Assembly (NCBI GenBank): GCA_963740905.1
Contig: CAVUFY010000013.1
Span: forward strand, 264,147-328,146
Reading direction: 5' to 3'
Length of the DNA stretch: 64,000 nt
From: an uncultured delta proteobacterium
Lineage (GTDB): Bacteria > Desulfobacterota > DSM-4660 > Desulfatiglandales > HGW-15
This document shows positions 1-64,000 of this stretch, piece by piece. The notes beneath the pieces are model-generated. The model was given only the letters and a program-made list of their open reading frames with translations. It searched no databases and was not told where the DNA came from. Both the position numbers and the translations under genes were made by a program. Within the stretch, counting starts at the first letter, position 1. The number at the start of each line of letters is the position of its first letter.

Positions 1-201
1 CCCGTGATCAACCTTCTGGCGGGGCAACCTCATGAAGAGATCGCCAAGTACGCGCTGGTGAACAACGTCGATCTGATTGTCCTGGGGGTGCGGGGACACG
101 GTCTTGTGGAAACCCTTTTCATCGGATCCACCACCGATCGGGTAATGCGCCGCGCCGAATGCCCGGTTTTATCGGTCCAGCATGCGATCAGCATCGCCTG
201 A
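1..201 (+). CDS. Universal stress protein (UspA family), C-terminal fragment running in from the left edge
   Basis: Translation ...VNNVDLIVLGVRGHGLVETLFIGSTTDRVMRRAECPVLSV matches the USP C-terminal ATP-binding region. There is no start codon in the window. Confidence 0.8.
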   Translation, partial: PVINLLAGQPHEEIAKYALVNNVDLIVLGVRGHGLVETLFIGSTTDRVMRRAECPVLSVQHAISIA

Positions 202-399
202 TACGCTGGTTTGCAGCGAACAGGAAATTTTTTCTTGTCTGAAACCTCCTTTTGAAATACAAACGAGGTTTAATTTGTAAAAGGACTCCCTCCTGCTTGG
301 GATTTCCGATTTGGGCACTACCATCCCGCGGTGAGGGAAAGGCACGGGTTTCTCACCATTGCAACGGGGCGCATAGCAGACCCGGCACCTTGCCCTTTC

Positions 400-966
400 A
401 TGTTCGGAGAAGATATGAAACTTGCTGAATCTCAAATCGAAGGCGCAGTCAAACTGGAATCGCCCCTCCTCTCCCACATTCAGCATTACGCTATGAAGAC
501 GAAATGGGCTGGAGCGAGGCTGCTCTTCATAGGTTGCACGGCTTTTGGTGTCATCACGGGGGTGGGCCTTTACCTCCTTGCTCCCCTGTTCAGCTACTGG
601 TTCTTCGGAAGTTTGCGTTTCTGGAAATATGCGGACATGGGACCTCGACTCGTTGTCTACGCGTATACCATGGCCTACCGTTACCTGAAAGGTGAATTCG
701 CGCCCGGGCTTTCTCTCGCCGCTCCTCCGATGAGCAAACCCGACCTGAGAATCGTCCAAATCAACCCGGCCTGGCAGAACGGAGATTCCTGCGCCGATTG
801 CGGCAAGTGTTGCAAGAGAATCGCCTGTCCTCTTCACGAAAGATCAAACGGATACTGCACAGGCTACGATGCTTTTTACTGGCGGTATTTCAACTGCGGC
901 CGCTATCCCTCCAATCAGAAGGAAATCGACTGGTATGAGTGCCCGAAGTGGATCATGAAACTCTAG
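400..966 (+). CDS. Hypothetical membrane protein with a Cys-rich C-terminus
   Basis: ORF 331..966. It has hydrophobic helices (WAGARLLFIGCTAFGVITGVGLYLLAPLF) and CADCGKCCKRIACPLHE...CTGY...CGRYP...CPKW. The start is uncertain (ATG at 400 or 415). The antisense ORF 169..837 looks like junk. Confidence 0.45.
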   Translation: MFGEDMKLAESQIEGAVKLESPLLSHIQHYAMKTKWAGARLLFIGCTAFGVITGVGLYLLAPLFSYWFFGSLRFWKYADMGPRLVVYAYTMAYRYLKGEFAPGLSLAAPPMSKPDLRIVQINPAWQNGDSCADCGKCCKRIACPLHERSNGYCTGYDAFYWRYFNCGRYPSNQKEIDWYECPKWIMKL

Positions 967-1195
967 CAGGTTGCTGAAAAACGCCCATCTCCCCGTCAAG
1001 CCGGGATCTGCGAGCGGTGTTGCCGTCATCCTGTTCAAGATCTCCGTGACCCGTGAAGTTGGAATTTCCCGAGTGCGGTGCTTCGTTCGGAATGCTTATG
1101 GTGCTCTCAAAACCGGCTGAGAGTCCCTGATTCATCGGGCAAGGGCTACTTGAGACCTGGAAGAATCAGCTATCCTTTGGGTAAAGGTATTTACG

Positions 1196-1951
1196 ATGAA
1201 AATTGCGGTAAGCGGTAAGGGAGGTGTCGGGAAGACAACGTTTGCTTCCTTTCTGATCAAGTCCTTCTCCGACGAGGGGAAAAAAGTTCTGGCCATCGAC
1301 GCGGACCCTGATGCCAACCTCGCTCAAGCCCTCGGGGTTGGAAAGGACGCCGAGATCGTGCCCATAGCGCAGATGAAGGACCTCATTGAGGAGCGCACGG
1401 AGACAAAGATGGGCAGCATGGGGTCCTTTTTTAAGCTTAACCCCAAAGTGGACGATCTGCCGGATAAGCTTTCCCTAAAGGTGAACGGCATCAGACTCAT
1501 GGTGCTGGGTGGCGTGAAGAAAGGCGGCGGAGGCTGCATCTGCCCCGAGAGCACCCTTTTGAAAAATCTCGTCCGCTACATCGTTCTGGCCAGAAACGAG
1601 GTGATTGTTCTGGACATGGAAGCCGGGCTGGAACATCTGGGAAGGGGAACGGCCATGGCCGTGGACAGGCTGATCGTGGTCGTGGAACCCGGAAGGCGCA
1701 GCCTTGAGACCGCACATCAGATTCGGAGGTTGGCAGAAGACATCGGTCTCAAGAAGCTGAGTCTCGTGGGCAACAAAATCCGTTCGGAAAAGGACCGCAC
1801 TTTCCTCTTCAACGAGATGCCTGATTTTCACTTCCTGGGCTTCATTCCCTTTGCGGCGAATATCATCGAGGCTGATCTCGAGGGACTCCCTCCTTTTGAA
1901 AAGGACCCGGAGGGTCTAAGGACGGTTAGGGAAATGATCAAGGATCTGTAA
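1196..1951 (+). CDS. CooC/AcsF-type MinD-family P-loop ATPase (metal-insertion accessory-like)
   Basis: N-terminal deviant Walker A MKIAVSGKGGVGKTT and the GGGCICPES Cys-x-Cys motif typical of CooC-type proteins. Confidence 0.75.
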   Translation: MKIAVSGKGGVGKTTFASFLIKSFSDEGKKVLAIDADPDANLAQALGVGKDAEIVPIAQMKDLIEERTETKMGSMGSFFKLNPKVDDLPDKLSLKVNGIRLMVLGGVKKGGGGCICPESTLLKNLVRYIVLARNEVIVLDMEAGLEHLGRGTAMAVDRLIVVVEPGRRSLETAHQIRRLAEDIGLKKLSLVGNKIRSEKDRTFLFNEMPDFHFLGFIPFAANIIEADLEGLPPFEKDPEGLRTVREMIKDL

Positions 1952-1962
1952 AGATCAAAAGA

Positions 1963-3081
1963 ATGAAACACATTGAGTCGAAAGGAGATGTGGCTGTGGC
2001 AAACAGAATCATCAATTTCAATCCGGGACCTGCGGCCCTGCCTCTACCTGTCTTGGAGCAGATTAAAGACGAACTTCTGGACTACCGGGGCACCGGCATG
2101 TCCATCATGGAAATCAGTCACCGATCCAAGGCTTTTGAGGAAGTGCTCAACCAGGCTGTGGAAAGAACCAAGAGGCTCCTCAAGTTAGGAGATGGTTTCC
2201 ACGTGGTCTTCATTCAGGGAGGGGCCAGTCTACAGTTCTGCATGGTTCCCATGAACCTCGCCCTGGAGGGGAAACCCGTGGAGTACATCAACACGGGCAC
2301 CTGGTCCACCAAGGCCATAAAGGAAGCCAAGATCTTGGGCAAGGATGTCCGGGTCATCGCTTCCTCGGAAGACAAGAACTTTTCCTACATTCCGAAGACT
2401 TTCCAGGTGGACGGAAGCGCCTCCTATCTGCACTTCACCTCCAATAATACAATCAAGGGCACCCAGTGGTCAGAATTTCCGAAAGCCGGCAGTGTTCCCC
2501 TCGTGTGCGACATGTCTTCAGACATCATGAGCCACTCGTTTGATCCTAAGCCCTTTGGACTAATCTACGCGGGCGCGCAGAAGAACGTCGGACCTGCCGG
2601 CACGGCTATGGTGATCATCCGCAAAGACATGCTCGAAAGGGTTCCTGCAACACTTCCCAGCATGCTCAAATACTCCACGTTCACAGGCGACAATTCCCTT
2701 TACAACACCCCCTCTTGTATCGTCATTTACACGATCAACCTGGTACTGACATGGTTGGAAGAAACCGTAGGCGGCCTGGAAAATATGGAGAAGGTTAACA
2801 ACGAAAAGGCGGATCTCCTCTACGGGTTCATGGACCGCTCCGGGTTCTACCGGGGCACGGCCGAGAAGGATAACCGTTCCCTGATGAACGTGACATTCAG
2901 GCTTCCCACTGAAGCGCTGGAAGCCAAATTCGTGGCCGAAGCGTCGAAGGCGGGTCTGGGAGGACTGAAGGGACACCGGTCGGTGGGCGGATGTCGGGCG
3001 TCCATCTACAATGCCATCGGGGTCGATGAGGTGAGGAAGCTGATCGACTTCATGGCTGATTTTCAGAAACGAGAGGGTTGA
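1963..3081 (+). CDS. serC: Phosphoserine aminotransferase
   Basis: [17 protein letters not shown]...[17 protein letters not shown] and full SerC-like length (372 aa). Confidence 0.9.
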
Positions 3082-4475
3082 AGTTGAACAGGGCCAGAAT
3101 CGCTGGAATACTGGCCGGCCAGGAGATAGGAGCCCGTGTCACAGTAGCGGGATGGGTCAGGACCAAGCGAGAATCCAAAGGAGGCTTCACCTTCATCGAA
3201 CTCAACGACGGCTCCTGTTTGAGCAATCTCCAGGTGATAGCCGACGAGCGGCTGCAAAACTACCGTTACAAGATGCTCAAGGTGCAGACGGGCAGTGCAC
3301 TTCGCGTGTCGGGAACCCTGGTGGCCTCTCCCGGCAAAGGACAAGCGGTGGAACTCCGTGCAGAAGATGTGGAGGTCCTGGGAGGAGCCGATCCTGATGC
3401 CTATCCTCTTCAAAAGAAGCGCCATTCCTTTGAGTTCCTTCGAACCATCGCCCACCTCAGACCCAGGACCAATACTTTCGGGGCAGTGGCAAGGGTCAGG
3501 AATGCCATGAGCTTCGCCGTCCACCGGTTCTTCCAAGAGAGGAATTTCATCTTCATTCACACACCGATCATCACCGGGAGCGATTGCGAAGGAGCCGGAG
3601 CCATGTTCAAGGTCACAACCCTGGATTTGGAACGGATTCCTTTGGCCCAGGGTCGTCCGGATTTTTCCAAGGATTTCTTCAACACCGCTGCCAACCTGAC
3701 GGTCAGCGGTCAGCTTGAGGCTGAGGTGTACGCTCTGGCTCTGGGTGACGTTTACACTTTCGGTCCTACTTTCAGGGCGGAGAATTCTAACACTCCGAGA
3801 CACCTTGCCGAATTCTGGATGGTGGAGCCCGAGATGGCTTTCTGCGACCTGGACGACAACGCAGCGCTTGCCGTGGACTTCCTGGAGTATGTCTTTTCTT
3901 ATGTCCTGGAGCACTGCAAAGAGGACATGTATTTTTTCAGACGCTTCATCGATCCTACTTGCGTGGAGACGCTGGAAAAGCTGATATCCCAGGGCTTTGA
4001 ACGGATCACCTACACCGAGGCTGTTCAGCTTCTTTCCAAAGCGAAGGAGTCTTTTGAGTTTCCCGTCTCCTGGGGTAGCGACCTGCAGGCTGAACATGAG
4101 AGGTATCTATGTGAGAAGGTGTTTCAGAGGCCCGTCGTGCTCACCGATTATCCCAAAACCATCAAACCCTTTTATATGAAATTAAACAACGACGGCAAGA
4201 CCGTTCGCGCCGTGGATGTGCTGGTGCCTAAGATTGGAGAGATCATAGGCGGCAGCCAGCGTGAGGACGACTACGATACCCTTGTAGAGAGGATGAAAGA
4301 GCTCAATATTAATCCGGAGCCTTACTGGTGGTACTTGGAATTGAGGAAGTTCGGTTCGGCGCCCCATTCGGGCTTCGGTCTTGGGTTTGAAAGGCTTATC
4401 CAGTTCGTTACCGGCATCGCTAACATCCGTGATGTGATCCCCTTTCCGAGAACACCGGGGAACGTGAGTTTCTGA
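3078..4475 (+). CDS. asnS: Asparaginyl-tRNA synthetase
   Basis: Class IIb aaRS motifs [24 protein letters not shown] and GFGLGFERL. The TTG start overlaps the serC TGA stop (TTGA). Confidence 0.93.
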
Positions 4476-4503
4476 CGCCCGTCGTGGACGGCAACGATGC
4501 TCC

Positions 4504-4794
4504 CTATCCTTCTGCCACGGCAAGGCCTACCAGACAGTGGCCCTTGAAGCGTCCCTGATCCTCTTTGGTAATATGACGGATTCGGGTGTCCATGAGCCTC
4601 GTGGGACAGAAGGTATCCCTGGTATAGTATTTCATTTTCATAGTGTCGCCCACTCTCAGTCGCTCGAGAATTTCAGAGCTCTGCTTCACGACCACAAACA
4701 TCGCCGCTTTTTCAGTGTTCCAGATCCGGAATTGGTGGGGATACTCGATGCCGTCAACGGCAACCTCCACGCTTTCCAGTTGATCGTAACCCAT
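4504..4794 (-). CDS. Small hypothetical protein (96 aa), possibly a PilZ-like beta-barrel lacking the c-di-GMP motifs
   Basis: The ORF has a strong SD (GGAGAGGGGGG) 7 nt upstream of the ATG and its own sigma54 promoter. It appears monocistronic and is convergent with asnS. Confidence 0.55.
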   Translation of the reverse strand: MGYDQLESVEVAVDGIEYPHQFRIWNTEKAAMFVVVKQSSEILERLRVGDTMKMKYYTRDTFCPTRLMDTRIRHITKEDQGRFKGHCLVGLAVAEG

Positions 4795-4837
4795 GACGTT
4801 TCCCCCCTCTCCAGGAAGAGATGCTTATCTTGCTCTG

Positions 4838-4853
4838 AGCAACAATTGTGCCA
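4838..4853 (-). promoter_or_regulatory. sigma54 (-24/-12) promoter
   Basis: The minus strand reads TGGCACAATTGTTGCT, a full match to TGGCAC-N5-TTGCW with correct GG/GC spacing. It lies about 45 nt upstream of the ATG at 4794. Confidence 0.6.
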
Positions 4854-4961
4854 TTAGCCGGGCCCCGCCGTGGAACCCGAGATCCGCCGTCTCTCCTGAA
4901 AAGGAGGGGGGAAAAAGCATTGAGAGAGTGACCTTTTCAGTGTATAGTTCCAATAACTTAG

Positions 4962-4975
4962 AGATTACGTAATCT
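4962..4975. promoter_or_regulatory. Perfect 14-bp palindrome AGATTACGTAATCT, candidate enhancer (UAS) site
   Basis: The palindrome is exact in the sequence. It sits about 110 bp upstream of the sigma54 promoter, the usual distance for an enhancer-binding-protein site. Confidence 0.35.
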
Positions 4976-5195
4976 TTTGAAGACCTTTCCCCCCTGGGAA
5001 GCATGGTGGTTGGCACATCTATTTGAACTTTCTCATCGACCTAGTCCAGAATGCTCACGGGGAGTCATGTGGAGAGAAGTATACGTTTTCCTTAATTTTG
5101 TAGAGTAAAACATCCACTCAGCGACAGAATCGCGGTTACTGACACTCGCAACTTTGATAGGAACGTAAAGAATGACGGCAAGGGTTATTTCCAGC

Positions 5196-5507
5196 TCACA
5201 CGTCGAGGGCAAAACGAATCGCCCGCCCCACATCAATCATTTTTGAAGGAGGCAAGGATGTGATCAGTGGCCCGATTTTCTTCTTTGAAACGGTCTGCAA
5301 GTGATCACAATTAACAGCGCACTCCTGGGGGAGGCCGTCGGCTTTTGAGAGAAATACCTCAGACGGAATATTTCGGATGGTAGTTGTGATAGGAGCGATA
5401 ATGACCCCTCCAAGATATTCCGAAACGGAATCTCGTGTCAGGATAAGAATCGGCCGTTTCTTGTCAGGCGGTAGGAACTTATACCAGCGTATTTCACCGC
5501 GTTTCAT
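5196..5507 (-). CDS. Type II toxin, MazF/PemK family endoribonuclease
   Basis: MKRGEIRWYKF...RPILILTRD...IIAPITTTIRNIPSEV...VNCDHLQTV is the typical PemK/MazF fold sequence. It overlaps the upstream antitoxin gene by 4 nt. Confidence 0.85.
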   Translation of the reverse strand: MKRGEIRWYKFLPPDKKRPILILTRDSVSEYLGGVIIAPITTTIRNIPSEVFLSKADGLPQECAVNCDHLQTVSKKKIGPLITSLPPSKMIDVGRAIRFALDV

Positions 5508-5737
5508 TCGTCACCCCAAGCCTGCTCCGTTTCCCAAACCGAAAACTCATCTGTAGCAACCGGATGTTGTTCATACCCCCGACGATGCTTTCGTTCCAGT
5601 TGCTCAAGGTTATAACGCGCAATGGCGTCACGGAGTGCCTTTCTTGCGAAAGCAGAACGGCTTGTGGATAGTTCCTTGGAAACGCGGTCGACCGCTTTCA
5701 CAAGGTCATCATCAAGGGTCATCTGGATGGTTCTCAT
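5504..5737 (-). CDS. Type II antitoxin, ribbon-helix-helix (CopG/MazE-like)
   Basis: MRTIQMTLDDDLVKAVDRVSKELSTSRSAFARKALRDAI is an RHH N-terminus. The start was chosen at MRTIQ; the ORF extends to 5752. Confidence 0.75.
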   Translation of the reverse strand: MRTIQMTLDDDLVKAVDRVSKELSTSRSAFARKALRDAIARYNLEQLERKHRRGYEQHPVATDEFSVWETEQAWGDE

Positions 5738-5753
5738 ATTGCACCTCTGCAAT
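5738..5753. promoter_or_regulatory. Inverted repeat ATTGCA-N4-TGCAAT abutting the antitoxin start (candidate TA operator)
   Basis: The repeat is read directly and lies immediately upstream of the start codon at 5737. Confidence 0.3.
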
Positions 5754-5950
5754 GTGGTATTTTATAGCTATGTTAATCCACGTTGAAAACACTGTCAAAT
5801 CCACTTTCGGTAAAACTTTCTCCGACTTGGGGGGTTCAGCGCTTTCTCGCTGGTACCTCAACGGTGTCTTTTTTCCTGCCTTGTATTGCAGATCCAGAGC
5901 GAACATCTTATGTCCGAAATGATATAAGTATTTAATATTACTATTATTTC

Positions 5951-5979
5951 TTGACTTAATCCGTCTCCCGCATTAATAA
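5951..5979 (+). promoter_or_regulatory. sigma70-type promoter candidate for AOR-1
   Basis: TTGACT, 17 nt, TAATAA, about 80 nt upstream of the ATG at 6058. Confidence 0.4.
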
Positions 5980-6057
5980 GTTAAAGAAATCGGTTCTCTG
6001 TTCTGAGGACGCGGTACATTTCAGTTCCTAGAAACAAACCTGGAAAGGAGGGTGTTC

Positions 6058-7800
6058 ATGGATAAGATACTTCGCGTCGATATGGGTGCGGAAGGCGGCC
6101 CCAAGGCAAAGGCCGTGGATGTTGGCGCCTATGCGGGCCTGGGTGGGCGAGCTCTCACCTCCGCTATCGTTTCCAAAGAAGTGCCTCCCCTGTGTCATCC
6201 TCTGGGCGAAGGAAACAAGCTGGTTATTGCTCCGGGGCTCTTAAGCGGCACAACCGCCGCCATGTCGGGCCGTCTCTCGGTGGGCTGCAAGAGCCCACTC
6301 ACCGGCGGAATCAAGGAGGCTAACGCAGGAGGCCAACCGTCGCAGATGCTTGCCAGACTGGGGTATGCGGCTATTGTTCTGGAAGGAAAACCGAAAGACG
6401 ACACCCTTTACAAGATACTCATTAACAAGGACGGCGCAAAAATCATTCCGGATAAGAGCCTCAGGATGCTGGGTAACTATGATCTGGTGGAAAGGTTAAA
6501 AAAGGAATACGGGGACAAAGTGGGTATCATTTCAATTGGGCCTGCCGGTGAAATGAAGATGTCAGCGGCTTCCATCGCTTGCACGGATATGGAAATGCGG
6601 CCCACCAGACACGCGGGACGAGGGGGCGTAGGAGCCGTCATGGGTGCCAAGCATGTAAAGGCCATCATCCTTGACGACACGGGCATGAAGATGCGTTCCC
6701 CTAAGGATCCCGAGACGTTCAAAGACGCCAGCAAGAAATGGGTGGAAGGACTCCGCAAGCACCCCGTAACGGGGCAGGGTCTGCCCGCTTACGGCACCAA
6801 TGTGCTCACCAACGTCATCAATGAGGCAGGCGGCTATCCGACCCATAACTTCATGTGGGGCCGTTTCGAGGGATGCTCCAAGATCAGCGGGGAGACGCAG
6901 GCTGAGACGGAAAATGCAAGGGGCGGCGAAGGTTCCGCGACCCACGGCTGCCACCGCGGCTGTATCATCCGCTGCTCGGGCACATTCTATGATAAGGACG
7001 GTCACTACATGACCAAGCAGCCTGAATACGAGACCGTGTGGGCTCACGGCGGCAACTGCGGGATTGATGATCTTGACGCCATTGCCACGTTGGATCGCAT
7101 GGATGACGATTTCGGACTTGACACCATTGAGATGGGCGCCACCATCGCCGTGGCAATGGATGCGGGACTGGCCAAGTTCGGAGATGCACAGGCTGCCATT
7201 AATCTACTCAAAGAGGTGGGCAAGGGAAGTCCGCTCGGTCGTATTCTGGGTAACGGCGCAGCGGTCACGGGCAGAGTGTTCGGGGTGGAAAGAGTCCCCG
7301 TGGTCAAGGGACAATCCATGCCCGCTTACGATCCCCGGGCCGTCCAGGGTATCGGCGTCACTTATGCTACGAGCCCGATGGGTGCCGATCATACCGCCGG
7401 TTACGCGGTGGCAACCAACATCCTGGGAGTGGGCGGCAAGGTTGACCCGTTGAAACCCGAGGGCCAGGCCGAGTTGTCGAGAAACCTGCAGATCGCCACG
7501 GCCGCTATCGATTCTACAGGCATGTGCCTGTTCATCGCCTTTGCGGTAATGGACCAGCCCGAAACCTTTCAGGCTTTGATTGATCTGATCAATTCTTTCT
7601 ACGGTCTCAAGCTGGCTGCGGAGGATGTGACCGCGCTTGGGAAGTCCGTACTGAAAAATGAGAGGGATTTCAACAAGCGGGCCGGTCTCACTGATGAGCA
7701 GGACCGGTTGCCCGAGTTCTTCAAAAAAGAGGCTCTGTCTCCTCATAACATCACCTTCACGGTAACAGACAAGGATCTGGATTCCGTTTTCAACTGGTAA
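6058..7800 (+). CDS. aor: Tungsten-type aldehyde:ferredoxin oxidoreductase (AOR family), copy 1
   Basis: MDKILRVDMG...GLGGRALTSAIV...LVIAPGLLSGT... and C-terminal AOR domains. AAGGAGG lies 6 nt upstream of the ATG at 6058. Confidence 0.92.
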   Translation: MDKILRVDMGAEGGPKAKAVDVGAYAGLGGRALTSAIVSKEVPPLCHPLGEGNKLVIAPGLLSGTTAAMSGRLSVGCKSPLTGGIKEANAGGQPSQMLARLGYAAIVLEGKPKDDTLYKILINKDGAKIIPDKSLRMLGNYDLVERLKKEYGDKVGIISIGPAGEMKMSAASIACTDMEMRPTRHAGRGGVGAVMGAKHVKAIILDDTGMKMRSPKDPETFKDASKKWVEGLRKHPVTGQGLPAYGTNVLTNVINEAGGYPTHNFMWGRFEGCSKISGETQAETENARGGEGSATHGCHRGCIIRCSGTFYDKDGHYMTKQPEYETVWAHGGNCGIDDLDAIATLDRMDDDFGLDTIEMGATIAVAMDAGLAKFGDAQAAINLLKEVGKGSPLGRILGNGAAVTGRVFGVERVPVVKGQSMPAYDPRAVQGIGVTYATSPMGADHTAGYAVATNILGVGGKVDPLKPEGQAELSRNLQIATAAIDSTGMCLFIAFAVMDQPETFQALIDLINSFYGLKLAAEDVTALGKSVLKNERDFNKRAGLTDEQDRLPEFFKKEALSPHNITFTVTDKDLDSVFNW

Positions 7801-7817
7801 TCGGTATTTTTCTTTTT

Positions 7818-7847
7818 GGGAGATCTCCATGGAGATCTCCTTTTTTT
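7818..7847 (+). terminator. Rho-independent terminator after AOR-1
   Basis: GGGAGATCTCCATGGAGATCTCC followed by TTTTTTT. Confidence 0.8.
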
Positions 7848-7935
7848 CGCCAGGTCGGGATCTTGAGATCATCGCTCGGGAAAGAGAATCATGATCCTAT
7901 CGGAAGAAATAAACTGAATCATCCTTTTGAGGCTA

Positions 7936-8565
7936 ATGATGGGAAAGGATAGAGAAGCAGAAGGTGAGGGCGTAAGAGCTGAACCGGACCTTCTGATGGT
8001 CGTTTGTCAAGATCGGTTGTCTGCCTTTCAGGACCTTCTTCAAAGAGGCGTATGGGTAAAGGCGTTGATCGGTTCCACGGTTCAGTCTTTCCTCTGTGAC
8101 GGCCTGGGGATGGATCCACATTACGTGGATGAGAGAATTCAGACTGTGTTCTTGAATGGAAAAGCCGTTGACGATCCTTCCTCCGCCGTGATAACGGACC
8201 ACTCCACCATCGCTCTGTCCGCGGCCATGCCGGGACTCCTCGGGGCAACGTTGAGAAAGGGAAGCTATTATTCCAGAATGCGCAGCGAAATCTCTTACAG
8301 GGCACAAGAGGGAGTTCGGCCCCATGAAGGGTGGATTCTCCTGAAACTGTTCAACCTTCTTCCGCGGGAGATAGGTCCCCTGGTGCTACAGAAAGGTGCG
8401 AGGGTGAAAGGGAAGGACATCCAAGATTTTCTCGGAAAAAGGTCATCTTTTTTCTGGCAGGGTTGTATGGATGTGAGACTGAAGGGAAAGAAGGTGGACC
8501 CTGGCATGCTTGTCGATATGAAATGGCCGGAACAGGACGTCTTCCTCAGAGTCCAGGTAGCATAA
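7936..8565 (+). CDS. Hypothetical protein (about 209 aa) in the AOR-1 locus
   Basis: ORF 7927..8565, with the first ATG at 7936. I recognised no family. The segment IQTVFLNGKAVDDPSS is faintly beta-grasp-like. The antisense ORFs are Pro/Arg-rich junk. Confidence 0.5.
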   Translation: MMGKDREAEGEGVRAEPDLLMVVCQDRLSAFQDLLQRGVWVKALIGSTVQSFLCDGLGMDPHYVDERIQTVFLNGKAVDDPSSAVITDHSTIALSAAMPGLLGATLRKGSYYSRMRSEISYRAQEGVRPHEGWILLKLFNLLPREIGPLVLQKGARVKGKDIQDFLGKRSSFFWQGCMDVRLKGKKVDPGMLVDMKWPEQDVFLRVQVA

Positions 8566-8802
8566 TCATCCGCCGGCGACGGGCGGGAAAACTCCTATTC
8601 TGTCCCCTTCACGGAGCACTTCATCTCCTGTCGCTTGGACGCCGTTGAGAAAGACCACTTTTACGGCTTCCAGAGGGACCTTCATCGCCTCCAGAAGCTC
8701 TCTCACCGTGATCCCCACATTCGCCTCCACCGTCGGTGAACCCCTCCACTGCTCCGGCATGAAACGGGAAAGCGAGGCATAGAGTCTCAATTGTATTTTC
8801 AT
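8566..8802 (-). CDS. MoaD/ThiS-family sulfur-carrier protein (ends in Gly-Gly)
   Basis: 78 aa with C-terminal ...GDRIGVFPPVAGG. Confidence 0.75.
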   Translation of the reverse strand: MKIQLRLYASLSRFMPEQWRGSPTVEANVGITVRELLEAMKVPLEAVKVVFLNGVQATGDEVLREGDRIGVFPPVAGG

Positions 8803-8817
8803 GAAAGATCAATAACC

Positions 8818-9768
8818 ATGGCCAAAGACATTTGTCAACGGTCACTGGAAATGGACGATTTTCTTGCATTCCCCTCAAAAAAGCTTTACACGAGACCTAT
8901 GGAAGATGCGCTGGCGAAGATCATTCGAAGCAAAGCAAGAAGATTTGAGGATCCCGCAGGCCGCCAAGTGGACGTCCTTGATGAGCATGAGGCGCTGGAG
9001 ATAGGTCGGGCTTGCGATTCTTCCCTCCGCGAGATTTACAGGCAAGCCCTCCGCCTCGGCCTCTGTCCCTGTCGATACGTGAGGAACAGACAGATCCTTT
9101 CCCTCCAGGAACAACTGAAGCTGGCCGAGTCACGAGTAACGGTGGTGGGCGCCGGGGGGCTTGGAGGTTCTGTCCTGTCTTTGCTGGCCCGGGTGGGAGT
9201 GGGTCACCTCGTGGTGGTAGACAGTGATGCTTTCGATGAGACGAATTTGAATCGCCAAGCCTTTTGCCACGTTGAGAACCTGGGAAAGCTCAAGGCCCAA
9301 GAAGCGCGCAGCCAGATGAAACGCATCAACCCGGGCGTGGAGGTCACGGCCCACGCAACTCTCTTTGATGATTCCAACGGGAGGGAGATCCTCACCGGTT
9401 CTCAGGTCGCCGTCGACGCCCTTGACAATGTGGAGAGTCGTCTGGTCCTGGAAAAGATTGCCCGGAGTCTCTGTATCCCTCTGGTCCATGGAGCTCTGGC
9501 AGGTTTCGAGGGGCAGGTTATGACCATATTTCCCGGAGACACCGGACTGCGGCAAATCTATGGAGATGGAAGAAAAGAAACCGATGCTTTTGCGCGGCCA
9601 GAGGCGATTCTCGGGGTACCCGGGATTACGCCTTCCCTCGTCGCCGCCTTTCAGGCCATGGAAGTTCTCAAGATCCTGTTGAACCGGGGAAGCGTCTTCA
9701 GGAACACAATGGCCTACGTGGATCTTGAAAGCGGCGAAATCAGTCGTTTTAGTTTTAGTGAAGAGTGA
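8818..9768 (+). CDS. ThiF/MoeB/HesA-family adenylyltransferase with an N-terminal extension
   Basis: VTVVGAGGLGGSVLSLLARVGVGHLVVVDSDAFDETNLNRQ is the E1-like nucleotide-binding motif. The start is uncertain (8791, 8818 or later). Confidence 0.8.
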   Translation: MAKDICQRSLEMDDFLAFPSKKLYTRPMEDALAKIIRSKARRFEDPAGRQVDVLDEHEALEIGRACDSSLREIYRQALRLGLCPCRYVRNRQILSLQEQLKLAESRVTVVGAGGLGGSVLSLLARVGVGHLVVVDSDAFDETNLNRQAFCHVENLGKLKAQEARSQMKRINPGVEVTAHATLFDDSNGREILTGSQVAVDALDNVESRLVLEKIARSLCIPLVHGALAGFEGQVMTIFPGDTGLRQIYGDGRKETDAFARPEAILGVPGITPSLVAAFQAMEVLKILLNRGSVFRNTMAYVDLESGEISRFSFSEE

Positions 9769-9800
9769 GCCAAGCTGACTCTTAAAGAGCCGTCAAAGCG

Positions 9801-10511
9801 ATGATCATGCGTGTGACAAGGACGTGCTGCCTTCATGGAGCCAGAGAAGCTTCCGGCCTGGCGGTGATCATCGATGTCTTCAGGGCTTTTTCCTGCCAGC
9901 CCCTGCTTTTTCATTTCGGTGCAGGGAAAGTCATCCTTGAAGATGATCCATTCAAGGCCAGGGGACTGAAAAGGGAGCATCCCGAGTACGTGCTCATCGG
10001 TGAAGTCAACGAAGTTCCCATTGAGGGATCGGATCTGGGAAACTCTCCATCGGAAATCATCCTCAGAGGAGAGACCTTCTTCAAGGGGAAGACTATTGTT
10101 CACCGGACCACGGCCGGCGTCACGGGAGCCGTAGCCGCTTTGGAGAACGCCGATGAAGTCCTCCTTGGAAGCTTCATGACGGCAAAATCGCTGGCAGCTT
10201 ATATCAACAGGAAACAGCCGGCCCATGTCACTCTAGTCGCCATGGGCGAGCGGGGGGAACGTAAAGCCCCTGAAGATGAGGCGTGCGCAGATTATCTGGA
10301 GCACCTTCTCTTCCAAAAGCCCTTTGACCCTGTCCAGTCCCTCAAGGAGATGGTCTTTCAGCCGACGGCACAGAAATTCATCACGGGACTCAAGCCTTAC
10401 CTTCCGAGAGAAGACCCCCTGTTCTGTCTTCAACGAGACCTGTTCGACTTTGTTCTTTCCGTTAAAAGGGAAGGTAGCCTTTTGACGGTCGTCAAAGTAG
10501 ATCCTCTCTAA
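9801..10511 (+). CDS. comB: 2-phosphosulfolactate phosphatase family protein (ComB-like)
   Basis: VIIDVFRAFS...HRTTAGVTG...VTLVAMGERGE pattern and ComB-family length. Confidence 0.7.
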   Translation: MIMRVTRTCCLHGAREASGLAVIIDVFRAFSCQPLLFHFGAGKVILEDDPFKARGLKREHPEYVLIGEVNEVPIEGSDLGNSPSEIILRGETFFKGKTIVHRTTAGVTGAVAALENADEVLLGSFMTAKSLAAYINRKQPAHVTLVAMGERGERKAPEDEACADYLEHLLFQKPFDPVQSLKEMVFQPTAQKFITGLKPYLPREDPLFCLQRDLFDFVLSVKREGSLLTVVKVDPL

Positions 10512-11893
10512 TGGAGATGGTAGGCTTTGATCTTGGCGATGAGCTTGGGTCGGCTGATCTCCAGGATCCTGGCCGCCTGGGTGCGATTGCCGCCTGTGCG
10601 TTCAAGAGCTTTCTTGATAAGATCTCTTTCCATCCATTTTGAAGCCATGCGGATCGAGAGACTGCCCTCGGGAAACTGGCCCGGAGGAAAGGCATGATCG
10701 GAGGTGCTATGGGTTATGATGTGGCTTGGAAGATCCTCGGGCGTGATCCACCGGCCTCTGGCAAGCAGAAGAGCTCGTTCAATCACATTCTCAAGCTCTC
10801 TGATATTACCCGGCCAGGAATATCCCATCAGGATGGGCATGGCTTCAGAAGAGAGCCCTTCAATGTCCTTCTGCAACTTCTTGTTAAACATGTCGATGAA
10901 GTATCCGACCAGGAGGGGGATATCTCCCCGTCTCTCTCTCAAGGGAGGCAAGTGGATGGACATCACATTGATCCGGTAGAAAAGGTCTTCCCGGAATCGC
11001 CCGTCGGCAACCTCCTTGTTCAGATCCTTTGACGTGGCAGCGATCACCCGGGCATCAATTTTCCTGGTCCCCACACCTCCCAGGGGCGTGATCTCCTCTT
11101 CCTGGAGCACCCGGAGCAGTTTCACTTGCAGGGGAAGGGGGAGTTCCCCGATCTCATCGAGGAGAATCGTCCCGCCGTCCGCCTCATCAAAGCGACCGGG
11201 CTTGTCCTTCACAGCATCGGTAAAAGCGCCGCGTTTGTAACCGAACAATTCACTTTCCAGAAGATTCTCCGGTATCCCTCCGCAGTTGATGGACACCATG
11301 GGCTTGCTCCCTCTGCGACCGTTGTGGTGGATCGCCCTGGCAATCAGATCTTTGCCTGTTCCACTCTCTCCGGTGATGAGAACTGTGGTCTTGTGATCCG
11401 CCACCTTCTCTACCAGGTCAAAAACGTGGCGCATGGCCTCACTGCGAGCCACAATGTTTCCGAAAGAGTACCTCTGCTCGATTTTATCGATCCTCTTCTG
11501 GAGATTGATGTTCTCCTCCTTGAGACGCTCCCGTTCCTCGGCCTTTTTCAGGGTGAGCAGGACCTCGTCGGTCTTAAAAGGCTTGGAGATGTAATCATAG
11601 GCTCCGATTTTCATCGCTTCTACGGCATCGTCGATGTTTCCGTAAGCAGACATCATAATAAACGTTTTTTCCGCGAATCTTTCCCTGGCCTGCCTCAGAA
11701 AGGTCATCCCGTCCATCTTCGGCATCTTGAGGTCGCACAGGACAAAGTCGAAGTCGCCCTGGCCGATCTTCTCCAGGCCTTCCACCCCGTCGCCTGCCGT
11801 TTCGACCGAGTAGCCGGCCTTGCCCAGCATGATCTGAAGCATGTGCCGCATATTTGTTTCATCATCAATGACCAAGACACGGTGGCCGGACAT
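10508..11893 (-). CDS. sigma54-dependent response regulator (NtrC/PilR type: REC-AAA+-HTH)
   Basis: REC domain (VLVIDDE...DLKMPKMDG), AAA+ Walker A (GESGTGKD), GAFTDA loop, and a C-terminal Fis-type HTH (QAARILEISR). The ATG at 11893 is preceded by AAGGAG. Confidence 0.92.
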   Translation of the reverse strand: MSGHRVLVIDDETNMRHMLQIMLGKAGYSVETAGDGVEGLEKIGQGDFDFVLCDLKMPKMDGMTFLRQARERFAEKTFIMMSAYGNIDDAVEAMKIGAYDYISKPFKTDEVLLTLKKAEERERLKEENINLQKRIDKIEQRYSFGNIVARSEAMRHVFDLVEKVADHKTTVLITGESGTGKDLIARAIHHNGRRGSKPMVSINCGGIPENLLESELFGYKRGAFTDAVKDKPGRFDEADGGTILLDEIGELPLPLQVKLLRVLQEEEITPLGGVGTRKIDARVIAATSKDLNKEVADGRFREDLFYRINVMSIHLPPLRERRGDIPLLVGYFIDMFNKKLQKDIEGLSSEAMPILMGYSWPGNIRELENVIERALLLARGRWITPEDLPSHIITHSTSDHAFPPGQFPEGSLSIRMASKWMERDLIKKALERTGGNRTQAARILEISRPKLIAKIKAYHLH

Positions 11894-11898
11894 GAGCA

Positions 11899-13452
11899 CT
11901 ACTCCTTCTTTTCCTCTTGTTGCCTCTTCACATGAGGGATGATCAATATGATGGTCGTACCCTGGCCGACGACGCTTTCCGCTTTGATGGTTCCGCCCAG
12001 GCTCTCGACAATTCTATAGCAAACCGAAAGGCCCAGGCCTGTGCCCTTCCCAGGTTCTTTGGTGGTGTAAAAGGGATCGAATATGCGGGTCAGTTCATTT
12101 TTGGGGATGCCGGGTCCGTTGTCACTGAATGCCAGTCGAATGTTTCCGTCCTGGTCTTCGGTCCTGATTGTCAGCATCTTGGACCCCTCACTTCCCTCGG
12201 AAAGAGCATCTGCGGAGTTCATGATAAGGTTCAGGAAAACCTGCTGGAGGCGATTGGTGTCCGCCAGGACCACATCATAACGCGCCGTCAGATCGAGCCG
12301 CGTGGTGACGTCCTCCATCATAGGCTGATGATCGAGCATGTTCACGGTATTCTGCAAGGCTTCATGAACATGAGTTTCTATCAACTCCCCTGAAGACGGT
12401 CGCGAGAAGTCCAGCAGCTCTCTAATGATCCGGCTCACTCTTGTGATTTCCGACTCGATCCGGCCGAGGAAATCCCTTTTTTCTTCTTCCATCATGCCCC
12501 CAGAATTCAAGAGCTCCAGATAACCGAGGATGATGCCGATGGGATTCCCTATCTCATGGGCGACTCCGGCAGCGAGACGCCCCACTGATGCCAGCTTCTC
12601 CGATCGAATGATCTCATCCTGTGCCTGCTGAAGTCCTCTATTCGCCTTTTCGAGTGACGCAATGTGATCCCTCAGTTCCTTCTTGTTTTCCTCCAGACGC
12701 CTGAGCATGTTCTGGAGAGATCTAGAGAGTTCTCCGATCTCATTCCTCGATGCTTCCTCCACCGTGGGCACCGCATCGCCGTCCTTATATCCGGCGGTCA
12801 GTCGGAGCAGCTGGTGGATGGGTTTGACCACGATCCGGGAGAGGAGCACAAGGCCCACCATGACCAGGATCAGAGTGTCGAGTAAGATGTAGAGAAGGAT
12901 CACTTTCTCGGAATTCCGCAGAGTCTCATACAGGGGAACCAGAGAGCAGGACAGACTCATGCCGCCACGCACACGGCCTTCAAAAGAAAGGGGCGCAAAA
13001 ATCCACAGATCACTCTTGCTCAGCCAGATGACCCCCCACGTGGTGCCGGTAAAATAATGAGACGACATTCCTGTGGCGGCCGCCTCCCTTGCTCCTGACA
13101 AGGCATATTCCTCGGCTTCCCCGGCTGGACTGGTGGCAAAAATCTTGTTGCCTTCCCGATCAACGATCAAAGCATTGGAGAAGCCTGCTTCGGCGAGCAG
13201 GCGCATTACGGAGGTGTGGAAGGAAGCATCCGTGTCCGGCAAGGGCGACTTTTTCATCCCATCCGGAAAGTGGTAATCAAAGCTCTGTTCAAAAGCTCGG
13301 GCGAGTAAGCCTCCGGATTGGAGTCTGGCCCCAATGAGATCCTTTTCGGCAAGCTTAACCATGACCACGTTGATGAGGAGCATGGCGGCGAGGATGAGGA
13401 AAGTGAGCTGCGCAAGTATTCCGGTCCTTAAGCTGTCTACTGGAATCCTCAA
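11899..13452 (-). CDS. Membrane sensor histidine kinase (HAMP-HisKA-HATPase)
   Basis: H-box VAHEIGNPI and G-boxes DNGPGI / GTGLGLS. The long ORF (to 13797) overlaps pilD, so the real start is probably the TTG at 13452 (TTGA overlap with the pilD stop) or a Met near 13386. Confidence 0.85.
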   Translation of the reverse strand: MRIPVDSLRTGILAQLTFLILAAMLLINVVMVKLAEKDLIGARLQSGGLLARAFEQSFDYHFPDGMKKSPLPDTDASFHTSVMRLLAEAGFSNALIVDREGNKIFATSPAGEAEEYALSGAREAAATGMSSHYFTGTTWGVIWLSKSDLWIFAPLSFEGRVRGGMSLSCSLVPLYETLRNSEKVILLYILLDTLILVMVGLVLLSRIVVKPIHQLLRLTAGYKDGDAVPTVEEASRNEIGELSRSLQNMLRRLEENKKELRDHIASLEKANRGLQQAQDEIIRSEKLASVGRLAAGVAHEIGNPIGIILGYLELLNSGGMMEEEKRDFLGRIESEITRVSRIIRELLDFSRPSSGELIETHVHEALQNTVNMLDHQPMMEDVTTRLDLTARYDVVLADTNRLQQVFLNLIMNSADALSEGSEGSKMLTIRTEDQDGNIRLAFSDNGPGIPKNELTRIFDPFYTTKEPGKGTGLGLSVCYRIVESLGGTIKAESVVGQGTTIILIIPHVKRQQEEKKE

Positions 13453-14234
13453 AATGGGCCTCCAGGCCTGCCCAGTTGGTTGAACCAGTATACGAGTTGG
13501 TTCCCAAAGAGCAAATAGATCAGAGTCCCGAGAGAAAGGAAGGGGCCGAAGGGGATTTTCGTTCTCGCTCCTTGACGGCTTATTAACAGGACAGCGCCGC
13601 CTAGAAGGCTCCCTGATAGCGAAGAGAGGAGGATGATGAACGGCAAAGCCTTCCAGCCTACCCAAGCTCCGATCATGGCCAGCATCTTGACATCTCCCAT
13701 GCCCATGCCTTCGCGACCCGTCATCTTTTCGAAAAAGATCGCAACCAGAAGAAGAAAGCCTCCGCCTCCGACAATACCGATCAGGGAATCCAACCACGAC
13801 AACGGTGCTGAAGGGACCAGGGAAAAGGCAAATCCTACCACAATACCCGGGAGAGAGACGACATCGGGGATGACTTTATGGTGGAAATCAATGAAAGCCA
13901 TGGTGATCAGTGAACCGGCGAAAAGCATGAAAAGAACGTATTCCAGTGTCGGACCCAGCTTGAGAAGCAAAGCAACGCTGATCAAACCTGTAGTCATTTC
14001 CACCAGGGGGTATTGGAGAGAGATCGGGTGACCGCAACGCCTGCACCTGCCTCGAAGGAGAAGATAGCTGAGGACGGGAATATTGTCGTAAAACTTGATT
14101 CGTTCTTCGCACCGAGGGCAGCTAGAGGGAGGAGAGACGATCGACTTTCTGATGGGGATGCGATAGATACACACGTTGAGGAAGCTCCCAAGAGCCAACC
14201 CGAAAAGACACGCAAAAACAATCGCTACCGTCAT
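13449..14234 (-). CDS. pilD: Prepilin peptidase / N-methyltransferase (A24 family)
   Basis: CPRCEERIKFYDNIPVLSYLLLRGRCRRCGHPIS plus polytopic A24 helices and GMGDVK. Confidence 0.9.
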   Translation of the reverse strand: MTVAIVFACLFGLALGSFLNVCIYRIPIRKSIVSPPSSCPRCEERIKFYDNIPVLSYLLLRGRCRRCGHPISLQYPLVEMTTGLISVALLLKLGPTLEYVLFMLFAGSLITMAFIDFHHKVIPDVVSLPGIVVGFAFSLVPSAPLSWLDSLIGIVGGGGFLLLVAIFFEKMTGREGMGMGDVKMLAMIGAWVGWKALPFIILLSSLSGSLLGGAVLLISRQGARTKIPFGPFLSLGTLIYLLFGNQLVYWFNQLGRPGGPF

Positions 14235-14465
14235 CTCAAGAGCCTCGCCTCAGAATTTTTTCTATCAAGCCCCATTCGTTCTCCCGCTCCTTCCCGTGCA
14301 CCGGCTATGTCCCAATCTCTCTTCGTTTCCTCATTTTGAAAGAGACCCACACCACGACCCCCACAATCCGCACTCCCTGGTGTCCAGGAACCCCACACGG
14401 TATTAGTCAGTTCATGGACAGGAGGGATTGACAACAGGTCCGAATTGGGGCAACATCTCTTTATT

Positions 14466-15056
14466 ATGATCCTTTCCATCAACCCTGAAAATCCGCAGAA
14501 GCGCCTGCTGCAGAGAGTCTGCGACACTCTGGAGCAAGGAGGGGTAATCGCCTACCCCACTGACAGCTTTTACGGGATAGGCTGTGACCTCATGAACAAA
14601 AAGGGCATCCAGCTGATTCATAAACTTAAAAACCGTCCCCTCAAACGACCCTTTTCCATCATTTGTGACAGTCTCAAGGAGATCAGTCAGTATGCCCAAG
14701 TTTCTAACTACGCGTACAAGACCATGAAACGGTGCCTTCCGGGCCCCTACACCTTCATTCTTGAAGCCAGTCAACTGGTGCCAAAAATCATGCTTACAAA
14801 AAGAAGAACCGTCGGCATCCGAGTGCCCGACAACAAGATCTGCCTCGGGATCGTTAAAACCCTCGGTCGCCCCGTCATCAGCACGAGCGCCGGTTATGAC
14901 GATCCATACGCCATCGAAGACGCCTATGCGCCTCATCTCGATGTGGTTGTAGATGGCGGGGTGGTGTATCCTGATCCATCCAGCGTGATCTCCCTGATAG
15001 GGGATATTCCGGAGGTCGTTCGTGAAGGGAAGGGAGATGTCAGTTTATTTCGCTGA
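14466..15056 (+). CDS. tsaC: L-threonylcarbamoyladenylate synthase (YrdC/TsaC family)
   Basis: GGVIAYPTDSFYGIGCDL...PGPYTFIL...VGIRVPD. Confidence 0.85.
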   Translation: MILSINPENPQKRLLQRVCDTLEQGGVIAYPTDSFYGIGCDLMNKKGIQLIHKLKNRPLKRPFSIICDSLKEISQYAQVSNYAYKTMKRCLPGPYTFILEASQLVPKIMLTKRRTVGIRVPDNKICLGIVKTLGRPVISTSAGYDDPYAIEDAYAPHLDVVVDGGVVYPDPSSVISLIGDIPEVVREGKGDVSLFR

Positions 15057-15066
15057 TGGTAATCTT

Positions 15067-15969
15067 CTAGTAGGGAAGGCCATCCCATCGATATTCAACC
15101 CGCGTATCCGCGATGTTCCTCAGCGCCCGGGAAAGGGCATGAGAACCACCCTCGAATAGGAGATCCCAGAGCCTGGTCCTGGCTTTCTTCGGATAGACCA
15201 GGGTGACTTCACCCTTTATACCCACCATAGTTTTCGCCAATTCTACTGCGTCTTCGAAGTTGCCAAGCTCATCCACCAGCCCCAATTCTTTGCCTTGAGA
15301 CCCGGAGATGATGCGGCCGTCGGCGATGTCACGCACCTTTTCCAAGGGCAGATTCCTGCCTTGCGCCACCGCCTCCACGAACTGTTTCTGGATGTCGAAA
15401 ATCAGCTTCTGGACCAGTTCCCTGTCTGGCTCCGTCAATTTTCTGAAAGGTGACCCCATGTCCTTGAATTGACCGCTCTTAAGGACTTCCATCTCCACTC
15501 CAATTTTCTGCATCAACTCCTGGAGCCGGACAAACTCCATGAGTACGCCGATGCTTCCGGTCAGAGTCCCCGGACTTGCGACAATCTTGTCGGCGGCCGA
15601 CGCGATATAATATCCTCCGGATGCGGCAACGCTGCCCATGGAGACGACCACCCTTTTCTTTTCTATGGTCTTTCGGATCTCGCGATAGATTTCTTGGGAA
15701 GGCGCGACCCCTCCACCCGGAGAATTGACTCTCAGAATGATCGCCCTGATTCCTCTGTCCTTTCCAAATTCCACCAATTGAGAGACGACTGTTTCCGATT
15801 CGGTGATAGCGCCTTCGACAGGAATGACGCCGATCTTTTCCTTCAGAGAAAGGGTACCGGTAGGTCCTGCAAGCGAAAAAATCAGGGTGATCACCAGACC
15901 CAAAACCAGGACAGCTATCCCCAGTATGGCAGCAACCACCAATATAGGATGGGGCTTTCCTTTCATCAC
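15067..15969 (-). CDS. sppA: Signal peptide peptidase SppA (36K type)
   Basis: N-terminal TM helix, then VNSPGGGV...GSVAASGGYYIASAADKIVA. Confidence 0.88.
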   Translation of the reverse strand: MMKGKPHPILVVAAILGIAVLVLGLVITLIFSLAGPTGTLSLKEKIGVIPVEGAITESETVVSQLVEFGKDRGIRAIILRVNSPGGGVAPSQEIYREIRKTIEKKRVVVSMGSVAASGGYYIASAADKIVASPGTLTGSIGVLMEFVRLQELMQKIGVEMEVLKSGQFKDMGSPFRKLTEPDRELVQKLIFDIQKQFVEAVAQGRNLPLEKVRDIADGRIISGSQGKELGLVDELGNFEDAVELAKTMVGIKGEVTLVYPKKARTRLWDLLFEGGSHALSRALRNIADTRVEYRWDGLPY

Positions 15970-15970
15970 T

Positions 15971-17824
15971 CTATTCGCGGGTCGTCGAACTCTCCTCCTG
16001 CAAAGCAGGACGCATCTCTTCGGGCGTTTTGTCCGTGGGCGAGCCCTGGGTTTCGCGGCCGAGCATTTCCTTTTTCAAAATTTCTCCCAGGTTGGAGGTG
16101 GCGCCGTTTCGGCTTTCCAGGTAGCTCTTGTAAATTTCTCTTTCCTCGGTTTCCTCCAGCCTCTTAATGGAAAGCCCGATTTTCTTTTCGCCTCGGGAGA
16201 CGTTGATTACCTTCGCTTGAATCACGTCATCGACATTGAATCGGCTCAGGGGGTTGCCTCCCTTCTCTTTGGATAATTCAGAGACATGAATCAGGCCTTC
16301 GATTCCTTCCTCTAGCTCCACAAAGATCCCGAAGTCAGTGATGTTTGTGACGGTTCCTGTTACCCTGGTTCCCGGCTTATACCTGTTCGGGACTTCGTCC
16401 CACGGATCCTGCGCGAGTTGTTTAATGCCTAGTGAGAAGCGTTCATTCCCCTTGTCGATATTGAGCACCACTGCTTGCACCACCTGGCCTTTTTTAAACA
16501 ACTCCGAAGGATGCTTGATTCGTTTGGTCCAGGAAATGTCAGAGATATGAACAAGCCCGTCTATGCCTTCATCGATTCCGATGAAAATGCCGAAGTCCGT
16601 GATGTTCTTGATCCTGCCTTCGATCGTGGTACCCACGGGATATCTCCCTCCAATGATATCCCAGGGGTTCGGCTGGGTCTGCTTGAGCCCAAGGGAGATG
16701 CGTTTATTGGCTGTGTCGATGTTCATGACCATAGCCTCAACCTCTTCTCCCACCTTCACGATCTGAGAAGGATGCCTGATTTTCCTGGTCCACGACATCT
16801 CCGAGACATGGACGAGTCCTTCAATGCCTTCCTCCACTTCGACAAAAGCGCCATAATCCGCAAGGCTGACCACTTTCCCTTTCACCCGGCTGGATACCGG
16901 ATACTTCTCGTCGGCGTTGAGCCAGGGATCGGGTTTCAACTGCTTAAGACCCAAGGAGACCCTTCCCTTTTCTTGGTCATAATTCAAAACCATGACTCGA
17001 ATGGAATCACCGACCTTAAAAAGCTCCGACGGATGCCCCACACGGCCCCAGGACATGTCCGTGATGTGCAGAAGACCGTCAATTCCACCCAAATCGATGA
17101 ACAGGCCATACTCCGTTATATTCTTCACCGTCCCGTCCATGACCGCTCCCACGCTGAGGCAATCGAGCGTCTTTTCCCTTAGAGAAGCCCTTTCCGATTC
17201 CAGAATGGCCCTGCGCGACAGGACGATGTTTGCCCTCCGTTTGTTGTACTTAAGAATCTTGAACTCATGGTAGGCTCCGATGAAGGAGTCAAAATCCTTG
17301 ATGGGCTTCAGGTTGATTTGAGACCCGGGCAGGAAGGCCGGAAGGCCAATGTCTACGGACATGCCTCCTTTCACGCGAGCCACGATCTTTCCTCGGATCG
17401 TGCCCGCCTTTTCATAAATCTCTTTGATCTCATCCCATATCTTAATTTTTGCCGCCTTCTCTTTTGACAGGATGATGATGCCCTCGTCATCCTCTCTTCG
17501 TTCCAGGAGCACATCCACTTTGTCGCCTACCTTGGCCGTGATCTGGCCATCGGGGTCAACAAACTCAGCAATGGGAATCTGTCCTTCTGATTTATAACCG
17601 ATGTCAATGAGCACGAATTCTTTACCGACGTGTACGATTTCTCCGCAGACAAGTCCCCCTTCTTGGATACTCTTCAAACTCTCCTCGTAGAGTTCCATGA
17701 AGTTCTTGCCCTCCTTGCCGCCCCCCCCGACTGTCTCGGCGGTCGTGCTCTTGAGGTTCTCCTGTGGATCTCCCTGGATAAATACTTTGTTTTCGCCCGT
17801 TTTGTCTGATTGTTCGTTCATCAA
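15971..17824 (-). CDS. rpsA: 30S ribosomal protein S1
   Basis: Six tandem S1 domains (repeated G.V..I..FG.F..L..GI.GL.H.S.). Confidence 0.95.
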   Translation of the reverse strand: MMNEQSDKTGENKVFIQGDPQENLKSTTAETVGGGGKEGKNFMELYEESLKSIQEGGLVCGEIVHVGKEFVLIDIGYKSEGQIPIAEFVDPDGQITAKVGDKVDVLLERREDDEGIIILSKEKAAKIKIWDEIKEIYEKAGTIRGKIVARVKGGMSVDIGLPAFLPGSQINLKPIKDFDSFIGAYHEFKILKYNKRRANIVLSRRAILESERASLREKTLDCLSVGAVMDGTVKNITEYGLFIDLGGIDGLLHITDMSWGRVGHPSELFKVGDSIRVMVLNYDQEKGRVSLGLKQLKPDPWLNADEKYPVSSRVKGKVVSLADYGAFVEVEEGIEGLVHVSEMSWTRKIRHPSQIVKVGEEVEAMVMNIDTANKRISLGLKQTQPNPWDIIGGRYPVGTTIEGRIKNITDFGIFIGIDEGIDGLVHISDISWTKRIKHPSELFKKGQVVQAVVLNIDKGNERFSLGIKQLAQDPWDEVPNRYKPGTRVTGTVTNITDFGIFVELEEGIEGLIHVSELSKEKGGNPLSRFNVDDVIQAKVINVSRGEKKIGLSIKRLEETEEREIYKSYLESRNGATSNLGEILKKEMLGRETQGSPTDKTPEEMRPALQEESSTTRE

Positions 17825-17909
17825 CCTTTAACCCCCCTGTTGTTTTCTCCTCCCCTGACAGACCCTCGGACTTTAGTGCTTAACAAAAATTCCTGTAAAA
17901 TTCAACTTT

Positions 17910-18602
17910 TTACTCAGAAATTTTTGGTTCTTCCTGTCCATCCCCGATCGTTTTGAGCATGAGACGGACAACATGATCAGGAGACATAGAGGAGGTGTCG
18001 ATGATCATGGCATCCTTCGGGAGGCGGAGGGGGGCAATGGGACGGCTGGTATCCTGCTCGTCCCTCTGCGCGAGTTCCCTTTCTACATCCTCTTTGCGTA
18101 CCGACTCTCCACGGAGGATTCTCTCTCTGTACCTTCGCTCCGCCCTGACTTTCGCATCCGCAGTAAGAAAGAATTTGCATTCCGCCCCAGGGAAAACCAC
18201 CGTTCCCATGTCCCTTCCTTCCGCTACGATGCGTCCCTTGTTTCCCAACTCCCTCTGAAGTTCCGTCATTGCCTCTCGAACTTCTCTAATGGCTGAAATG
18301 GTTGATGAAAGCAGGTCCATTTCAGGGCTTCGTATGGCTGCTGAAATATCTTCTGCTCCGAGGTACAATCGGTTCTCATCCTCTTCCATCCGGAACCGAA
18401 GATTCATCGCTTTGCATAATCTTCCCAACCTCACTGTCTCTGCGGGGGTTACACCTTGTCGAAGAGATTGAAGCGCCACAGCCCGGTACATAGCTCCCGT
18501 GTCCAGGTATGAGTATCCGAGCCGCCTGGCGAGAAGACGGCTCACGGTAGTCTTGCCCGAGCCTGCGGGTCCGTCGATGGTAATGATTTTCTTAATACCC
18601 AT
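17910..18602 (-). CDS. cmk: Cytidylate kinase
   Basis: ITIDGPAGSGKTTVSRLLARRLGYSYLDTGAMYRA. Confidence 0.93.
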   Translation of the reverse strand: MGIKKIITIDGPAGSGKTTVSRLLARRLGYSYLDTGAMYRAVALQSLRQGVTPAETVRLGRLCKAMNLRFRMEEDENRLYLGAEDISAAIRSPEMDLLSSTISAIREVREAMTELQRELGNKGRIVAEGRDMGTVVFPGAECKFFLTADAKVRAERRYRERILRGESVRKEDVERELAQRDEQDTSRPIAPLRLPKDAMIIDTSSMSPDHVVRLMLKTIGDGQEEPKISE

Positions 18603-18859
18603 CGTTAGATTCTTAACCTATAAGCTTCTTGTATGTTGCCGAACGTTTGATTGCGGGCGGTAGCCTGCATTAGGACAAATCTGTGAGGAAAACGCCTCGC
18701 GACTCGTCGAGAGGAAAGTACTGTAAATCAAATGCAAGGAAATATCAAGCACCCTGCTTTTTAGAGCTTGACTTAACAGATTGGCTTTATTATGTTCTTA
18801 TGGTTCTGTCTTATGCAGACGGTCTTCCCGAAACCTCTTTATCTTTGGAGAGAAGGCCC

Positions 18860-19135
18860 ATGAATAAATCACAACTGGTGGAAGCCTTGGCCAAGTCCGA
18901 GAATCTTGCCCTCAAGAAGGCCGAAGAAGTGGTCAACACGGTTTTCGGAGACATGGAGAAGGCCTTGATCAACGGGGAAAGGGTGGAAATTAGAGGCTTT
19001 GGGAGCTTCAAGATCAAGAAGTATGAAGGCTACCAGGGCCGGAACCCGAAAACCGGCGAGATCATCAACGTGGCGTCAAAAAAACTCCCTTTCTTCAAAG
19101 TCGGCAAAGAGCTCAAAGACCGGGTGGATATTTAG
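18860..19135 (+). CDS. ihfB: HU/IHF-family DNA-binding protein (IHF-beta-like)
   Basis: MNKSQLVEALA...GERVEIRGFGSFKIK...GRNPKTGE...FKVGKELKDRV. The start is at the internal ATG 18860 of ORF 18683..19135. Confidence 0.8.
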   Translation: MNKSQLVEALAKSENLALKKAEEVVNTVFGDMEKALINGERVEIRGFGSFKIKKYEGYQGRNPKTGEIINVASKKLPFFKVGKELKDRVDI

Positions 19136-19144
19136 GCATCAACC

Positions 19145-19412
19145 TTGGTCGTGCTAGACGGGGAGCCAGCGGTGCCCTGTAACCCGAAAACCGCTTACGC
19201 GGGGTCGAAAGTCCTTGTTGAGAGCCGCGCGTCGGTTCTGCCCCTTGTCGCCTCTCGCAAAGGGTGGACCTCACGTGACAGACGGTTACAAACCCCGTCA
19301 GGTCCGGGAGGAAGCAGCGGTAAGTAATGCGGTCTGTGTCGTGATGAAACCTACCCGTTTCGGAGGTGTTGAAGACAGGCCGGTGCGAGTTCGAAGGAGG
19401 ATGCACGACCAA
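19145..19412 (+). ncRNA. ffs: Signal recognition particle RNA, long (Alu-domain, Bacillus-type) form
   Basis: The 5' end GGTCGTGCTAGACGGGGAGCCAGCGGTGCCCTGTAACC closely resembles the 5' Alu domain of B. subtilis scRNA as I recall it. The S-domain core GTCAGGTCCGGGAGGAAGCAGC is present. The 3' GCACGACCAA pairs with the 5' TTGGTCGTGC. Confidence 0.85.
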
Positions 19413-19473
19413 GGTCTTTGATAGTCCCTTCCCAGGCAGTTCTCCCGCCAAGATTCAGGAAGGATCGTTGCCC

Positions 19474-20277
19474 ATGGAGCGCGGGACTGCCCTTATCCAT
19501 CCTGTTTCCAGTGCTCCTGTCCTGCCTCCTATGGAAGTCGTTTCTTTTCACTTTCCGGCTCTTTCAGGCGAGGCCGGATTGAGGCATGCCGTGTACACGA
19601 GACGAGGGGGTGTCAGCCGATCTCCCTATGACAGCCTTAACACAAGCTACAGTGTGGGTGACGCGGAAGAGCGTGTCACAATCAACCTTCTCATTATCCA
19701 ACAATCGATAGGAGCCCGGCACCTACTCTGTATGGATCAGGTTCACGGCACCAATGTCGCGGTCTTTGAGCATGAGGCGCAGGTTCTTCGAAGTGGCGGT
19801 GCATCCGCAGCGGACGCCATGGTAACCAATCTTCCGGGTGTCGCTCTCATGGTGAAGCAGGCCGACTGCCAAAGCGTCATCCTATTTGACCCCAGGAAAA
19901 GGGTCATTGCCAATGTGCATTGCGGTTGGAGAGGGAACAAGGCCAATGTTCTGGGCACGGTGATTGATCGGATGAGGTCGTCCTTCGGGATTTCTCCAGC
20001 TGAAATGAGAGCCGCCGTTGGACCCTCCCTCGGTCCCTGTTGCGCCGAGTTTACTTCTTACAGAACGATGTTTCCGCAGAGCTTCGAGCCGTTCATGGTG
20101 AGCAAAGATCACTTTGATCTATGGGCAATCAGCCGGTGGCAGCTTCTTGAGGCGGGGATGCGTAGAGAGAGGATCGAGGTTGCGGGAATATGCAATAGGT
20201 GCCGCACTGACCTGTTTTTCTCTTACAGGGGCGAGGGGACCACGGGACGATTCGCCACAGCGGTCATGTTGGAATAG
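19474..20277 (+). CDS. pgeF: YfiH/PgeF-family (purine nucleoside phosphorylase / peptidoglycan editing factor) protein
   Basis: HAVYTRRGGVS...DQVHG...DA...ADC..V...HCGWRG... pattern. The start is uncertain (19474 or 19531); the upstream part of the ORF overlaps the SRP RNA. Confidence 0.85.
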   Translation: MERGTALIHPVSSAPVLPPMEVVSFHFPALSGEAGLRHAVYTRRGGVSRSPYDSLNTSYSVGDAEERVTINLLIIQQSIGARHLLCMDQVHGTNVAVFEHEAQVLRSGGASAADAMVTNLPGVALMVKQADCQSVILFDPRKRVIANVHCGWRGNKANVLGTVIDRMRSSFGISPAEMRAAVGPSLGPCCAEFTSYRTMFPQSFEPFMVSKDHFDLWAISRWQLLEAGMRRERIEVAGICNRCRTDLFFSYRGEGTTGRFATAVMLE

Positions 20278-20645
20278 AATCTTGACCTGCGATTTCTTCG
20301 CAAGCTGCGGAGAAGTTCTGCAGGGGAATAGTTCCGACGAGTCCGGAACCGAAAATGGACCGCCCATTTAATCGCCCCAGGGTACTTAATCTTCTTCTGG
20401 GTAGGCGCTATCCAAGCCAACCGGAGAGGTTATCCTGTGGGGCTACCTCCATAGAGTTTTCGGCGCCGTTTCAGGTCACGGGAGAAAGGTGCGGCTCTGA
20501 GAGACCCCCCGGGGCTTGGCCGCACGGGGTTTGGTTGCGGTCGAATGCCTGCATTGGGGTACGGACCTTAAATTCCAACAGTTGACAAAGGAACGAAAAA
20601 ACATATTATGTGACAACGTCGATTTTTCACGCGGAGGAAAGAGCC

Positions 20646-20810
20646 ATGCCCACGTACGATTTCAGGTGCGAGAAATGCAACCGCAGGTTTACTCTCATCC
20701 TCTCCATCTCAGAGTACGAAAAGACAAAGTTTCGGTGTCCGAAATGCAAGAGCACGAAGGTGAAGCAGGAAATCTCGCCGTTTCAGGTCAAAACATCCAA
20801 GAAGAGCTGA
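20646..20810 (+). CDS. FmdB-family zinc-ribbon putative regulatory protein
   Basis: MPTYDFRCEKCNRRFT...FRCPKCKSTKVKQ. TTGACA-17-ATTATG lies upstream at about 20581. Confidence 0.75.
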   Translation: MPTYDFRCEKCNRRFTLILSISEYEKTKFRCPKCKSTKVKQEISPFQVKTSKKS

Positions 20811-20815
20811 TCATC

Positions 20816-21082
20816 ATGGAATGCCCTCATTGTCATAAGGAAATCGCCGGAAAACCCTGCCCTGCTTGCGGAAAGAACGTCCCTACGGAAAGTCGCTATT
20901 GCATGGAATGCGGGGCTCCTTTCAGGGAGGAATCTCCTATAACTGCGGATCAGGATGATTCTTTTGATCTTGACGATCGGGTCCTTTGTCCGGACGGCAC
21001 GTGTACCGGCATTATTGTTGAGGGGAAGTGCACCGAGTGCGGCAAGCCGTACCCGGAAAAAGAAAAGAGCAGTATCGAGTGA
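20816..21082 (+). CDS. Double zinc-ribbon domain protein
   Basis: MECPHCHKEIAGKPCPACGKNV...YCMECGAPF...CPDGTCTG...CTECGKPY. The start is at the internal ATG of ORF 20516..21082. Confidence 0.6.
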   Translation: MECPHCHKEIAGKPCPACGKNVPTESRYCMECGAPFREESPITADQDDSFDLDDRVLCPDGTCTGIIVEGKCTECGKPYPEKEKSSIE

Positions 21083-21133
21083 CCGGAACAAGATCACTCT
21101 ATTTGTGTTGCATAACCTCATGGAGGCTTTGGC

Positions 21134-21505
21134 TTGTACGAACTGAAGATCGTCACCCATATGGCCGCAGCCCATCAACTGAGGGAATATGAGGGTCAGT
21201 GCGAGAAGCTCCACGGTCACAATTGGAAAATTGAGGTATGCCTCACAGGCACGGAGTTGGGAGAAGATGGGCTCCTCATCGATTTCAGGAGGGTCAAAGA
21301 GGCCGCAGCCGCAATACTCGAAAAGTTGGACCACACTTTTCTGAACGAGGTGGAGCCTTTCAGGAGCATCAATCCTTCCTCTGAAAATATCGCCCGTTAT
21401 ATCTATCAATTCCTCAGCCGCGACCTCAACGACCAAAAAGTCGCGGTAAGCAAAGTCACAGCCTGGGAATCGGAGACCGCTTGTGCGACGTATATGGAAC
21501 CGTGA
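21134..21505 (+). CDS. queD: 6-carboxy-5,6,7,8-tetrahydropterin synthase
   Basis: AAHQLREYEGQCEKLHGHNWKIEV...LDHTFLNE. TTG start with TGGAGG upstream. Confidence 0.88.
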   Translation: MYELKIVTHMAAAHQLREYEGQCEKLHGHNWKIEVCLTGTELGEDGLLIDFRRVKEAAAAILEKLDHTFLNEVEPFRSINPSSENIARYIYQFLSRDLNDQKVAVSKVTAWESETACATYMEP

Positions 21506-21531
21506 CGCGGGCTGCCGGTGTCCGTGAACCC

Positions 21532-22287
21532 ATGCGCATATATGCCTTCATTCCTGCGCGCTACGAATCCACCCGCTTTCGGGGAAAACCCCTCCACTCC
21601 ATAGACGGAAAGCCGATGATTCGTCATGTGTATGAGCGCGCCTGCTCCTGTGAAGTGATCCAAGAGGTCTTTGTGGCTACGGATGACGAAAGGATTCTCC
21701 GTGAGGTGAATCGCTTCGGCGGCAAAGCTGTCATGACCGCTGCGAGCCATCTTTCGGGGTCAGACCGAATCGCCGAGGGTGCACAGGCACTAGGGCTCCG
21801 GGACGATGATTTGATCGTCAACATCCAAGGGGACCAGCCCGACTTCAAATCCGCCTCCGTGGACGATCTCATCCTGCCCTTCCAGAAGGGGGGCTCTGAC
21901 ATTCCGATGAGCACGCTTAAATACAGGATTAGGGATCCGAATGAAATCGAAGACCCAAAAGTTGTTAAGGTGGTCACGGACGTGGACGGTTGGGCTCTCT
22001 TTTTCTCCCGTTCTGCCATTCCCTTTTACCGGGACGCCGGAACTGAGCCGACATTTTTTAAGCACCTGGGCTTCTATGCTTACTCCTTACGATTCTTAAA
22101 GCAATTTGCGAGCCTTCCTCCGGAAAAACTCGAATCCGCCGAGAAGCTGGAGCAACTGCGCGCTCTTGAATATGGCTATAGAATAAAAGTTGTTGAAACG
22201 GCTTATGACTCCCCAGAAATCGATACACTGGAGGATGCCGAAAAACTGGAAAAGATCATTGTCCAGCGAAACGCTCGAATCGCATGA
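21532..22287 (+). CDS. kdsB: 3-deoxy-manno-octulosonate cytidylyltransferase
   Basis: MRIYAFIPARYESTRFRGKPL...GSDRIAE...NIQGDQP. Confidence 0.9.
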   Translation: MRIYAFIPARYESTRFRGKPLHSIDGKPMIRHVYERACSCEVIQEVFVATDDERILREVNRFGGKAVMTAASHLSGSDRIAEGAQALGLRDDDLIVNIQGDQPDFKSASVDDLILPFQKGGSDIPMSTLKYRIRDPNEIEDPKVVKVVTDVDGWALFFSRSAIPFYRDAGTEPTFFKHLGFYAYSLRFLKQFASLPPEKLESAEKLEQLRALEYGYRIKVVETAYDSPEIDTLEDAEKLEKIIVQRNARIA

Positions 22288-24017
22288 AGACCCTTTGGAA
22301 GCTCAAGGCGCCCTCTTCTCTTGCCTCGGAACTTGCCAGCGCCGCGGGTCTCTCCCCGCTGGAAGCCCAGATCCTGATGAACCGAGGTATCTCGGAAGTC
22401 AAAAGCGTGTCCTCCTTTCTCCTCCCTAGGCTGAATGATCTCACCGACCCCTTGATGTTCAAGGATATGAAAGAGGCGGTAGCCCTCATCCTCGAGGCGT
22501 TGAACAACCGGGAACCCATCACGGTGTACGGAGACTTCGACGCCGACGGATTCACATCCACGGCGCTTCTCCATAATTTCTTTTCAAGCCTCGGGGTTCC
22601 TGCGTTCTACTACATACCGGACCGCCTCACCGAAGGATACGGCCTCCATGCTGGTGCCCTGGCAAGAATCGCTGAGAAAGGCTCGGGCTTGCTCATCACC
22701 GTGGACTGCGGCGCGACCCATGGGGATGAGATCGTACACGCCGGATCTCTGGGACTCAAGGTTGTAGTCACCGATCATCACCAAGTGAGGGAAGACTTTA
22801 GGCCTCTATGCCCCGTGATCAATCCCCAACGCCCTGATTGCCATTTTCCTTTCAAACATCTGGCCGGCGTAGGCGTTGCCTTTTTTCTTGCCGTGGCTTT
22901 GAGGGCCGCTCTGCGAGAGACGGGGTGGTTCCGTCATAGACCGGAACCTGACTTGAAGAACTACCTCGATTTGGTTGCTCTCGGCACCGTGGCCGACATG
23001 GTTCCCCTTCTTGATCAGAATCGTATTCTGGTCAAGGCGGGACTGGAAAGGATCGGACAGTCACAGTGGCCGGGCATTCAGGCCCTTGTACAACTCGCCC
23101 ACGTCAACCCTGCCTCCGTTTCCTCCGCCGACGTGGCTTACAGAATGGCGCCACGGCTCAACGCGTCGGGAAGGATGGGAGAGGCCGAGGTCGGGGTTAT
23201 GGTCCTCACGGCCGGTCAACCGGGACAGGCTGTGCACCTTGCCAAAAGGCTGGAAGCGATGAATGCAGAGCGTCAGCTCATTGAACGAAACATCATGGAG
23301 GAAATCGAGAACGCCTGTCTTTTGCCGGAAAATATAGAAGATCGAAGAACGATAGTTGTGGCAGGAAAGGGGTGGCACCGGGGAGTTCTGGGAATCGTCG
23401 CTTCAAGACTGTTGGAAAAGTACCATCGTCCGGTGGTGGTCCTGGACGTTGAGAACGGCACTGCTTCGGGCTCAGGGAGGAGCATTCCCGGATTCAATCT
23501 CTACCGGGCGCTTACGAGACTCGCGCACCTTTTCGAAAGATACGGCGGCCACGAACATGCCGCAGGCTTGGCCCTCAAGGCCTCGAGAGTAGACGCCCTC
23601 ACTTGGGAACTGGAAAATCTTGCCCAAAAGGAGCTGAAAGAGGAAGACCTGTTTCATTCCATCCAGGTAGATGCCGAGGTCAGGTTTGAAGAATTGGGGC
23701 TTGGCCTTACTCGCCGCTTCACGTCCTTGTCTCCTTTTGGTCCAGGAAATCCGGAGCCCTTGTTTTATTCCCGGTCCGTGGAGGTCGTGGAGTCCAGAAT
23801 CGTGGGCGAAAGACACCTTAAGCTCAAGGTGAAGCAGGGTCAAACCGTCTTCGAAGCCATCGGATTCGGTTTGGGAGAGAAACATCCTCTTGACGGCAAG
23901 TTGATCAATATCGTCTTCTCACCGCAAATCGATCGGTGGCGGGGATATGAGAAAATTCAGCTGCGATTGGCCGACTTGGAGCCGATCGACCAACCATCAA
24001 AGCTTGTCATAAACTGA
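22284..24017 (+). CDS. recJ: Single-stranded-DNA-specific exonuclease RecJ
   Basis: DHH motifs (YGDFDADG, VTDHH) and the DHHA1 region GGHEHAAG. ATGA overlap with kdsB. Confidence 0.93.
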   Translation: MKTLWKLKAPSSLASELASAAGLSPLEAQILMNRGISEVKSVSSFLLPRLNDLTDPLMFKDMKEAVALILEALNNREPITVYGDFDADGFTSTALLHNFFSSLGVPAFYYIPDRLTEGYGLHAGALARIAEKGSGLLITVDCGATHGDEIVHAGSLGLKVVVTDHHQVREDFRPLCPVINPQRPDCHFPFKHLAGVGVAFFLAVALRAALRETGWFRHRPEPDLKNYLDLVALGTVADMVPLLDQNRILVKAGLERIGQSQWPGIQALVQLAHVNPASVSSADVAYRMAPRLNASGRMGEAEVGVMVLTAGQPGQAVHLAKRLEAMNAERQLIERNIMEEIENACLLPENIEDRRTIVVAGKGWHRGVLGIVASRLLEKYHRPVVVLDVENGTASGSGRSIPGFNLYRALTRLAHLFERYGGHEHAAGLALKASRVDALTWELENLAQKELKEEDLFHSIQVDAEVRFEELGLGLTRRFTSLSPFGPGNPEPLFYSRSVEVVESRIVGERHLKLKVKQGQTVFEAIGFGLGEKHPLDGKLINIVFSPQIDRWRGYEKIQLRLADLEPIDQPSKLVIN

Positions 24018-24066
24018 CAGGCAATCGCTTAACGGAGGTCGCGGAGCATTTGACGTGATACTGATC

Positions 24067-24549
24067 CTAATCCTTGAATATGCGCGCCGCCGCATCGATA
24101 TCTTCAGGTGAGAAGACGAAAAGCGATGTCTTGTCCCCCGGCGTCGCCGACCCATAGACGTAGCTGATATTGATGCCTTCCTCTCCGAACTTCTTCGCCA
24201 TCCGTGCAAGCGTGCCTGGTTTGTTTTCGATTTCCAGCGCGATCACCGGCATGATGTCAAAGATGTAGCCTGCCTTGGAAAGAAGATCGATCGCTTTGTC
24301 CGTACTGGTTGCCAGAAGACGAATGAGTGCAAAGTCGGCCGAGTCTTTTTGCATGGACCCGTAAGATGCCGCCGGGGCGATTCTCTTCAAGGATTTCCCT
24401 CTGGCCTTGAAGAGTTCCTTCACGTAAGCGGAGGCGTCCTGAATGGTCATGGCATCAATATTGATGCCCTCGTTTCCCAGGAGGCTCGCCAGTTTGCCTA
24501 GCTCGCCGGGCACATTTTCCAAAAAGAGCTGGATCTCTGTTCTCACCAC
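24067..24549 (-). CDS. Tandem ACT-domain protein
   Basis: Two repeats of the ..ENVPGELGKLA..L...GINI.. / ..ENKPGTLARMAKKFGEEGINI.. type. Confidence 0.75.
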   Translation of the reverse strand: MVRTEIQLFLENVPGELGKLASLLGNEGINIDAMTIQDASAYVKELFKARGKSLKRIAPAASYGSMQKDSADFALIRLLATSTDKAIDLLSKAGYIFDIMPVIALEIENKPGTLARMAKKFGEEGINISYVYGSATPGDKTSLFVFSPEDIDAAARIFKD

Positions 24550-24583
24550 TTCCTCACTCCTTCAAAAACCCTGTCACCTTCTT

Positions 24584-25525
24584 TCACTTCTTCACTTCAT
24601 ATCCCTTGAAAAACCTCAGCAATTCTGAATCCGTGGACAGAAGGAGGGACGTACTCTTGTCCATGGTTTCCTTGTAAATATCCAGAGTCTGCACAAAGGA
24701 GTAAAACTCAGGGTCTTTCCCGTAGGATTGAGCGTAGATCCGCGTAGCCTCGGCATCAGCCTTCCCCTTGGCCTCTTGCGCTGTCTTGTACGCCTGCGAG
24801 GTGATCTGCTTCAGCTCCTTTTCCATGTCGCCTTCAATTTTCCGGGCTTCTCCCTTTCCTTCGGAGCGAAACTTCTCCGCAATCTGCTTCCTTTCAGCGA
24901 TCATCCTGCCGTAAACCGACTTCTGAACTTCTTCGACATAGTTCAACATCTTAATCTTCACGTCGACAAGCTCAATGCCGAATTTGTCCAATTTGGGCTG
25001 GGCCTGATCCAGAATTCCCTTGGTGATCTGGCGTCTCCCCATCTTGACTTCGCCCAGCGGGCTCGCATCCTTTACCGCGTCCACGCCCACTTCGAAGGTG
25101 TCGAGCTCACGATTGGTCATTCTCACGGTTTCGATGAGAGGATAGGAGGTGACAAAATTGCGCACCGCAGAGTCGAGGATGTCGTCCAGACGTCCCATGG
25201 CGCCTGTCAAGTTGCCCACGGTCTGAAAAAACTTGAGAGGGTCCACGATCTTCCACCGCGCAAAGGTATCCACCCAGATGAAAGTCTTGTCCAGAGTAGG
25301 AATCTGGCCGGGATCACCATCCCATTCCAGGAGATTCTTTGGAAAATAGTTGGCCTGCTGGACTATCGGGATCTTGAAATATAATCCCGGTGTTTTCTTG
25401 GGTTCACCGATCGCTTTACCGAATTGGGTGATGACCACCTGTTCCGTTTCATCCACCACGTAGGCAGTGCTGAATACCGCGATGATGATAATGACAAGGG
25501 CTACGATCAGTCCTTTTGATTTCAC
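24584..25525 (-). CDS. hflC: Protease modulator HflC (SPFH/band 7)
   Basis: N-terminal TM helix plus an SPFH domain. It is overlap-coupled to hflK. Confidence 0.9.
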   Translation of the reverse strand: MKSKGLIVALVIIIIAVFSTAYVVDETEQVVITQFGKAIGEPKKTPGLYFKIPIVQQANYFPKNLLEWDGDPGQIPTLDKTFIWVDTFARWKIVDPLKFFQTVGNLTGAMGRLDDILDSAVRNFVTSYPLIETVRMTNRELDTFEVGVDAVKDASPLGEVKMGRRQITKGILDQAQPKLDKFGIELVDVKIKMLNYVEEVQKSVYGRMIAERKQIAEKFRSEGKGEARKIEGDMEKELKQITSQAYKTAQEAKGKADAEATRIYAQSYGKDPEFYSFVQTLDIYKETMDKSTSLLLSTDSELLRFFKGYEVKK

Positions 25526-26562
25526 TGTTTCCCTCCTTTGGAGTTGCCGAGGTTCAGTAGGGGAAGGAGGTTTTTCTGTTCTCCGTCCACAACGTATTTC
25601 TCGCCCATTTTCGGCAGGATTTCCCGAATCGCCTCGAGGTACAGACGTCGCCTGGTCACGTCCGTCGCCTTGGCGTATTCCTCATAGAGGGACGAGAACC
25701 TCGCAGCATCTCCCTGTGCCCTGTTGACCCGGTCGAGAGCATATCCCTCAGCTTCCCGGATCGTCTTCTCCGCATCCCCCCTGGCCTGAGGGATGCGTTT
25801 GTTGTATTCTTCGCGGGCCTGGTAGATCATCTTCTCCTTGTCCTGAACCGCCTGATTCACTTCGTTGAAGGAGGGCTGAACCGGCTCAGGCACGTTGGTC
25901 TTCTTCATCTCGATGGTGGTGACGCTGATACCTGTTTCCGCCTCGTCCAGTTCCTTCTGCAAAAGGCTTTGGGCCTGCGCTGCGATCTCTTCTCTTTTGC
26001 TGATGACTTCGTTGATGCTCCGGTCTCCAACCACGAGACGCATGGTCGCTTCCGACAGGTCCCTCAAAGTACTCCGGGGATTTCTGACCTTGAAAAGAAA
26101 GTTGTAGGGATCTTTGATACGATATTGGACGATCCAAGGTACCACGGCAACGTTAAGGTCGCCTGTGAGCATCAGAGACTCGGGGAGATAGGCGTCCCCG
26201 GAGGCATAGCGAGTTCTCACATCAGCTTTGAGGGTCCGAAACCCGAATTCCTCTTTGTAAACGAATCTGACCTTCACCTTGGTGACTTTCTCGATTCCGC
26301 TCGGCAGTTTAAAACTGAGGCCCGGGGGCGTGGTCCGCACGTACTCGCCGAACCTTTGCACGATGCCCACCTCATCGACGCCCACAGTATAAAAGGTCGA
26401 AGAGCCCAAGTATAAGATGATGAGAAGAACGATGATGAGCCAGACCCCGGGGACCTTGCCCTTCACTCCCTTAATCCTGTTGATCACATCGTTTACCTGG
26501 GGAGGGGGTCCGCCGCCGCCTCCCCGTCTCTGCTGCTGAAGTTTTTCCCAGTCCCAAGCCAT
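25522..26562 (-). CDS. hflK: Protease modulator HflK (SPFH/band 7)
   Basis: MAWDWEKLQQQRRGGGGGPPP..., a TM helix and an SPFH domain. The start is at the internal ATG (ORF extends to 26652). Confidence 0.9.
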   Translation of the reverse strand: MAWDWEKLQQQRRGGGGGPPPQVNDVINRIKGVKGKVPGVWLIIVLLIILYLGSSTFYTVGVDEVGIVQRFGEYVRTTPPGLSFKLPSGIEKVTKVKVRFVYKEEFGFRTLKADVRTRYASGDAYLPESLMLTGDLNVAVVPWIVQYRIKDPYNFLFKVRNPRSTLRDLSEATMRLVVGDRSINEVISKREEIAAQAQSLLQKELDEAETGISVTTIEMKKTNVPEPVQPSFNEVNQAVQDKEKMIYQAREEYNKRIPQARGDAEKTIREAEGYALDRVNRAQGDAARFSSLYEEYAKATDVTRRRLYLEAIREILPKMGEKYVVDGEQKNLLPLLNLGNSKGGKQ

Positions 26563-26785
26563 AAAAATCCCCTGTAAGAAAAATTTAATACCTGTTAAGG
26601 TATAAACGAATCGCTTCACGCGCGTCAAGCAGTAAAGCGCTCCCTGCCACAAGGCTTTCTTACGATCTTGATCTGTGAATTGTTGGCAGGGCGCGGAGAG
26701 GTTTCAAGTCCGGGATGGGAGGTGGTCTCTTCAGAGCCCCGGCCGGAAAAGAACTCCACGCTGTTAACCGCCATCATGAATTGTT

Positions 26786-27094
26786 ATGAGTGAAAAAAAA
26801 CCGACTCTCGTCGCGCTGAAAGACATCATGGCCGATTTGCTTGGGAGCCCCGATCTTCCTTTCAATCCGCAAGATGCTCTCATCTGGCGACTTTGGGACG
26901 AAGTTGTGGGCGACATGATCGCCCGAAACGCAAAGCCTGTCTGGATCAAGAAAGGACGGCTCAGGGTCAAGGTCTCTGATCCTATCTGGCTCCAGGAACT
27001 CTCTTTCATGGAGGCAAATATCAGGAAAAACCTTAACGAAAGGCTCGGTAGAATGGCCATAAACAAAATAGAGTTCAAGATGAGGTCGAGATAG
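26786..27094 (+). CDS. DUF721 (DciA-like) protein
   Basis: ...IWRLWDEVVGDMIARNAKPVWIKKGRLRVKVSDPIWLQELSF resembles DUF721. Confidence 0.65.
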   Translation: MSEKKPTLVALKDIMADLLGSPDLPFNPQDALIWRLWDEVVGDMIARNAKPVWIKKGRLRVKVSDPIWLQELSFMEANIRKNLNERLGRMAINKIEFKMRSR

Positions 27095-27803
27095 AGTCCC
27101 CTCCCTGCTCCAGCAAAGGAGGCAGGATCCTCAGGCCTGCCTTGCCTCCCCTTATCGCCTCGATGAAGACGAGTTTCGCCTCTCCCCCCATGTGAGGATA
27201 GTTGATCCTCATTTTCTTGGGTTCAAAATCAAAGCTTCGCATCTTCACCAGAAGCTCTGCCAACCGAACAGCAGGATAGACCATGGTGATTCGGCCTCTG
27301 GGCTTGATAACACGGCTTGCCGCGCATAAAACATCATTCAGGGAGGCCATGATCTCGTGTCTGGCAATGGCCTTTTCAGGATGGGGGTTGGTTTTTCCGC
27401 TCCGAGGAGCACGGTAGGGAGGATTGCACACGACAACATCTGCGATGGACGGTGCCAGGGGTGGATGCCTGATATCCCCGAGGATCACGCTCATTCTCTC
27501 TTCGAGTTCGTTCAGCACCCCATTGCGAAAGGCCCGATCCGCCAAGGCGGGCTGGATTTCAAGACATATGACGCGGGCCGCACCCGTGGTGCGAAGCAAC
27601 ATCAATGCGATCACTCCGCATCCTGCGCCCAGGTCCACGACCGAATCCCCCGGTCTGATGGTGACGAACTGGGAGAGCAGGACAGCATCCATAGAGAAAC
27701 GGTACCCTTTTGCCGATTGGATCATCCGCAGGCGACCTTCCATGAAGACGTCTACAGATTCTCCGGGCCGCAGTGGGACATCATGGCACGGGGTTGATTT
27801 CAT
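27075..27803 (-). CDS. SAM-dependent N6-adenine methyltransferase (TrmN6/YfiC-like)
   Basis: GYRFSMDAVLL, VDLGAGCGVIALML, VVCNPPYR (NPPY). Confidence 0.8.
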   Translation of the reverse strand: MKSTPCHDVPLRPGESVDVFMEGRLRMIQSAKGYRFSMDAVLLSQFVTIRPGDSVVDLGAGCGVIALMLLRTTGAARVICLEIQPALADRAFRNGVLNELEERMSVILGDIRHPPLAPSIADVVVCNPPYRAPRSGKTNPHPEKAIARHEIMASLNDVLCAASRVIKPRGRITMVYPAVRLAELLVKMRSFDFEPKKMRINYPHMGGEAKLVFIEAIRGGKAGLRILPPLLEQGGDSISTSS

Positions 27804-27891
27804 ACCGGAAATTCTACCTACCAGATCGTTCGGGCATGTCAAGCAAATTCAACGCATTGACGGTACCGGGGAAATCCGTTAATTTGTGTTG

Positions 27892-29238
27892 ATGTCGCAG
27901 TCACGTACGGTAAAAGCCAAAGAAACCGGTGCGCCGGCGGATTTCATCATCCGGGGAGGCATGCTTGTCTCCATGGTGGAGGGAGAACCGCCCCTTGAGG
28001 ACGCCACTGTAATCATCAAAGGGGATCGAATCACTCACATCCGGCAAGGCTCTCCTTTCGACGTTCGGGGTGGTGAAATCATCGATGCCTCGCAATGCAT
28101 CGTTCTGCCGGGGCTAGTGAATGCTCATGGTCATACGGCCATGACGCTTTTCAGGGGATTTGCCGATGATCTCCCTTTAAAGGAATGGCTCTACAAAAAG
28201 ATATTCCCTGCCGAATCCGCTCTTCTCAGCCCGGAAACCGTTTACTGGGGCGCCCTCCTAGGAGCCCTGGAGATGATCGCCTCCGGGACCACGACGGTCT
28301 CGGACGGCTACTTTTACCAAGATGCGACGGCCCGCGCGTTTCAGAAGGCAGGTCTCAGGGCCCTCATCGCACAGGGTGTAATCGATTTTCCCGCTCCAGG
28401 GGTGCCCGATCCCAAAGAGAACCTGCGGACCGGCAGAGAATTTTTGCAGAAATGGAGCGGCAGATCGGACCTCGTGCATCCAGGGCTTTTTTGTCACAGC
28501 CTTACAACCTGCACGGAGAGCACGCTGCAAGGGGCAATGAAGATGTCCATGGAGTTTGGCTCACCTCTTCAAATTCATCTTTCAGAGACGAAAGAGGAGG
28601 TGCATGAAGTTCTGGCCAGAACGGGAAAAAGGCCGGTATCCTACCTTGAAAGCGTTCAGCTGTTATCGAATCGTATGATCGCCGTACACTGTGTTCATCT
28701 CGCTGACGAAGAAATGGAACTCATCGCCCGGAGAGGCGTCGGTGTCGTTCATTGTCCCGAAAGCAATATGAAGCTCGCCTCGGGCCCTGCAAAGATATCC
28801 CGCATGATGGAGAAAGGAGCGCTCGTAGGGCTTGGCACAGATGGTTGTGCTTCCAACAACGACCTTGATCTCTTCCAGGAAATGGACACCGCCGCTAAGC
28901 TCGACAAAGTTTACACCTCAAACCCGATGAACATGCAAGCTTCCACGGTGCTGAAAATGGCCACCTGTTGGGGAGCAAGAGTCCTGGGCCTTGAACGGGA
29001 AATCGGAACAATCGAGGTCGGCAAGAAAGCCGACATCATCGTCGTAGACCTCCAGAGCCCCCACTTGGTCCCTCTCTATCATCCCATATCCACGCTGGTG
29101 TATGCTGCCAGCGGAGGAGATGTGAAGCATGTGATGATCGACGGGAAGATCGTGATGAGAGATCGCAGGATAACCCACGTGGACAGTGCGGAGGTCATGG
29201 CAAAGGTGAAAGAGATCACTGAGAAGATAAGAACCTAA
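27892..29238 (+). CDS. mtaD: Amidohydrolase, 5-methylthioadenosine/S-adenosylhomocysteine deaminase-like
   Basis: LPGLVNAHGHTAMTLFRG...HLSET...HCVH...GTDG. Confidence 0.85.
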   Translation: MSQSRTVKAKETGAPADFIIRGGMLVSMVEGEPPLEDATVIIKGDRITHIRQGSPFDVRGGEIIDASQCIVLPGLVNAHGHTAMTLFRGFADDLPLKEWLYKKIFPAESALLSPETVYWGALLGALEMIASGTTTVSDGYFYQDATARAFQKAGLRALIAQGVIDFPAPGVPDPKENLRTGREFLQKWSGRSDLVHPGLFCHSLTTCTESTLQGAMKMSMEFGSPLQIHLSETKEEVHEVLARTGKRPVSYLESVQLLSNRMIAVHCVHLADEEMELIARRGVGVVHCPESNMKLASGPAKISRMMEKGALVGLGTDGCASNNDLDLFQEMDTAAKLDKVYTSNPMNMQASTVLKMATCWGARVLGLEREIGTIEVGKKADIIVVDLQSPHLVPLYHPISTLVYAASGGDVKHVMIDGKIVMRDRRITHVDSAEVMAKVKEITEKIRT

Positions 29239-29322
29239 ACAATGGACAGAGATGCCATGATGGTGTATAGAAGTCCTTAGACCTTATCATCATCCCCTGA
29301 TGAATGAAGATCTCGGGTGATC

Positions 29323-30750
29323 ATGGAGAGGGTTGTCCCTCTTCCTGCGCGTTTGATTATTTGCAGATCTAATGAGGAGATTATCTTGAAAGCCAAGAGA
29401 CTTTACTACACTTTGGCGCTCATACCCGTTCTCATTATCGTCGGGTTTTTCGCGTGGTTCTTTGCGATGATGTTTGAGGGTGAGGCCCCTTCTTTGCTCC
29501 TCCAGCCTTTGCCGGAGTTTCTTGCCCGGCCTCAAAAGTTTACGCTGAAGATCGAGGACAAGAAGAGGGGCATAAGGTCGCTCAAGGTCTCGATACAGCA
29601 AGGCACCAGAGAGATGACGATCCTTCAAGAAAACTTCCCGTTTCAAGGTTTGTTGAATGCCGAGGGAATTCATGGTTACGGGAAAGAATTCGCCGTTGAT
29701 CCGCAGGCCTTGAAGCTTGCCCAAGGAGAGACGAACCTTCAAGTGCAGGTCTGGGACTACTCGAGGAGAGGGGGAGGGGACGGCAATTCATCGGTGATTC
29801 GCCACAAGATGATCGTGGACACTCTTCCTCCCTCTGTCAGAGCCATCAGCCGCATGCACAATGTCAACGTGGGGGGCAGCGCCCTGATTGTCTATCAAAC
29901 TTCCTCAGACGTTGTGGAGAGCGGTGTCTTTGTGAACGAAATATTTTTTCCTGGCTTCGCTGCTGCGGAAAGTTCGCAGAAGGGAATCCATGATTGCTAT
30001 TTCGCACTTCCGTACAACGTGGAATCCAATCCTAAAATTAGACTTTGGGCCAAAGACAAGGCGGGGAATACGGCGGAAACCTCCTTCTATTACCACATTC
30101 GGAAGAAGATATTTCGGACAGACAAGCTAGAGATTTCGGATCAATTTATCAATCACATCCTGCCTTACTTCGCTTCCTTCTACCCTCTTGACGACCAACA
30201 GAGTTTGATTGGAAAGTTCCTCAAGATCAATCATGAGCTTCGCAAAGAAAACCATGAAATCCTTTACCGGCTCAAGGACAAAACCAGTCCCAAGAGGCTT
30301 TGGGAGGGTACCTGGCTGAGACAGCGGAACGCAGCGAACATGGCTCGATTCGCGGATCATCGTCTTTACTACTATAACGGCCAGCAGGTGGACGAGCAAG
30401 ACCATCTCGGTGTCGATCTGGCCTCCGTGACAAACTCCCCGGTGGAAGCCGCCAACAACGGGCGAATCGTCTATGCGGACCGGCTGGGAATTTACGGTCT
30501 TACTGTTGTGCTCGATCACGGACAAGGCCTGACCTCTCTATACGGACACTTGAGCAAAATCAATGTTTCTCTCGGCCAGGAGGTCAGGAGGGGAGACACT
30601 GTCGGGCTCACCGGCGCTACAGGGTTGGCAGGCGGCGATCACCTGCACTTTGCCGTCATGGTCAGCGGCGTCTATGTTAACCCCATTGAATGGTGGGATG
30701 ATCATTGGATCGAGGACAATGTTTCAAGAAAACTCGGTCTCACTGAATAG
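29323..30750 (+). CDS. M23-family metallopeptidase (membrane-anchored)
   Basis: N-terminal TM helix, then HLGVDLAS...YGHLS...GDHLHFAVMVSGVYVNP. Confidence 0.85.
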   Translation: MERVVPLPARLIICRSNEEIILKAKRLYYTLALIPVLIIVGFFAWFFAMMFEGEAPSLLLQPLPEFLARPQKFTLKIEDKKRGIRSLKVSIQQGTREMTILQENFPFQGLLNAEGIHGYGKEFAVDPQALKLAQGETNLQVQVWDYSRRGGGDGNSSVIRHKMIVDTLPPSVRAISRMHNVNVGGSALIVYQTSSDVVESGVFVNEIFFPGFAAAESSQKGIHDCYFALPYNVESNPKIRLWAKDKAGNTAETSFYYHIRKKIFRTDKLEISDQFINHILPYFASFYPLDDQQSLIGKFLKINHELRKENHEILYRLKDKTSPKRLWEGTWLRQRNAANMARFADHRLYYYNGQQVDEQDHLGVDLASVTNSPVEAANNGRIVYADRLGIYGLTVVLDHGQGLTSLYGHLSKINVSLGQEVRRGDTVGLTGATGLAGGDHLHFAVMVSGVYVNPIEWWDDHWIEDNVSRKLGLTE

Positions 30751-31387
30751 GCTCGGCTTGGAGGACATCAAGCTTTTTTCCAGGGACTCTCTTGCGTCCG
30801 CAGGAAGCAGCCACGGCTGGGACCATACCAAGAGGGTCTACAACCTGTGCATGCGCCTTGCTGAAGCCGAAGGAGCAGACAAAGAAATCCTGGCCATTGC
30901 GGCCTTTCTCCATGATGTGGGCCGACCTTATCAGGACGAATCCAAAGGGGCAATCTGCCATGCGGAAAAAGGAGCAGACATAGCGGAATCGCTGCTTCGC
31001 GCCTATCCGCTGCCCTTGGACAAGAAGCGGAACATTGTTCACTGCATCAGAACCCACAGATTCCGAGGCAGCCACCGGCCTGAGACGCTGGAGGCCAAGG
31101 TCCTTTTCGATGCGGACAAACTCGATGCCATCGGTGCCCTGGGTATCGCAAGGGCTTTTCTGTTTGCCGGAGAGATAGGGGCAAGGCTCCACAATCCCCA
31201 TGCGCGTCCCGAAGAGACGGAACCTTACTCCAAAGAGGACACCGGCTTTCGTGAGTTCAAACTCAAACTATCTAAGATCAAAGATTTGATGACGACGAGT
31301 GAAGGGAAGCGCATCGCTGCGGGTCGTCATGCCTTCATGGAATCCTTTTTCCAGCGTTTTTTGGAAGAATACGAGGGTGAGAAATGA
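30719..31387 (+). CDS. HD-domain phosphohydrolase
   Basis: HGWDHTKRV...AAFLHDVGR...DADKLDAIG. The start is uncertain; the chosen ATG overlaps the M23 gene by about 30 nt. Confidence 0.75.
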   Translation: MFQENSVSLNRLGLEDIKLFSRDSLASAGSSHGWDHTKRVYNLCMRLAEAEGADKEILAIAAFLHDVGRPYQDESKGAICHAEKGADIAESLLRAYPLPLDKKRNIVHCIRTHRFRGSHRPETLEAKVLFDADKLDAIGALGIARAFLFAGEIGARLHNPHARPEETEPYSKEDTGFREFKLKLSKIKDLMTTSEGKRIAAGRHAFMESFFQRFLEEYEGEK

Positions 31388-31390
31388 CCT

Positions 31391-32170
31391 TTACCGGGAG
31401 GTCACAGACTGTCTTTCGACCTTCAGGCGGATGGCTTCGGCCGCTTCCTTGGTAAAGGCTCCGAGGGCTTTCATCCTGGCTTCATCAAGACTCGCCTTGA
31501 ACCCCACGACCCAGATCGCGGACATGCGATGACTTCCCGCCATAATAGGCGCAGCCACAGCCCTCACTCCCGGGATATACTCTTCATCGTCCGTGGCAAA
31601 TCCCCGCTGTTTCACGACTTTCATTTCTTCACAATAACGGTCCAAGTCTGTGATTGTGTTGTCCGTGTATTTGGCCAGCCCCTTCATACGAATCTGCCTC
31701 ACTGCCTGCTCTTCTTCCATCATGGCCAGGAAGACCTTCCCGACAGCGCCCGCAAGGAGAGGGATGTTGGTTCCAATGGGGGAGGTGATTTTCAGGTCTG
31801 TCCTCGGTTCGACAATGTCGAGGATCGTGACGTGATCCCAGTTGAGCACACCTAGAAAAACGGAAGCTTGGGTCTTCTCCATGAGTTCTTCCATGGCGGG
31901 GCGCGCGAGATCCTTCAGGTCAATCTGCGAATAGGCCGTTTTGCCCAGTTCAAACAAGGTAAAACCCAGGGTGTAGCGTTTGGTCATGGGATCCCTTCGC
32001 ACGGCTCCCAACTCTTCCAGCGCGGAAGTCATGCCGTGCACCGTGCTCTTGGCCATGTCCAGTCCCCGGGCGATTTCACTGATGCCCATGCCTTCTTTGA
32101 CTGAGGCGATCAGTTTGAGGACCTCGAAGGCTTTTACGACGGAAGGAGCAGAGTATGCTTTTGCCATCAT
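31391..32170 (-). CDS. IclR-family transcriptional regulator
   Basis: N-terminal wHTH (VVKAFEVLKLI...GISEIARGLDMAKSTVHGM) and a C-terminal IclR effector domain. Confidence 0.88.
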   Translation of the reverse strand: MMAKAYSAPSVVKAFEVLKLIASVKEGMGISEIARGLDMAKSTVHGMTSALEELGAVRRDPMTKRYTLGFTLFELGKTAYSQIDLKDLARPAMEELMEKTQASVFLGVLNWDHVTILDIVEPRTDLKITSPIGTNIPLLAGAVGKVFLAMMEEEQAVRQIRMKGLAKYTDNTITDLDRYCEEMKVVKQRGFATDDEEYIPGVRAVAAPIMAGSHRMSAIWVVGFKASLDEARMKALGAFTKEAAEAIRLKVERQSVTSR

Positions 32171-32297
32171 TGTTCATCCTGTTGAACATTTTTTATAGTC
32201 TACTGCCTTCTCCTGCATATTGTCAATAGCCTTGTGTTGAGAGGTTGCCGCACGTGGGATTCAGGTGGAGCTTTATGTGTGCCTCCCCTATTTTTCC

Positions 32298-32325
32298 TTG
32301 ACAAAGCAGAGAAACCCGATAAGAT
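32298..32325 (+). promoter_or_regulatory. sigma70-type promoter candidate (CTTGACAAAGC...TAAGAT)
   Basis: TTGACA, 16 nt, TAAGAT. It lies in the divergent region between iclR and the membrane Fe-S gene. Confidence 0.35.
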
Positions 32326-32433
32326 ATTCACTGTTTTGGGTTCATAATGATGAACTCCCTTTCGGGACTTCAGTTCCGACGGAGTCGGGAGCTATCTGAA
32401 ATTCGAAGGAGTCGGATTTCAGGGAGGAACGAG

Positions 32434-33492
32434 ATGGATTTTGAAAACCTTGTCGAAGGTCCTTTACTGTGGATTGTTTTTCTCGTCCTCATCATCGCCG
32501 TCCTGGCAAGGCTGAGCTTTTTTTCCTTCAAAATTATCCATGACGCCGACACGGCGCAACCTGGGCGGAGTTCGAAAGCCGCCCTGTTCGGTCGATTCTT
32601 TTTCCCTTTCCATAAGGCATTGGTCAAGAGACCAGCCTATGCTCTCCCACGCTACATTTTTCATTTCTGCCTGTTTGTAGTTCCCCTCTGGTTGGGCGGT
32701 CATGTAGCGCTTTGGGCCGAATCCCGTTTTGAATGGGAGTGGTCTTCCCTGCCCGACCCCGTTGCGGACTGGATGACCATCGCCGTAATGGTCATAGCCG
32801 TGTTCTACGTCATCCGAAAGATCGCGTGGCCCGGTGTAAGACCAGGATCGTTGTCCGACTACCTGATCATCCTCATCGCCGCGCTACCTTTCTTCACCGG
32901 GTACTCTCTTTCTCACGGAACCCTCGACGCTCTGCCTGTGATCGGAGGGCATGTGATGCTCATCCATGTACTGAGCGGTCAGGCGATGATGGTCATGGCA
33001 GCGTTTCTCTTCTGCAGAACACGGCTAAACCCATCGAGATGCACGGGATGTGCTTCCTGCGAATTAAGCTGCCCTACCGGGACTCTCGAATCCAAAGATG
33101 AGGGAAGATTTCGAATTTTCAGTTACTCCCATTATCAATGCATTTGTTGTGGCGCCTGCGTTAACACCTGCCCGGAGAATGCTGCGGAGCTCAGACACGA
33201 AATCAGCCTCAAGGAGTTCTTTCAGGTTATCCCTAAGCAGGAAATCAGATCAGTAGAACTGAAGGCCTGCCAGAAATGCGGCGCTCTTTTCGTGCCCGAG
33301 CCTCTATTGGATAAAATCAACCGGACCTTTTCGGACGACTATCTCTTCTTCTGCCCGAACTGCAGAAAAACCAACCTCCTCAATCTGTACCGCAGGCTGT
33401 CACCCCTGTATACCAAAGAGCCGTCTCCTTCGCATGAGCCTGTGTTACCCGAGACAAAAAACGGCTCTTCCGAAAGACCCGCACACCGCTAG
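32434..33492 (+). CDS. Membrane protein: NarI/DsrM-like 5-TM (putative b-type cytochrome) domain fused to a 2x[4Fe-4S] ferredoxin domain
   Basis: About five hydrophobic helices carry His residues in helices 2 and 5 (FHFCL...GGHVALW; GGHVMLIHV). These are followed by CTGCASCELSCP and CICCGACVNTCP. The start is at MDFENL; the ORF opens at 32347. Confidence 0.7.
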   Translation: MDFENLVEGPLLWIVFLVLIIAVLARLSFFSFKIIHDADTAQPGRSSKAALFGRFFFPFHKALVKRPAYALPRYIFHFCLFVVPLWLGGHVALWAESRFEWEWSSLPDPVADWMTIAVMVIAVFYVIRKIAWPGVRPGSLSDYLIILIAALPFFTGYSLSHGTLDALPVIGGHVMLIHVLSGQAMMVMAAFLFCRTRLNPSRCTGCASCELSCPTGTLESKDEGRFRIFSYSHYQCICCGACVNTCPENAAELRHEISLKEFFQVIPKQEIRSVELKACQKCGALFVPEPLLDKINRTFSDDYLFFCPNCRKTNLLNLYRRLSPLYTKEPSPSHEPVLPETKNGSSERPAHR

Positions 33493-33611
33493 CTGTTCAC
33501 AATAATGAACGAAACGACCAAGGGCTTGTTTCTCCCGATTTTTCTTATATCAAATCAGCCACAACAGGCATTGGCACTCAATCAAATCTTTTTGGACCTG
33601 TTGTTTTTTGC

Positions 33612-33640
33612 TTGACAAAGCCATCTGATCTGTTACGATT
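33612..33640 (+). promoter_or_regulatory. sigma70-type promoter candidate (CTTGACAAAGC...TACGAT)
   Basis: TTGACA, 16 nt, TACGAT. It shares the extended -35 CTTGACAAAGC with the promoter at 32298. Confidence 0.35.
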
Positions 33641-33784
33641 CAATAAGATGTTCAGGGGAATGAACTCACCTGTACAGTGCGATAGGACGAATTGACCTTT
33701 GCTGGTTGGTTCTTTTTCGCAGCAGAAAGATCTGCCGCGACCACATGCTTCCAAGATACACTGGGAACAAGAAAGGAGATCGTT

Positions 33785-34063
33785 ATGGCGCCAGAGAAAG
33801 GAGATCTTTCAACAGCAGAAAGCCTGCGCTCTACCAGGACATACGGCAAATTCCGATGCCACAATCCCACATGCATGGAAAGGCTGGAACCCAAGAAAGG
33901 TGATAAAACCATCAAGTGCCCGTCGTGCGGCATGGAATACCGCGTTGCATGGGTCAAGGATGGACTCCCTCGAATCAGGGGACCGGTCTGGGACGTGAAC
34001 CGAAAAATCGCTGAAGAAGAATTAGCCAGAAAAATGCAGGCTAAGGGGAAGGAGGAGAAGTAA
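33785..34063 (+). CDS. Small zinc-ribbon protein (92 aa), translationally coupled to AOR-2
   Basis: AGGAGAT SD, then MAPEKGD...CHNPTCMERL...CPSCGMEY. Its stop overlaps the AOR-2 start (TAATG). Confidence 0.6.
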   Translation: MAPEKGDLSTAESLRSTRTYGKFRCHNPTCMERLEPKKGDKTIKCPSCGMEYRVAWVKDGLPRIRGPVWDVNRKIAEEELARKMQAKGKEEK

Positions 34064-36003
34064 TGCCTTTAAACAGAAAAATTGCTTATATTGATCTCAC
34101 CACAGGGGACATCCAGATAAAACCTATTCCTATCGAGGTTCGAAAAAAGTTCCTCGGAGGCAGAGGGCTGGACGCCTACCTGCTTTTTAACCACGCCAAA
34201 GAGGGGTGTGATCCCCTCGGCCCGGACAATGCGCTCATGGTGAGCGGCGGATTCCTTTGCGCCACCTGCGCTTCTGCAACGTCCAGGTGCCATGTGATGG
34301 CCAAATCCCCCCTAACCGGACTTTTGGGGAGCTGCAACATGGGCGGTTTTTTTTCTCCTGAAATGGCCTGGGCAGGGTTCCATCATCTGGTAATCACAGG
34401 CAAAGCCAAGCATCCCGTATACATCTATATCCATAACGGCGAAATCGAGATCCGTGACGCCCGCGGCGTGTGGGGCCTGAGTGTGACGGAAGCTCAATGG
34501 GCCATTCGGGATGATCTCGGCGACCAGGAAGTCAAGAGCATGGTCTGCGGCCCTGCCGGCGAGAACCTGGTCCGATACGCCAACGTGATGACCGGGATCA
34601 AAAACTCGGGCGGAAGGACAGGCATGGGCTGCGTCATGGGCTCGAAGAACCTCAAGGCCGTTGCCGCCAGGGGAACCATGGACATCCCCATCGCACACCC
34701 CAAAGAGGCTCTCGAATTCAATAAGCGTTTCATTGAACAGATCACGAGCGCCAAGGTGAACCAGACCCAGGGCACCATCGGTACGCCCTTCATCTGGGGC
34801 GCCACCAACTCCTGGGGAGGAATCCGGTGTAGGAACTTCCAGTTAAACCAGTGCGAATACGCGGATGACGTCGAACCTGAGCATCTCGACGAAATCGCCG
34901 AGGAAACGATCGGACCCTACCACATGACCGGTTGTTTCGGTTGTCAGGTGCACTGCCGGGCTCAGTACAAGATCCCAGATGGTCCCTATGCGGGCAAGTA
35001 TGATGAGGGGCCGGAATATACCTCCCAGGGCGCTTTCTGCGGGGAAACGGACACCCCCAGGGCAACTACTCTGCTGACAGCCAACCACCTTGTGGATCAG
35101 TACGGAGTGGACAACCTTGAAATCGGCAGCATTATCTCCTGGGCCATGGAGCTCTATGAGTTGGGGATACTGACCAGCAAAGACACGGACGGCGTGGATC
35201 TGCGCTTCGGCAATGACGAAGCGGTCATTGAAATGATCCACCGCATTTGCTACAGGAAGGGTTGGCTTGGCGACGCTCTGGCCGACGGAGGTATTCCTGC
35301 TTCGAAGAAGATCGGCAAGAACTCCTTCAGCTATCTGATCCAGGTCAAGGGCATGAGCAACCTTCATTCCGACGAGCGGGCCACGCCGGGCCTTGCGCTC
35401 AACATCGCCACCTCCTCCAGAGGTTCGGACCACCTGCGAAGCCGGCCTGCTATCGACCTTTATCACCTTCCTGAACCGGTCATGCGAAAGATTTACAGCA
35501 GTCCGGTTCCTTACGACGGACCCTTGAGCTCCGAGCATACGGAATATATCGGCAAACCCTGGCAGGTCTTCTGGCATGAAAACTGTTACATGGCCGTGGA
35601 TTGCCTCGGGATCTGCAAATACCACACGACTTTTCTCGGGGCGACCCTTCCCAACTTCGAGGACTGGGCAAAGGTCATTTACTACAATACGGGCCTTCAG
35701 TTTACCCCTCAGGAAATCTGGGAGGTCGCCGAGAGGTGTAACAACATGGAGCGGCTCTTCAACTTGAGGGAAGGGTTGTCCAAGGATGATCCTGAAAAGG
35801 GCGATGTGCTCAACCATCGTTATCACGACGAGCCTTGCAGGCGTGGCGCGCCGGACGTCGTCGGTCGACTCATTGATAAGGACAAGTTCCTGAAGATGAG
35901 GGCTGAGCTTTACGGCCACAAGGGTTGGGATGAAGATGGAATCCCCACACCTGAGACTCTGAAAAGACTCGGCATCGACAACGAGCCGTCACACTTGGTG
36001 TAA
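34063..36003 (+). CDS. aor: Tungsten-type aldehyde:ferredoxin oxidoreductase (AOR family), copy 2
   Basis: IAYIDLTTG...FLGGRGL..., Cys ligand region, and AOR C-terminal domains. At 646 aa it is longer than copy 1. Confidence 0.92.
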   Translation: MPLNRKIAYIDLTTGDIQIKPIPIEVRKKFLGGRGLDAYLLFNHAKEGCDPLGPDNALMVSGGFLCATCASATSRCHVMAKSPLTGLLGSCNMGGFFSPEMAWAGFHHLVITGKAKHPVYIYIHNGEIEIRDARGVWGLSVTEAQWAIRDDLGDQEVKSMVCGPAGENLVRYANVMTGIKNSGGRTGMGCVMGSKNLKAVAARGTMDIPIAHPKEALEFNKRFIEQITSAKVNQTQGTIGTPFIWGATNSWGGIRCRNFQLNQCEYADDVEPEHLDEIAEETIGPYHMTGCFGCQVHCRAQYKIPDGPYAGKYDEGPEYTSQGAFCGETDTPRATTLLTANHLVDQYGVDNLEIGSIISWAMELYELGILTSKDTDGVDLRFGNDEAVIEMIHRICYRKGWLGDALADGGIPASKKIGKNSFSYLIQVKGMSNLHSDERATPGLALNIATSSRGSDHLRSRPAIDLYHLPEPVMRKIYSSPVPYDGPLSSEHTEYIGKPWQVFWHENCYMAVDCLGICKYHTTFLGATLPNFEDWAKVIYYNTGLQFTPQEIWEVAERCNNMERLFNLREGLSKDDPEKGDVLNHRYHDEPCRRGAPDVVGRLIDKDKFLKMRAELYGHKGWDEDGIPTPETLKRLGIDNEPSHLV

Positions 36004-36025
36004 TTTTTGGATGAGGAGGAAACCA

Positions 36026-36523
36026 ATGGCTAAAGTGCTCTATGTTGATTACCAGAAATGCACAGGCTGCAGGCTCTGCGAACTTGTGTGTTCTGTGTTC
36101 CACGACGGCATTTCCAATCCGGCCAGAAGCCGAATCAGGGTCATGAAGTGGGAGCAGGAGGGGCTCTACATCCCCATGTCATGCCAGCAGTGTGTGGACG
36201 CCCCCTGCATGAATGTGTGCCCGGTCAAGGCTATTTCAAGAGATGAGGATATGGCCAGGGTCATGGTGGACTACGATAAATGTATCGGCTGCCGATCCTG
36301 CGTAGCCGTCTGTCCCTTCGGCGCCATGTCCTTCAATCGCATGGACAAGAAGGTGTTCAAGTGCGACGTCTGTGACGGCGATCCCCAGTGCGTCCGCTTC
36401 TGTGACATGAAGGCCGTGGATTATGTCGATGCCGACGAGGTAAGCATTCATAAGAGAAGGGATGCCGCCACAAGAGTATCCCGTGCGGGGAAAGAGGCGG
36501 CCGCCATGGTGGCACAACTCTAA
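36026..36523 (+). CDS. Poly-ferredoxin electron-transfer subunit (4 x [4Fe-4S] motifs, AorA/HybA-like)
   Basis: CTGCRLCELVCS, CQQCVDAPCMNVCP, CIGCRSCVAVCP, CDVCDGDPQCVRFC. Confidence 0.88.
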   Translation: MAKVLYVDYQKCTGCRLCELVCSVFHDGISNPARSRIRVMKWEQEGLYIPMSCQQCVDAPCMNVCPVKAISRDEDMARVMVDYDKCIGCRSCVAVCPFGAMSFNRMDKKVFKCDVCDGDPQCVRFCDMKAVDYVDADEVSIHKRRDAATRVSRAGKEAAAMVAQL

Positions 36524-36635
36524 CGCCATCACACAGTCAAATCAGAGAGGTTTCCGGTCGCCGGCTGGGAACCTCTTTTTCGACCGTTACATCTCGCAGG
36601 GCCCTTTGAGAGGCAGGGTTTTTTGAGAGGCGGCC

Positions 36636-38066
36636 ATGGAAATTAAGACCATCGATCTCCTTTCTGTCGGCATAGACGTCGGCAGCGCAACCAGTCACTT
36701 GGTCTTTTCAAACCTGGTCCTGGCGAAGGACGAGATGTCCCCGACGCTCCGGTTCAATATCAAGCAAAGAAAGGTCATTTACGAGGGCGAGATCATTCAG
36801 ACCCCTCTTCTCGAAGACAAGACTATTGATGTGGATGCGTTGACCGCCTTTTTCAGGCGGGAATACGAGAAGGCGGGAATTGACCCCGCCCACATTCAAA
36901 CCGGCGCGGTGATCATTACCGGGGAGTCGGCCAAGAGACACAACGCACGGCAGATCGCTCAGGCCCTGTCCAAGGATGCAGGGAAGCTCGTGGCGGCGAC
37001 TGCGGGCCCTAACTTCGAAAGCCTTCTCGCTGCTATGGGCTCCGGAGCAACCGGAAGATCAAGAGATCAGAGCAAGACCATACTTTCCTGCGACATCGGC
37101 GGCGGGACATCCAACCTGGCCATTTCCAGAAACGGTGAAGTTCTCTCAACGAGTTGCATCGCTGTAGGCGGCAGATTACTGGCCATGGATTCTGAGATAA
37201 GAATCCGCCAGTTTGCCGATCCGGCGATGAAAGTCATGCGGGATATCGGCTTGAACTATCAGGTCGGCGATCGGATACTCAAAGAGGATATTGGAAAAAT
37301 CGCATCCAGGATGGCCGAAGTGCTGGTTGAAGTGTTGACGGGGCCTGCCAAGTCTTCCCTGGCAAAACAGCTCATGGTAACCGGTGATCTGGACTTTTCG
37401 ACCCCTGTCGATGAATATCTGTTTTCCGGAGGGGTGGCAGAGATCATCTACGGAAGAAAGGGTCGTTACAATGACATCGGAAGTATTCTTGCAAAAAAGA
37501 TCCAATCGTTGATTCCTGCACTCAAGTCTCCGGTTGTAGAGCCGGTCAACAAGATCAGAGCGACGGTCATCGGTGCAGGGGCCTATTCCCTGTCCGTTTC
37601 GGGTTCGTCGGGCTTTATAGACGACCGTCTCATCCTTCCTATCAGAAACATCCCTGTCCTGAGGGTGGACGCGGAGCTTCCAAAGCTGAGTCTGGAACAT
37701 GTCGTTTCACGGGTGAACATGGCTTTTCGGAGACATGATTTGCTCGAAGGCCAGGAAATCGTGGCCCTCTACTTCAAGGACCCTGTCCGGGTCAACTATC
37801 CGGAGCTGGAGCTCTTTGCAAAAGCCATGGAAACGGCCCTTCCAAACTCTATCACCAAAGAGCTGCCCATTGTCCTCATTTTTGGAAAAGATATCGCATG
37901 CAGTGTGGGCAAGGTTATTCGCCGGGAAACCGATTTGAAAACCAATCTGCTTTCCCTGGACGAATTATCCCTCAACGACGGGGATTGGATCGATATTAGC
38001 GAGCCTTTGGTAGGGCGGCAGGTATTTCCTGTCACCGTCAAATCGCTCGTCTTCCCTGTAAACTAA
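36636..38066 (+). CDS. EutA-family (ethanolamine ammonia-lyase reactivase-like) ASKHA ATPase
   Basis: LLSVGIDVGSATSHLVFS...GAVIITGESAKRHNAR...VAATAGPNFES...DIGGGTSNLA...VGGRLL parallels E. coli EutA block by block, as I recall that sequence. Confidence 0.85.
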   Translation: MEIKTIDLLSVGIDVGSATSHLVFSNLVLAKDEMSPTLRFNIKQRKVIYEGEIIQTPLLEDKTIDVDALTAFFRREYEKAGIDPAHIQTGAVIITGESAKRHNARQIAQALSKDAGKLVAATAGPNFESLLAAMGSGATGRSRDQSKTILSCDIGGGTSNLAISRNGEVLSTSCIAVGGRLLAMDSEIRIRQFADPAMKVMRDIGLNYQVGDRILKEDIGKIASRMAEVLVEVLTGPAKSSLAKQLMVTGDLDFSTPVDEYLFSGGVAEIIYGRKGRYNDIGSILAKKIQSLIPALKSPVVEPVNKIRATVIGAGAYSLSVSGSSGFIDDRLILPIRNIPVLRVDAELPKLSLEHVVSRVNMAFRRHDLLEGQEIVALYFKDPVRVNYPELELFAKAMETALPNSITKELPIVLIFGKDIACSVGKVIRRETDLKTNLLSLDELSLNDGDWIDISEPLVGRQVFPVTVKSLVFPVN

Positions 38067-38117
38067 TAGGGGTATCGGAAGTGATGGTAGTTGCTTTGGA
38101 AATTGGAATTTTTGTCG

Positions 38118-38160
38118 TTTCGATTTCTTTCGAATTTCGTGCTTCGCATTTCGAATTTGC
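38118..38160. repeat. Short TTTCG / TTTCGAATTT reiterations in a convergent intergenic region
   Basis: gtTTCGatttcTTTCGAATTTCGtgcttcgcaTTTCGAATTTgc, read directly. Confidence 0.3.
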
Positions 38161-38264
38161 TCGTCAGGAATCTAGCCTGTTTGTTTGAGGATTAAGGAGC
38201 GCTTCGCTTGGGGTTTGAGGAAAAGCCCTTCTTGGCTTTAACCTCCGACCTCTTCTTGCATGTG

Positions 38265-38735
38265 TCAGACTTTCAAAGCTCTCTCCAGCGCAAGTCCTGC
38301 CATCTTCCTTACATGCTCATCGCTTGAGATCAGGTAATCCGCGATTCCCTCTATAAACGATGCAGTGAAAAGCGCCAGTCCATCGAAGAGCTCTTCCTTT
38401 TCCTCCTTTGCCCGGAGACACACGATCTTAGGAAACTTTCTCTGCTTCTTGAATCCTTCCACAAGGATCAAATCACAACCGGCACAATATGGGAGCATGT
38501 CATCAAGACTCTTTTCTCCCTTGACGATGATTTCTGCCTCCCCGGGAGAAGCGGCTGCAACCACCTCGGCGAAGGGTCTGTATCTGGACGAATCCGCATC
38601 GGCAAGCCGGAGCTCACAGGAAACGTGTTTGACCACCCCCACACGCAGCCCTTTGTCGGAGAGTTCCCTGCACAGTTTAACACCCAGCGTGGTCTTGCCG
38701 CTCTTGTGGTAACCGACGATGCCGATGACTTTCAC
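38265..38735 (-). CDS. mobB: Molybdopterin-guanine dinucleotide biosynthesis adaptor protein MobB-like
   Basis: MKVIGIVGYHKSGKTTL...VGVVKH... and MobB-like size. Confidence 0.8.
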   Translation of the reverse strand: MKVIGIVGYHKSGKTTLGVKLCRELSDKGLRVGVVKHVSCELRLADADSSRYRPFAEVVAAASPGEAEIIVKGEKSLDDMLPYCAGCDLILVEGFKKQRKFPKIVCLRAKEEKEELFDGLALFTASFIEGIADYLISSDEHVRKMAGLALERALKV

Positions 38736-38741
38736 TTCATT

Positions 38742-39014
38742 CTATCCTCCTGCAAGCATCATGGTCACATGAATCTCATCCCCATCCTTTACCGGTTTAA
38801 GCAGTTCATTCGGGTAGGCGCTCTGCATATTCAAATAGATCTCCACGACGTTGTTGAGTCCCCCCTTCTTATCGAAGATGTTCGGCCCCATGCCCGGGAA
38901 TATCCCTACCAGAGTCTTTAGGCATTCTCCTACCGTTTTTCCTTCCACCTCGACCATTTCCTGCCCGTTTGCGTATTGTCTGAGAGTCAGGTGAAGGTTT
39001 ACTTTCACACCCAT
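38742..39014 (-). CDS. moaD: MoaD/ThiS-family sulfur carrier (C-terminal Gly-Gly)
   Basis: 90 aa, ...GDEIHVTMMLAGG. Confidence 0.8.
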   Translation of the reverse strand: MGVKVNLHLTLRQYANGQEMVEVEGKTVGECLKTLVGIFPGMGPNIFDKKGGLNNVVEIYLNMQSAYPNELLKPVKDGDEIHVTMMLAGG

Positions 39015-39017
39015 GTC

Positions 39018-39761
39018 CTACTCCTCCTTGGCCACGTGGGCACAGTGTTCACATTCCGGATTCCTGCTCACCTTGAATTCGGCAAACCTCAGATTCAGCC
39101 CATCGTAGATCAACAAACGATTGACGAGCAGTTCGCCGGCCCCCGTGAGATATTTTATGACCTCCGTAGCCTGGATGCAACCGATAACCGCCGGTGTAGC
39201 ACCGAGAACAGGGAATTTCTCATGAGGTCCGGGGCCTCTGTAGAGACAGCGCAAGCATGCGCTTTTTCCCGGAATTACAGTCATGGCCCGTCCTTCCAGG
39301 CCGCGGACCGCGCCATGGAAAAAAGGAATACGCAGCGCGACGGCCGCTCTGTTCAGGATGAACCTTGTAGGCAGGTTATCCATGGCGTCCACGATTGCGT
39401 CACATCCTGTCGTAAGATCCTTCACATTGTCTTCTGTGATCGTCTTGTCTACGATTTCCACCTTGACGTGAGGATTCATTTTTCGAAGCTTTTCACTTGC
39501 TGAATCCACTTTCTTTCTTCCCACGTCTTCATCCCAGTGGAGGATCTGTCTATTCAGGTTGCTCACCTCAATCCTGTCATGATCTGCCAGCCTGATCCCG
39601 CCCACGCCGGCAACGGCGAGATACATGCTGACAGGTGATCCGAGACCTCCTGCGCCCGCAACAAACACTCTTGCCTCTTTCAGTTTCTCCTGCCCGGCTT
39701 CCCCAATCTCCGGGATCATGATCTGCCTGTCGTATCTTTTCAGCTCTTCGGCTTTGAACAT
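39018..39761 (-). CDS. moeB: Molybdopterin-synthase adenylyltransferase (MoeB/ThiF family)
   Basis: RYDRQI...VFVAGAGGLGSPV...DHDRIEVSNLNRQ and C-terminal CxxC pairs (CLRC, CEHC). Confidence 0.88.
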   Translation of the reverse strand: MFKAEELKRYDRQIMIPEIGEAGQEKLKEARVFVAGAGGLGSPVSMYLAVAGVGGIRLADHDRIEVSNLNRQILHWDEDVGRKKVDSASEKLRKMNPHVKVEIVDKTITEDNVKDLTTGCDAIVDAMDNLPTRFILNRAAVALRIPFFHGAVRGLEGRAMTVIPGKSACLRCLYRGPGPHEKFPVLGATPAVIGCIQATEVIKYLTGAGELLVNRLLIYDGLNLRFAEFKVSRNPECEHCAHVAKEE

Positions 39762-39928
39762 GACCGGTTCCTCCCACAGATAGGCCCACAGAAAAGGCTT
39801 TACAACGCCACCCCGTTATGGAACTTTTAAGCAATCCCAATCTGTTTTTCAAGCGCTTTCCTTGATGAAATCATCTGCGATGATGGATTTCATTGTCCAC
39901 ACTTTCTGAAAAGGGTGACAGGCCAACC

Positions 39929-41342
39929 ATGACTGTCAAACGACAAAAGATGGTCATTCTTGCAAGCTATCTTCCCGGCGAAACCTACGGCCTTCTCGGA
40001 CCCCAGGCAGCGGCAACCATCATTCAGGGGCATTCCCCTTACGAATGCGTCGTCCTCGCGGTCACCAGAGAGGATGACAAAAGCCTGCTCAAAAAGCTCC
40101 TGGCCCGTTTCTTCGACTCTGGAAAGGCCTGTGGTCGGCTTTTCTTACCTCAGCGGAAGAGAAGACCTCTTCTCTTTTGCTAAAGAACTCACCGAGGAGG
40201 GAGGATTCACTATTCTAGCCGGTCCCCAAGCCGATGTGGATTACCTAGGTGAAAAGGAATGGCGAAAATACGACCACCGTTTTAACGGACTTTCAAAACA
40301 CTTTTCCTTAGCCCTGCACGGGCCTGCAGAGCAGATTCTTGCACTTTTTCATGAACCGAAACAAAGCGCCTGGAGCAAAGTGCCCGGATTGCTTTGGCCG
40401 GATAAAGAACAGGGGTTGATCCAGAATCCGAAGTCCTCATGGGATCCAGCCCGTTTCACCAGAGTTTCATGGAATAACCTTTATCGCCTGGTGGATGGCC
40501 AAATGGTCCCTCTGAAGATTACCACCGCGCAAGTTCTCTGGCATATCGGTTGCCCTCATGCGGCCCGCGCCCGGCTTGCGGAAGTGGATTATCCGGCGTT
40601 CCTGGCTGGAGGGGAAAGAAAGAAAACAAAGGTCCTTCTCAGGGGTTGCAGTTTCTGCGACGTGGCAGTAGACAAGGGTTTCCTCGGCTCTCTCGGCATC
40701 GAAGCCGTTCTCTCTCAGATCCAGAACCTTCCTGAAAAGGAGGACGGCCGGAAGATAAGTTTTGAATTGATCAATGAAAACGCCCTTCCTAGCCTTCCTC
40801 GCCTGCTGGAAGCGCTCAGGATCAAGGGGGTCAGTCTCTCCCAGATCCATCTCACTCTCAGGGCCGACTGGTTCGGACTGGGGGAAGCCTACCTCCGGCA
40901 AGCCCTGCGATTGGCCCGGGAGATGGGAATCCGGATCTTACTGGGGTCCATGGGTTTTGAATCCTTTGACGACACGATCCTTGCCAATCTCCACAAAGGC
41001 CTGGATGTGAGCACCAACCTGCGCGCCATTCAGCTTATGCGTCAAATGAAGAATGAGTTTCCCGACCAGTGGAGCTACTCCAGGCAGGATGGGGCCGTCC
41101 ATGGGTTCATTCATCCTACCCCTTGGGACACGGAGGAGACGGAGGCCAACAGCCGCAAAATTATTAACACCTACGGGTTGGCCCTTGACATCCTGCCGGA
41201 TCACAGTATACCTCTCATCATTCACCATGCCTCGGCCCTCGGGGACTGGATTCGCGAAGTGGAGACGAAAGAGAATATTCAATTCAAAAGGGAGGGCACC
41301 ATCATCGGATGGTGGCAGGCGGGAGATCAATTTGTGCTGTAG
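39929..41342 (+). pseudogene. B12-binding-like domain / radical-SAM-like protein with an apparent 1-nt frameshift near 40121-40130
   Basis: Frame A (39929-40130) gives MTVKRQKMVILASYLPGETYGLLGPQAAATIIQG...LLARFFDSGK. Frame B continues (R)PVVGFSYLSGREDLFSFAKELTEEGGFTILAGPQA, as in B12-binding domains. The C-terminus has GCSFCDV and LGSMGFESFDDTILANLHKG (radical-SAM-like). The alternative is two separate genes, the second starting at a GTG near 40129. Confidence 0.6.
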
Positions 41343-41389
41343 GAATGAACCCCGCAGATTTCATGGGACCAGAGCAAAGGAGGAAAGAC

Positions 41390-41584
41390 ATGAAAGTAAG
41401 GATTGATTACGACCTGTGCATGGGAGACAGGAATTGTAACAAGGTCTGCCCCGAGGTTTTTCAGTATGATGAAGACAAGCTCATATCACGTGTTCTAGCC
41501 GAAGTGGTGCCTAGACACCTGGAGAAGGCCGTGAGAAAAGCGGCTCGAGAATGCGCGCCGGGAGCCATTGTCGTGGAGGAGTAG
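41390..41584 (+). CDS. Small single-cluster ferredoxin
   Basis: AGGAGG SD, then MKVRIDYDLCMGDRNCNKVCPEVF...ECAPGAIVVEE. Confidence 0.7.
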   Translation: MKVRIDYDLCMGDRNCNKVCPEVFQYDEDKLISRVLAEVVPRHLEKAVRKAARECAPGAIVVEE

Positions 41585-41595
41585 GAGGATCAATC

Positions 41596-42279
41596 TCACT
41601 CAAGCATTCTCATCTTCCACACTTTTTCGCCCTGTTTGAGGGTAACGGCGTCCTGGCTTATTCCCGTGACGCTCACCCCTTCCACCATTCCGTTTGCTCG
41701 GACAATGTGCCCGTTGATCACGGCAAAACATGATTCAGGGTCATGTGACCAGACAATGGCCTGGAGCTCCAGCACGGGCCCAGCCGAATCATGAGGCGCT
41801 CTTTCGACACGCGGACGAGGTGGTTCGATCCGTCGTTGAGACGTTCTCTCTTTCAGGTCTTCCTTAAGAACCGTGGCAGGGACTTTGGGGGCGTTTAATC
41901 TTGCAGCCTCGGGCTCTGCTGCCATGTCGAGTTCAGGGATCGCTCTCTTCCCATCCGCCGGCCCCGGCTTTTCCTTTCCGAGCTTTTCCGAATCCAGAGG
42001 GAGAAAGAGGGGCGTTTTTTCCTCGGAGATTTTGGGGACAGCGGGTGCGGAAGCTGGTGCTATGGGCGCGAAGGACATGTGCCGTAAGCCGATTACAACG
42101 CCTGCGGACAACACAAGGATCAACCCCAGAAGTGTCGTCATTCGATGGACAAGCCAGGTCCTCCTTATCCTCTGGTTCATGGCTCGCTTGGCGTCAAACT
42201 TCTTCGGCGGGGACAGGTCAGAGGCCTGCTTGGTCGATTGGCTTTCGATCTTCCTAAGGGCTTTCAAGATGGCGCTCAA
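41596..42279 (-). CDS. GspB/ExeB-like protein (N-terminal MSxILxALRK motif, TM helix)
   Basis: MSAILKALRKIESQS..., one TM helix and a Pro-rich periplasmic part. It lies downstream of the exeA-like gene. Confidence 0.6.
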   Translation of the reverse strand: MSAILKALRKIESQSTKQASDLSPPKKFDAKRAMNQRIRRTWLVHRMTTLLGLILVLSAGVVIGLRHMSFAPIAPASAPAVPKISEEKTPLFLPLDSEKLGKEKPGPADGKRAIPELDMAAEPEAARLNAPKVPATVLKEDLKERTSQRRIEPPRPRVERAPHDSAGPVLELQAIVWSHDPESCFAVINGHIVRANGMVEGVSVTGISQDAVTLKQGEKVWKMRMLE

Positions 42280-42380
42280 GAATCAGAACTCCCTCATGTG
42301 CTGTTTATATCCCACCCTTGCCCAAAAATCCTCTCACGCAGGCTGCCGGACGCAAGTAGACGCTATGCTGGCCCGCGAGT

Positions 42381-44201
42381 CTAATCAACAAGTCGTGGGA
42401 TGTTCAGCGACCTATTCTCGTTATACAGCGCAATCTTGGTGAAAGGCCCCACCAGTCCATCCGTTTGGATTCCGTGCTTTGCCTGAATCCCTTTAATGAC
42501 CATGATGGTCTGACCATTATAGGCTGAGCTGATCTCTATTCCTTCATAGCCAAGATCGCGGATAAACGCCTTGAGACTCAGTACGGAATCAGCTGAGCTC
42601 TCGTAGGGAATCACTCCTTCATAACCCAGGAAGTCCTTCCATGGAACATACGCGACACCCCCCCAATAGGGCTTGATCTGACTGAAAGCGCACTCCATCT
42701 CGCCCCTTTCCGGCGCGCTGAAGGTCAGATCATCCTGGTGCATCTTCACAAGTGCCACAAACTTGGGAGGCAGGTTATCACCCATCCGAATCTCGAGAAT
42801 GGCGGGCAAATTGAGTTTTCGCAAAAGATCCAAGCCCTCTGTAACCCTGAGAATTTGTAAACCCTTTTGCTTGGCAGCAATGCGAAAGAAAGCCTGGTCA
42901 TCGTCCATCGTATCGAGGAGGCTGGTAATCTCCGGCTGGTCGGTCCACAGATCGAGGACAGCCGTGAGCGCATGGGTTCTCGTTGCCCTTCTGTCCATCG
43001 AGTTCAGATAATCATCAAAATTTCCAAGAGGCTTCGATAAGGACCCCTGTTTCTGTGATTCTTGAAAAGGAGGCTTCTCCGTCTCTGTCTCCATGGCCGG
43101 AGCTTTCGGTATGAGTGCTGGGTTGGCCTGATTTTCCTTGATTGCGGAGGGTAGAACGGTAGCCTGGCTCAAATAGGGATCGAGCATCTTCTCCTTCTCG
43201 TTTTCAACCTTTTGCCGCACCTTCGGAGTTTCGAGTTCTTTTGATTCTAGAAGAGTGCTGATTCGCATATCCACCGAGCGATGAATAACCAAGAAGATAG
43301 AAGCCAGGTAAAGGACGGCCACCAGCACCCCAAGGAGGACTCCCAAGGAAAGCGGCATTTTCCTCCCCCCGCCAAGTGCGGTTTTCCGAACATTAACGCG
43401 TCCCGCAAGTTCCCGGATGGCAGCCCTTGCGATGATACCGGTCATTCGCTTGCGATTCAGGCCGAAGGCAGTGAGAAGGACACGGTCGGAGGCAATGTTG
43501 ATCATTCTTGGAACGCCTCCCGAGTATCGGTAGATGGCACGGTAGGCGCCGCGTGCAAACTTGACATCGGACTTTTGCGAAGCCACCTGAATACGATGCT
43601 GGATGTACTCCCTGGTCTCCTTGAAGGTTAAGGGAGTCAGGTGACAACTGAGAGTGATTCTTTGCCCAAGCTGCCTCAGGTCATGGGAATCCAGCATTTC
43701 GCTCAGCTCGGGCTGTCCCACCAGGATAATTTGTAAAAGCTTGCTTGTGGTGGTTTCCAGATTGGAAAGAAGCCGCAACTGTTCGAGGACGTCTTTGCTC
43801 AGATTTTGTGCCTCATCAATGATGAGAACAACTTTCTTGCCCTCCGCCTTCTTCTTCATGAGGAAGCCATTGAGGCCGTCAATCAGATTCTTGATGTCCT
43901 CCCCGTGGGATGCTATACCGAATTCATCACTGATGGCCTTAAGCAACTGCAGGGCGTCCAGTTTGGGATTGAAGATGTAGGCCGCTTCCGTGAATTTGTC
44001 CAGGTTCTCGAGCACAGCACGGCACAGGGTCGTCTTTCCCGTGCCCACCTCACCTGTCATTTCAACGAATCCGTCTCCTTGGGAGATGGCATAAACGAGG
44101 TGTGCCATCGCCTCTTCATGGCTCCGGCTCAGAAAGAGGTAGGCGGGATTAGGAACAAGCTGGAATGGCCTTTCCCTGAATCCGTAGAAGTTGTTGTACA
44201 T
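42381..44201 (-). CDS. ExeA/GspA-like AAA ATPase with a C-terminal peptidoglycan-binding domain
   Basis: FYGFRERPFQLVPNPAYLF...GEVGTGKTTLCRAV...IIDEAQNL, a TM helix, and C-terminal ...GIQTDGLVGPFTKIALY. Confidence 0.88.
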   Translation of the reverse strand: MYNNFYGFRERPFQLVPNPAYLFLSRSHEEAMAHLVYAISQGDGFVEMTGEVGTGKTTLCRAVLENLDKFTEAAYIFNPKLDALQLLKAISDEFGIASHGEDIKNLIDGLNGFLMKKKAEGKKVVLIIDEAQNLSKDVLEQLRLLSNLETTTSKLLQIILVGQPELSEMLDSHDLRQLGQRITLSCHLTPLTFKETREYIQHRIQVASQKSDVKFARGAYRAIYRYSGGVPRMINIASDRVLLTAFGLNRKRMTGIIARAAIRELAGRVNVRKTALGGGRKMPLSLGVLLGVLVAVLYLASIFLVIHRSVDMRISTLLESKELETPKVRQKVENEKEKMLDPYLSQATVLPSAIKENQANPALIPKAPAMETETEKPPFQESQKQGSLSKPLGNFDDYLNSMDRRATRTHALTAVLDLWTDQPEITSLLDTMDDDQAFFRIAAKQKGLQILRVTEGLDLLRKLNLPAILEIRMGDNLPPKFVALVKMHQDDLTFSAPERGEMECAFSQIKPYWGGVAYVPWKDFLGYEGVIPYESSADSVLSLKAFIRDLGYEGIEISSAYNGQTIMVIKGIQAKHGIQTDGLVGPFTKIALYNENRSLNIPRLVD

Positions 44202-44227
44202 TTAGAAGATCCTTCGTCTCTCTTCTC

Positions 44228-44371
44228 TCATCGTTCCCCCATCTTCCGGGGACGACGGTTCCACAGAACTGACACCTTCCCCAAAGCCCATCCTTCACCG
44301 ATGCAAAAAACGGCGGGAATGCCCTGTTCCAGGGATTTGAGGAACTCTTTTCTCGTCATCATCCCGGCCAT
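44228..44371 (-). CDS. Candidate 47-aa small ORF upstream of the exeA-like gene
   Basis: GGAGAG SD 4 nt before the ATG, then MAGMMTRKEFLKSLEQGIPAVFCIGEGWALGKVSVLWNRRPRKMGER. It is below the ORF-track cutoff and has no recognised family. Confidence 0.25.
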   Translation of the reverse strand: MAGMMTRKEFLKSLEQGIPAVFCIGEGWALGKVSVLWNRRPRKMGER

Positions 44372-44612
44372 GAGTCTCTCCGCCCCTCGTCAAATAATAT
44401 AGGTATGTTACTCGAAATCTTGACAAGGATCAAAAAAATTATTGTCTTTTGAATGCCACCAGCGGAATCAGGAGTCCGCCGGCGGCCAGGGCCCCAACCG
44501 TAGTCCCGGTGAGAGATCCGCCGCAAGGATCCGGCAGCGCTGAGAGGTCTTATAGGAATGAGCTGAGCCGTGAGGAGAAGCCATGAGAAGAGCGCTAGGG
44601 AGATGGAGGTCC

Positions 44613-45191
44613 TTATTCCTCCTCAAAGGCTTGGACTTGGTAAGTAGACACTTCAAGTGTCTCGTTTTTCCACGCTTCCGCGTCAAGCCCCGCCTTCATG
44701 CAGAGATGGGCGAGGAAAGCTTCCTTGTCGGGAAGTTGGTCCCAAACTTGTGGAAGGAAGGTCGCCTGGTAATAGCCCTTTCGGATGATCACTCCATCCA
44801 CACCCGGTCTCAGCCTGTTCAACAGGTCGTGGGCGTCCGAATAGAAGAGGGGCCGGGGCTCAGTCAGGATGCTTACTTCTATTTTGATCTTTCCGAATTC
44901 GTTCTTTGAAAGAGGTCTGAACCTGGGATCCCGGAAGGCGGCATTGGTGGCGTTCACTCTGACCCCATCGATCACAGTTTCCTGAGGGATGATATGGCCG
45001 ATGCATCCCCTCAGGTTTCCGTTCATAGTAAGCGTGACGAAGGTACCTCGCTTTTCTGAGAATCTCGGCGAGAAGTCCGTCTCATCCTTGGTTCCGCCTT
45101 TCCTTTCGAAAAGGGCTTGATCAATGGCCTGCCTTGCGACTTGCAGAAGATGTCTCCCCTCTGCCTCGGTCAGTTTGTTCGTATCCGCCAT
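44613..45191 (-). CDS. AMMECR1-domain protein
   Basis: ...RGTFVTLTMNGNLRGCIGHI... is the AMMECR1 signature. AAGGAGGG lies upstream of the ATG at 45191. Confidence 0.85.
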   Translation of the reverse strand: MADTNKLTEAEGRHLLQVARQAIDQALFERKGGTKDETDFSPRFSEKRGTFVTLTMNGNLRGCIGHIIPQETVIDGVRVNATNAAFRDPRFRPLSKNEFGKIKIEVSILTEPRPLFYSDAHDLLNRLRPGVDGVIIRKGYYQATFLPQVWDQLPDKEAFLAHLCMKAGLDAEAWKNETLEVSTYQVQAFEEE

Positions 45192-45419
45192 CCCACCCTC
45201 CTTGACCATGCGGCGTTGCACTCCAGTGAGTGCTCTGTCCTCCGGCTTCGCAAACCGGAGATACATGAAAGAAACACGACACACCATGGTATTACTCTTC
45301 CGGTTTCATCTCATTCTCAAAGAGCCCTGCTGCCTTTTCATGATCTTAACTCTTATTATTTTACCAATCGACAAAAAGATTTCTTCCTCTGTTCCCGAGC
45401 TGAAATCTGTCGGCAGATT

Positions 45420-45742
45420 TCATTTGGAAGAAACCGACAAGCGGAAGACGGGCGTTTCGATATGAGATTTCTTGCATTGGGGACATCGACTCGGGCGGGT
45501 AAATCGCTTCCTTTCTTCAAAGGTATACCCACAGGCAAACAGCGAACAGGAAGGACGGTGAGCTTTCCCCGATGAGCCGCCACAGTGCGCGCAATATGAT
45601 CGAGATGATCAAGGACTTCTCTTTCCCGGATTCCAAGCGCCTGAGAGAGGTCTTTGGCGGTCATTTCTTGTTCGCTGAGGAGGGCGATCATTCTCTGACG
45701 AAGAGTTTGAGACTGATCCACTTTTCCCAAAAGCCGGCTCAT
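45420..45742 (-). pseudogene. HTH + C-terminal zinc-ribbon transcriptional regulator with an apparent 1-nt deletion near 45535-45541
   Basis: Frame 1: MSRLLGKVDQSQTLRQRMIALLSEQEMTAKDLSQALGIREREVLDHLDHIARTVAAHRGKLTVLPVRC. The next frame continues ACGYTFEERKRFTRPSRCPQCKKSHIETPVFRL*, which completes the expected CxxC...CxxC ribbon. The uncorrected ORF (to 45356) loses all ribbon cysteines. Confidence 0.6.
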
Positions 45743-45896
45743 CCTTTCAGTGAATCTCCCGCCACTTAAGAGGCTGTGCCACGATGCAAATAAATCGCCA
45801 AGGCGAGCGAATCTTGAGGAATGATGAGCACATGGAAGTGCGCTGCAACGACTGAGGATGAAGCGCAACGCAGCAGATGGACTTTTCACGAAGTCG

Positions 45897-47141
45897 TCAA
45901 ATTTCAAAAGCCTTGAAGACCAAAGAAGCGTTGGTTCCGCCGAAGCCGAAGGAGTTTGACATGGCCGCCTTCACGCTCCCTTTTCTTGCCGCGTTAGGAA
46001 CGAAGTCCAAGTCACATTCGGGGTCAGGCGTTTCGTAGTTGATGGTCGGCGGCATTATCCCGTGTCTAATGGTAAGAGACGTGTAGATCGCTTCGATACC
46101 CCCTGCCCCACCAAGAAGATGGCCGGTCATGGATTTGGTCGAACTTACCGCCAGTTTGTAGGCGTGCTCCCCGAAGACAGCCTTGATGGCTCTCGCTTCC
46201 GATTCGTCGTTCAGTTTGGTGGATGTTCCGTGGGCGTTGATATAATCGATGTCTTCCGGTTTGAGCCCTGCATCTTCCACAGCATTCTTCATGCAAAGGA
46301 TCGCACCGACGCCGTTCGGGTCGGGTGCCGAAATGTGGTAGGCATCCGCTGACATGCCGTAACCGACCACTTCGGCATAAATGTGGGCACCCCGCTCAAG
46401 GGCTTGGTTAATCTCTTCAAGAATGAGGATCCCTGCTCCCTCCGCCATGACGAACCCGTCCCTGTTCAAATCAAACGGGCGAGACGCCCTTTCAGGTTCA
46501 TTGTTTCGGTTGGAAAGAGCCCTCATGGAGCAAAAGCCGCCCAGAGCCAGCGGCGTGACCACGGCTTCCGAGCCTCCCGAAATCATGGCATCTGCCTTGC
46601 CTTCCTGGATGAGCCTGAAGGATTCCCCAACGGCATGGCTGCTCGCCGCGCAGGCAGTCTCAATGGAAAGATTGGGCCCCTTAGCGCCGAATTCTATGGC
46701 AATTTGCCCGGGTGCCATATTGGCAATGATTCCGGGGATGAAAAAGGGGCTGATCCGACGGGGACCTTGCTCCAGTAAGACCTGATGATAGTGCTCGAGC
46801 ATGGCCAGCCCACCCAACCCGGAACCGGTGAGGCATCCGACCCGGTGACAGTTCTTATCCGTAATCTTCATCCCCGAGTCCTCGATCGCCATCCTGGCTG
46901 AAGCCACGGCGTAGTGGACAAAAATATCAAAACGTCTTACTTGCTGCTTATCCATAAAGTCTTCGGACTTGAAATCGCGGACCTCTCCGGCAATCTGACA
47001 CGGAAAAGCAGAAGCATCGAATTTTTCGATCCTTCCGATTCCTGATTTTCCGGCGCAGACAGCCTCCCAGTTCTTTGCAACACCAGTGCCCAAAGGAGTC
47101 ACCATCCCAAGGCCTGTGATGACCACCCTTCTTTTCTTCAT
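45897..47141 (-). CDS. fabF: 3-oxoacyl-ACP synthase II
   Basis: RRVVITGLGMVTPLG...active-site ACAASSHA...HGTST...GHLLGGAG. Confidence 0.93.
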   Translation of the reverse strand: MKKRRVVITGLGMVTPLGTGVAKNWEAVCAGKSGIGRIEKFDASAFPCQIAGEVRDFKSEDFMDKQQVRRFDIFVHYAVASARMAIEDSGMKITDKNCHRVGCLTGSGLGGLAMLEHYHQVLLEQGPRRISPFFIPGIIANMAPGQIAIEFGAKGPNLSIETACAASSHAVGESFRLIQEGKADAMISGGSEAVVTPLALGGFCSMRALSNRNNEPERASRPFDLNRDGFVMAEGAGILILEEINQALERGAHIYAEVVGYGMSADAYHISAPDPNGVGAILCMKNAVEDAGLKPEDIDYINAHGTSTKLNDESEARAIKAVFGEHAYKLAVSSTKSMTGHLLGGAGGIEAIYTSLTIRHGIMPPTINYETPDPECDLDFVPNAARKGSVKAAMSNSFGFGGTNASLVFKAFEI

Positions 47142-47203
47142 TCCAGACTCTTCCTCTTGCCAAAGAGGAACCTTCCTCAAGGTCCTTTCAAAAAATGTCT
47201 ACC

Positions 47204-47443
47204 CTAAGCGCCCAAGGCCTTCTTAACATAGTCGATCGCGTCCTGAACCGTGACGATCTTTTCAGCCTCCTCATCCGTGATGGAAACGTTGAACTCTTCT
47301 TCCATTGCCATGATCAGTTCCACCTGGTCCAAAGAGTCCGCTCCCAAATCATCCACAAAAGAAGCAGTTGTGACAACGTCCTCTTCCGCCACATCCAACT
47401 GCTCGCATATGATCTTCTTAATTCTTTCTACCAAATCCGCCAT
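47204..47443 (-). CDS. acpP: Acyl carrier protein
   Basis: [19 protein letters not shown]. Confidence 0.93.
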
Positions 47444-47522
47444 AAAATTCTCCTCCTTTTGCTCTTATGACCATGCTGCAACAATAAAATCTGTATTGAA
47501 TGGAAAGGCTGGTCAATGCTGA

Positions 47523-48269
47523 TCACATGAACAGGCCGCCGTTGATATGAATCACCTGGCCTGTCACATAGCTGGCTGCATCCGAACAGAGCCAGTAGAC
47601 TGCTTCGGCCACATCTTCGGGCTCACCTGCCCGGCCCAGAGGGATTTGCTGAAGGAAGTATTCCTTCACCTTCCCGGAAAGGCTTTCCGTCATCTCCGTA
47701 CGAATAAAACCGGGTGCCACGGCATTCACCGTGATGCCTCGACCAGCCACCTCCCGGGCAAGCGTTTTGGTGAAGCCCATGATTCCTGCTTTGGATGCAG
47801 AGTAATTGGCCTGACCCGGATTGCCGATCTGCCCCACTACGGACGAGATATTCACGATTCGGCCGCTTCTTTGTTTCACCATAGACCTGATAACGGCTTG
47901 GGAACAGTTGAACGCGCTTTTCAGGTTGACCCTCATGACCGTATCCCAGTCCTCCTCGGACATCCTCATCAACAGAGCATCCCGGGCGATGCCTGCGTTG
48001 TTCACGAGCACGTCCACCCTTCCGAGACTCGAAAGGATTTCCTTGAAAAGGGTCTCTACGTCTCCTTTGGAGGACACATCCAGCCGGTGGCTTTCGGCCA
48101 CGATGCCCTTTTCAGCGAGAAGTCTCAGAGTCTCTTCCGATGCAGACGGATCCGAGTCGTAGTGAATGATCACGATTCGAGGCATCTCTTCCGTGAACCT
48201 CATGGCCACGGCCCTTCCGATTCCTCTCGACCCTCCTGTGATCACCACGACTCTCGACGGCTTTCCCAT
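47523..48269 (-). CDS. fabG: 3-oxoacyl-ACP reductase
   Basis: VVVITGGSRGIGRA...NNAG...SSVVG...YSASKAG. Confidence 0.92.
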   Translation of the reverse strand: MGKPSRVVVITGGSRGIGRAVAMRFTEEMPRIVIIHYDSDPSASEETLRLLAEKGIVAESHRLDVSSKGDVETLFKEILSSLGRVDVLVNNAGIARDALLMRMSEEDWDTVMRVNLKSAFNCSQAVIRSMVKQRSGRIVNISSVVGQIGNPGQANYSASKAGIMGFTKTLAREVAGRGITVNAVAPGFIRTEMTESLSGKVKEYFLQQIPLGRAGEPEDVAEAVYWLCSDAASYVTGQVIHINGGLFM

Positions 48270-48323
48270 CTCTCTCCTCATTGCCTCAGGCATTCAGACT
48301 TAATAAAAGCCGGAAGTCAAAAT

Positions 48324-48506
48324 TCAGCTTTCCTGGGTTTCAATGAGCGTCTTCCCCCGATAAGTGCCGCACTGGAGGCACACGTGATGGGGAAGCACGG
48401 GCTCGTGGCACTGAGGACAAGTGGTCGGGTTGAGCAGCTTTGCGTGATCGTGAGATCTTCTCATGTCCCTTCTTGATTTCGATTTTTTCCTTTTCGGCAG
48501 AGCCAT
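48324..48506 (-). CDS. rpmF: 50S ribosomal protein L32
   Basis: MALPKRKKSKSRRDMRRSH...CPQCHEPVLPHHVCLQCGTY. Confidence 0.93.
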   Translation of the reverse strand: MALPKRKKSKSRRDMRRSHDHAKLLNPTTCPQCHEPVLPHHVCLQCGTYRGKTLIETQES

Positions 48507-48511
48507 TCTTG

Positions 48512-49042
48512 CTATTCTCCTTCAACCTTCAGTTCTTTCAGCTTCGAAAAAACAGATTGTCCGTCCTGGCGACTGCAGAGGCACGGGGCAATGTTAAGAT
48601 TAGTCCCGCATTTCGGGCACAGGCCCCGGCAACCGCTCTTACAGACGCACTTCATGGGTACAGAGAGATAAATTTGCTCTCGGATGATCTCAGCTAGATC
48701 TATCGTTTCCCCTTTGATGAAGTCAACCTCCATTTCTTCATCAAGCAGTTCCACATCCTCCTCACCAGCTGCAGCCGTCTTCCTGACCAGGTAGACGTTC
48801 AATTTGGTTTTCAACTCCGAGTCGAAAGCTTCGAGACATCGATCACATCGGACTCGCAAGCGCCCGGAGAGGGTGCCATCGACCAGGAATTTGTCCGCTG
48901 CTTTGGAGACCTTGATGTAGACCTCCAGAGGTCCATTGAGTCCGACAACTTGTTGGCTGGGATCGCTGGCACGCCACCATTCCTGAGGCAGAGTCTCATC
49001 GAAATGAGTTTCCTCGGCAATGGTTTGAAGGTTGATAATCAC
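48512..49042 (-). CDS. yceD: YceD/DUF177 family protein
   Basis: Position upstream of rpmF, and C-terminal CKSGCRGLCPKCGTNLN...C.C. Confidence 0.85.
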   Translation of the reverse strand: MIINLQTIAEETHFDETLPQEWWRASDPSQQVVGLNGPLEVYIKVSKAADKFLVDGTLSGRLRVRCDRCLEAFDSELKTKLNVYLVRKTAAAGEEDVELLDEEMEVDFIKGETIDLAEIIREQIYLSVPMKCVCKSGCRGLCPKCGTNLNIAPCLCSRQDGQSVFSKLKELKVEGE

Positions 49043-49104
49043 CAGGGTAATCCCCGCTTTAAGACAATCTCGCTTAATCCGGCTTAAGATAATGTAAATG
49101 TACT

Positions 49105-49132
49105 ACTATATATGCTCAATTTCGATTGTCAA
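49105..49132 (-). promoter_or_regulatory. sigma70-type promoter candidate for yceD-rpmF
   Basis: Minus strand TTGACA, 16 nt, TATAGT, about 60 nt upstream of the yceD ATG. Confidence 0.45.
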
Positions 49133-49337
49133 GAAAATTTAGCCCCCGAGTCGGTTGGCGACAGATCTTCCGGGCGGATGAACCATGGGGCTTTTAAACC
49201 CCTACACCCTCTCCGAAGTACTCGTTTTATGTTGACACTTGAGCCAATTTGTTGATATGCTTAGAAAAAAGCGATTATTATAGGCTCACCCCAACCACGA
49301 AGACGTTGATTTCCTCGTTGAACTCAGAGAGAGATGC

Positions 49338-50396
49338 ATGTGGACATACCGAGAAAGACTTAATTATTTCGAAAAGTTACGTCGCTCTTTGTACGAAATT
49401 TCGAGAGATGTTCTCGAACAAAGACTGATGAAAATTTCTCTCATTGATTCTTATTACAAGCACGTTAAGCAGGGCATGGAATACAGCTTTGTGGAAAAGA
49501 GCGAACTCAAGCCAAAGTCGAAGAAGAAAGAAAAGGAATCGGAGCTTTTCAACACATTTATCGTCCTCTTTTGTGAGGGGACCGTCAATCCGGAACTCAA
49601 GAATTACATCCGTTTTTTCCCTGAAAACAGGCTGGTGAAGGAAAACCTCGATTACTTGATCGAGTTCTCGTTGAGTCAGAATTTCAATTACATCCCGAAA
49701 TATTTCGAGCAACCCCGCTTCCTCGATTTTCTGGAAAGCCTCCTGAATGTGGACTACGCTCTCCTCATACAGCAGGACCCCACGGTAAAAAAGAAGAACC
49801 GGTATGCTTTGACCCATTTTCATGTGAAGATCGACTGGCCTATCGCGGATGCGGCAGAGGATCTGGCCAAGTGGCTCCGGTACATCCAGAACAATCTTTA
49901 CGAAAGAGGAGACAACGAGGCCAGAATCCTGCAAAGAAAGTTGTTTGAATACTACGGCTGTCACCACAGTGTGGGAGGAAGGCGAACGGCGGCTCTCATC
50001 GCGGCTCAGCTTCTCAGGCGGATGGATTTCATATCCACCGTTTTTGTATCCAGTTCGGAATCACGGTCCATGGTCAAATATTCGGAAAGAGGAGTTTCAA
50101 AATTCTTTCTCATCCAACTGACGGATATGCAGATCGCCGCCTTAGCGCAAAAGGAAGGCATGGACCCGGAAGCATTCAAGGCTTCCTACCTATATCCTGC
50201 CCAGGGCTTTTCATTAGGGATCTCGGAGGCTGTCTACGGGCACACTCTTTTTTCGAAGCCTCCGGAGGACGGCAAACTGCGCAGGCCCAAACCGGCCTAC
50301 AACTGGCTCAAAGTCAGGGACGAATTCCTCCACCCTAGGGACACATACCAACATCTCAGACCCATCAGTTACAACTGGGTTTATGCGGCACAGTGA
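49338..50396 (+). CDS. Hypothetical protein (352 aa), no family recognised
   Basis: Long ORF in an AT-richer stretch. A TTGACA-type promoter candidate lies at 49232. It has a Lys/Glu-rich linker (KPKSKKKEKESE). I could identify no motif. Confidence 0.55.
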   Translation: MWTYRERLNYFEKLRRSLYEISRDVLEQRLMKISLIDSYYKHVKQGMEYSFVEKSELKPKSKKKEKESELFNTFIVLFCEGTVNPELKNYIRFFPENRLVKENLDYLIEFSLSQNFNYIPKYFEQPRFLDFLESLLNVDYALLIQQDPTVKKKNRYALTHFHVKIDWPIADAAEDLAKWLRYIQNNLYERGDNEARILQRKLFEYYGCHHSVGGRRTAALIAAQLLRRMDFISTVFVSSSESRSMVKYSERGVSKFFLIQLTDMQIAALAQKEGMDPEAFKASYLYPAQGFSLGISEAVYGHTLFSKPPEDGKLRRPKPAYNWLKVRDEFLHPRDTYQHLRPISYNWVYAAQ

Positions 50397-50480
50397 GGTT
50401 TGGCCTAGTCCTTGTCCAGACGGTTTGCGGTTTTCCTCGTCGGAACACAGGGAAAACTCCATGAGTTTCAGAAGGCCGCA

Positions 50481-50777
50481 TCAGTGCTTGCCCATTCTAT
50501 CCATCACTTTGACGATGAACCATAAGTCCAAGATCCTGTGCCATCGCAGGATATACACCTTTCCGTCATCTGCCAGAACCTTAAAATAATCGTGCTCCAC
50601 TCCGTACCACCGGTCTATGATATCGGCCACCTCGCGCATTTGTCCTTCCACAATGAAGGACGTGGGCCTTTCATTGGCCTTATAGCCGGAATAGGCAAAC
50701 ACCTTTGTGCTTCTGGGCAGGTCTTCTCTTTTCACGAGCCATCTTGTACGGAGACCGGCGTACCATCCCGGGATCAA
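50481..50777 (-). CDS. Hypothetical protein (98 aa)
   Basis: ORF with a TTG start overlapping the upstream gene's TGA (TTGA). ...ERPTSFIVEGQMREVADIIDRWYG..DYFKVLADDGKVYILRW... No family recognised. Confidence 0.45.
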   Translation of the reverse strand: MIPGWYAGLRTRWLVKREDLPRSTKVFAYSGYKANERPTSFIVEGQMREVADIIDRWYGVEHDYFKVLADDGKVYILRWHRILDLWFIVKVMDRMGKH

Positions 50778-51085
50778 ACCTTGTTGAAAAAATCCTGAAG
50801 TTCTTTGATAACCTGAACCTTGATCTCGCCGGACACATCTTTCCGGAACTCAAAATCCAGCAGGAACACCATCCGGTAGTCTACCGCCGAAGTCTTGTAC
50901 TCTTGGTAAGAGGAAACACTCACATCCTCAAGGCTGCCGAAGCTCTCCTCCTTGAAGATATCTTTTTCCCTCAGGATGAGATGGAGAGCCTCTTTCGCAT
51001 CTTCCACATTCTCCAGGACCAGCTCCACACCGCAGATTTTCTTCACGGCCTTGATAATCTTTTCGCCTTCAACTTTGATCTTCAT
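50774..51085 (-). CDS. Hypothetical protein (103 aa from MKIKVEGEK; the ORF opens at 51199)
   Basis: It is overlap-coupled to the 98-aa ORF. The start is ambiguous (51085 vs 51199) and neither has a good SD. Confidence 0.4.
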   Translation of the reverse strand: MKIKVEGEKIIKAVKKICGVELVLENVEDAKEALHLILREKDIFKEESFGSLEDVSVSSYQEYKTSAVDYRMVFLLDFEFRKDVSGEIKVQVIKELQDFFNKV

Positions 51086-51494
51086 CGTCTTAATCTTGTC
51101 CGTATCATCCTTCTTCAGTCCCGAAAAGCTTCGGGCTATCCCATGTCCTCCAGTTGCAGAACAACTCCGTGCGTCACGTTTTTCTCGCGTTTTTATCATA
51201 CCAGCAAATAGTTGTTCTTTTCAAGGAACTCCGCCTCTTTCAACGCTCTTTCGCTTTTGAAAGAAAATTCTTTATAAAATGGACAATATATGTTAAAAAT
51301 AACCCGGTTTCTCCCCTTCTGCCATAAATGAAGAAAGGAGATTTTAGAAAGGACATCAGATAATGGTCCCTCCTTTCTCCGAAGTCCTCTCATTGCCAGC
51401 ATGGGCTATTGAATATCCCGCTCATCCAGAGGGCTACATCTTCTTCGGCTGAGATCTGGTATTCCCGGTTGGTCAGGGGAGTCAGGTGCGACAG

Positions 51495-52400
51495 ATGTCT
51501 GAAAAGGATCAAATCAAACGGTTGCTGAAGGAAGCCGAGATCTACCGTACCCAAGGGCTGCTTTCTGATTCCAAAACAAAATATTCACAGGTCCTGACCC
51601 TGCTCTTAAAGAGTCCGACTCTTTCCAAGAATCAGAAGCTGATTGACGGCGTGAAAACCAAGGTTCGCGCAGTCGAGAAATCCCTGCGCGAACTGAGGAG
51701 GAGGCTGGATAAGCCCGAGCTCACACGGGATCTTCAGAGTTTGATCAAGAAGCTATTTACTTTTTCGCAGACCAAGGAAGCCGCGGCAATCGAGGGCGCC
51801 GTGGCTCTGGCAAAGTTCGGTCAATATGACGAGGCGATCAGGGAATTCCTGGTTTTGCTTGACCATGGAGTTTTGCCCTTTGTGACAGCCAAGAACATCA
51901 TCCGATGCAACATGGCGCTGAAAAGGCCGGAGGCGGCTGTGGAGCAATTCTCTAACTGGGTCTCACGAGACTTGTTTTCCTTTCAAGAACTCAAGCAGTT
52001 GCAAACCTTTATCAAGGGTACTTTCGCGAAAGAGGGGATTAAGATTCAAGTGCCTGAGGTGACCCCAAGACGCAGAAAACCCTCAAAATCCAAGAAGGAT
52101 GAGATGCTTTTCCTGGAAATTTCGGCTATATCCGTGCACCTTCAGGGTGGTCCTTTTCAGAACCAGACCCTGGACTTCGAGGTGCAGTTTCAGTCAGCTA
52201 ACACGGTCACCGTTCATCTGCCTTCCAACCGAAAGGAAGTCGCCGATTTCCTTACACCCGGAACCCGCCTTGAAGAGATTCAGTGCTACTCCCCCATCAC
52301 CGTGTTCAGGAGTAGCGGAACGGTCGCGGGTACGGCGACCATTAAGCACGGACCAAAGCGAGGTGATTTTACGCTGGATATTTCCATTGATGCGGATTAG
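51495..52400 (+). CDS. Hypothetical protein, helical repeat (TPR-like) N-terminus and beta-rich C-terminus
   Basis: MSEKDQIKRLLKEAEIYRTQGLLSDSKTKYSQVL... The C-terminal 100 aa is beta-rich and faintly PilZ-like, but the RxxxR / DxSxxG motifs are not intact. Confidence 0.6.
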   Translation: MSEKDQIKRLLKEAEIYRTQGLLSDSKTKYSQVLTLLLKSPTLSKNQKLIDGVKTKVRAVEKSLRELRRRLDKPELTRDLQSLIKKLFTFSQTKEAAAIEGAVALAKFGQYDEAIREFLVLLDHGVLPFVTAKNIIRCNMALKRPEAAVEQFSNWVSRDLFSFQELKQLQTFIKGTFAKEGIKIQVPEVTPRRRKPSKSKKDEMLFLEISAISVHLQGGPFQNQTLDFEVQFQSANTVTVHLPSNRKEVADFLTPGTRLEEIQCYSPITVFRSSGTVAGTATIKHGPKRGDFTLDISIDAD

Positions 52401-52592
52401 ATGGTTCGATCCGCGAATAATTGCCGGATATTTTCTGACTCCGAGCAGCGCAATAGCAGGCTCTATTCATGAGCGAATCGATACGTTATCGAATTTATGA
52501 ATCAAGCGATTAAACCCTATCGGAAACGACACGAACGGGCGCACGGTTGAACGTGACGAACTAAGGTCACGAGGAGGGCCTTCTTTAGAACT

Positions 52593-53207
52593 ATGGCTAT
52601 TTTTAATGCAAAGGATAGAATCATTGAGTGTAAGCTCGTTTATTACGGTCCGGGCCGTGGTGGAAAGACAACCAATTTGGACTATATCTTCAAGGCCTTC
52701 AACAAGAACACTTCAGCGGAAATGGTGTCCATCAATACCATGGGCGATCGGACCCTGTTTTTTGATTTTCTGCCTATGGGTTTGGGGAAAATTCGGGGCT
52801 GCGAAGTAAAGATCCAACTCTATACCGTGCCCGGTCAGGCGAGATATCGCTCCACGAGAAAAATGGTGCTTAAGGGAGTAGATGGGGTGGTCTTCGTAGC
52901 GGATTCTCTTGAGGTTCGAAGGAAAGCGAATATTCTGTCGCTCAAGGATCTTGCCGAAAACCTTAAGGAGGAAGGGAAGAGCATCTTTCAGATTCCGCTC
53001 GTTCTCCAGTACAATAAGAGAGACTTAAAGGACCAAGGGATCCCCCTTTTGCCTGAGAAACTCATGGATGTGGACCTCAACAGCAAGTTGAAAGCGCCCT
53101 ATTTTAGCGCAAGCGCTCTCAAAGGGCCGGGTGTGGGAGCAACCTTGAAACAGGCTTTGCTTCTCACGTTGCGCCAGCTCCAAAAAGAACTGCAGTGGAC
53201 GAGGTAA
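52593..53207 (+). CDS. mglA: MglA-family Ras-like small GTPase
   Basis: ECKLVYYGPGRGGKTTNLDYI...GDRTLFFDFLP...IQLYTVPGQARY...LKGVDGVVFVADS...QYNKRDL aligns along its length with M. xanthus MglA as I recall it. Confidence 0.88.
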   Translation: MAIFNAKDRIIECKLVYYGPGRGGKTTNLDYIFKAFNKNTSAEMVSINTMGDRTLFFDFLPMGLGKIRGCEVKIQLYTVPGQARYRSTRKMVLKGVDGVVFVADSLEVRRKANILSLKDLAENLKEEGKSIFQIPLVLQYNKRDLKDQGIPLLPEKLMDVDLNSKLKAPYFSASALKGPGVGATLKQALLLTLRQLQKELQWTR

Positions 53208-53217
53208 GGATTTCAGG

Positions 53218-54399
53218 ATGAGTGGAAAAGTTGTACTCACGGGCGGACTGAAGTTCACGAGTCTCGCAGACCTCTTTCAAATCATCGGCGGCAACAACAG
53301 TACCGGTACTCTCCGTATCAGCAGTCAGTATACCCCTGACACAGGGATCATCAACTTCCAGGATGGAAATCCCATCAATGCGATCGATGGCAATCTGAAG
53401 GGGCTGGAAGCCATTTACTCTCTGTTTGGAAGAACCGAAGGAAATTTCGAATTCGTTGAGGAAAAGGTTCCCGTCGAACACGTGGTCAAGAAGAGCCGCA
53501 TGGAAATCGTCCTGGATGCTTTACGCATGCTCGATGATGGCGTCATCAAGAAAGTGGAGCCTCTTTCCACGCAGGAGATTTTTGTCGGGAAACCCGCAAA
53601 GCCGGAAGAACAGCAAAAAGCCGGACCTCCTGCCATCAAAGGGCCTGCCATTGATTATCTTTATATCCTGGAAGAGGAAGAGTTTTACGACGGCAAGACC
53701 ATCGTTAAGGAGGGAACGCATGGCAAATGGATCTGGGTCTTGCTCGAGGGCAAGGTCAAGATCAGCAAGAATACCCAGAGAGGGCCTTTGACCATTCTCC
53801 ACCTTGGCGAGGGATGTTACGTCGGGACCTTTACCTCCCTTTTGTTTCATGATTATGCACGAAGCGCCACGGTCACGGCGGTGGGCGACGTCCGGCTGGG
53901 TTTGCTTGACACACAGAGACTTGCAGGAGAATTCTACACCCTGTCTCCTGAATTCAGAGGAATGTTGGCCAGTCTTGACCGCCGGCTGAAAAAGACAACG
54001 GAAAGAGTCGCCGAGCTGGCGATGAAACAACAAGGGTTCGCAGTACCTCAAAAAGGATTGGAGGTCCTGATCCCGATGGGCTCCAAAAGAGACAACGCAT
54101 ACCTGATCTCGGAAGGGAACGCTTACGTGATAGGAAAAACACAGAAGGGGCTTCTCCCTTTGGTGGAATTGGGGAAGGATGATCTTTTCGGATCAGTCCC
54201 TTTCATGGACATGGGCCAGGAGCCACGTTCCGCTTCCGTGGCGGCTCCAAAAGACTTGAAAGTTCAGAAACTCAACGTCGTCGAACTCCGGGACGCTTAC
54301 AATCAGCTTTCCATGGTTTTCAAAGGCATGATCTCCAACATTTGCACCTGTGTCGCCTACACGACCAAACTCGCATACCTTCTCGGCCGCAAAAAATGA
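53218..54399 (+). CDS. DUF4388 (PATAN-type) domain protein with two cyclic-nucleotide-binding-like domains
   Basis: N-terminus LADLFQIIGGNNSTGTLRIS...INFQDGNPINAI...GLEAIYSLFGRTEGNFEF (DUF4388). Then EGTHGKWIWVLLEGKV...ARSATVTAV and ...PRSASVAAP (CAP-type cNMP-binding signatures). Confidence 0.8.
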   Translation: MSGKVVLTGGLKFTSLADLFQIIGGNNSTGTLRISSQYTPDTGIINFQDGNPINAIDGNLKGLEAIYSLFGRTEGNFEFVEEKVPVEHVVKKSRMEIVLDALRMLDDGVIKKVEPLSTQEIFVGKPAKPEEQQKAGPPAIKGPAIDYLYILEEEEFYDGKTIVKEGTHGKWIWVLLEGKVKISKNTQRGPLTILHLGEGCYVGTFTSLLFHDYARSATVTAVGDVRLGLLDTQRLAGEFYTLSPEFRGMLASLDRRLKKTTERVAELAMKQQGFAVPQKGLEVLIPMGSKRDNAYLISEGNAYVIGKTQKGLLPLVELGKDDLFGSVPFMDMGQEPRSASVAAPKDLKVQKLNVVELRDAYNQLSMVFKGMISNICTCVAYTTKLAYLLGRKK

Positions 54400-54438
54400 G
54401 ACTGGATCATTAAGAATGCTTACACAGGAGGAATTGAC

Positions 54439-55002
54439 ATGATCGGGAAGAAGATGGAAGAAGCCCTTAACGAGCAGGTCAACAAAGAAATTTATTCGGC
54501 CTATCTGTACGTGTCCATGTCCGCTCAAAGCGATTCCATGGGACTGAAGGGTTTTGCAAACTGGTTCATGGTCCAGTACCACGAAGAAATGCTTCATGCC
54601 ATGAAGATTTACGAGTACATACACCGGCAGGGCGGAAAGATAAAACTGATGAACATTAAAGAACCTCCCTCGCGGTTTGATTCGCCCCTTGACATGTTCG
54701 AGAAGACACTGGCCCACGAAAGGTCTGTGACGAAATCAATCAATGGCCTCGTCGATCTGGCCATCGCAGAAAAGGATCATGCCACCCAAATTTTTCTCCA
54801 GTGGTATGTGACGGAACAAATCGAGGAAGAAGAAAATGACAACGACATCATCGCCAAGCTGAAACTGGTCGGGACAGGAAGCGAGAATAACAATGGTCTG
54901 TTCTTGCTCGATAAGGAACTCGGAACTCGCCTCACCACTGTTCTCACCGATTTCAGCAAGGGAATCGAGGCCGGCATGAAGGCCGCAGCAGCAGTTCCCT
55001 AA
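54439..55002 (+). CDS. ftn: Non-heme ferritin
   Basis: LNEQVNKEIYSAYLYVSMS...FMVQYHEEMLHAMKIYEYI...ALAHERSVT... are the ferroxidase-centre residues. Confidence 0.9.
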   Translation: MIGKKMEEALNEQVNKEIYSAYLYVSMSAQSDSMGLKGFANWFMVQYHEEMLHAMKIYEYIHRQGGKIKLMNIKEPPSRFDSPLDMFEKTLAHERSVTKSINGLVDLAIAEKDHATQIFLQWYVTEQIEEEENDNDIIAKLKLVGTGSENNNGLFLLDKELGTRLTTVLTDFSKGIEAGMKAAAAVP

Positions 55003-55030
55003 AGGGTCTCCCTGCGTCCAATCATGACCA

Positions 55031-55058
55031 AGCAGGCCGGCCGAGGCCTGCTTTTTTT
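55031..55058 (+). terminator. Rho-independent terminator after ferritin
   Basis: AGCAGGCC-GGCCGA-GGCCTGCT followed by TTTTTTT. Confidence 0.8.
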
Positions 55059-55099
55059 GTCAAAACTTGGCTTTCCTCCTTTCTTCTGAGTTCCACCAA

Positions 55100-55226
55100 A
55101 TCGATTTAAATATACACTATGTAGTATTATTGCTTATTTTGAAATACTATATATTTCAATTATATATAATTAATTTCAATATAGATAAAAATGCTTGACA
55201 AATATAAATATATAGATATTATATAG
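55100..55226. other. Strikingly AT-rich island with reiterated ATTTCAAT / ATATA elements
   Basis: tttaaatatacactatgtagtattattgcttattttgaaatactatatatttcaattatatataattaatttcaatatagataaaaatgc... contrasts by eye with the GC-rich flanks. Confidence 0.7.
55195..55223 (+). promoter_or_regulatory. Near-consensus sigma70 promoter
   Basis: TTGACA (55195-55200), a 16-17 nt spacer, then TATTAT / ATTATA. An AT-rich, UP-element-like tract lies upstream. Confidence 0.5.
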
Positions 55227-55229
55227 GCC

Positions 55230-55485
55230 AATCTGTTCGGCGCCGTTGGACTATCAGAAAGCCATAAACGATCTTCTCGGGTGAGCGTGCATCTTTTTTG
55301 CTGGGAGTCTTATCTTATAACTTTAAAGAAGATTATCGCTGGCAAAAACAACGGCACTCTGGGAAGGCGTGGGAGGATGGAGTTGTTGGATAGGAGAAGC
55401 CTGAATTGAGATTTGGCCCGTGGACAGCTGATTTTTGAACCAACCCTCCATTCTAAGCAGAGCCACTAGTGGCTCTGCTTTTTTT
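55230..55485 (+). ncRNA. Candidate novel small RNA (about 255 nt), family not recognised
   Basis: It is bounded by its own promoter (55195) and its own strong terminator (55457-55485), with ferritin already terminated upstream. It has no SD-preceded ORF. Long-range complementarities are visible: GGCCAATCT / AGATTTGGCC, GCCGTTG / CAACGGC, ATGGAG / CTCCAT. Confidence 0.45.
55457..55485 (+). terminator. Rho-independent terminator of the sRNA candidate
   Basis: GCAGAGCCAC-TA-GTGGCTCTGC followed by TTTTTTT. Confidence 0.85.
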
Positions 55486-55703
55486 GTTCCTGCCTTTCCT
55501 CTCCGCTGTCTGCCTCTCAGAACCTTGTCTCTCTCGTCTGCCTGTGCTAAGACTTTACGTGTTTCGTGACCTCACGAATTTCCCGGGCAGTTCCCATGTC
55601 CGGCCCGGGCTGGCACAAGGTTTGGCAGGACTTCACGCTGCGTTTTACTTATCTAGTCGGATCGTGAGGGCGAGTGAATATTTTCGGAGGCTCGAGAATT
55701 GCA

Positions 55704-57134
55704 ATGACCATGGATAAGGTTGTCACTCGCTTTCCGCCCAGTCCCACGGGCTATCTTCACATCGGCGGAGCGAGGACCGCTCTGTACAACTGGCTCTTTG
55801 CGAGGCAGAAAAAAGGAAAGTTTATCCTCAGAATTGAGGACACAGACAAGGAAAGATCAACAGACGAAGCGACGAGGACCATAGTCGAGTCCCTTCAATG
55901 GCTCGGCATCGACTGGGACGAGGGCCCGTACTTTCAATCCCGGAGATACCCGATTCACTGGGATGCGGTGGCGCGACTCCTGGCAACGGGAAAGGCCTAT
56001 TACTGCCATTGTTCTCCTGAAGATCTTGAAACAAGACGAAAGGAAGCCATGGCAAGGGGCTTGAAACCAAAGTATGACGGCAGGTGCCGCGACAAGGGGC
56101 TAGGAGCCGATCCTCACGCAGTGGTCAGACTGAAATCCCCTCAAACTGGAAAGACTTTCTTCCACGACCTCATCAAGGGGCCTATCTCCTTTGACAATGA
56201 GGAACTCGACGATCTGGTCCTCTGGCGTTCGGACGGGACTCCCACCTATCATCTCGCCGTGGTAGCCGATGATATTGCTATGGGCATCACGTATATCATC
56301 CGGGGAGACGATCATGTCAACAACACACCTCGCCAGATGCTGATCTATCAGGCCCTTGGAGAGCCTTTGCCTCTGTACGCTCATGTTCCCATGATTCTTG
56401 GTCCTGACAGAACAAGGCTCAGCAAACGCCATGGCGCCGCGTCTGTCCTTGCTTATAGGGACATGGGCTACTTGCCCCAAGCCTTGGTCAATGCCCTGGC
56501 TAGAGTCGGCTGGTCTTACGGTAATCAGGAAAAATTCGATCTCGCCGAGCTGATCGAGAAGTTCTCCCTGGAAAATGTGGGCAAATCCGCAGGCATCTTC
56601 AACACGGAAAAGCTTCTGGATCTGAATGCACAGTATATCCGCGAGTCGGAGAGCGAGGCATTAGCTCGCGAACTCATCCCTTTTCTTGAAAAGCAGGGTC
56701 TAGCAAACCTCGATCGCGGCCGGGTCGGAGCCGCGGTGGAGACCCTGAAGCCGCGAAGTAAGACACTGGTCGAGATGGCTGAGAAAGCGTGTTTTTACTT
56801 CGTCGAGGATGTGGTCTACGACCCTGCTGCGGCCAAAAAATTCCTCAAATCCGACGCCCTGGACCTCATGAAAGATATTCTTGACCACATCAGGGTTATG
56901 ACCGATTTCACCCGAAGAGATATGGAGAAAATATTTTCGGATTTCATCGAAGAAAAGGGGATCAAGCTCGGCCAGATTGCCCAGCCTCTCAGGGTGGCTC
57001 TCACAGGAACGAGTGTAAGCCCCGGCCTTTTTGAAGTTATGGAAGTCCTCGGCCGCAGGAAGGTGATGGAAAGAATCGAGAAGGCCTTGGCTTGCATTGC
57101 TGAGGATCATCGTCCTGGTGAACAACAAACTTGA
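55704..57134 (+). CDS. gltX: Glutamyl-tRNA synthetase
   Basis: RFPPSPTGYLHIGGARTALYNWLFA (HIGH) and RLSKRHG (KMSKS). The start is at 55704 or 55710. Confidence 0.93.
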   Translation: MTMDKVVTRFPPSPTGYLHIGGARTALYNWLFARQKKGKFILRIEDTDKERSTDEATRTIVESLQWLGIDWDEGPYFQSRRYPIHWDAVARLLATGKAYYCHCSPEDLETRRKEAMARGLKPKYDGRCRDKGLGADPHAVVRLKSPQTGKTFFHDLIKGPISFDNEELDDLVLWRSDGTPTYHLAVVADDIAMGITYIIRGDDHVNNTPRQMLIYQALGEPLPLYAHVPMILGPDRTRLSKRHGAASVLAYRDMGYLPQALVNALARVGWSYGNQEKFDLAELIEKFSLENVGKSAGIFNTEKLLDLNAQYIRESESEALARELIPFLEKQGLANLDRGRVGAAVETLKPRSKTLVEMAEKACFYFVEDVVYDPAAAKKFLKSDALDLMKDILDHIRVMTDFTRRDMEKIFSDFIEEKGIKLGQIAQPLRVALTGTSVSPGLFEVMEVLGRRKVMERIEKALACIAEDHRPGEQQT

Positions 57135-57143
57135 CTGAACCTG

Positions 57144-58064
57144 TCACGAGGGCTTCTGCTTTAAACGCCTGTCCACGAACACAAAGAGTTCTTCCTCGTA
57201 GTAGCGTCCGTTAATCACCTGTCCGGGCGGGAGTCGTTTCACTTCCTTTGCTTCCATGAACCGTAGAAAGCGGCGGTTCATTTCTCGCAGCGATACGGGC
57301 TCCTTCAACATCCGAGCAGGAAAGTTCAAGTTGATAGGACGCGCGGGAATCAGGTGCCGCGTGGATTTGGCAGCAAACAACTTTTTTTTCTTGGCGGCAT
57401 CGACAACCATCTCTTTGCTGATTTGAGGCGTCCACAGGATTATTTCTTCTTCCTTCAGACACTCGCAGAATTGCTGATCCTGGGCATACTGGCAGGGGAT
57501 ATACTCCACTTTCACCCCTTTTTGAATCAGTTCGTCCTGAAACCTTTCCAACATATCGTAAGCCGTTACGGCATCCCTCACCACCTCTTCACTGAAGCGG
57601 ATGACCGCAAAAAACCCGCCCTGCTGAATGCCGCAGCAGTAACATTGCTCCGCCATCACCCTCTGTAGCGAAACTCTGTCACCCACTTCGTAAAGGATTC
57701 CGTGAAACGCTCTAACCGCTCTGCTTATGATTTCCAGGTCCACAACATTTCTAAGAAGCCTGAACCAGTATCTGAGTTTCGTGCTTTGATCAAGATAGTC
57801 GATCCTGCAAACGGGAATATGCTTGAACTGGAGTTTCTTGAAAACATAGGTCCGGTGATTGCCGTCCAAAACGATGTTGTTCCTGTCAATGATGATCGGA
57901 TTCTCGAGGTTTACCAGGTTCTCGAATTCCAGAATCAGCTTGTTCGCGACATGAGGAAAGGTTCTCTCGTGGAGGAGGAGTGAGTCCACACTGGCGATTT
58001 CCAGCTCGAGCCTCAGATTTTCGCTCTCAATGATAAACTTGTCATGCCTGATGGTCGTTTCCAT
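57144..58064 (-). CDS. ParB/Srx-fold (ParB-like N-terminal domain) protein of unknown function
   Basis: PIIIDRNNIVLDGNHRTYVFKKL carries the DGxHR signature of the ParB/sulfiredoxin fold. The C-terminal 200 aa is unassigned. It lies downstream of, and co-oriented with, the gcvT-SHMT fusion. Confidence 0.65.
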   Translation of the reverse strand: METTIRHDKFIIESENLRLELEIASVDSLLLHERTFPHVANKLILEFENLVNLENPIIIDRNNIVLDGNHRTYVFKKLQFKHIPVCRIDYLDQSTKLRYWFRLLRNVVDLEIISRAVRAFHGILYEVGDRVSLQRVMAEQCYCCGIQQGGFFAVIRFSEEVVRDAVTAYDMLERFQDELIQKGVKVEYIPCQYAQDQQFCECLKEEEIILWTPQISKEMVVDAAKKKKLFAAKSTRHLIPARPINLNFPARMLKEPVSLREMNRRFLRFMEAKEVKRLPPGQVINGRYYEEELFVFVDRRLKQKPS

Positions 58065-58166
58065 CTTCGCGGCCTCAATGCGATGTTTCCATTAGCAAAC
58101 TCACTGCGATATTGTGCATCTTAAGGAGGAGGGCAACACCCCGGATGGGCATTTTTCAGCAACCTG

Positions 58167-60818
58167 TTAGAGGAGTCGATGCAGCCTGTCCATCACTCCT
58201 TCATACTCCTCTTCTCGGAAGCAGAACCGAAGGTCAAGAAACTGAGCCCGGAGAGCTTTCACCCGATCGATCACTTTCATGTTTTTCTCAACCACGTCGT
58301 ACAAGAGTGTGGCCAGGACACGGAAATCATCCTCTTCCATGCCGAACCGAGTCATTTCTGAAACGCCCAACCTTAAAGCGCCGGCAACGGTGAAACCCTC
58401 TTCCTCCGGAGTAGCCTGATAGTTACAGATGATGTTGTTTTCTTCGAGTCGTTTGGCGATTTCCGGTCCCCGACCGTAGCCCACCTTAACTATGACCTGG
58501 TGTGTTTCTGTAAAGTCGATAGCCGGGTCACCTGCCACATCCAGTCCGCAGTCTTTGATCGCCCTGGCAAAGGCTTTGGCATTCCTGATCACCCTGGGCT
58601 GGTAAAGATTCTTGAAATGGTTCATTTCGTAGGCTGCCATCAACAGGCCAAGGAGGGTGCCCAGGTGATGATTCGAAGTCGAGCCGGGAAACGCGCGCCG
58701 CTGGACAGCCTCCCAGAGATCATACCTTTCCTCGTGCTCCAAGAAAGGGCTGGCCACTACTCCGCGCTGAGTCCCAAAAAACGTCTTGTGAGTCGATCCG
58801 GTCACCAGGTCCGCTCCCTCTTTGAAGGGTTCCTGAAAGTAAGGACCTACCAAGCCTAAAACGTGAGCCATGTCATACATGACGACAGTGCGCAAATTCT
58901 GCTCGTCGATAAACCGGCAGATCTCTGCCACCGGTTCCCTGTGAAGCACCATGCTCTTCCCGAAGATGATCATTTCCGGCCGGAACTCCTCCACCAGGTC
59001 CAGGGCCTTCGGGACATCGATTTTGTAGGGATTTTCCTGGAGCACAGGGAAATTGATCACTGCCGCTCTTTCCGTCTGTGGGTCTCGTGCCACAAAATCC
59101 CTCAGGGCGCCCATGGGCTGGGCGCTCAAATGCCCCCCCTTTCCGAGATGGTTGTTCATTACAAGACGGATGCGCCGTTGCTCACTCTTGCGGTCCGGGC
59201 GGTTGATGTAATCCACCATAGCGCTGAAGACGGCCATGTTGGCCATTTGGCCGCTAATGATCCTTGTCTCGACTTCTGCACATCCCAGGAACTTCTTCAT
59301 CTCTTCGTGGATCATCCGCTCCACCTCATCGATAAACTCCGTCCCCTGGTAGTAATAGATCTCCATGTCATAAAAAGCCTTGGACTTCCTGTGCTCTGCA
59401 TATCGAAAGGACGGATCGGTGATGGACAGCATTCTAACCATCGGAGAGGCCGTCATTTCAGAAGGAATCAGATTGATGCATTCCCTTTGCCGCCACAGGT
59501 GGTTTTCAAGAGAACGTTGGAGGAGCCTTCCGGCCAGTGAGGGTTCTTGTCCCGAAGGAAGCGCTTCAGTCCGAGGCTCATGATTGAAAATAATGGGGCG
59601 CGCGTAGGGAGGAGCCTCGTTGCGGAGATGGCATTCAACCGCCACGGCTTCCACGCTTCTGCCTCGGATATCAATGCTCACCTGATCTCCTTCTATGATG
59701 TCGCTTGCGATATGAGCGAGGCAGATAGAGCGAAGTTGTTTTTGGTCGGTCATTTCGGAAGCAAGCCCTTCACCTTTGACGACCCAGTAAGGGACCATGG
59801 TTCCGCTCGTCACGTAACCCACATGCTTTCCGTTCCTGAATACTTTTGAGCCGGTGCGAGCCACGCCTCGGCCTGCAACTGCCAAAGGCTGAACCAGGCG
59901 AGGAAGGTCGGCGATCATGGAATAGTCTCTCTCCATAATCCTCCCGAGAGCCTCAAACTGAACGGCAAGGGCATCTCTTCCGACGAAATGGGCCTTGAGA
60001 GGAGAAAAGCTCACGCCGATTCTTACCATGGGGAAACTGAGGACGGGCATGTCCCCACCCTCCGGATCCTGACCCAGTTCGTGGCCGTAAAGGGGCAAAC
60101 CTGCTTCCAGTCTAAGGGTGTCCCTTGCCCCTAAGCCGACGGGCGTAGCTCCCTGACTCCTCAAAGCATCCCAAAGCGCTGGACCCTGGTCGTGTGGCAC
60201 AAAGAGCTCAAAACAAAGGGGTTCACCGGTGTAGCCGGTACGCGCCACCATGACTTGGATGCCCGAAAACGCCGCCACGCTCACCGTATTCCGCATGGGC
60301 TCAGGAAGTGACCCGGCGTCTATGAGACGTTCAAGAATGTTCCGTGATTCAGGGCCCTGCAGGGAAAGCATGACCACCTCTTGAGTCACGTCCCTCAACT
60401 CAACCTTGGGGAACGCTTTCAGGTAGTGCTGGAAGTGGTTCCAATCTTTCTTCGAGTTGGAAGCATTCACGACGAGCAGGTATTCATCGTCCAGGAACCG
60501 ATACAGGTAGGCGTCGTCAACCGTTCTACCCCTTTCGTCCGGTATGAGCGTATACTGCGCCCCTATGATCCTGGGATCAAGACCGGCGGCGTTATTGCTG
60601 AGGACGTGATTCAGAAAATTCAGCGACCCTTCTCCACGAATGATGAACCGGCCCATGTGGGACACATCGAAAAGACCCGCCCCCTTCCTTGTGGCCAGAT
60701 GCTCCTCCACGATTCCTGTAGGGTAAAGCACCGGCATCTCCCAGCCGGCGAAATCTACCATCTTGGCACCGAGTGAAACATGTCTGTCATAGAATACAGT
60801 CTTCTTGAACTGACCCAT
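58167..60818 (-). CDS. Fusion protein: glycine cleavage T-protein (aminomethyltransferase) N-terminus and serine hydroxymethyltransferase-like C-terminus
   Basis: N-terminus: TVFYDRHVSLGAKMVDFAGWEMPVLY...GLFDVSHMGRF...ARDTLRLEAGLPLYGHEL (GcvT). C-terminus: INLIPSEMTASPMV...GGHLS...LVTGSTHKTFFGTQRGVV (SHMT PLP-lysine motif). The ORF is 883 codons with no interruption. Confidence 0.88.
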   Translation of the reverse strand: MGQFKKTVFYDRHVSLGAKMVDFAGWEMPVLYPTGIVEEHLATRKGAGLFDVSHMGRFIIRGEGSLNFLNHVLSNNAAGLDPRIIGAQYTLIPDERGRTVDDAYLYRFLDDEYLLVVNASNSKKDWNHFQHYLKAFPKVELRDVTQEVVMLSLQGPESRNILERLIDAGSLPEPMRNTVSVAAFSGIQVMVARTGYTGEPLCFELFVPHDQGPALWDALRSQGATPVGLGARDTLRLEAGLPLYGHELGQDPEGGDMPVLSFPMVRIGVSFSPLKAHFVGRDALAVQFEALGRIMERDYSMIADLPRLVQPLAVAGRGVARTGSKVFRNGKHVGYVTSGTMVPYWVVKGEGLASEMTDQKQLRSICLAHIASDIIEGDQVSIDIRGRSVEAVAVECHLRNEAPPYARPIIFNHEPRTEALPSGQEPSLAGRLLQRSLENHLWRQRECINLIPSEMTASPMVRMLSITDPSFRYAEHRKSKAFYDMEIYYYQGTEFIDEVERMIHEEMKKFLGCAEVETRIISGQMANMAVFSAMVDYINRPDRKSEQRRIRLVMNNHLGKGGHLSAQPMGALRDFVARDPQTERAAVINFPVLQENPYKIDVPKALDLVEEFRPEMIIFGKSMVLHREPVAEICRFIDEQNLRTVVMYDMAHVLGLVGPYFQEPFKEGADLVTGSTHKTFFGTQRGVVASPFLEHEERYDLWEAVQRRAFPGSTSNHHLGTLLGLLMAAYEMNHFKNLYQPRVIRNAKAFARAIKDCGLDVAGDPAIDFTETHQVIVKVGYGRGPEIAKRLEENNIICNYQATPEEEGFTVAGALRLGVSEMTRFGMEEDDFRVLATLLYDVVEKNMKVIDRVKALRAQFLDLRFCFREEEYEGVMDRLHRLL

Positions 60819-61044
60819 AACTGCCCCCTCGCCTTCTGTCTTTGCGGCTGCTCCTTCGCGCTCCGCCCTTGATCATTTCCATCGAGACCGGCGCCCTTCA
60901 GGCAAGCCCCCCCCGCGTGATCCCAACGATCATTTCGCTGGCCACTAAAGGTGCTTCTTGGTTCCAGGTTTACAATGACAAATCTATTTTTTCAAGAGAT
61001 TTATGTAAATTTATTGAAGGAATATTCGAAAAAGAAAAAAGATA

Positions 61045-61073
61045 TTGACATAATCCTCAACTTACTCTAATTT
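61045..61073 (+). promoter_or_regulatory. sigma70-type promoter candidate for lrp-gcvH-gcvP
   Basis: TTGACA, 17 nt, TAATTT, about 30 nt upstream of the lrp-like start. Confidence 0.35.
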
Positions 61074-61103
61074 TCCCTTATTGTTCTTGCTCGGGTGGCT
61101 TAC

Positions 61104-61547
61104 ATGAAAATTGATGAAACCAGCCTTGCTATTATCAAACAACTCGGGGACGGGAGGAAATCTTTCAAGAAAATAGCGAAAGAGCTTTCCCTTTCTGAAA
61201 ACACGGTGCGTGGTCGGGTGAACAGGCTGGTGGACGAAGGGGTTCTGGATGTTGCCGGCCTTGTTGATCCCCAGTCTATTCCCGGACATCGGATGGTCAT
61301 GGTGGGCGTTAAATTACAGACCATGGATTTGATCAATAAAGGCGAAGAATTCAGCAGGCTCCGCGGCGTGGTTTCCGTCAGTGTGGTGACCGGACGCTTT
61401 GATCTTCTTTTGATCGTGCTTCTGAAAGAAGACTTCGGGCTTCTCGAGTTCTACACTGAGGAGGTCGCCTGCATTAAAGAAGTTCAGTCGGTGGAAACCT
61501 TCGTGGTTTACAAGGCTTACAATTTGAAGGTGCCCTACATTTTGTGA
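61104..61547 (+). CDS. Lrp/AsnC-family transcriptional regulator
   Basis: MKIDETSLAIIKQLGDGRKSFKKIAKELSLSENTVRGRVNRLVDEGVL plus a RAM domain. Confidence 0.85.
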   Translation: MKIDETSLAIIKQLGDGRKSFKKIAKELSLSENTVRGRVNRLVDEGVLDVAGLVDPQSIPGHRMVMVGVKLQTMDLINKGEEFSRLRGVVSVSVVTGRFDLLLIVLLKEDFGLLEFYTEEVACIKEVQSVETFVVYKAYNLKVPYIL

Positions 61548-61613
61548 TAGCGAATAACGATGAGCTTTACATCGAACGTCGGTGCTTGAAGGGTCAGAAA
61601 GGAGGAGACTCGA

Positions 61614-62018
61614 ATGAAAGAGTTGAGCGAACTCATACTACCTGAAGACGTGCGTTTTGCGAAGGATCACGAATGGGCGAAGATGGAGAAGGATAATGTG
61701 AAAGTGGGGATCAGCGACTATGCCCAGGATCAGCTCGGGGATATCGTGTTTGTTGAATTGCCTCGTGTTGGGGATACCCTGTCTAAAGGAGACCAATTCG
61801 GTACCGTGGAGTCGGTGAAAGCGGTATCGGAGCTTTTTATGCCCCTCAGCGGAGAGGTCCTTGCTGTCAACATGGTCCTCGAGGAATCTCCGGAATTAGT
61901 GAACAAGTCTCCCTATGATGAAGGATGGATGATCGAGCTGAAACCAAGCGATCTGTCCGAACTGAATGATTTGATGAGCAAAGAGACCTACATCTATATG
62001 CTGAAAGGATCGGAGTAA
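61614..62018 (+). CDS. gcvH: Glycine cleavage system H protein
   Basis: FAKDHEWA...GISDYAQDQLGDIVFVELP...VESVKAVSELFMPLSGEV (lipoyl-Lys). Confidence 0.93.
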   Translation: MKELSELILPEDVRFAKDHEWAKMEKDNVKVGISDYAQDQLGDIVFVELPRVGDTLSKGDQFGTVESVKAVSELFMPLSGEVLAVNMVLEESPELVNKSPYDEGWMIELKPSDLSELNDLMSKETYIYMLKGSE

Positions 62019-63349
62019 TGCGTTACCTTCCCCACACGGCGGAAGAAATTGCAGAGATGCTCCGGGTTGCGGGTGCGGAGAGCCTGGATGCTTTGTTCTC
62101 AGTAGTTCCGGAGGAATGCCGCCGCAAAAACAGGATGAACCTTCCCGAGCCGCTCACAGAGTGGGAGCTGAACAATTTGATGAGCACTCTTGCCCGAACC
62201 ACGGCTGTGCCGCCCGAGTATGCGATCTATCTCGGTGCAGGCCGATACCAACATCATATCCCCTATGCAGTCTCCTATCTACTCGGCCGCTCGGAGTTTC
62301 TCACTTCATACACTCCCTACCAGCCCGAGGTTAGTCAGGGAACACTTCAGGCTATCTACGAGTATCAGACTCTGACTGCCCGGCTTCTTGGGATGGAGGT
62401 AGCGAATGCTTCCATGTATGATGGGGCCTCCGCGCTCGCTGAAGCGCTTCTCATGGCTGTTCGGATCACGCACAGAAAAAGAGTGGTCTTGTCAGGACTG
62501 ATCCATCCCCAATATCGACGGGTTGTCCGCACCTACTTCGAGCCCACGGGCTTCGATGTGCTGGAATTGCCTCGTCTCGAAGATGGGAGAACCGACCCTT
62601 CGTCTCTTTTCGCAGTGGATGATGTTGCCGCCGTGGCCGTTCAATCGCCTAATTTCTTCGGTTGCGTTGAAGATCTCGCCTCCTTTGCAGAGAAGACCCA
62701 TCAAAAAGGAGCCCTTTTGGTCGTTGGCTTTACCGAGCCTTTGGCTTACGGCCTCTTCAAGAATCCGGGTAGCCTGGGGGCCGACATCGCCTGCGGTGAA
62801 GGTCAGAGCCTTGGCATCGCTCAGTCCTTCGGCGGGCCGGGACTCGGCATGTTTAGCAGCTGGATGAAGTATGTGAGGAATATGCCCGGCCGACTAGTGG
62901 GGCAAACAACGGACTTGGAGGGCCAGCGGGGATTTGTCCTGACGCTCGCTACGAGAGAACAGCACATCCGCAGGGAAAAGGCCACCTCTAACATCTGTAC
63001 CAACAACAGCCATTGTGCCCTTGCGGCTGCCATGTACATGGCCTCTCTTGGAGGGACAGGGTTCAGAGAACTTGCCCGCCTGAATCGGGACAAATCCGAG
63101 TACCTCAAAGAGAGCTTGCGGAAGGTGGGCTTCACCTTCCCTTTTTCATCGCCCACCTTCAACGAGTTTGTCGCTGAGGCACCGGAAGGATTTGCGAAGA
63201 CTTATCAGCAACTGCTGGAAAAGAAGATTGTGGCCGGCCTGCCTCTAGCCTCTTTTTACGCCGACCTGCCCAACCATTACCTTTTTTGCGCCACCGAAAC
63301 GAAGACCAGTGAAGACATGGATGTCTTGGCAAAGGAGATCCAGCAATGA
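62018..63349 (+). CDS. gcvPA: Glycine dehydrogenase (decarboxylating) subunit 1
   Basis: MRYLPHT..EI..ML...GAGRYQHHIP...SYTPYQPEVSQGTLQAIYEYQT. TAATG overlap with gcvH. Confidence 0.93.
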   Translation: MRYLPHTAEEIAEMLRVAGAESLDALFSVVPEECRRKNRMNLPEPLTEWELNNLMSTLARTTAVPPEYAIYLGAGRYQHHIPYAVSYLLGRSEFLTSYTPYQPEVSQGTLQAIYEYQTLTARLLGMEVANASMYDGASALAEALLMAVRITHRKRVVLSGLIHPQYRRVVRTYFEPTGFDVLELPRLEDGRTDPSSLFAVDDVAAVAVQSPNFFGCVEDLASFAEKTHQKGALLVVGFTEPLAYGLFKNPGSLGADIACGEGQSLGIAQSFGGPGLGMFSSWMKYVRNMPGRLVGQTTDLEGQRGFVLTLATREQHIRREKATSNICTNNSHCALAAAMYMASLGGTGFRELARLNRDKSEYLKESLRKVGFTFPFSSPTFNEFVAEAPEGFAKTYQQLLEKKIVAGLPLASFYADLPNHYLFCATETKTSEDMDVLAKEIQQ

Positions 63350-64000
63350 ACCATGCTGTGGGAACGACAGGCTTGATCCTGAATGAGCCCCTGCTCTGGG
63401 AGAAGGGAAGTCGCGGAAGAAACGGGTTTTCCCTTCCCCGCAGGGACGTGGAGCCCTGCTCCATTGAGAAGGACCTTGAGGGTGAAGGGCCCGACTTCCC
63501 CGATCTCAGCGAGGTGGATATCGTCCGTCACTACACGAGGCTTTCCACGTGGAACTTTGGTGTAGACACCGGTATGTACCCTCTAGGATCTTGCACCATG
63601 AAGTACAACCCCAAGACAAACGAGCGGCAGGCTTGCCTGCCGGGGTTTGCGGCAGCCCATCCTCTTCTGCCGAGTTCTCTGTCGCAGGGTTTGCTCAAAA
63701 TGATGTTTGAACTGGAGGCGTTCTTGGCCGAGATCACAGGTCTGGATGCGGTTACCCTTCAGCCTGCCGCAGGTGCGCAAGGAGAATTGACGGGTATGCT
63801 CCTGATCCACGCCTATCACAGCAGCACGGGGCGACGCCCCTCGAAAATCATCGTCCCTGACACCGCTCACGGCACGAATCCGGCCAGCGCGGCACTCTGC
63901 GGTTATCGACCCGTCCCTGTGGAGACTAATGAGAGGGGCATTCTTTCTCTTGAGAGCATTGCGAAGGTTATGGATGAGGATACGGCAGCGCTGATGGTGA
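63346..64000 (+). CDS. gcvPB: Glycine dehydrogenase (decarboxylating) subunit 2, N-terminal part (runs off the window)
   Basis: My own translation from the ATG at 63346 gives MNHAVGTTGLILNEPLLWEKGSRGR...VRHYTRLSTWNFGVDTGMYPLGSCTMKYNPK...PDTAHGTNPASA. ATGA overlap with gcvPA; no stop before 64000. Confidence 0.9.
   Translation, partial: MNHAVGTTGLILNEPLLWEKGSRGRNGFSLPRRDVEPCSIEKDLEGEGPDFPDLSEVDIVRHYTRLSTWNFGVDTGMYPLGSCTMKYNPKTNERQACLPGFAAAHPLLPSSLSQGLLKMMFELEAFLAEITGLDAVTLQPAAGAQGELTGMLLIHAYHSSTGRRPSKIIVPDTAHGTNPASAALCGYRPVPVETNERGILSLESIAKVMDEDTAALMV

Follow-up and report, generated by a model that had tools for sequence, protein, structure and literature searches.

In the 64-kb stretch of DNA that was analyzed (the window), a reading made from the sequence alone (the sequence-only reading) had proposed that the interval between the ferritin gene (54439–55002; PF00210) and gltX, the glutamyl-tRNA synthetase gene (PF00749; start at ~55704), produces an RNA of its own. 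The positions given there for sequence features were all borne out, including that of the gltX start beyond the terminator hairpin. The ferritin gene has its own terminator (a stem at 55030–55053 followed by a T-run). Downstream of it lies an AT-rich tract (55100–55194, + strand; GC content 14 to 17%), in which the reiterated ATTTCAAT and ATATA elements noticed previously are present (repeat family D1). This island is the most AT-rich 100 nt of the window: GC content is 17% at 55100–55199, and in the whole 64 kb values of ≤20% are found only in 100-nt segments starting at 55081–55141 (minimum 14%; overall GC content, 52%). A perfect palindrome, AATTATATATAATT, is located at 55158–55171 and is a putative transcription factor site. 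At the end of the island is a sigma-70–type promoter (55195–55222, + strand), which is near-consensus as claimed: TTGACA (55195–55200) and TATTAT (55217–55222), separated by a 16-nt spacer, match at 11 of 12 positions. Three matches of at least 11/12 were found in the window compared to 0.25 expected under a first-order Markov model. The A-tract ATAAAAAT abuts the −35 element and may act as an UP-like element. Judging from promoter spacing, transcription likely starts at 55227–55230.

Six related, Desulfatiglandales-like contigs (L001, L002, L003, L120, L124, and L181) carry the RNA gene upstream of gltX and keep the promoter, the AT tract, the RNA core, and the terminator. The palindrome and A-tract are repeated in orthologues as AATTATGCATAATT ... 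ATAAAAAT(G/A)CTTGACAAAT, and CTTGACAAAT is invariant across all six contigs. The variable 5′ leader of the RNA (55228–55268, + strand) is 40 nt long in the window and L001 and ~110 to 150 nt long in L002 and L003; only its last ~17 nt (AAAGCCATAAACGATCT) are common to the window and L001. The intrinsic terminator (55455–55485, + strand) has the form AAGCAGAGCCAC-UAGU-GUGGCUCUGCUU followed by a U-run. Its hairpin, recognized previously, was confirmed (stem 55455–55480, with 11 pairs counted plus flanking A-U pairs, a 4-nt loop, and a T-run to 55485), and the stem GCAGAGCC...GGCUCUGC is invariant in five orthologues. Beyond the terminator, the spacer that separates it from gltX shows no conservation and ranges from ~100 to ~550 nt.

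In several genomes, conservation thus extends from the promoter and the A/T tract preceding it as far as the terminator and no farther, in agreement with the earlier proposal of independent transcription. Such bounds are characteristic of a self-contained RNA gene. It has its own promoter and intrinsic terminator, is kept as a unit, and contains no conserved open reading frame (ORF); a conserved small protein was looked for in the interval and not found. On these sequence grounds, the interval is a conserved stand-alone small RNA gene of ~257 nt (roughly 55228–55485), and its RNA is probably strongly expressed. The gene adjoins gltX on the same strand in the window, L001, L002, L003, and L124, while the gene on its upstream side varies (ferritin is not the neighbor in L003 or L124). 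This adjacency, found in at least five genomes despite the changing upstream gene, leaves room for a role in cis. The fold of the single window sequence is not significantly more stable than that of shuffled sequences (z = −1.3), and no significant thermodynamic stability was found on either strand; the support for the RNA is therefore comparative, not thermodynamic.

The real structured part of the interval, which the sequence-only reading did not single out, is its conserved core, a rod-like hairpin module of ~100 nt designated H (55269–55370, + strand). Helix P1 of H (55271–55279 with 55360–55368) is followed by helix P1b (55280–55283 with 55355–55358), an internal loop with strands AGCGUGCAUC (55284–55293) and AACAACGG (55347–55354), and helix P2, in which a U-run pairs with an A-run and which leads into a variable distal stem. 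The near-invariant internal-loop strands of H are CGUGCAUCUUUU and AAUAACGGCAU; the segment CGUGCAUC is contained in the loop. The H family is defined by the P1/P1b rod, the loop strands YNCGUGCAUCUUUU and AAUAACGGCAY, and the U-run/A-run P2. Lengths of H range from 54 to 127 nt across the family members listed, and in L085, L168, L173, and L176 the distal stem is almost absent, so that the “bubble” there is a terminal loop.

Since default RNAalifold yields only a local hairpin on the family alignments, the rod was specified by hand and then tested. In alignment A3 (84 sequences), 87% of cells are paired compared to 46 to 62% in slid controls; in alignment A4 (101 sequences), the values are 89.5% and 39 to 63%, respectively. 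Compensatory changes are present in 14 pairs of H in A4, and none of 500 shuffles of this alignment reached the observed values on any of five measures. One H pair is U-G in 87 of 99 sequences, and G-U pairs are found elsewhere too. Since these pairs would be A-C mismatches on the other strand, H is an RNA encoded on the + strand. The H fold is thus supported by both covariation and strand-specific G-U pairs. A covariance model, R1, matches 55269–55370 of the window over its full length with 77.7 bits (E = 3e-18), a result that is partly by construction, since the window sequence is in the R1 seed alignment; independent matches were obtained in L168 (7347–7445, 76 bits) and L091 (4398–4491, 45 bits). 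The 5′ strand of H was set by the search pattern and its family-wide invariance is likewise partly by construction; divergent H copies found by the model only retain CGUGCAU(C/U)UU and AACGGCAU.

The 3′ domain (55371–55454, + strand) consists, according to RNAalifold on five orthologues, of helices enclosing a CCCG... block of ~25 nt. The inner helix, GUUGG (55385–55389) with CCAAC (55440–55444), holds in all five orthologues as GYYGG/CYAAC. The outer helix, GGAUGGAG (55375–55382) with CUCCAUUC (55446–55453), holds only in the window, L001, and L124. It corresponds to one of three long-range pairings that had been proposed from the window sequence. All three are present in the window, but the other two (55226–55234 with 55409–55418 and 55242–55248 with 55349–55355) are not conserved, their partners being kept in neither L001 nor L124.

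Just before the terminator lies an anti–Shine-Dalgarno–like block, AACCCUCC (55442–55449, + strand). The surrounding motif, CYAACC(C/U)UCCWU, is kept in the window, L001, L002, L003, and L124 and also in the sigma-54–driven sister RNAs L195, L144, and L137, and the block itself is kept even in RNAs lacking its intramolecular partner. AACCCUCC is a candidate anti–Shine-Dalgarno seed, in line with its retention across sigma-70– and sigma-54–driven subfamilies. Folding predictions place it in an internal helix in the window, L001, and L124, which is as compatible with a structural function as with a seed. In the window, pairing is predicted to be best at the gene for an aldehyde:ferredoxin oxidoreductase (AFOR) at 6058, whose initiation region gives a pairing energy of −22.1 kcal/mol compared to −17.9 ± 1.6 kcal/mol for shuffled seeds. 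Overall, initiation regions of the window showed no target enrichment, with 13% of shuffled seeds equaling the mean pairing energy; target prediction has little specificity here, since any CCUCC pairs with any strong Shine-Dalgarno sequence.

An exact-pattern scan of metagenomes matched at least 120 stretches, and both H strands are present in 119 of the matches listed, which represent at least 111 distinct contexts. H defines a large RNA family that is new to Rfam 15 and comprises more than 100 sediment-metagenome loci; the window’s own relatives are Desulfatiglandales-like Thermodesulfobacteriota. Neither a keyword search of the literature nor a full-text search with the conserved strands returned a description of the family. 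A phage origin of H was rejected, as viral contigs contained no matches. Promoters resembling those of sigma-70, sigma-54, or sigma-28 precede H at distances ranging from a few nucleotides to a few tens, and a sigma-54–type promoter is directly upstream in 32 of 111 loci among the matches listed. Among the same matches, a terminator lies within 140 nt of H in 57 of 111 distinct loci and within 15 nt in 30; the presence of a nearby terminator in about half of the loci is as expected for small RNAs (sRNAs). The (G)GCAGRG...CYCUGC(C) terminator stem is seen again in many unrelated family members. At 15 loci among the matches listed, H leads directly into an ORF (Shine-Dalgarno sequence and ORF within 95 nt), and these leaders have the same near-invariant loop as the hairpin-only sRNAs. 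The Shine-Dalgarno sequence in ORF-linked leaders is outside H and is not covered by it. The products of H-bearing mRNAs include small membrane proteins and proteins with DUF5658 or PilZ domains; in one case, the gene is behind a cyclic di-GMP (c-di-GMP) riboswitch. About one-third of members among the matches listed have a second structured element, U, upstream of H, which is not listed in Rfam.

The genomic context of H is variable. Neighboring genes are in mixed orientation, with 37 of 89 downstream neighbors on the opposite strand, and no protein family recurs among the 77 upstream and 89 downstream neighbors surveyed with Pfam; tRNA synthetases account for 3 of the 89 downstream neighbors. 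Two copies of H are present on each of two contigs. A search of 825 kb with R1 returned no further copies, either beside other gltX genes or in the rest of the window.

The claim that the RNA is not 6S RNA, transfer-messenger RNA, ribonuclease P RNA, a T-box, or a common riboswitch held when the window was compared with Rfam 15 (4227 models). At gathering thresholds, the only match in the whole window was signal recognition particle RNA (19149–19408), so that the interval has no confident family match; at E ≤ 10, the region 54950–55750 gave only two chance-level matches, both on the other strand. Among 20 other family loci, Rfam models matched only a c-di-GMP-I riboswitch, which stands beside the hairpin, after H, in L196, and an E-value scan of L110 (700–1050) returned nothing. 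Since ferritin is the neighbor in the window, a Fur-repressed, RyhB-like sRNA was considered; the best Fur-consensus matches in five orthologous promoters (11 to 13 of 19 positions) were no better than in shuffled sequences when judged by the E. coli 19–base pair (bp) consensus, from which a lineage-specific motif may differ. An iron link via ferritin was also rejected because ferritin is not a constant neighbor, being absent beside L003 and L124. A CsrA sponge of the CsrB/RsmZ type, in which hairpin loops expose many GGA motifs, was rejected as well: the GGA of H (CGGAUG) belongs to helix P1b, and roughly one-third of members have GGG instead (A in 54 and G in 27 of 84), and the GGA-rich stretch at 55371–55399 is lost in L002 and L003.

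The explanation that we tentatively prefer, at somewhat less than an even chance, is a trans-acting sRNA in which H would be a handle for a shared factor and AACCCUCC an anti–Shine-Dalgarno seed. The ~257-nt RNA would be transcribed from the near-consensus sigma-70 promoter with its UP-like A/T tract, would end at the strong intrinsic terminator, and would act in trans. H would be recognized in a sequence-specific manner by a single cellular factor common to these RNAs, for which an RNA-binding protein with its gene elsewhere is the likeliest candidate; among the 77 upstream and 89 downstream neighbors surveyed, no conserved gene points to such a partner. RNAs consisting of H and a terminator may be decoys of this factor, and RNAs and mRNAs carrying H may be its clients. 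In the long form, AACCCUCC beside the terminator would pair with Shine-Dalgarno regions of target mRNAs and thereby repress their translation.

The proposed working of H is modeled on GlmY/GlmZ of Enterobacteria, homologous sRNAs with a common stem-loop that is bound by the adaptor RapZ. One of these paralogues pairs with mRNA and the other is only a decoy, and they are transcribed from sigma-54 and/or sigma-70 promoters. H has no sequence or structure similarity to GlmY/GlmZ, whose Rfam models did not match, its family has many more paralogues and is also found in mRNA leaders, and no RapZ-like partner was found. Qrr1-5 of Vibrio are multicopy, sigma-54–dependent, Hfq-dependent sRNAs of ~100 nt whose conserved part is an unpaired seed. 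Like them, the H family has paralogues with an identical conserved segment, many sigma-54–type promoters, and intrinsic terminators; in contrast to them, its conserved segment forms a closed rod, and the copy in the window has a promoter of the sigma-70 type. C-rich or anti–Shine-Dalgarno sRNAs include RsaE/RoxS of Firmicutes and the CCUCCUCCC “cuckoo” RNAs of Alphaproteobacteria. Like them, the window RNA carries, near its terminator, a conserved block rich in C and U (AACCCUCC) that is complementary to Shine-Dalgarno sequences. It has a single such block, however, which is predicted to be partly paired internally, and it matches no Rfam family.

We consider it unlikely that, instead of being a protein handle, H senses a ligand as the aptamer of a new riboswitch class or cleaves itself as a ribozyme. 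The near-invariant nucleotides of H sit in internal loops between covarying stems, which is the usual look of aptamers and ribozymes; H is found in 5′ leaders at 15 loci among the matches listed; its arrangement with the c-di-GMP-I riboswitch in L196 is a tandem of the kind known for riboswitches; and a competing local hairpin, GGAUGY-NCGU-GCAUCU, is possible. However, many members consist of their own promoter, H, and a terminator only and leave nothing for a switch to control, and ~40% of downstream neighbors (37 of 89) are on the opposite strand. In ORF-linked cases the Shine-Dalgarno sequence is outside H, and downstream genes have no common metabolic theme. A generic riboswitch, with a conserved aptamer coupled to an expression platform for a downstream gene on the same strand, was disfavored by the orientation of neighbors, the position of the Shine-Dalgarno sequence, the 30 members among the matches listed with a terminator within 15 nt, and the lack of detectable alternative pairing or terminator/antiterminator coupling.

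It is improbable that the RNA is a cis-acting leader or attenuator, in which transcription from the promoter at 55195 would read through the terminator at 55455 under some condition and control glutamyl-tRNA synthetase. In the window, L001–L003, and L124, gltX directly follows the RNA in the same orientation, with differing genes on the other side, and no sigma-70–like promoter of at least 9/12 is present between the terminator and gltX in the window. On the other hand, the terminator is strong (11 to 13 bp and a U-run), the ~100- to ~550-nt spacer after it is not conserved, and the spacers of L001–L003 share a weak promoter-like block, TTGTG(C/A)-17-TA.... Nor is the H family linked to gltX: only 3 of 89 downstream neighbors are tRNA synthetases, and R1 has no match upstream of 76 other gltX loci. 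An antiterminator formed by the 5′ half of H and the terminator 5′ arm was rejected, as their pairing (−6.6 kcal/mol in cognate combinations) does not exceed that in noncognate (−7.0 kcal/mol) or shuffled (−6.5 kcal/mol) controls. T-box leaders (RF00230) are similar in that an RNA of 250 to 300 nt ending in a terminator lies upstream of a same-strand tRNA synthetase gene. They are characterized by a stem I that bears a specifier loop, the conserved T-box sequence, and a terminator and an antiterminator that exclude each other. A T-box leader was also rejected: no RF00230 match was found even at E ≤ 10, no antiterminator alternative is present, the terminator is 100 to 550 nt from the gene, and the family is not synthetase-linked.

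There is a similarly small chance that H is itself the base-pairing part of the RNA, with strands GUGCAUCUUUU and AAUAACGGCAU opening to pair with one conserved target RNA in the manner of the identical seeds of multicopy sRNAs such as Qrr. This would fit the identity of the conserved strands across paralogues with different promoters, and AAAAGAUGCAC, the complement of the 5′ strand GUGCAUCUUUU, has an AUG preceded by A’s. Yet a stable rod, kept by compensatory changes, pairs or encloses both strands, only ~5 and 2 nt of them are unpaired in the loop, and no target was found.

It is very improbable that the RNA is 6S-like and, as a mimic of promoter DNA, binds RNA polymerase. 6S RNA (RF00013), which binds the sigma-70 holoenzyme and serves as a template for product RNAs, is a ~185-nt rod with a large central bubble between long closing and terminal stems; H is also a rod with an internal bubble and its RNA is probably abundant, and the ends of E. 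coli 6S RNA share CGGCAUCUCGG and UCUC..GAUGU with some H members, e.g., L003 and L092. H is, however, about half as long (~100 nt) and has no 6S-type central bubble, its distal stem is dispensable (almost none in L085, L168, L173, and L176), and there are many paralogues per community, at least two of them on a single contig. Neither gathering thresholds nor E ≤ 10 brought a match to the Rfam 6S model, and R1 does not match E. coli ssrS. The 11-mer common with E. coli 6S RNA is real, yet the resemblance of the closing stems is chance-level and neither model matches; homology was rejected. That the interval encodes a small protein is hardly credible. As previously noted, its sole ORF of note is a 42-codon GTG frame (55281–55409) without a Shine-Dalgarno sequence. 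L001 is open in this register for 45 codons, and GGGAGGAUG at 55371–55379 looks like a Shine-Dalgarno sequence followed by a start codon (a short AUG frame after GGGAGG). However, the GTG frame stops after 10 to 14 codons in L002, L003, and L124; the AUG frame, missing from L002 and L003, has 10 codons in the window, 19 in L001, and 6 each in L124 and L120; H lengths vary by non-multiples of three (54 to 127 nt), and substitutions track base pairing rather than codon position.

If the preferred reading, a trans-acting sRNA with H as a handle common to decoys and clients, is true, a global regulator would be revealed. A wider reading, possible though doubtful, is that H and U are modules of a new posttranscriptional network of sediment Desulfobacterota or, alternatively, that H is a new ribozyme or aptamer class. 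In such a network, one factor, a protein or a small ligand, would recognize the invariant H loop; dozens of H-only sRNAs, each with its own sigma-54, sigma-28, or sigma-70 promoter, would titrate or deliver it, and H-bearing mRNAs would be regulated clients. Such a system would resemble Csr or Glm, but its RNA fold would be entirely novel and its partner new as well.

Desulfobacterota have a major part in the sulfur and carbon cycles of anoxic sediments. To our knowledge, almost nothing is known about RNA-based regulation in these bacteria, and we know of no classical sRNA-protein circuit mapped in the phylum. The window provides a clean example of a family with at least 111 distinct loci, a covariation-supported fold, and three promoter classes. 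R1 is a defined covariance model with which genomes of sediment Desulfobacterota can be annotated, and the H loop offers a concrete bait for finding its binding factor.

The features from which a small RNA (sRNA) had been proposed between the ferritin gene and gltX were all present where the sequence-only reading had placed them. The ferritin gene (PF00210; 54439–55002) is followed by a terminator, with its stem at 55030–55053, and then by an AT-rich tract of 14 to 17% GC; within the 64 kb, whose overall GC content is 52%, only the 100-nt windows starting at 55081–55141 have 20% GC or less. At the end of the tract lies a sigma-70–type promoter (TTGACA at 55195, 16 nt, TATTAT at 55222) matching the consensus at 11 of 12 positions. 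The sRNA terminator (55455–55485) has a T-run after an 11- to 13-bp stem (55455–55480) with a 4-nt loop; the start of gltX (PF00749) is at about 55704. Three 11/12 sigma-70 matches occur in the window against 0.25 expected, which suggests that this organism does use consensus promoters. The other two, at 20582–20609 (+) and about 49132–49105 (−), both lie upstream of ORFs: a small Cys-rich one starting at 20647 and a minus-strand one starting near 49030, respectively. Rfam 15 gave no match at the sRNA interval at gathering thresholds and, at E ≤ 10, nothing besides chance-level opposite-strand matches, in agreement with the earlier view that the RNA is not 6S RNA, tmRNA, RNase P RNA, a T-box, or a common riboswitch. 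The sole Rfam family in the window is the bacterial large SRP RNA (RF01854, 124.5 bits) at 19149–19408 (+).

By a GltX search of a genome collection, the window falls among MAGs of Desulfatiglandales-like Thermodesulfobacteriota. The region 5′ of gltX can be aligned between the window and its three nearest loci, L001, L002, and L003 (GltX 78 to 73% identical). Kept in all three are CTTGACAAAT with the A-tract preceding it, the central block, and the terminator, within which GCAGAGCC...GGCUCUGC does not vary. The length of the 5′ leader differs among the loci: the RNA measures ~255 nt in both the window and L001 but ~325 nt and ~365 nt in L002 and L003, respectively; the spacer 3′ of the terminator (100 to 550 nt) is unalignable among relatives. 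On the upstream side, the window and L002 have ferritin, and L003 has an opposite-strand cytidylate-kinase-like gene. Three metagenome loci (L120, L124, and L181) carry the same sRNA gene. Conservation starts at the promoter and ends at the terminator, as expected of a self-contained RNA gene, which supports the earlier inference of independent transcription; the interval is very probably an independent structured sRNA gene. About 60 nt upstream of the promoter/transcription start, the palindrome AATTAT(GC/AT)ATAATT, perfect in the window (55158–55171) and found at the same position in L001, L002, L120, and L124, is a candidate site for regulator binding, not of the E. coli Fur box type. Further upstream, a conserved gene pair for a small Ras/Arf-like GTPase and then a DUF4388 and cNMP-binding protein (window 52593–54399; L002 2144–3319; L003 1047–2867) is syntenic with sRNA-gltX in relatives. 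Directly 3′ of the L002 sRNA terminator are ~20-nt tandem repeats (GCGCCTTCACGCTGTGT...; 5453–5530), absent from the window.

The only sizeable frame in the interval, which opens with a GTG at 55281 and has 42 codons, is not preceded by a Shine-Dalgarno (SD) sequence, as noted in the sequence-only reading. It spans 45 codons in L001 and 10 to 14 codons in L002, L003, and L124, and a short AUG frame after GGGAGG has 10, 19, 6, and 6 codons in the window, L001, L124, and L120, respectively, and is missing in L002 and L003. With neither frame conserved, small-protein coding by the interval was rejected. A less likely reading is that the RNA is a gltX leader or attenuator; it is favored only by the persistent adjacency to gltX and by the window spacer having no good sigma-70 match. 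Against it, the terminator is strong, the spacer is unconserved and variable, a T-box signal is absent, antiterminator pairing did not exceed controls, and the hairpin family described below has otherwise no link to gltX. The spacer of L001 (~625–655), L002 (~5560–5595), and L003 (4448–4476) also shares a weakly conserved promoter-like block, CAATCTTGTG(C/A)-17 nt-TA(G/A)A.T, a candidate gltX promoter that is less clear in the window.

The most conserved block of the RNA is CUUCUCGGNUGNNCGUGCAUCUUUU ... AACGGC ... GGGAAG, and its core is a rod-like hairpin of ~100 nt, termed H, at 55269–55370 (77.7 bits with R1, the covariance model of the H family built here). In P1, GGCUUCUCG pairs with CNGGGAAGCC, followed by a one-base bulge; in P1b, GAUG pairs with CAUC, followed by a Y-G pair and a bulged purine; next, CGU pairs with ACG, followed by an asymmetric loop of GCAUC opposite UA; P2 joins a U-run to an A-run. 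The distal stem is very variable in length and nearly missing in L085, L168, L173, and L176. RNAalifold alone gave just a local hairpin, and the rod was specified by hand and then tested. In the MAFFT alignment of 84 sequences from which R1 was built, 87% of cells were paired versus 46 to 62% with slid partners. On 101 R1-aligned matches, 89.5% were paired versus 39 to 63% in slid controls, with compensatory changes at 14 pairs, values reached by none of 500 shuffles. In 87 of 99 sequences one pair is U-G, and G-C and G-U alternate at several others; since these become A-C mismatches on the opposite strand, H is an RNA read on this strand.

A metagenome scan with the exact pattern TCTCGGNTGNNCGTGCATCTTT returned at least 120 stretches. 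The 3′ strand AAUAACGGCAY-NNN-GGGAAGCC, which lay outside the query, follows after 0 to 90 nt in 119 of the 120 matches listed, and among these the 119 H members represent 111 distinct sequence contexts. Part of the 5′-strand invariance comes from the search pattern itself; copies found by R1 alone (L168 7347–7445 and L091 4398–4491) keep CGUGCAU(C/U)UU and AACGGCAU. Two contigs carry two copies each. No further copy was detected by R1 in the window and 76 other gltX loci (825 kb in total), and none was found in a viral collection. Rfam left H unmatched in 20 other family loci too, and full-text literature searches with conserved strings and relevant keywords found no description of it. Through its core, the window sRNA is a member of a large RNA family with a well-supported structure and no entry in Rfam 15. 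The original interpretation of the interval as an independently transcribed RNA stands.

Family promoters were called as consensus matches, with predicted start sites; all counts in this paragraph refer to the matches listed. A sigma-54–type element (TGGCAY-N5-TTGCW) ends ~17 to 27 nt before H in 32 of 111 distinct loci, which would place H roughly 10 to 20 nt from the start site. A sigma-28–type element (TAAAG-N15-GCCGATAA) ends 7 to 8 nt before H in 6 of 111, and the window group has its sigma-70 promoter and a 40-nt leader. Because an intrinsic terminator follows H closely in many loci (within 140 nt in 57 of 111 and within 15 nt in 30), many members consist of H and a terminator and nothing else. 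The terminator stem (G)GCAGRG(U/C)C...G(R)CYCUGC(C) is common to many otherwise diverged members (e.g., window 55455–55480, L084, L102, L110, L125, L148, and L195), which suggests conservation of the terminator sequence itself; a test for its pairing with H gave no support. An SD and an ORF lie within 95 nt after H, without a terminator, in 15 of 111 loci, including hydrophobic 33- to 51-codon ORFs (MLW... at +25) and ORFs for DUF5658 proteins and one PilZ protein. Neighbor orientation is mixed (upstream, 42 same and 35 opposite; downstream, 52 and 37), and no protein family among the neighbors recurs beyond three to five loci.

The small hydrophobic ORFs (MLWTTIAAGL..., MFKILLVIAV...) have a good SD and start 17 to 25 nt after H, at +25 in L093, L099, L103, L119, L123, L128, L159, L165, and L199 and at +17 in L142 and L178; their products look like small membrane proteins or type I toxin-like peptides. 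H lies ~62 nt upstream of the DUF5658 proteins (MNQIYM...SGKDRR...) in L100, L117, L129, L153, and L191, and these five members share a conserved upstream block, GGATTTGGAATTGAATTGTTC. In L196, a bona fide c-di-GMP-I riboswitch (679–768; RF01051, 64.9 bits) comes directly after H (537–650); a sigma-28–like promoter precedes H, and a terminator-like hairpin and an 866–amino acid ORF come after the riboswitch, making a tandem leader.

At ~12 nt upstream of H, 31 of 111 distinct loci among the matches listed (42 of 118 by a looser first match) have a second structured element, U, of ~105 nt; examples are L093 1774–1880 (−), L110 765–876, L168 3793–3902 (−), and L102 741–850 (−). Its sequence is GUGCCACC-C-AACUUC-AACAC...AACC-AUGNGAY-GGCC(loop)GGCC-UCCAAA-GGUU...GGAGUU-UGA-GGUGGCAC, with the AACUUCAACAC and CCAAAGGUUA segments conserved. 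A hand-drawn four-helix model has 87.8% paired versus 30 to 52% in slid controls, and the closing helix GUGCCACC/GGUGGCAC covaries, with compensatory changes in 6 of 10 pairs. U has its own sigma-54 or sigma-70 promoter further upstream, has no match in Rfam, and is absent from the window RNA.

A long form, comprising H, a 3′ block, and a terminator, is found in the window, L001 to L003, L120, L124, and L181 with sigma-70 promoters and in L195, L144, and L137 with sigma-54 promoters (TTGGCAAGGCTCTTGCA). After H come CCCG, ~25 nt, CYAACC(C/U)UCCWUY, and the GCAGAGYC terminator. The three long-range pairings suggested earlier fared differently: that of CUCCAUUC (55446–55453) with GGAUGGAG (55375–55382) is predicted in the window, L001, and L124, together with a pairing of CCAAC with GUUGG, and the other two do not recur. 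AACCCUCC is kept in L002, L003, and the sigma-54 group although its pairing partner is not, a pattern that points to selection on the sequence itself. The block, complementary to GGAGGGUU (an SD sequence), may be a seed, although this is less likely than not. A duplex scan of this seed against 190 initiation regions in the window revealed no general enrichment and one outlier, the aldehyde:ferredoxin oxidoreductase gene at 6058 (−22.1 kcal/mol; shuffled-seed minima, −17.9 ± 1.6), which is a lead only as a putative target.

Overall, the evidence shows a conserved promoter-terminator gene and a covarying hairpin that is common to more than 100 loci and stands under varied promoter types; H is often alone in RNAs and now and then in mRNA leaders, clear of the SD. 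Its near-invariant loop recurs both in H-only RNAs and in the leaders of genes unrelated to one another, as is most simply explained if one cellular factor recognizes H. A riboswitch or ribozyme would fit the loop-centered conservation and the tandem c-di-GMP case but leaves the hairpin-only RNAs and opposite-strand neighbors unexplained. That H is itself a base-pairing seed is hard to reconcile with a rod kept by compensatory changes. As for 6S RNA, E. coli 6S and some H members share CGGCAUCUCGG, but homology finds no support from either the Rfam 6S model or R1, H is half the size, and its distal stem is dispensable; the earlier exclusion of 6S RNA holds. A Fur-controlled iron sRNA, suggested by the ferritin neighbor, was rejected, as the Fur box is not above chance and that neighbor is not constant.

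On the single-factor account, the factor that binds H, most likely an RNA-binding protein, would be encoded elsewhere. RNAs with H alone would be its decoys or carriers, made in response to many different signals; other H-bearing RNAs would be its clients; and the long form would also base-pair with SD regions through AACCCUCC. The nearest known logic is that of GlmY/GlmZ-RapZ. The window sRNA probably acts in trans; that H is a protein handle is plausible, at somewhat less than an even chance. Missing from Rfam 15 and from the literature searched, the large H family lifts the finding beyond one orphan sRNA.

Follow-up and report, generated by a model that had tools for sequence, protein, structure and literature searches.

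The gene at positions 57144..58064 (minus strand) of the window, the 64-kb stretch of DNA analyzed as a whole, is predicted to encode a two-domain small-molecule kinase with the ParB/Srx fold. The protein falls in the SerK/SbnI superfamily and would most likely phosphorylate free L-serine to O-phospho-L-serine, a reading to which we assign a probability of about 0.57. To our knowledge, only two free-serine kinases have been characterized, SerK from a few hyperthermophilic archaea and SbnI from staphylococci. The protein and its relatives, referred to below as the long form, are a third and much larger branch of the superfamily, and in the window the kinase gene probably links glycine and serine metabolism to phosphoserine.

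Genomic setting of the kinase gene

The ORF list of the window contains an ATG-started frame of 306 codons at these coordinates, with the sequence GAGG located 9 nt 5' of the initiation codon. This is not a chance frame since a word-indexed search with the 306-aa protein returned 478 homologues (E ≤ 1e-3), an exhaustive search returned 1,561 representatives at 50% identity, and the alignment of 25 relatives, with identities in the range of 54–81%, contained 70 invariant columns. A co-oriented gene located directly upstream (58167..60818, minus strand) encodes an 883-aa fusion protein, in which Pfam and NCBIfam identified GcvT (residues 4–397) and SHMT (residues 434–859). The spacer between the two genes (58065..58166, minus strand) is 102 nt long, and no terminator-like hairpin was found within it on the minus strand. 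The length of the ORF, its co-orientation with the fusion gene, and the spacing given in an earlier note on this DNA are therefore correct.

A gene encoding a regulator of the Lrp/AsnC family (61095..61547, plus strand) is divergently oriented, a position conserved in related loci, and gcvH, gcvPA, and the start of gcvPB occupy positions 61614..64000 of the same strand, gcvPB continuing past the edge of the window. The Lrp/AsnC-family protein probably regulates the gcv cluster, and the kinase gene is probably co-transcribed with the fusion gene as a part of this cluster. Searches of the window and of five related loci revealed no glycine riboswitch or other Rfam element near the operon.

The serC gene that the earlier note had placed at 1963..3081 (plus strand) is a canonical phosphoserine transaminase gene (TIGR01364, 480 bits for a cutoff of 443.6). 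It adjoins asnS, 54 kb from the kinase gene and without positional link to it, and its product is a possible consumer of the kinase product. The 64-kb window contains no copy of lpd, cysK, serS, or the gene for the HAD partner described below.

Assignment to the SerK/SbnI superfamily

Searches of NCBIfam identified SerK (NF053625; E 1.1e-12, 47.7 bits) as the best match of the 306-aa protein, followed by SbnI (NF033589; 31.5 bits). Both scores are far below the respective equivalog cutoffs (380 and 350 bits), and the protein is therefore a superfamily relative that is orthologous to neither SerK nor SbnI. Comparison of the family profile with the PDB retrieved 1vk1, 5x0b, and 6nr6 (E 4e-10 to 2e-9, residues 18–249). 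The AF2 model of the protein (pLDDT 90.7) displays an N-terminal ParB/Srx fold and a C-terminal alpha/beta domain of the SerK type. In Foldseek comparisons, only SbnI and SerK matched this model across both domains (238–275 columns, E 2e-14 to 7e-13, target-normalized TM 0.59–0.74), the best match being SbnI (E 2.4e-14, TM 0.74), at an identity of only 16–18% to SerK and 16–19% to SbnI. The ParB N-terminal domains, including that of pNOB8 ParB, and Noc were matched over about 80–85 N-terminal columns only (E ≥ 1e-4 overall, and E ≥ 1e-2 for ParB and Noc over about 80 columns), and sulfiredoxin over 88 columns (E 2e-2). No Pfam family, ParB and DUF1015 included, was matched at E ≤ 1, and no PADLOC defense-system model at E ≤ 0.1; the neighboring genes are metabolic. 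Thus, profile and structure searches agree on SerK/SbnI, as the earlier note had surmised, and the competing placements that it had named, DNA-binding ParB, nucleases, and DndB, did not emerge.

The protein and canonical ParB, Noc, and sulfiredoxin have in common an N-terminal fold of about 85 residues with a DGxHR-type loop, but the HTH, the dimerization domain, and the ParA partner of ParB are all absent here. Sulfiredoxin is a single domain of about 100 residues with its catalytic Cys in a GCHR motif, whereas the 306-aa protein has two domains and a DGNHR sequence devoid of the catalytic Cys.

Both characterized proteins with the same two-domain architecture are free-serine kinases, though mutually very distant (PMC5120207; PMC12704722). 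Tk-SerK (TK0378) of Thermococcus kodakarensis is an ADP-dependent free L-serine kinase (PMC5120207), with structures 5x0b, 5x0e, and 5x0j; 1vk1 is the structure of its orthologue PF0380. SbnI of S. aureus and S. pseudintermedius (5uje, 5ujd, and 6nr6) is an ATP-dependent free serine kinase that also regulates staphyloferrin B synthesis.

Conserved residues and predicted catalytic mechanism

Conservation was scored over 135 family representatives that are mutually less than 50% identical. The near-invariant set comprises H32, E33, P56, D67, G68, H70, R71, Y90, W100, K217, K233, T235, R236, and H237, and is entirely identical in Tk-SerK, the best sequence match, Y90 and W100 corresponding to SerK Y92 and W102. 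The H32-E33 pair (codons 57966..57971, minus strand; 99% conserved) aligns with H29-E30 of Tk-SerK and contains the predicted catalytic base: the E33 column holds Q in 5x0j, the E30Q mutant chain of Tk-SerK, and corresponds to the residue mutated in the E30A and E30Q crystal forms. The peptide previously quoted as carrying the ParB/Srx signature, IIIDRNNIVLDGNHRTYVFKKL, spans residues 57–78 and indeed contains the loop D67-G68-N69-H70-R71 (57852..57866, minus strand), a predicted nucleotide/phosphate site, whose D, G, H, and R residues show 99% conservation family-wide and are identical to D69-G70-H72-R73 of Tk-SerK. In the C-terminal domain, K217 (K205 of SerK) is conserved at 96–99%, and K233-S-T235-R236-H237 (57354..57368, minus strand) corresponds to K221-T-T223-R224-H225 of SerK. 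SbnI has the His-Glu pair and the DGxHR loop in common with the protein, but only T-R of the latter motif, and lacks K217, K233, and H237.

By homology, D67, H70, and R71 of the N-terminal loop would grip the nucleotide phosphates, E33 would deprotonate the hydroxyl group of serine so that it can attack the terminal phosphate, and K217, K233, T235, R236, and H237 of the C-terminal domain would shut over the substrate and the product. The phosphoryl donor may be ADP, ATP, or another nucleotide; precedents are ADP for SerK, ATP for SbnI, and the reported binding of CTP by one SerK-like protein (PMC12704722).

Features and distribution of the long form

The protein is longer than Tk-SerK (306 versus 242 aa) owing to a C-terminal extension of about 55 residues (approximately 250–306; 57144..57317, minus strand), which appears in the alignments and in the AF2 model as a helix followed by a small beta-sheet. 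The helix partly matches the C-terminus of SbnI, which overlaps the start of the extension, and SerK has no counterpart of the beta module. Of the best 150 among the 1,561 representatives, most contain the extension over its full length. The long form has invariant residues of its own, namely R102 and R242, which replace Pro104 and Asn230 of Tk-SerK, and R287, Y289, and E291 in the extension; R242 is also Arg in SbnI. These residues and the additional module could alter specificity.

Long-form representatives, where named, are mostly archaeal, including Bathyarchaeia and Asgard archaea, with a single bacterial clade in uncultured Desulfobacterota. Members appear in public records as 'hypothetical' or 'ParB N-terminal domain-containing protein'. 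Whereas Tk-SerK is archaeal and hyperthermophilic and SbnI is encoded in a siderophore operon, the protein described here is bacterial, mesophilic, and encoded in a glycine-cleavage/SHMT operon. The authors of the 2016 SerK study found no clear bacterial homologues (PMC5120207). Nothing relevant was retrieved when the literature was searched for serine kinases in the context of Desulfobacterota, glycine cleavage, or the reductive glycine pathway.

Gene neighborhoods of relatives

The earlier note had proposed, as a speculation from context, that the protein acts on the serine formed by the adjacent fusion enzyme. This proposal is supported. The fusion gene lies directly upstream of the kinase gene in 21 of the 48 Desulfobacterota loci that could be judged, and the pair is spread over many SerK-like clades. 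However, the tightest partner in these relatives is a divergent SerB2-like HAD gene, located directly downstream in 49 of 57 judgeable loci, and the physiology is therefore more complex than the phosphorylation of the SHMT product. Neither cysK, serA, nor serC was found near the kinase gene in any Desulfobacterota locus examined.

In archaea, patterns were extracted with a narrow profile (A3), the broad archaeal profile (A2) being too diverse. In 15 of 79 loci of the long-form relatives, the gene immediately upstream is a cysK of the same orientation, and in 4 of 13 sub-lineages, cysK lies at most two genes away. This linkage mirrors the route from serine to cysteine via O-phosphoserine known for Tk-SerK, which has been demonstrated genetically (PMC5120207). 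Other neighbors are a ThiF-cysK-ThiF arrangement, a NifS-like gene, serS, and gcvT. Many archaeal members have uninformative contexts, and the largest archaeal cluster is located between a ribosomal-protein operon and trmO. A class-II synthetase gene adjoining one archaeal homologue (locus L074) was considered as a candidate for SepRS and was identified by NCBIfam as a methanogen-type SerRS. The kinase gene is linked to genes producing serine or consuming phosphoserine, the SHMT fusion and cysK, with ThiF and serS as further neighbors, and the archaeal adjacencies to the latter three support the conversion of serine to O-phosphoserine.

Alternative functions

With its fold and mechanism unchanged, the kinase could act on another small hydroxy substrate instead of L-serine, such as L-threonine, L-homoserine, D-serine, glycerate, or ethanolamine. 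The invariant residues peculiar to the long form and its additional C-terminal module speak for this proposal, as do the location of the gene 16 nt after thrS in one archaeal lineage, the presence of the pair inside a dapL-lysA (aspartate-family) operon in one Desulfobacterota clade, and the ThrH-type DxE motif of the HAD partner. We nevertheless regard it as unlikely since every residue common to the long form and Tk-SerK is retained, including K217 and the K-x-T-R-H motif, and since the recurring neighbors are specific to serine and cysteine (SHMT, cysK, serS) rather than being thrC, hom, or cob.

The HAD partner raises the possibility that the Desulfobacterota kinase is one half of a couple, functioning either as a regulated kinase/phosphatase valve between serine and phosphoserine or as a phosphoryl relay, and that the clade represented in the window has lost or moved the other half. 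The partner is a full-length homologue of SerB2 (E 8e-24) with the ACT-ACT-HAD architecture of mycobacterial SerB2 (3p96), and its gene often overlaps the kinase gene by 4 nt. The residue at position Asp+2 of its motif I is Glu in 61 of 61 sequences, as in P. aeruginosa ThrH (1rku, DLEGV). The partner has other residues in place of E20, R56, N170, and D171 of canonical phosphoserine phosphatases; we take these positions to be those that bind the serine moiety, and the presence of such a partner is therefore no clean argument for phosphoserine. The partner scores about 85 bits against canonical phosphoserine phosphatases, versus about 157 bits among the canonical enzymes themselves. In the relay variant, phosphoserine made by the kinase would donate its phosphate to another acceptor via the phospho-aspartate of the HAD protein, following the precedent of ThrH, which transfers phosphate from phosphoserine to homoserine through a phospho-enzyme (PMC1079889). 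However, the ThrH profile scores only about 25 bits on the partner, and acceptor-pathway genes are not consistently linked. Furthermore, the window and the nearest relatives (L001, L006, and L008) harbor an intact kinase gene without an adjacent partner, and the kinase therefore evidently can stand alone. Such a couple is, in our estimate, just as unlikely as a different substrate.

Operation in reverse, by which phosphoserine and AMP or ADP would yield serine and ADP or ATP, would make the protein a phosphate-conserving substitute for SerB in serine biosynthesis. The frequent gap at serB in Desulfobacterota genomes (10.1101/2024.10.14.618325; PMC5764234) and the location of the pair within biosynthetic operons in some clades speak for this role. 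So does the reported complementation of serB by DUF1015 proteins, remote structural relatives of SbnI that were proposed, under the name SerBK, to interconvert serine and phosphoserine in this manner and that are linked to serA and serC (GapMind 2026 preprint, 10.1101/2024.10.14.618325). However, the 306-aa protein belongs to a separate family, as judged from the lack of a Pfam match to DUF1015, a phosphatase-like gene usually adjoins the kinase gene, and the reverse reaction is thermodynamically unfavorable, with an equilibrium constant of about 4e-4 (10.1101/2024.10.14.618325). These points make reversal very improbable.

Finally, a primary role as a DNA-binding ParB-like protein, nuclease, or transcriptional regulator, for which the N-terminal fold, the NCBIfam annotation of SbnI as a bifunctional regulator/kinase, and a former report of PF0380 as a nuclease (PMC5120207) could be invoked, is scarcely credible because the AF2 model has no HTH or dimerization domain, the matches to ParB and Noc are confined to the N-terminal domain, Pfam and PADLOC returned nothing, the invariant residues are the catalytic set of a kinase, and there is no parA or parS context, in agreement with the earlier note, the sole MinD/ParA-like gene of the window (1196–1951) being a weak match located 55 kb away.

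Proposed role and implications

As a free-serine kinase, the protein would draw serine, formed from or exchanged with glycine and CH2-THF, irreversibly into the phosphoserine pool. Phosphoserine could then be converted to 3-phosphoglycerate via SerC and SerA, or to cysteine by a phosphoserine-dependent route. The analysis establishes the family, the fold, the conserved residues, and the linkage of genes; the substrate, the phosphoryl donor, co-transcription, and the direction of the flux are inferred.

A wider reading, which is speculative and rather unlikely to hold in its entirety, is that in uncultured Desulfobacterota the kinase provides a phosphorylated exit from a glycine-cleavage/reductive-glycine module, that its translationally coupled pairing with the SerB2-like protein is ancestral, and that the long form originated in archaea. 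Carbon would flow from CO2, NH3, and C1 units reversibly to glycine and serine, and onward to O-phosphoserine and 3-phosphoglycerate, skipping serine deaminase and the costly conversion of pyruvate to PEP. The neofunctionalized partner, with its DxE motif and lost serine-binding residues, would be either a counter-valve gated by amino acids or a phosphotransferase that depends on phosphoserine. The entire long-form family would have been invented in archaea and then acquired by Desulfobacterota.

The SerB2-like partner, tightly coupled and with altered catalytic residues, poses a puzzle of its own and may possess ThrH-like phosphotransfer chemistry. If the long form is a family of free-serine kinases, a widespread annotation as hypothetical or ParB-like proteins would be corrected, and the supply of phosphoserine for cysteine synthesis would be explained in many uncultured archaea. 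In relatives of sulfate reducers, a kinase-driven link from serine to 3-phosphoglycerate would be added to the glycine-cleavage/reductive-glycine module, a link that would also be of interest for the engineering of C1 assimilation.

The SerK-like gene and its genomic surroundings

The gene under study (57144-58064, minus strand) starts with ATG and encodes 306 residues. It is co-oriented with the GcvT-SHMT fusion gene (58167-60818, minus strand; 883 residues, with GcvT at residues 4-397 and SHMT at residues 434-859) and lies 102 nt downstream of it, as an earlier note based on the DNA alone had reported. The peptide in which that note recognized a DGxHR signature corresponds to residues 57-78 and contains D67-G68-N69-H70-R71. 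The spacer harbors GAGG 9 nt ahead of the ATG and no terminator-like hairpin on the minus strand, and its features are therefore compatible with co-transcription of the two genes, rather than proof of it. The gltX gene converges on the 3' end of the SerK-like gene with a gap of 9 nt. On the far side of the fusion, the plus strand (61095-64000) carries an Lrp/AsnC regulator gene together with gcvH, gcvPA, and the first part of gcvPB. A riboswitch search of the window and five related loci found none. The serC gene that the note had located at 1963-3081 is present and canonical.

Elsewhere in the window, genes encoding two aldehyde:ferredoxin-oxidoreductase-like proteins (6052-7800 and 34063-36003), a TmcC/HmcE-like membrane subunit (32347-33492), a EutA-like reactivase (36636-38066), and a ThiF/MoeB-like E1 (8791-9768) are consistent with an anaerobic genome of the sulfate-reducer type. 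A gene for a small Ras/Arf-like GTPase is followed by one for a cNMP-binding/PatA_N protein (52593-54399); this pair also adjoins the gcv cluster in L001, one of the relatives' loci used for comparison.

Assignment to the SerK/SbnI superfamily

The top NCBIfam match was the equivalog model of SerK, the ADP-dependent free L-serine kinase (E 1.1e-12, 47.7 bits for a cutoff of 380; protein residues 23-250 on model positions 18-240 of 244), followed by SbnI, the staphylococcal ATP-dependent free serine kinase (31.5 bits for a cutoff of 350), both scores being far under the curated cutoffs. Searching PDB sequences with a profile built from 25 homologues retrieved PF0380 (1vk1), Tk-SerK (5x0b), and SbnI (6nr6, 5ujd) at E values of 4e-10 to 4e-9, with matches to SerK and PF0380 covering residues 18-249; the pNOB8 ParB-N nuclease domain was matched at 8e-4 over ~70 residues only. 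The AlphaFold2 model derived from the 25-homologue alignment was confident (pLDDT 90.7, pTM 0.84). Its only two-domain matches in the PDB, according to Foldseek, were SbnI and SerK (E 2.4e-14 to 7e-13; 238-275 columns; target-normalised TM 0.59-0.74). Thus, profile and fold searches group the window protein with the free-serine kinases, as the earlier note had suspected, and not with the DNA-binding ParB, nuclease, or DndB-like families named there as the alternative. Canonical ParB and sulfiredoxin were rejected, as ParB-N, Noc, PadC, and sulfiredoxin aligned over ~85 N-terminal columns only, at 1e-4 or worse. DUF1015/SerBK and a defence protein were likewise rejected in view of the lack of matches in Pfam at E<=1 and in PADLOC, respectively.

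Residues were compared between the window protein, 135 mutually <50%-identical representatives from an exhaustive search (see below), SerK, and PF0380. The family-invariant H32-E33 pair corresponds to H29-E30 of Tk-SerK; the alignment register is anchored because crystal-form mutants mark the E30 column, in which the E30Q chain has Q. Sixteen positions are conserved in at least 96% of the sequences (H32, E33, P56, D67, G68, H70, R71, Y90, W100, R102, K217, K233, T235, R236, H237, and R242), and Tk-SerK is identical at all of them except R102 (Pro104) and R242 (Asn230). SbnI shares HE, DGxHR, T-R, and the R242 arginine with this family but lacks K217, K233, and H237. A C-terminal module (residues ~250-300), formed by a helix followed by a small beta-sheet, has no counterpart in the 242-residue SerK and defines what we call the long form; its R287, Y289, and E291 are conserved at ~90%. 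All of the near-invariant residues, including R287, Y289, and E291, are retained in the window protein, whose SerK-type catalytic apparatus is, as judged from the alignment, intact.

By fold and catalytic residues, the window protein belongs to the SerK/SbnI superfamily. It is not an orthologue of SerK or SbnI: the equivalog cutoffs were failed, identity is 16-19%, and the long form adds a module of its own and two further invariant arginines. We predict that it is a free L-serine kinase converting serine into O-phosphoserine, with a probability of about 0.57. We consider the same chemistry directed at another hydroxy compound unlikely.

Size and distribution of the long form

A word-indexed search returned 478 proteins at E<=1e-3, several of which JGI had automatically named 'L-serine kinase (ADP)'; the remainder are 'hypothetical'. 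When 1.84 billion 50%-identity representatives were searched exhaustively with an HMM, 1,561 matched at E<=1e-3, of which 592 were at <=1e-10 and 133 at <=1e-30. Most of the best 150 representatives align along their whole length, C-terminal module included, and are typically 275-305 residues long. When one genome was scanned per species, the close clade comprised 67 loci, all from uncultured Desulfobacterota MAGs (Desulfatiglandales, 'Desulfobacteraceae', and Ca. Desulfacyla). The next-closest named clusters are archaeal (Bathyarchaeia, Njordarchaeales, 'archaeon') and are annotated as 'ParB N-terminal domain-containing protein' or hypothetical. We infer a mainly archaeal long form, which the Desulfobacterota clade probably gained by transfer.

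Gene neighbors in Desulfobacterota

The genes of the window were mapped on all loci and neighboring genes were clustered. The fusion lies directly upstream of the SerK-like gene in 21 of the 48 loci whose upstream sequence is long enough for a judgment, and these are dispersed over many clades of SerK-like proteins (42-63% identity to the window protein). The gene pair, whose conservation the earlier note had left to be checked, is therefore conserved. Its usual setting is <gcvPB<gcvPA<gcvH<asnC >lpd >FUS >SerK-like, FUS being the fusion. The lpd gene separates the Lrp/AsnC regulator from the fusion in many related clades (L002, L009, L013, L014, L024, L039, L060) and is missing from this place in the clade of the window (region 61095-64000 compared); no lpd homologue was detected within the window. 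The fusion itself is kept across Desulfobacterota MAGs (56-83% identity in the window and 31 related loci). Its SHMT half retains the THK PLP-lysine motif and, at 250 bits against an NCBIfam SHMT cutoff of 335, is classed by sequence as a divergent SHMT. We found no mention of a GcvT-SHMT fusion in the literature.

A ~410-residue ACT-ACT-HAD gene, located immediately downstream in 49 of 57 judgeable loci (for example L002:10910-12145, L025:10886-12106, and L042:10888-12111, plus strand), is a more constant neighbor than the fusion. A 4-nt overlap is frequent at the junction, and the two genes are translationally coupled. In some loci the fusion is absent and the pair stands, for example, in an Lrp > dapL > lysA > pair operon or behind RACo/ZIP genes. 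In seven loci the pair is followed by a class-V aminotransferase gene. Neither cysK, serS, nor serC was found near the SerK-like gene in Desulfobacterota. In the window and its nearest relatives (L001, L006, and L008), the HAD gene is missing from the 3' side of the SerK-like gene because gltX converges there, and no copy was found anywhere in the 64-kb window. An obligatory couple with this partner, which would form either a valve or a phosphoryl relay, would fit the coupling in relatives; given the window locus, we hold it to be improbable, and retain an L-serine kinase as the preferred reading.

The partner aligns over its full length with mycobacterial SerB2 (3p96; E 8e-24), and its best NCBIfam match is SerB (105-113 bits, under the cutoff of 144). 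HAD motif I reads F-D-V-E-S in 61/61 partners, the Asp+2 general acid/base being replaced by Glu, and motif IV reads GDGSxxSH in place of GDGAND. Alignment with the M. jannaschii phosphoserine phosphatase (PSP), using a sequence that exactly matches 1f5s, showed that D11, S99, K144, and D167 are kept, and that E20 (variable, never acidic), R56 (Asn in 52/61), G100, N170, and D171 are replaced. E20 and R56 presumably bind the serine moiety in PSP. Canonical PSPs match each other at ~157 bits, versus ~85 bits for the partner against canonical PSPs. Owing to the replaced catalytic and specificity residues and the low PSP scores, the partner is probably a neofunctionalised SerB2 paralogue, either a phosphatase or a phosphotransferase. 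The same DxE variant is present in P. aeruginosa ThrH (1rku starts MEIACLDLEGV), which, besides its phosphoserine phosphatase activity, can pass the phosphate of phosphoserine on to homoserine via a phospho-enzyme (PMC1079889).

Gene neighbors in archaea

In L079 (6067-9310 of a 300-kb archaeal contig), cysK (TIGR01139, 366 bits, above cutoff) precedes the SerK-like gene by 10 nt and serS (485 bits) converges from behind. Scanning metagenomes with a profile of this sub-group yielded 80 further loci. Among the 79 judgeable archaeal loci, cysK was directly upstream and co-oriented in 15, and serS was convergent downstream in 8, plus 2 of methanogen type. Counted by sub-lineage, cysK was at most two genes away in 4/13 clusters at >=55% identity and 6/19 at >=70%, and so was a SerRS; we roughly estimate that one specific neighbor would be expected by chance in well under one percent of cases per lineage. 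The cysK-linked loci are L079, L083-L100, L106-L108, L117, L141, L156, and L159. Some of them also contain a NifS-like gene or E1 genes of the ThiF family, in the orders ThiF > cysK > ThiF > SerK-like (L106/L159) and cysK > SerK-like > NifS-like (L107). The mycobacterial CysM route, which depends on phosphoserine and a thiocarboxylate, is paralleled by this linkage. So is the Ser to O-phosphoserine to Cys route shown genetically in T. kodakarensis (PMC5120207). The cysK/ThiF linkage provides independent contextual support for the proposal that the long form would make O-phosphoserine from serine.

L105 (284-4551; archaeal, with a TBP gene), in which gcvT is two genes upstream and a class-V aminotransferase gene 46 nt downstream, is an independent association with glycine cleavage outside Desulfobacterota. 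One archaeal lineage has thrS co-oriented 16 nt ahead of the SerK-like gene (L076/L077:4159-6843), and in an Asgard-like lineage (L074/L075:6001-8484) a methanogen-type SerRS gene converges on the homologue. Adjacency to aminoacyl-tRNA synthetase genes (thrS, SerRS, and gltX in the window) may be a coincidence. Several archaeal lineages had uninformative contexts.

Proposed function and novelty

The SerK-like gene is probably expressed with the fusion under the control of the Lrp/AsnC regulator. SHMT would equilibrate serine with glycine and CH2-THF, the kinase would turn serine into O-phosphoserine, and the canonical SerC of the genome could pass the latter towards 3-phosphoglycerate; alternatively, O-phosphoserine may serve cysteine synthesis. 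For T. kodakarensis, a serine to 3-phosphoglycerate route via O-phosphoserine has been proposed (PMC5120207, PMC11032457); a recent preprint suggests one for Bacteroides with a different family (10.1101/2024.10.14.618325). Operation in reverse as a SerB substitute is highly unlikely, and a DNA-binding, regulatory, or nuclease role, to which the short ParB-N matches might point, is less likely still.

The window protein is thus predicted to work like SerK and SbnI. Clear homologues of SerK were reported to be absent from bacteria (PMC5120207), and we found no paper on the long-form branch or on a serine kinase tied to bacterial glycine cleavage; the IMG pipeline already labels some long-form members 'L-serine kinase (ADP)'. 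If confirmed, the surprising features would be the DxE SerB2-like partner and a phosphorylated route that may lead out of the reductive-glycine module.

What the first reader, a model, noticed from the sequence alone, without database searches (positions are those of the whole stretch)
58167..60818. Single polypeptide fusing the glycine-cleavage T protein to serine hydroxymethyltransferase
**What the sequence shows.** This is an uninterrupted 883-codon ORF. Roughly the first 420 residues carry aminomethyltransferase motifs. After a linker (...EALPSGQEPSLAGRLLQRS...), roughly the last 440 residues carry SHMT-like motifs, including the PLP lysine in GSTHKTFFGTQRG, which looks like the archaeal style.

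**Known background.** GcvT produces 5,10-methylene-THF (and consumes it in the reverse direction). SHMT uses that same compound with glycine to make serine. These two enzymes are consecutive steps of glycine-to-serine interconversion and of the reductive glycine pathway described in Desulfovibrio desulfuricans.

**Inference.** A covalent fusion would channel the methylene-THF intermediate. The gene is divergent from lrp-gcvH-gcvPA-gcvPB, so the whole locus behaves as one glycine/serine C1 module. I do not know whether this architecture has been described.
Basis: partly seen in the sequence, partly recalled or inferred. Interest (0 to 1): 0.7.

Follow-up and report, generated by a model that had tools for sequence, protein, structure and literature searches.

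The report
Natural GcvT–SHMT fusion enzyme
One 883-residue protein joins the T-protein of the glycine cleavage system to an archaeal-type serine hydroxymethyltransferase; it is real and found in thousands of uncultured bacteria, but databases call it only "GcvT" and I found no paper describing it.

Summary
Window 58167-60818 (-) is one 883-codon ORF with a complete GcvT module (residues ~1-400), a 38-residue linker of fixed length, and an SHMT module (~436-883) closest to M. jannaschii SHMT. It is not an assembly artefact. An independent read-level assembly gives the identical protein, at least 198 species-level genomes encode full-length relatives, and about 7,000 protein clusters match a profile of the family. 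These span Desulfobacterota, Acidobacteriota, Planctomycetota, Thermoleophilia, Chloroflexota, Alpha- and Gammaproteobacteria, Gemmatimonadota and Thermoplasmata. All catalytic residues of both halves are conserved in 214 fused sequences. The adjacent gcvH-gcvPA-gcvPB-lipB operon has no gcvT of its own. AlphaFold2 with a diverse alignment gives pLDDT 89.5 and pTM 0.87 for the whole chain, which suggests a fixed inter-domain geometry. The most likely function is a bifunctional enzyme that couples the aminomethyl transfer of the glycine cleavage system to glycine/serine interconversion, with tetrahydrofolate recycled in cis. True channeling and the physiological direction are untested. A SerK-like putative free serine kinase lies immediately downstream. 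Public names say only "GcvT", and seven literature searches found no description. I rate it a new variant of a known kind, of moderately high interest.

The parts
58167..60818 (-). Full gcvT-shmt fusion ORF, 883 aa plus TAA stop. An SD-like GGCGAGGGGG lies just upstream of the ATG at 60816-60818.
59619..60818 (-). GcvT (aminomethyltransferase, T-protein) module, residues 1-400. It comprises the folate-binding domain and the C-terminal barrel. Key residues are D101/D102 (codons 60513-60518), GYTGE at 195-199 and GLGARDTLRLEAG at 228-240.
   Evidence: The GcvT models pass the NCBIfam cut-offs. The key residues are invariant in 214 fused sequences. Foldseek gives TMt 0.88 to 1wos.
59514..59618 (-). 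Inter-module linker, residues ~401-435. Its sequence varies but its length does not: P404 to W442 is 38 residues in 192 of 214 family members.
   Evidence: this is the lowest-pLDDT stretch of the model (about 66)
58170..59513 (-). Archaeal-type SHMT module, residues 436-883. PLP Lys K678 is at codon 58785-58787. Also present (E. coli numbering in brackets): H677, D649, H652, H563, S453, Y473, E475, Y490 and R816 (H228, D200, H203, H126, S35, Y55, E57, Y65, R363). Clade signatures are IPSE, an insertion after RYAEH, SNHH, and N799-x-Q801.
   Evidence: Foldseek TMt 0.90 and rmsd 2.2 to 4bhd
57144..58064 (-). SerK/SbnI-like ParB-fold protein (306 aa), a candidate free L-serine kinase, 102 nt downstream on the same strand. 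It holds the same position in 8 related loci.
   Evidence: It has no Pfam hit. NCBIfam SerK NF053625 gives E=1.1e-12 over residues 23-250 against model positions 18-240 of 244, far below the equivalog cut-off. PDB hits are 1vk1 and 5x0b (free serine kinase) and SbnI. Synteny is shown. JGI names some homologues 'L-serine kinase (ADP)'.
60819..61094 (.). A 276-bp divergent intergenic region between the fusion gene and lrp. It has weak sigma-70-like sites on both strands and no riboswitch.
61095..61547 (+). Lrp/AsnC-family regulator, transcribed divergently from the fusion gene.
   Evidence: Pfam hits; conserved next to the fusion in about 10 loci
61614..62018 (+). gcvH (lipoyl carrier H-protein)
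   Evidence: Pfam GCV_H E=6.5e-44
62018..63349 (+). gcvPA (P-protein subunit 1)
   Evidence: Pfam GDC-P E=7e-124
63346..64000 (+). gcvPB (P-protein subunit 2), cut by the window end. In the independent contig L081 it is complete (485 aa) and followed by lipB.

Best explanation
The gene encodes a genuine bifunctional enzyme. The N-terminal module is the T-protein of the glycine cleavage/synthase system. It transfers the aminomethyl group between lipoyl-GcvH and tetrahydrofolate, releasing or taking up NH3 and making or using 5,10-methylene-THF. The C-terminal module is a PLP-dependent, archaeal-type serine hydroxymethyltransferase (glycine + methylene-THF <-> serine + THF). Because SHMTs are obligate dimers (established knowledge), the protein most likely forms an SHMT-core dimer carrying two T-modules. 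With GcvH, GcvPA/PB and Lpd it would catalyse 2 glycine + NAD+ <-> serine + CO2 + NH3 + NADH, with THF cycling between two sites on one polypeptide. Shown here: the architecture, the integrity of both active sites, the family-wide conservation, the linkage to gcvH/P/lipB/lipA/lpd, and a confidently predicted fixed arrangement of the two modules. Inferred: dimerisation, THF as the pterin, kinetic coupling or channeling (I put a real channeling advantage at roughly 0.35), and the physiological direction. The Lrp-family gene probably regulates the divergent promoters. The co-directional SerK-like gene suggests that serine is passed on to, or drawn from, O-phosphoserine.
For: Domain calls and curated cut-offs are. 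Residue-level alignments to solved T-proteins and SHMTs show that all catalytic and cofactor residues are present. These residues are invariant or nearly so in 214 fused sequences, including members only 32-41% identical. The SHMT half is consistently the more conserved half. The local operon lrp-gcvH-gcvPA-gcvPB-lipB has no separate gcvT. gcvH/PA/PB are adjacent in 36-40 of 80 loci, and lipB, lipA and lpd recur nearby. The linker length is fixed. AF2 gives pLDDT 89.5 and pTM 0.87 for the whole chain. Each half superposes on its family at TMt 0.88-0.90. The identical protein appears in an independent assembly, and the family spans many phyla.
Against: There is no biochemical evidence for either activity. 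The SHMT half scores below the NCBIfam GlyA cut-off (250 against 335 bits). Its nearest characterised relative, M. jannaschii SHMT, prefers tetrahydromethanopterin (my own knowledge), so the pterin specificity is uncertain. The pterin-contacting Asn (E. coli N347) is Gln in the fused clade. In distant lineages the gene has no gcv neighbours. Fusion may serve only 1:1 co-expression.
Confidence: 0.8

Rival explanations
1. Both modules are active, but the fusion gives only stoichiometric co-expression and co-localisation. Methylene-THF equilibrates freely with the bulk pool and there is no channeling.
For: The two reactions share methylene-THF as a product-substrate pair in only one of the plausible flux modes (stoichiometry; established knowledge). 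In distant lineages the fusion gene occurs without gcv neighbours. Free-standing SHMTs are nested inside the fused clade (P0128, P0134, P0152, P0170), so the link can apparently be lost.
Against: The linker length is fixed in 192 of 214 sequences. The high whole-chain pTM argues for a conserved rigid geometry, which a simple tether would not need.
Confidence: 0.45
2. The C-terminal module is not a physiological SHMT. It is a folate-independent beta-hydroxy-amino-acid aldolase or transaldolase (threonine aldolase-like) that supplies glycine to the cleavage system, or it uses a non-folate pterin.
For: It scores below the GlyA cut-off. The third-best solved relative is the L-threonine transaldolase 7k34. 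N347 is replaced by Q, and there is a clade-specific insertion next to the Y55-Y65 loop. The nearest characterised enzyme is H4MPT-dependent (my own knowledge).
Against: M. jannaschii SHMT matches far better than 7k34 (1.6e-51 against 1e-26). Glu57, Tyr55 and Tyr65, residues tied to the folate-dependent reaction, are invariant. It is fused to a folate-dependent T-protein that passes the GcvT equivalog cut-off.
Confidence: 0.07
3. One of the two modules is a catalytically dead scaffold or regulatory domain.
For: None specific; this is a generic possibility for fused paralogues. L016 carries an extra divergent GcvT-family gene in its gcv operon.
Against: Every catalytic residue of both halves is conserved in about 213-214 of 214 sequences across at least 8 phyla. 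The local gcv operon has no other T-protein.
Confidence: 0.03
4. It is an assembly or sequencing artefact: two adjacent genes joined by a lost stop codon or a frameshift.
For: None found.
Against: The identical product comes from an independent read-level assembly. Thousands of full-length relatives with the same junction length come from unrelated samples and assemblers.
Confidence: 0.005

Closest known systems
Free-standing GcvT (glycine cleavage T-protein, EC 2.1.2.10; e.g. T. maritima 1woo, E. coli 3a8i)
   Same: The fold, catalytic Asp pair, GYTGE and GLGARDxLRxEAG motifs and linkage to gcvH/gcvP are the same, and the module passes the NCBIfam GcvT cut-offs.
   Different: This protein carries a roughly 450-residue SHMT module at its C-terminus. 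It also has small insertions (about residues 290-308 and 345-372) relative to T. maritima GcvT.
Archaeal SHMT (M. jannaschii, PDB 4bhd/4uqv)
   Same: It is the best sequence and structure match (E=1.6e-51; TMt 0.90, rmsd 2.2 Å). Both share GSTHKTFFG, SNHH and all PLP and substrate ligands.
   Different: Identity is only about 31%. The fused clade is a sister lineage with its own signatures: IPSE, an insertion after RYAEH, and N-x-Q instead of N-K-N. The hosts are mostly bacteria, in which THF rather than H4MPT is the expected cofactor (inference).
Separate GCS + SHMT in the reductive glycine pathway of Desulfovibrio desulfuricans G11
   Same: The enzyme set is the same: GCS_T, GCS_H, GCS_Pa/Pb and SHMT (PMC7547702).
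   Different: In G11 the T-protein and SHMT (DsvG11_2276) are separate genes. Here they form one polypeptide. I saw no fdh, fhs, folD or glycine-reductase genes in my partial survey of this window.
GcvT-fold domains fused to another catalytic domain (dimethylglycine oxidase/dehydrogenase, sarcosine oxidase alpha, TMAO demethylase)
   Same: A T-protein-like folate domain is covalently joined to a partner enzyme so that a C1 unit passes between the partner's active site and THF. These appear as weaker hits. An internal channel is documented for dimethylglycine oxidase (my own knowledge).
   Different: In those enzymes the GcvT-like domain is C-terminal, is not an H-protein-dependent T-protein, and captures an iminium or formaldehyde species. 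Here an authentic T-protein is N-terminal to a second folate enzyme, and the shared species would be methylene-THF itself.
Other bifunctional folate enzymes (DHFR-TS, FolD, formiminotransferase-cyclodeaminase)
   Same: They follow the same principle: consecutive folate-dependent steps on one chain, with channeling shown in some cases (my own knowledge).
   Different: The domains and chemistry differ, and none combines a lipoyl-protein-dependent enzyme with a PLP enzyme.
Plant mitochondrial glycine decarboxylase + SHMT couple (photorespiration)
   Same: The net reaction is the same, 2 Gly -> Ser + CO2 + NH3 + NADH, with THF recycling between the T-protein and SHMT (established knowledge).
   Different: The plant proteins are separate, and whether they channel has long been debated. 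Here the pairing is covalent.

Membership tests
Glycine cleavage system T-protein (GcvT) | GCV_T folate-binding domain plus C-terminal barrel, scoring above curated family cut-offs | tested here: met
   Pfam GCV_T E=6e-75 and GCV_T_C 32.2 bits against a cut-off of 25.9. NF001567 scores 306.5 against 300, and TIGR00528 scores 244 against 235.85.
Glycine cleavage system T-protein (GcvT) | Catalytic Asp (E. coli D97 / T. maritima D96) and the folate-binding GYTGE and GLGARD..R..E motifs | tested here: met
   D101/D102, Y196, E199, R232, D233, R236 and E238 are present and invariant or nearly so in 214 sequences.
Glycine cleavage system T-protein (GcvT) | Genomic association with gcvH and gcvP | tested here: met
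   A divergent gcvH-gcvPA-gcvPB-lipB operon with no other gcvT lies alongside. These genes are adjacent in 36-40 of 80 loci.
Glycine cleavage system T-protein (GcvT) | H-protein-dependent aminomethyl transfer to THF | not testable with these tools
   This needs an enzyme assay.
Serine hydroxymethyltransferase (SHMT/GlyA) | Pfam SHMT domain above the gathering score across the full domain | tested here: met
   PF00464 scores 122.7 bits against 27, with residues 437-837 matching model positions 12-397 of 399.
Serine hydroxymethyltransferase (SHMT/GlyA) | NCBIfam bacterial GlyA model (NF000586) above its curated cut-off | tested here: not met
   It scores 250.1 bits against a cut-off of 335. This fits an archaeal-type lineage rather than canonical bacterial GlyA.
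Serine hydroxymethyltransferase (SHMT/GlyA) | PLP Lys in the T/S-H-K motif, plus the Asp, His, Arg, Glu and Tyr active-site set (E. coli K229, H228, D200, H203, H126, R363, E57, Y55, Y65, S35) | tested here: met
   All are present and conserved in 213-214 of 214 sequences. The exception is the pterin-contacting N347, which is Q801 across the clade.
Serine hydroxymethyltransferase (SHMT/GlyA) | SHMT fold | tested here: met
   Foldseek gives TMt 0.90 and rmsd 2.2 Å to 4bhd, and 0.84 to E. coli 1dfo, on a model with pLDDT 89.5.
Serine hydroxymethyltransferase (SHMT/GlyA) | THF-dependent serine/glycine interconversion; pterin specificity | not testable with these tools
   This needs an enzyme assay with THF and with H4MPT.
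Reductive glycine pathway gene module | Co-occurrence with formate dehydrogenase, fhs and folD, and with serine deaminase or glycine reductase | tested here: inconclusive
   None was seen in my partial survey of the 64-kb window: ORFs of at least 120 aa were listed and about 16 were scanned against family libraries. None is among the recurrent neighbours. Only the free-standing relative P0128 sits beside NuoF-like and FdhA-like genes and a PALP enzyme. The rest of the genome could not be searched.
Free L-serine kinase (SerK / SbnI, ParB-Srx fold): the downstream ORF 57144-58064 | Near full-length homology to characterised SerK, above the equivalog cut-off | tested here: not met
   NF053625 gives E=1.1e-12 and covers model positions 18-240 of 244, but scores 47.7 bits against a cut-off of 380. 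PDB 5x0b gives E=2.4e-5. It is homologous, not an equivalog.

The most novel reading that the evidence does not exclude
The fusion is a dedicated 'glycine-to-serine synthase' with a real intramolecular path for methylene-THF between the T-protein and SHMT sites. In many of these uncultured anaerobes it is the only SHMT, and it goes unseen by annotation pipelines. Together with the co-transcribed SerK-like kinase (and SerC/SerA) it forms an undescribed branch that links the glycine cleavage/synthase system to 3-phosphoglycerate through O-phosphoserine.
Probability: 0.2. Interest if true: 0.85.

Novelty: new variant of a known kind. Interest (0 to 1): 0.62.

Why it matters
1. It is a natural, covalent version of the T-protein/SHMT couple. 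Whether the separate proteins channel their intermediate has long been debated for plant mitochondria, and the pair is a bottleneck in engineered reductive-glycine-pathway strains. That makes it a ready-made test case and a possible part for C1-assimilation engineering.

2. Every source name seen for these proteins is aminomethyltransferase, GcvT or T-protein (NCBI, JGI). Name-based or KO-based reconstructions of MAGs will therefore score SHMT as absent in several phyla. This would create false glycine/serine auxotrophies or "incomplete" C1 pathways.

3. It shows an archaeal-type SHMT lineage spread widely in bacteria.

4. The neighbouring SerK-like gene points to bacterial free serine kinases outside the recently proposed DUF1015 family.

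Tried and rejected
- **Assembly artefact.** Rejected.
- **Glycine riboswitch or other Rfam RNA near the locus.** None found even at E≤1.
- **First AF2 run with a shallow alignment** (59 sequences, all at least 69% identical). pLDDT was 60 and pTM 0.48, so it was uninformative and I discarded it. The rerun with 81 diverse sequences succeeded.
- **Foldseek against AFDB50**, to see UniProt names and organisms. The library was not available.
- **Model coordinates.** Not exposed, so I could not measure inter-site distance or a tunnel.
- **Does the same genome also have a canonical glyA or a second gcvT?** This could be checked only within the window and the roughly 1.1 Mb of related loci. The only extra copies were a divergent GcvT paralogue in L016 and a gene fragment in L036.
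- **P0134 context look-up.** Not on record.
- **Literature.** Seven searches with different wording found no description of a natural GcvT-SHMT fusion. The library lacks most subscription-journal papers, so absence is not proof.
- **Pseudo-enzyme and threonine-aldolase readings.** Considered and judged unlikely on residue conservation.
Full report
**1. The observation**

Window 58167-60818 on the minus strand is a single ORF of 883 codons (ATG to TAA), preceded by an SD-like GGCGAGGGGG.

- Pfam places GCV_T at residues 9-251 (E=6e-75), GCV_T_C at 315-343 and SHMT at 437-837 (E=1.9e-35).
- NCBIfam GcvT models match residues 4-397 and pass their curated cut-offs: NF001567 scores 306.5 against 300, and TIGR00528 scores 244 against 235.85.
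- The bacterial GlyA model matches residues 434-859 but stays below its cut-off (250 against 335 bits).
- Against solved structures, the N-terminal half is closest to T. maritima and B. subtilis T-proteins (1woo at 1e-59, 1yx2 at 4e-55).
- The C-terminal half is closest to M. jannaschii SHMT (4bhd/4uqv at 1.6e-51), far better than to bacterial or eukaryotic SHMTs (about 1e-23).

**2. It is not an artefact**

- The identical 883-aa product is encoded on an independently assembled Logan contig from run ERR11571143. That contig also shows the full neighbourhood: lipB, gcvPB, gcvPA, gcvH and lrp on one strand, and the fusion followed by the 306-aa ORF on the other.
- In the large protein collection, the 120 best clusters (69-100% identity) all carry the same three Pfam domains at about 883 aa, from many samples and assemblers.
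- A scan of one genome per GTDB species found 198 genomes encoding a relative. The 80 best are 60-78% identical and cover essentially the whole query, apart from three hits cut short at or near a contig end.
- A profile of divergent members retrieved 6,997 clusters at E≤1e-20 from 8,000 candidates. The best 120 are all GCV_T+SHMT proteins of 885-1050 aa.

Record titles and source names for these proteins and loci include:

- Desulfatiglandales, Desulfobacterales and Syntrophobacter;
- Acidobacteriota, Planctomycetota, Thermoleophilia, Anaerolineae, Dehalococcoidia and Ca. Abyssobacteria;
- Rhodospirillales, Kiloniellales and Acidiferrobacterales;
- Gemmatimonadota, Latescibacterota and Thermoplasmata archaea.

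Almost all are MAGs. The closest locus (L001, 78% identity, a Desulfatiglandales MAG) keeps the whole synteny lrp-gcvH-gcvPA / fusion / 306-aa ORF / gltX.

**3. Anatomy and integrity of both halves**

*GcvT module.* The Asp pair D101/D102 corresponds to the catalytic Asp of T. maritima and E. coli T-proteins. GYTGE (195-199) and GLGARDTLRLEAG (228-240) are present.

*SHMT module.* The table shows the active-site residues aligned to Salmonella SHMT 3gbx, with E. coli numbering.

| E. coli residue | Fusion residue |
|---|---|
| S35 | S453 |
| Y55 | Y473 |
| E57 | E475 |
| Y65 | Y490 |
| H126 | H563 |
| D200 | D649 |
| H203 | H652 |
| H228 | H677 |
| K229 (PLP) | K678 |
| R363 | R816 |

In an alignment of 214 fused sequences, every one of these positions is conserved in 213-214 sequences. 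That includes representatives whose SHMT half is only 32-41% identical to the query. Both domains therefore appear to be under selection for catalysis.

The SHMT half is systematically the more conserved half, for example 74% against 65%.

*Junction.* The linker sequence varies but its length does not. P404 to W442 spans exactly 38 residues in 192 of 214 proteins.

*Clade features.* Compared with free-standing archaeal-type SHMTs, the fused clade has IPSE instead of IASE, an insertion after RYAEH, and N-x-Q where the others (and M. jannaschii) have N-K-N. The Q (Q801) aligns with the pterin-contacting N347 of E. coli SHMT.

*Tree.* In an NJ tree of the SHMT domain, the fused proteins form one clade that is sister to the free-standing archaeal-type enzymes. 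Four free-standing sequences are nested inside it. This is a quick distance tree and should be treated as indicative only.

**4. Predicted structure**

A first AF2 run with a shallow alignment was uninformative (pLDDT 60, pTM 0.48). With 81 diverse family members the model reaches mean pLDDT 89.5 and pTM 0.87 over all 883 residues. Lower confidence is confined to the linker (401-420), the clade-specific insertion (471-490) and the SNHH loop (711-720).

A whole-chain pTM that high indicates that the relative placement of the two modules is predicted with confidence. This fits the fixed linker length.

Foldseek against the PDB finds no chain covering both halves (maximum query-normalised TM 0.44). 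Each half matches its own family: 1wos at TMt 0.88, and 4bhd at TMt 0.90 with rmsd 2.2 Å.

**5. Genomic context**

- The 276-bp divergent intergenic region has only weak promoter-like matches, and no Rfam family matches, so there is no glycine riboswitch.
- The divergent operon encodes an Lrp/AsnC regulator, GcvH, GcvPA and GcvPB, followed by LipB in L081. It has no T-protein gene.
- Across 80 related loci, gcvH/PA/PB flank the fusion in 36-40. In most of these they are divergent, and in nine or so they are co-directional downstream.
- Other recurrent neighbours are lipB (19 loci), lipA (13), lpd (13), a class I/II aminotransferase (10), a SerB2-like ACT-ACT-HAD protein (7) and two families with no Pfam hit.
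- A recurrent operon form is lpd > fusion > 306-aa ORF > ACT-ACT-HAD (L044, L046, L056, L057, L059).
- In distant lineages the fusion gene stands alone.

**6. The downstream ORF (57144-58064, minus strand)**

- This ORF has no Pfam hit.
- It matches the NCBIfam model for the archaeal ADP-dependent serine kinase SerK nearly end to end, at E=1.1e-12 but only 47.7 bits, far below the equivalog cut-off. It also matches SbnI.
- phmmer finds PDB 1vk1, the T. kodakarensis free serine kinase 5x0b, and SbnI.
- Its family has 478 clusters, and JGI labels some of them "L-serine kinase (ADP)".
- SerK converts serine to O-phosphoserine and was originally annotated as ParB (PMC5120207, listed).
- Bacterial free serine kinases have only recently been proposed, for a different family, DUF1015 (bioRxiv 10.1101/2024.10.14.618325).
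- SerC is present elsewhere in the window, at 1963-3081.

This suggests, but does not show, a Gly <-> Ser <-> P-Ser <-> 3-phosphoglycerate connection.

**7. Mechanism**

*Shown:* a conserved two-module protein with intact T-protein and SHMT active sites, tied to the H-protein, the P-protein, Lpd and the lipoylation genes.

*Inferred:*
- an SHMT-core dimer carrying two T-modules;
- THF as the cofactor;
- the coupled reaction: aminomethyl-H-protein + glycine + H2O <-> reduced H-protein + NH3 + serine, with THF cycling between the two sites.

The channeling argument holds only when one module produces the methylene-THF that the other consumes, that is 2 Gly <-> Ser + CO2 + NH3 + 2[H]. In the reductive-glycine direction both modules consume methylene-THF. 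In complete serine oxidation both produce it. Context does not decide the direction: SerB-like and SerK-like neighbours point opposite ways, and my partial survey of the window turned up no fdh, fhs, folD, serine deaminase or glycine reductase genes. One free-standing member of the fused clade (P0128) does lie between NuoF-like/FdhA-like genes and an aminotransferase, a PALP enzyme and GcvP. I regard that as a lead only.

**8. Comparison with what is known**

- *Membership.* The N-terminal half meets every GcvT criterion I could test. The C-terminal half meets the Pfam, active-site and fold criteria for SHMT but fails the NCBIfam bacterial GlyA cut-off. I therefore file it as an archaeal-type SHMT lineage, not canonical GlyA.
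- *How it works.* The closest analogues are enzymes in which a GcvT-fold folate domain is fused to a partner (dimethylglycine oxidase/dehydrogenase, sarcosine oxidase, TMAO demethylase; weak hits), together with the classic bifunctional folate enzymes. Details of those systems come from my own knowledge.
- *Reference organism.* In D. desulfuricans G11, the reference organism for the reductive glycine pathway, the T-protein and SHMT are separate genes (PMC7547702).

**9. Novelty and verdict**

The sequences are public. NCBI names them "glycine cleavage system aminomethyltransferase GcvT" (occasionally "glycine cleavage system protein T") and JGI names them "aminomethyltransferase" or the like. 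Seven full-text searches found no description of a natural GcvT-SHMT fusion. The library lacks most subscription-journal papers.

I rate it a new variant of a known kind: a real, widespread and apparently undescribed bifunctional folate enzyme. The functional claim (bifunctional, both halves active) is well supported at about 0.8. Channeling (about 0.35) and the physiological direction remain open. My interest score is 0.62.

Noticed in passing
window 57144-58064 (-): A 306-aa ORF lies 102 nt downstream of the fusion on the same strand. It has no Pfam hit but is a near full-length distant homologue of the archaeal ADP-dependent free serine kinase SerK and of S. aureus SbnI. It holds the same position in 8 related loci, often followed by a SerB2-like ACT-ACT-HAD gene. 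It may be a bacterial free serine kinase family distinct from DUF1015.
   Followed up: partly
window 61095-64000 (+) and L081 2581-7004: The glycine-cleavage operon lrp-gcvH-gcvPA-gcvPB-lipB contains no gcvT. The only T-protein in the region is the fusion on the opposite strand. No glycine riboswitch is present, and an Lrp/AsnC regulator sits at the divergent promoter.
   Followed up: yes
L082 1056-12154 (ENA ERZ25072999): P0128 is a free-standing SHMT that nests inside the fused clade (55% identity). It lies in a cluster NuoF-like / FdhA-like molybdopterin enzyme / SHMT / epimerase / aminotransferase / PALP enzyme / NAD kinase / GcvP fragment. This resembles a formate-to-serine assimilation cluster.
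   Followed up: no
L016 5368-6663 (-): One Desulfobacteraceae MAG has, besides the fusion, a divergent 431-aa GcvT-family paralogue (33% identity, with an altered GLGARD motif) inside its gcv operon.
   Followed up: partly
L002, L003, L005, L006, L013, L014, L018, L035, L039 immediately downstream of the fusion, convergent (plus L012 three genes downstream); e.g. L035 6208-7122: A conserved protein of about 304 aa, with no Pfam or NCBIfam hit, lies convergent to the fusion gene in about 10 Desulfobacterales-type loci.
   Followed up: no
window 1963-3081 (+): A bona fide phosphoserine aminotransferase SerC (above the NCBIfam equivalog cut-offs) lies 55 kb from the locus. It is relevant to a serine/phosphoserine route but is not linked to the locus.
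   Followed up: partly
window 6052-7800 (+), 34063-36003 (+), 36011-36523 (+), 36636-38066 (+): There are two aldehyde:ferredoxin-oxidoreductase-family genes. The second is followed by a small ORF that looks ferredoxin-like by eye and by an EutA-like reactivase homologue (below its cut-off).
   Followed up: no
window 52593-54399 (+): A small Ras-like GTPase gene (204 aa) is followed by a 393-aa protein with a cNMP-binding-like region.
   Followed up: no
L084/L085 8001-10667 (Thermoplasmata MAG GCA_038894075.1): Full-length fusion genes also occur in Thermoplasmata archaeal MAGs, with no gcv neighbours. The same locus was recovered in an independent Logan assembly. This could reflect inter-domain transfer of the fusion.
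   Followed up: no
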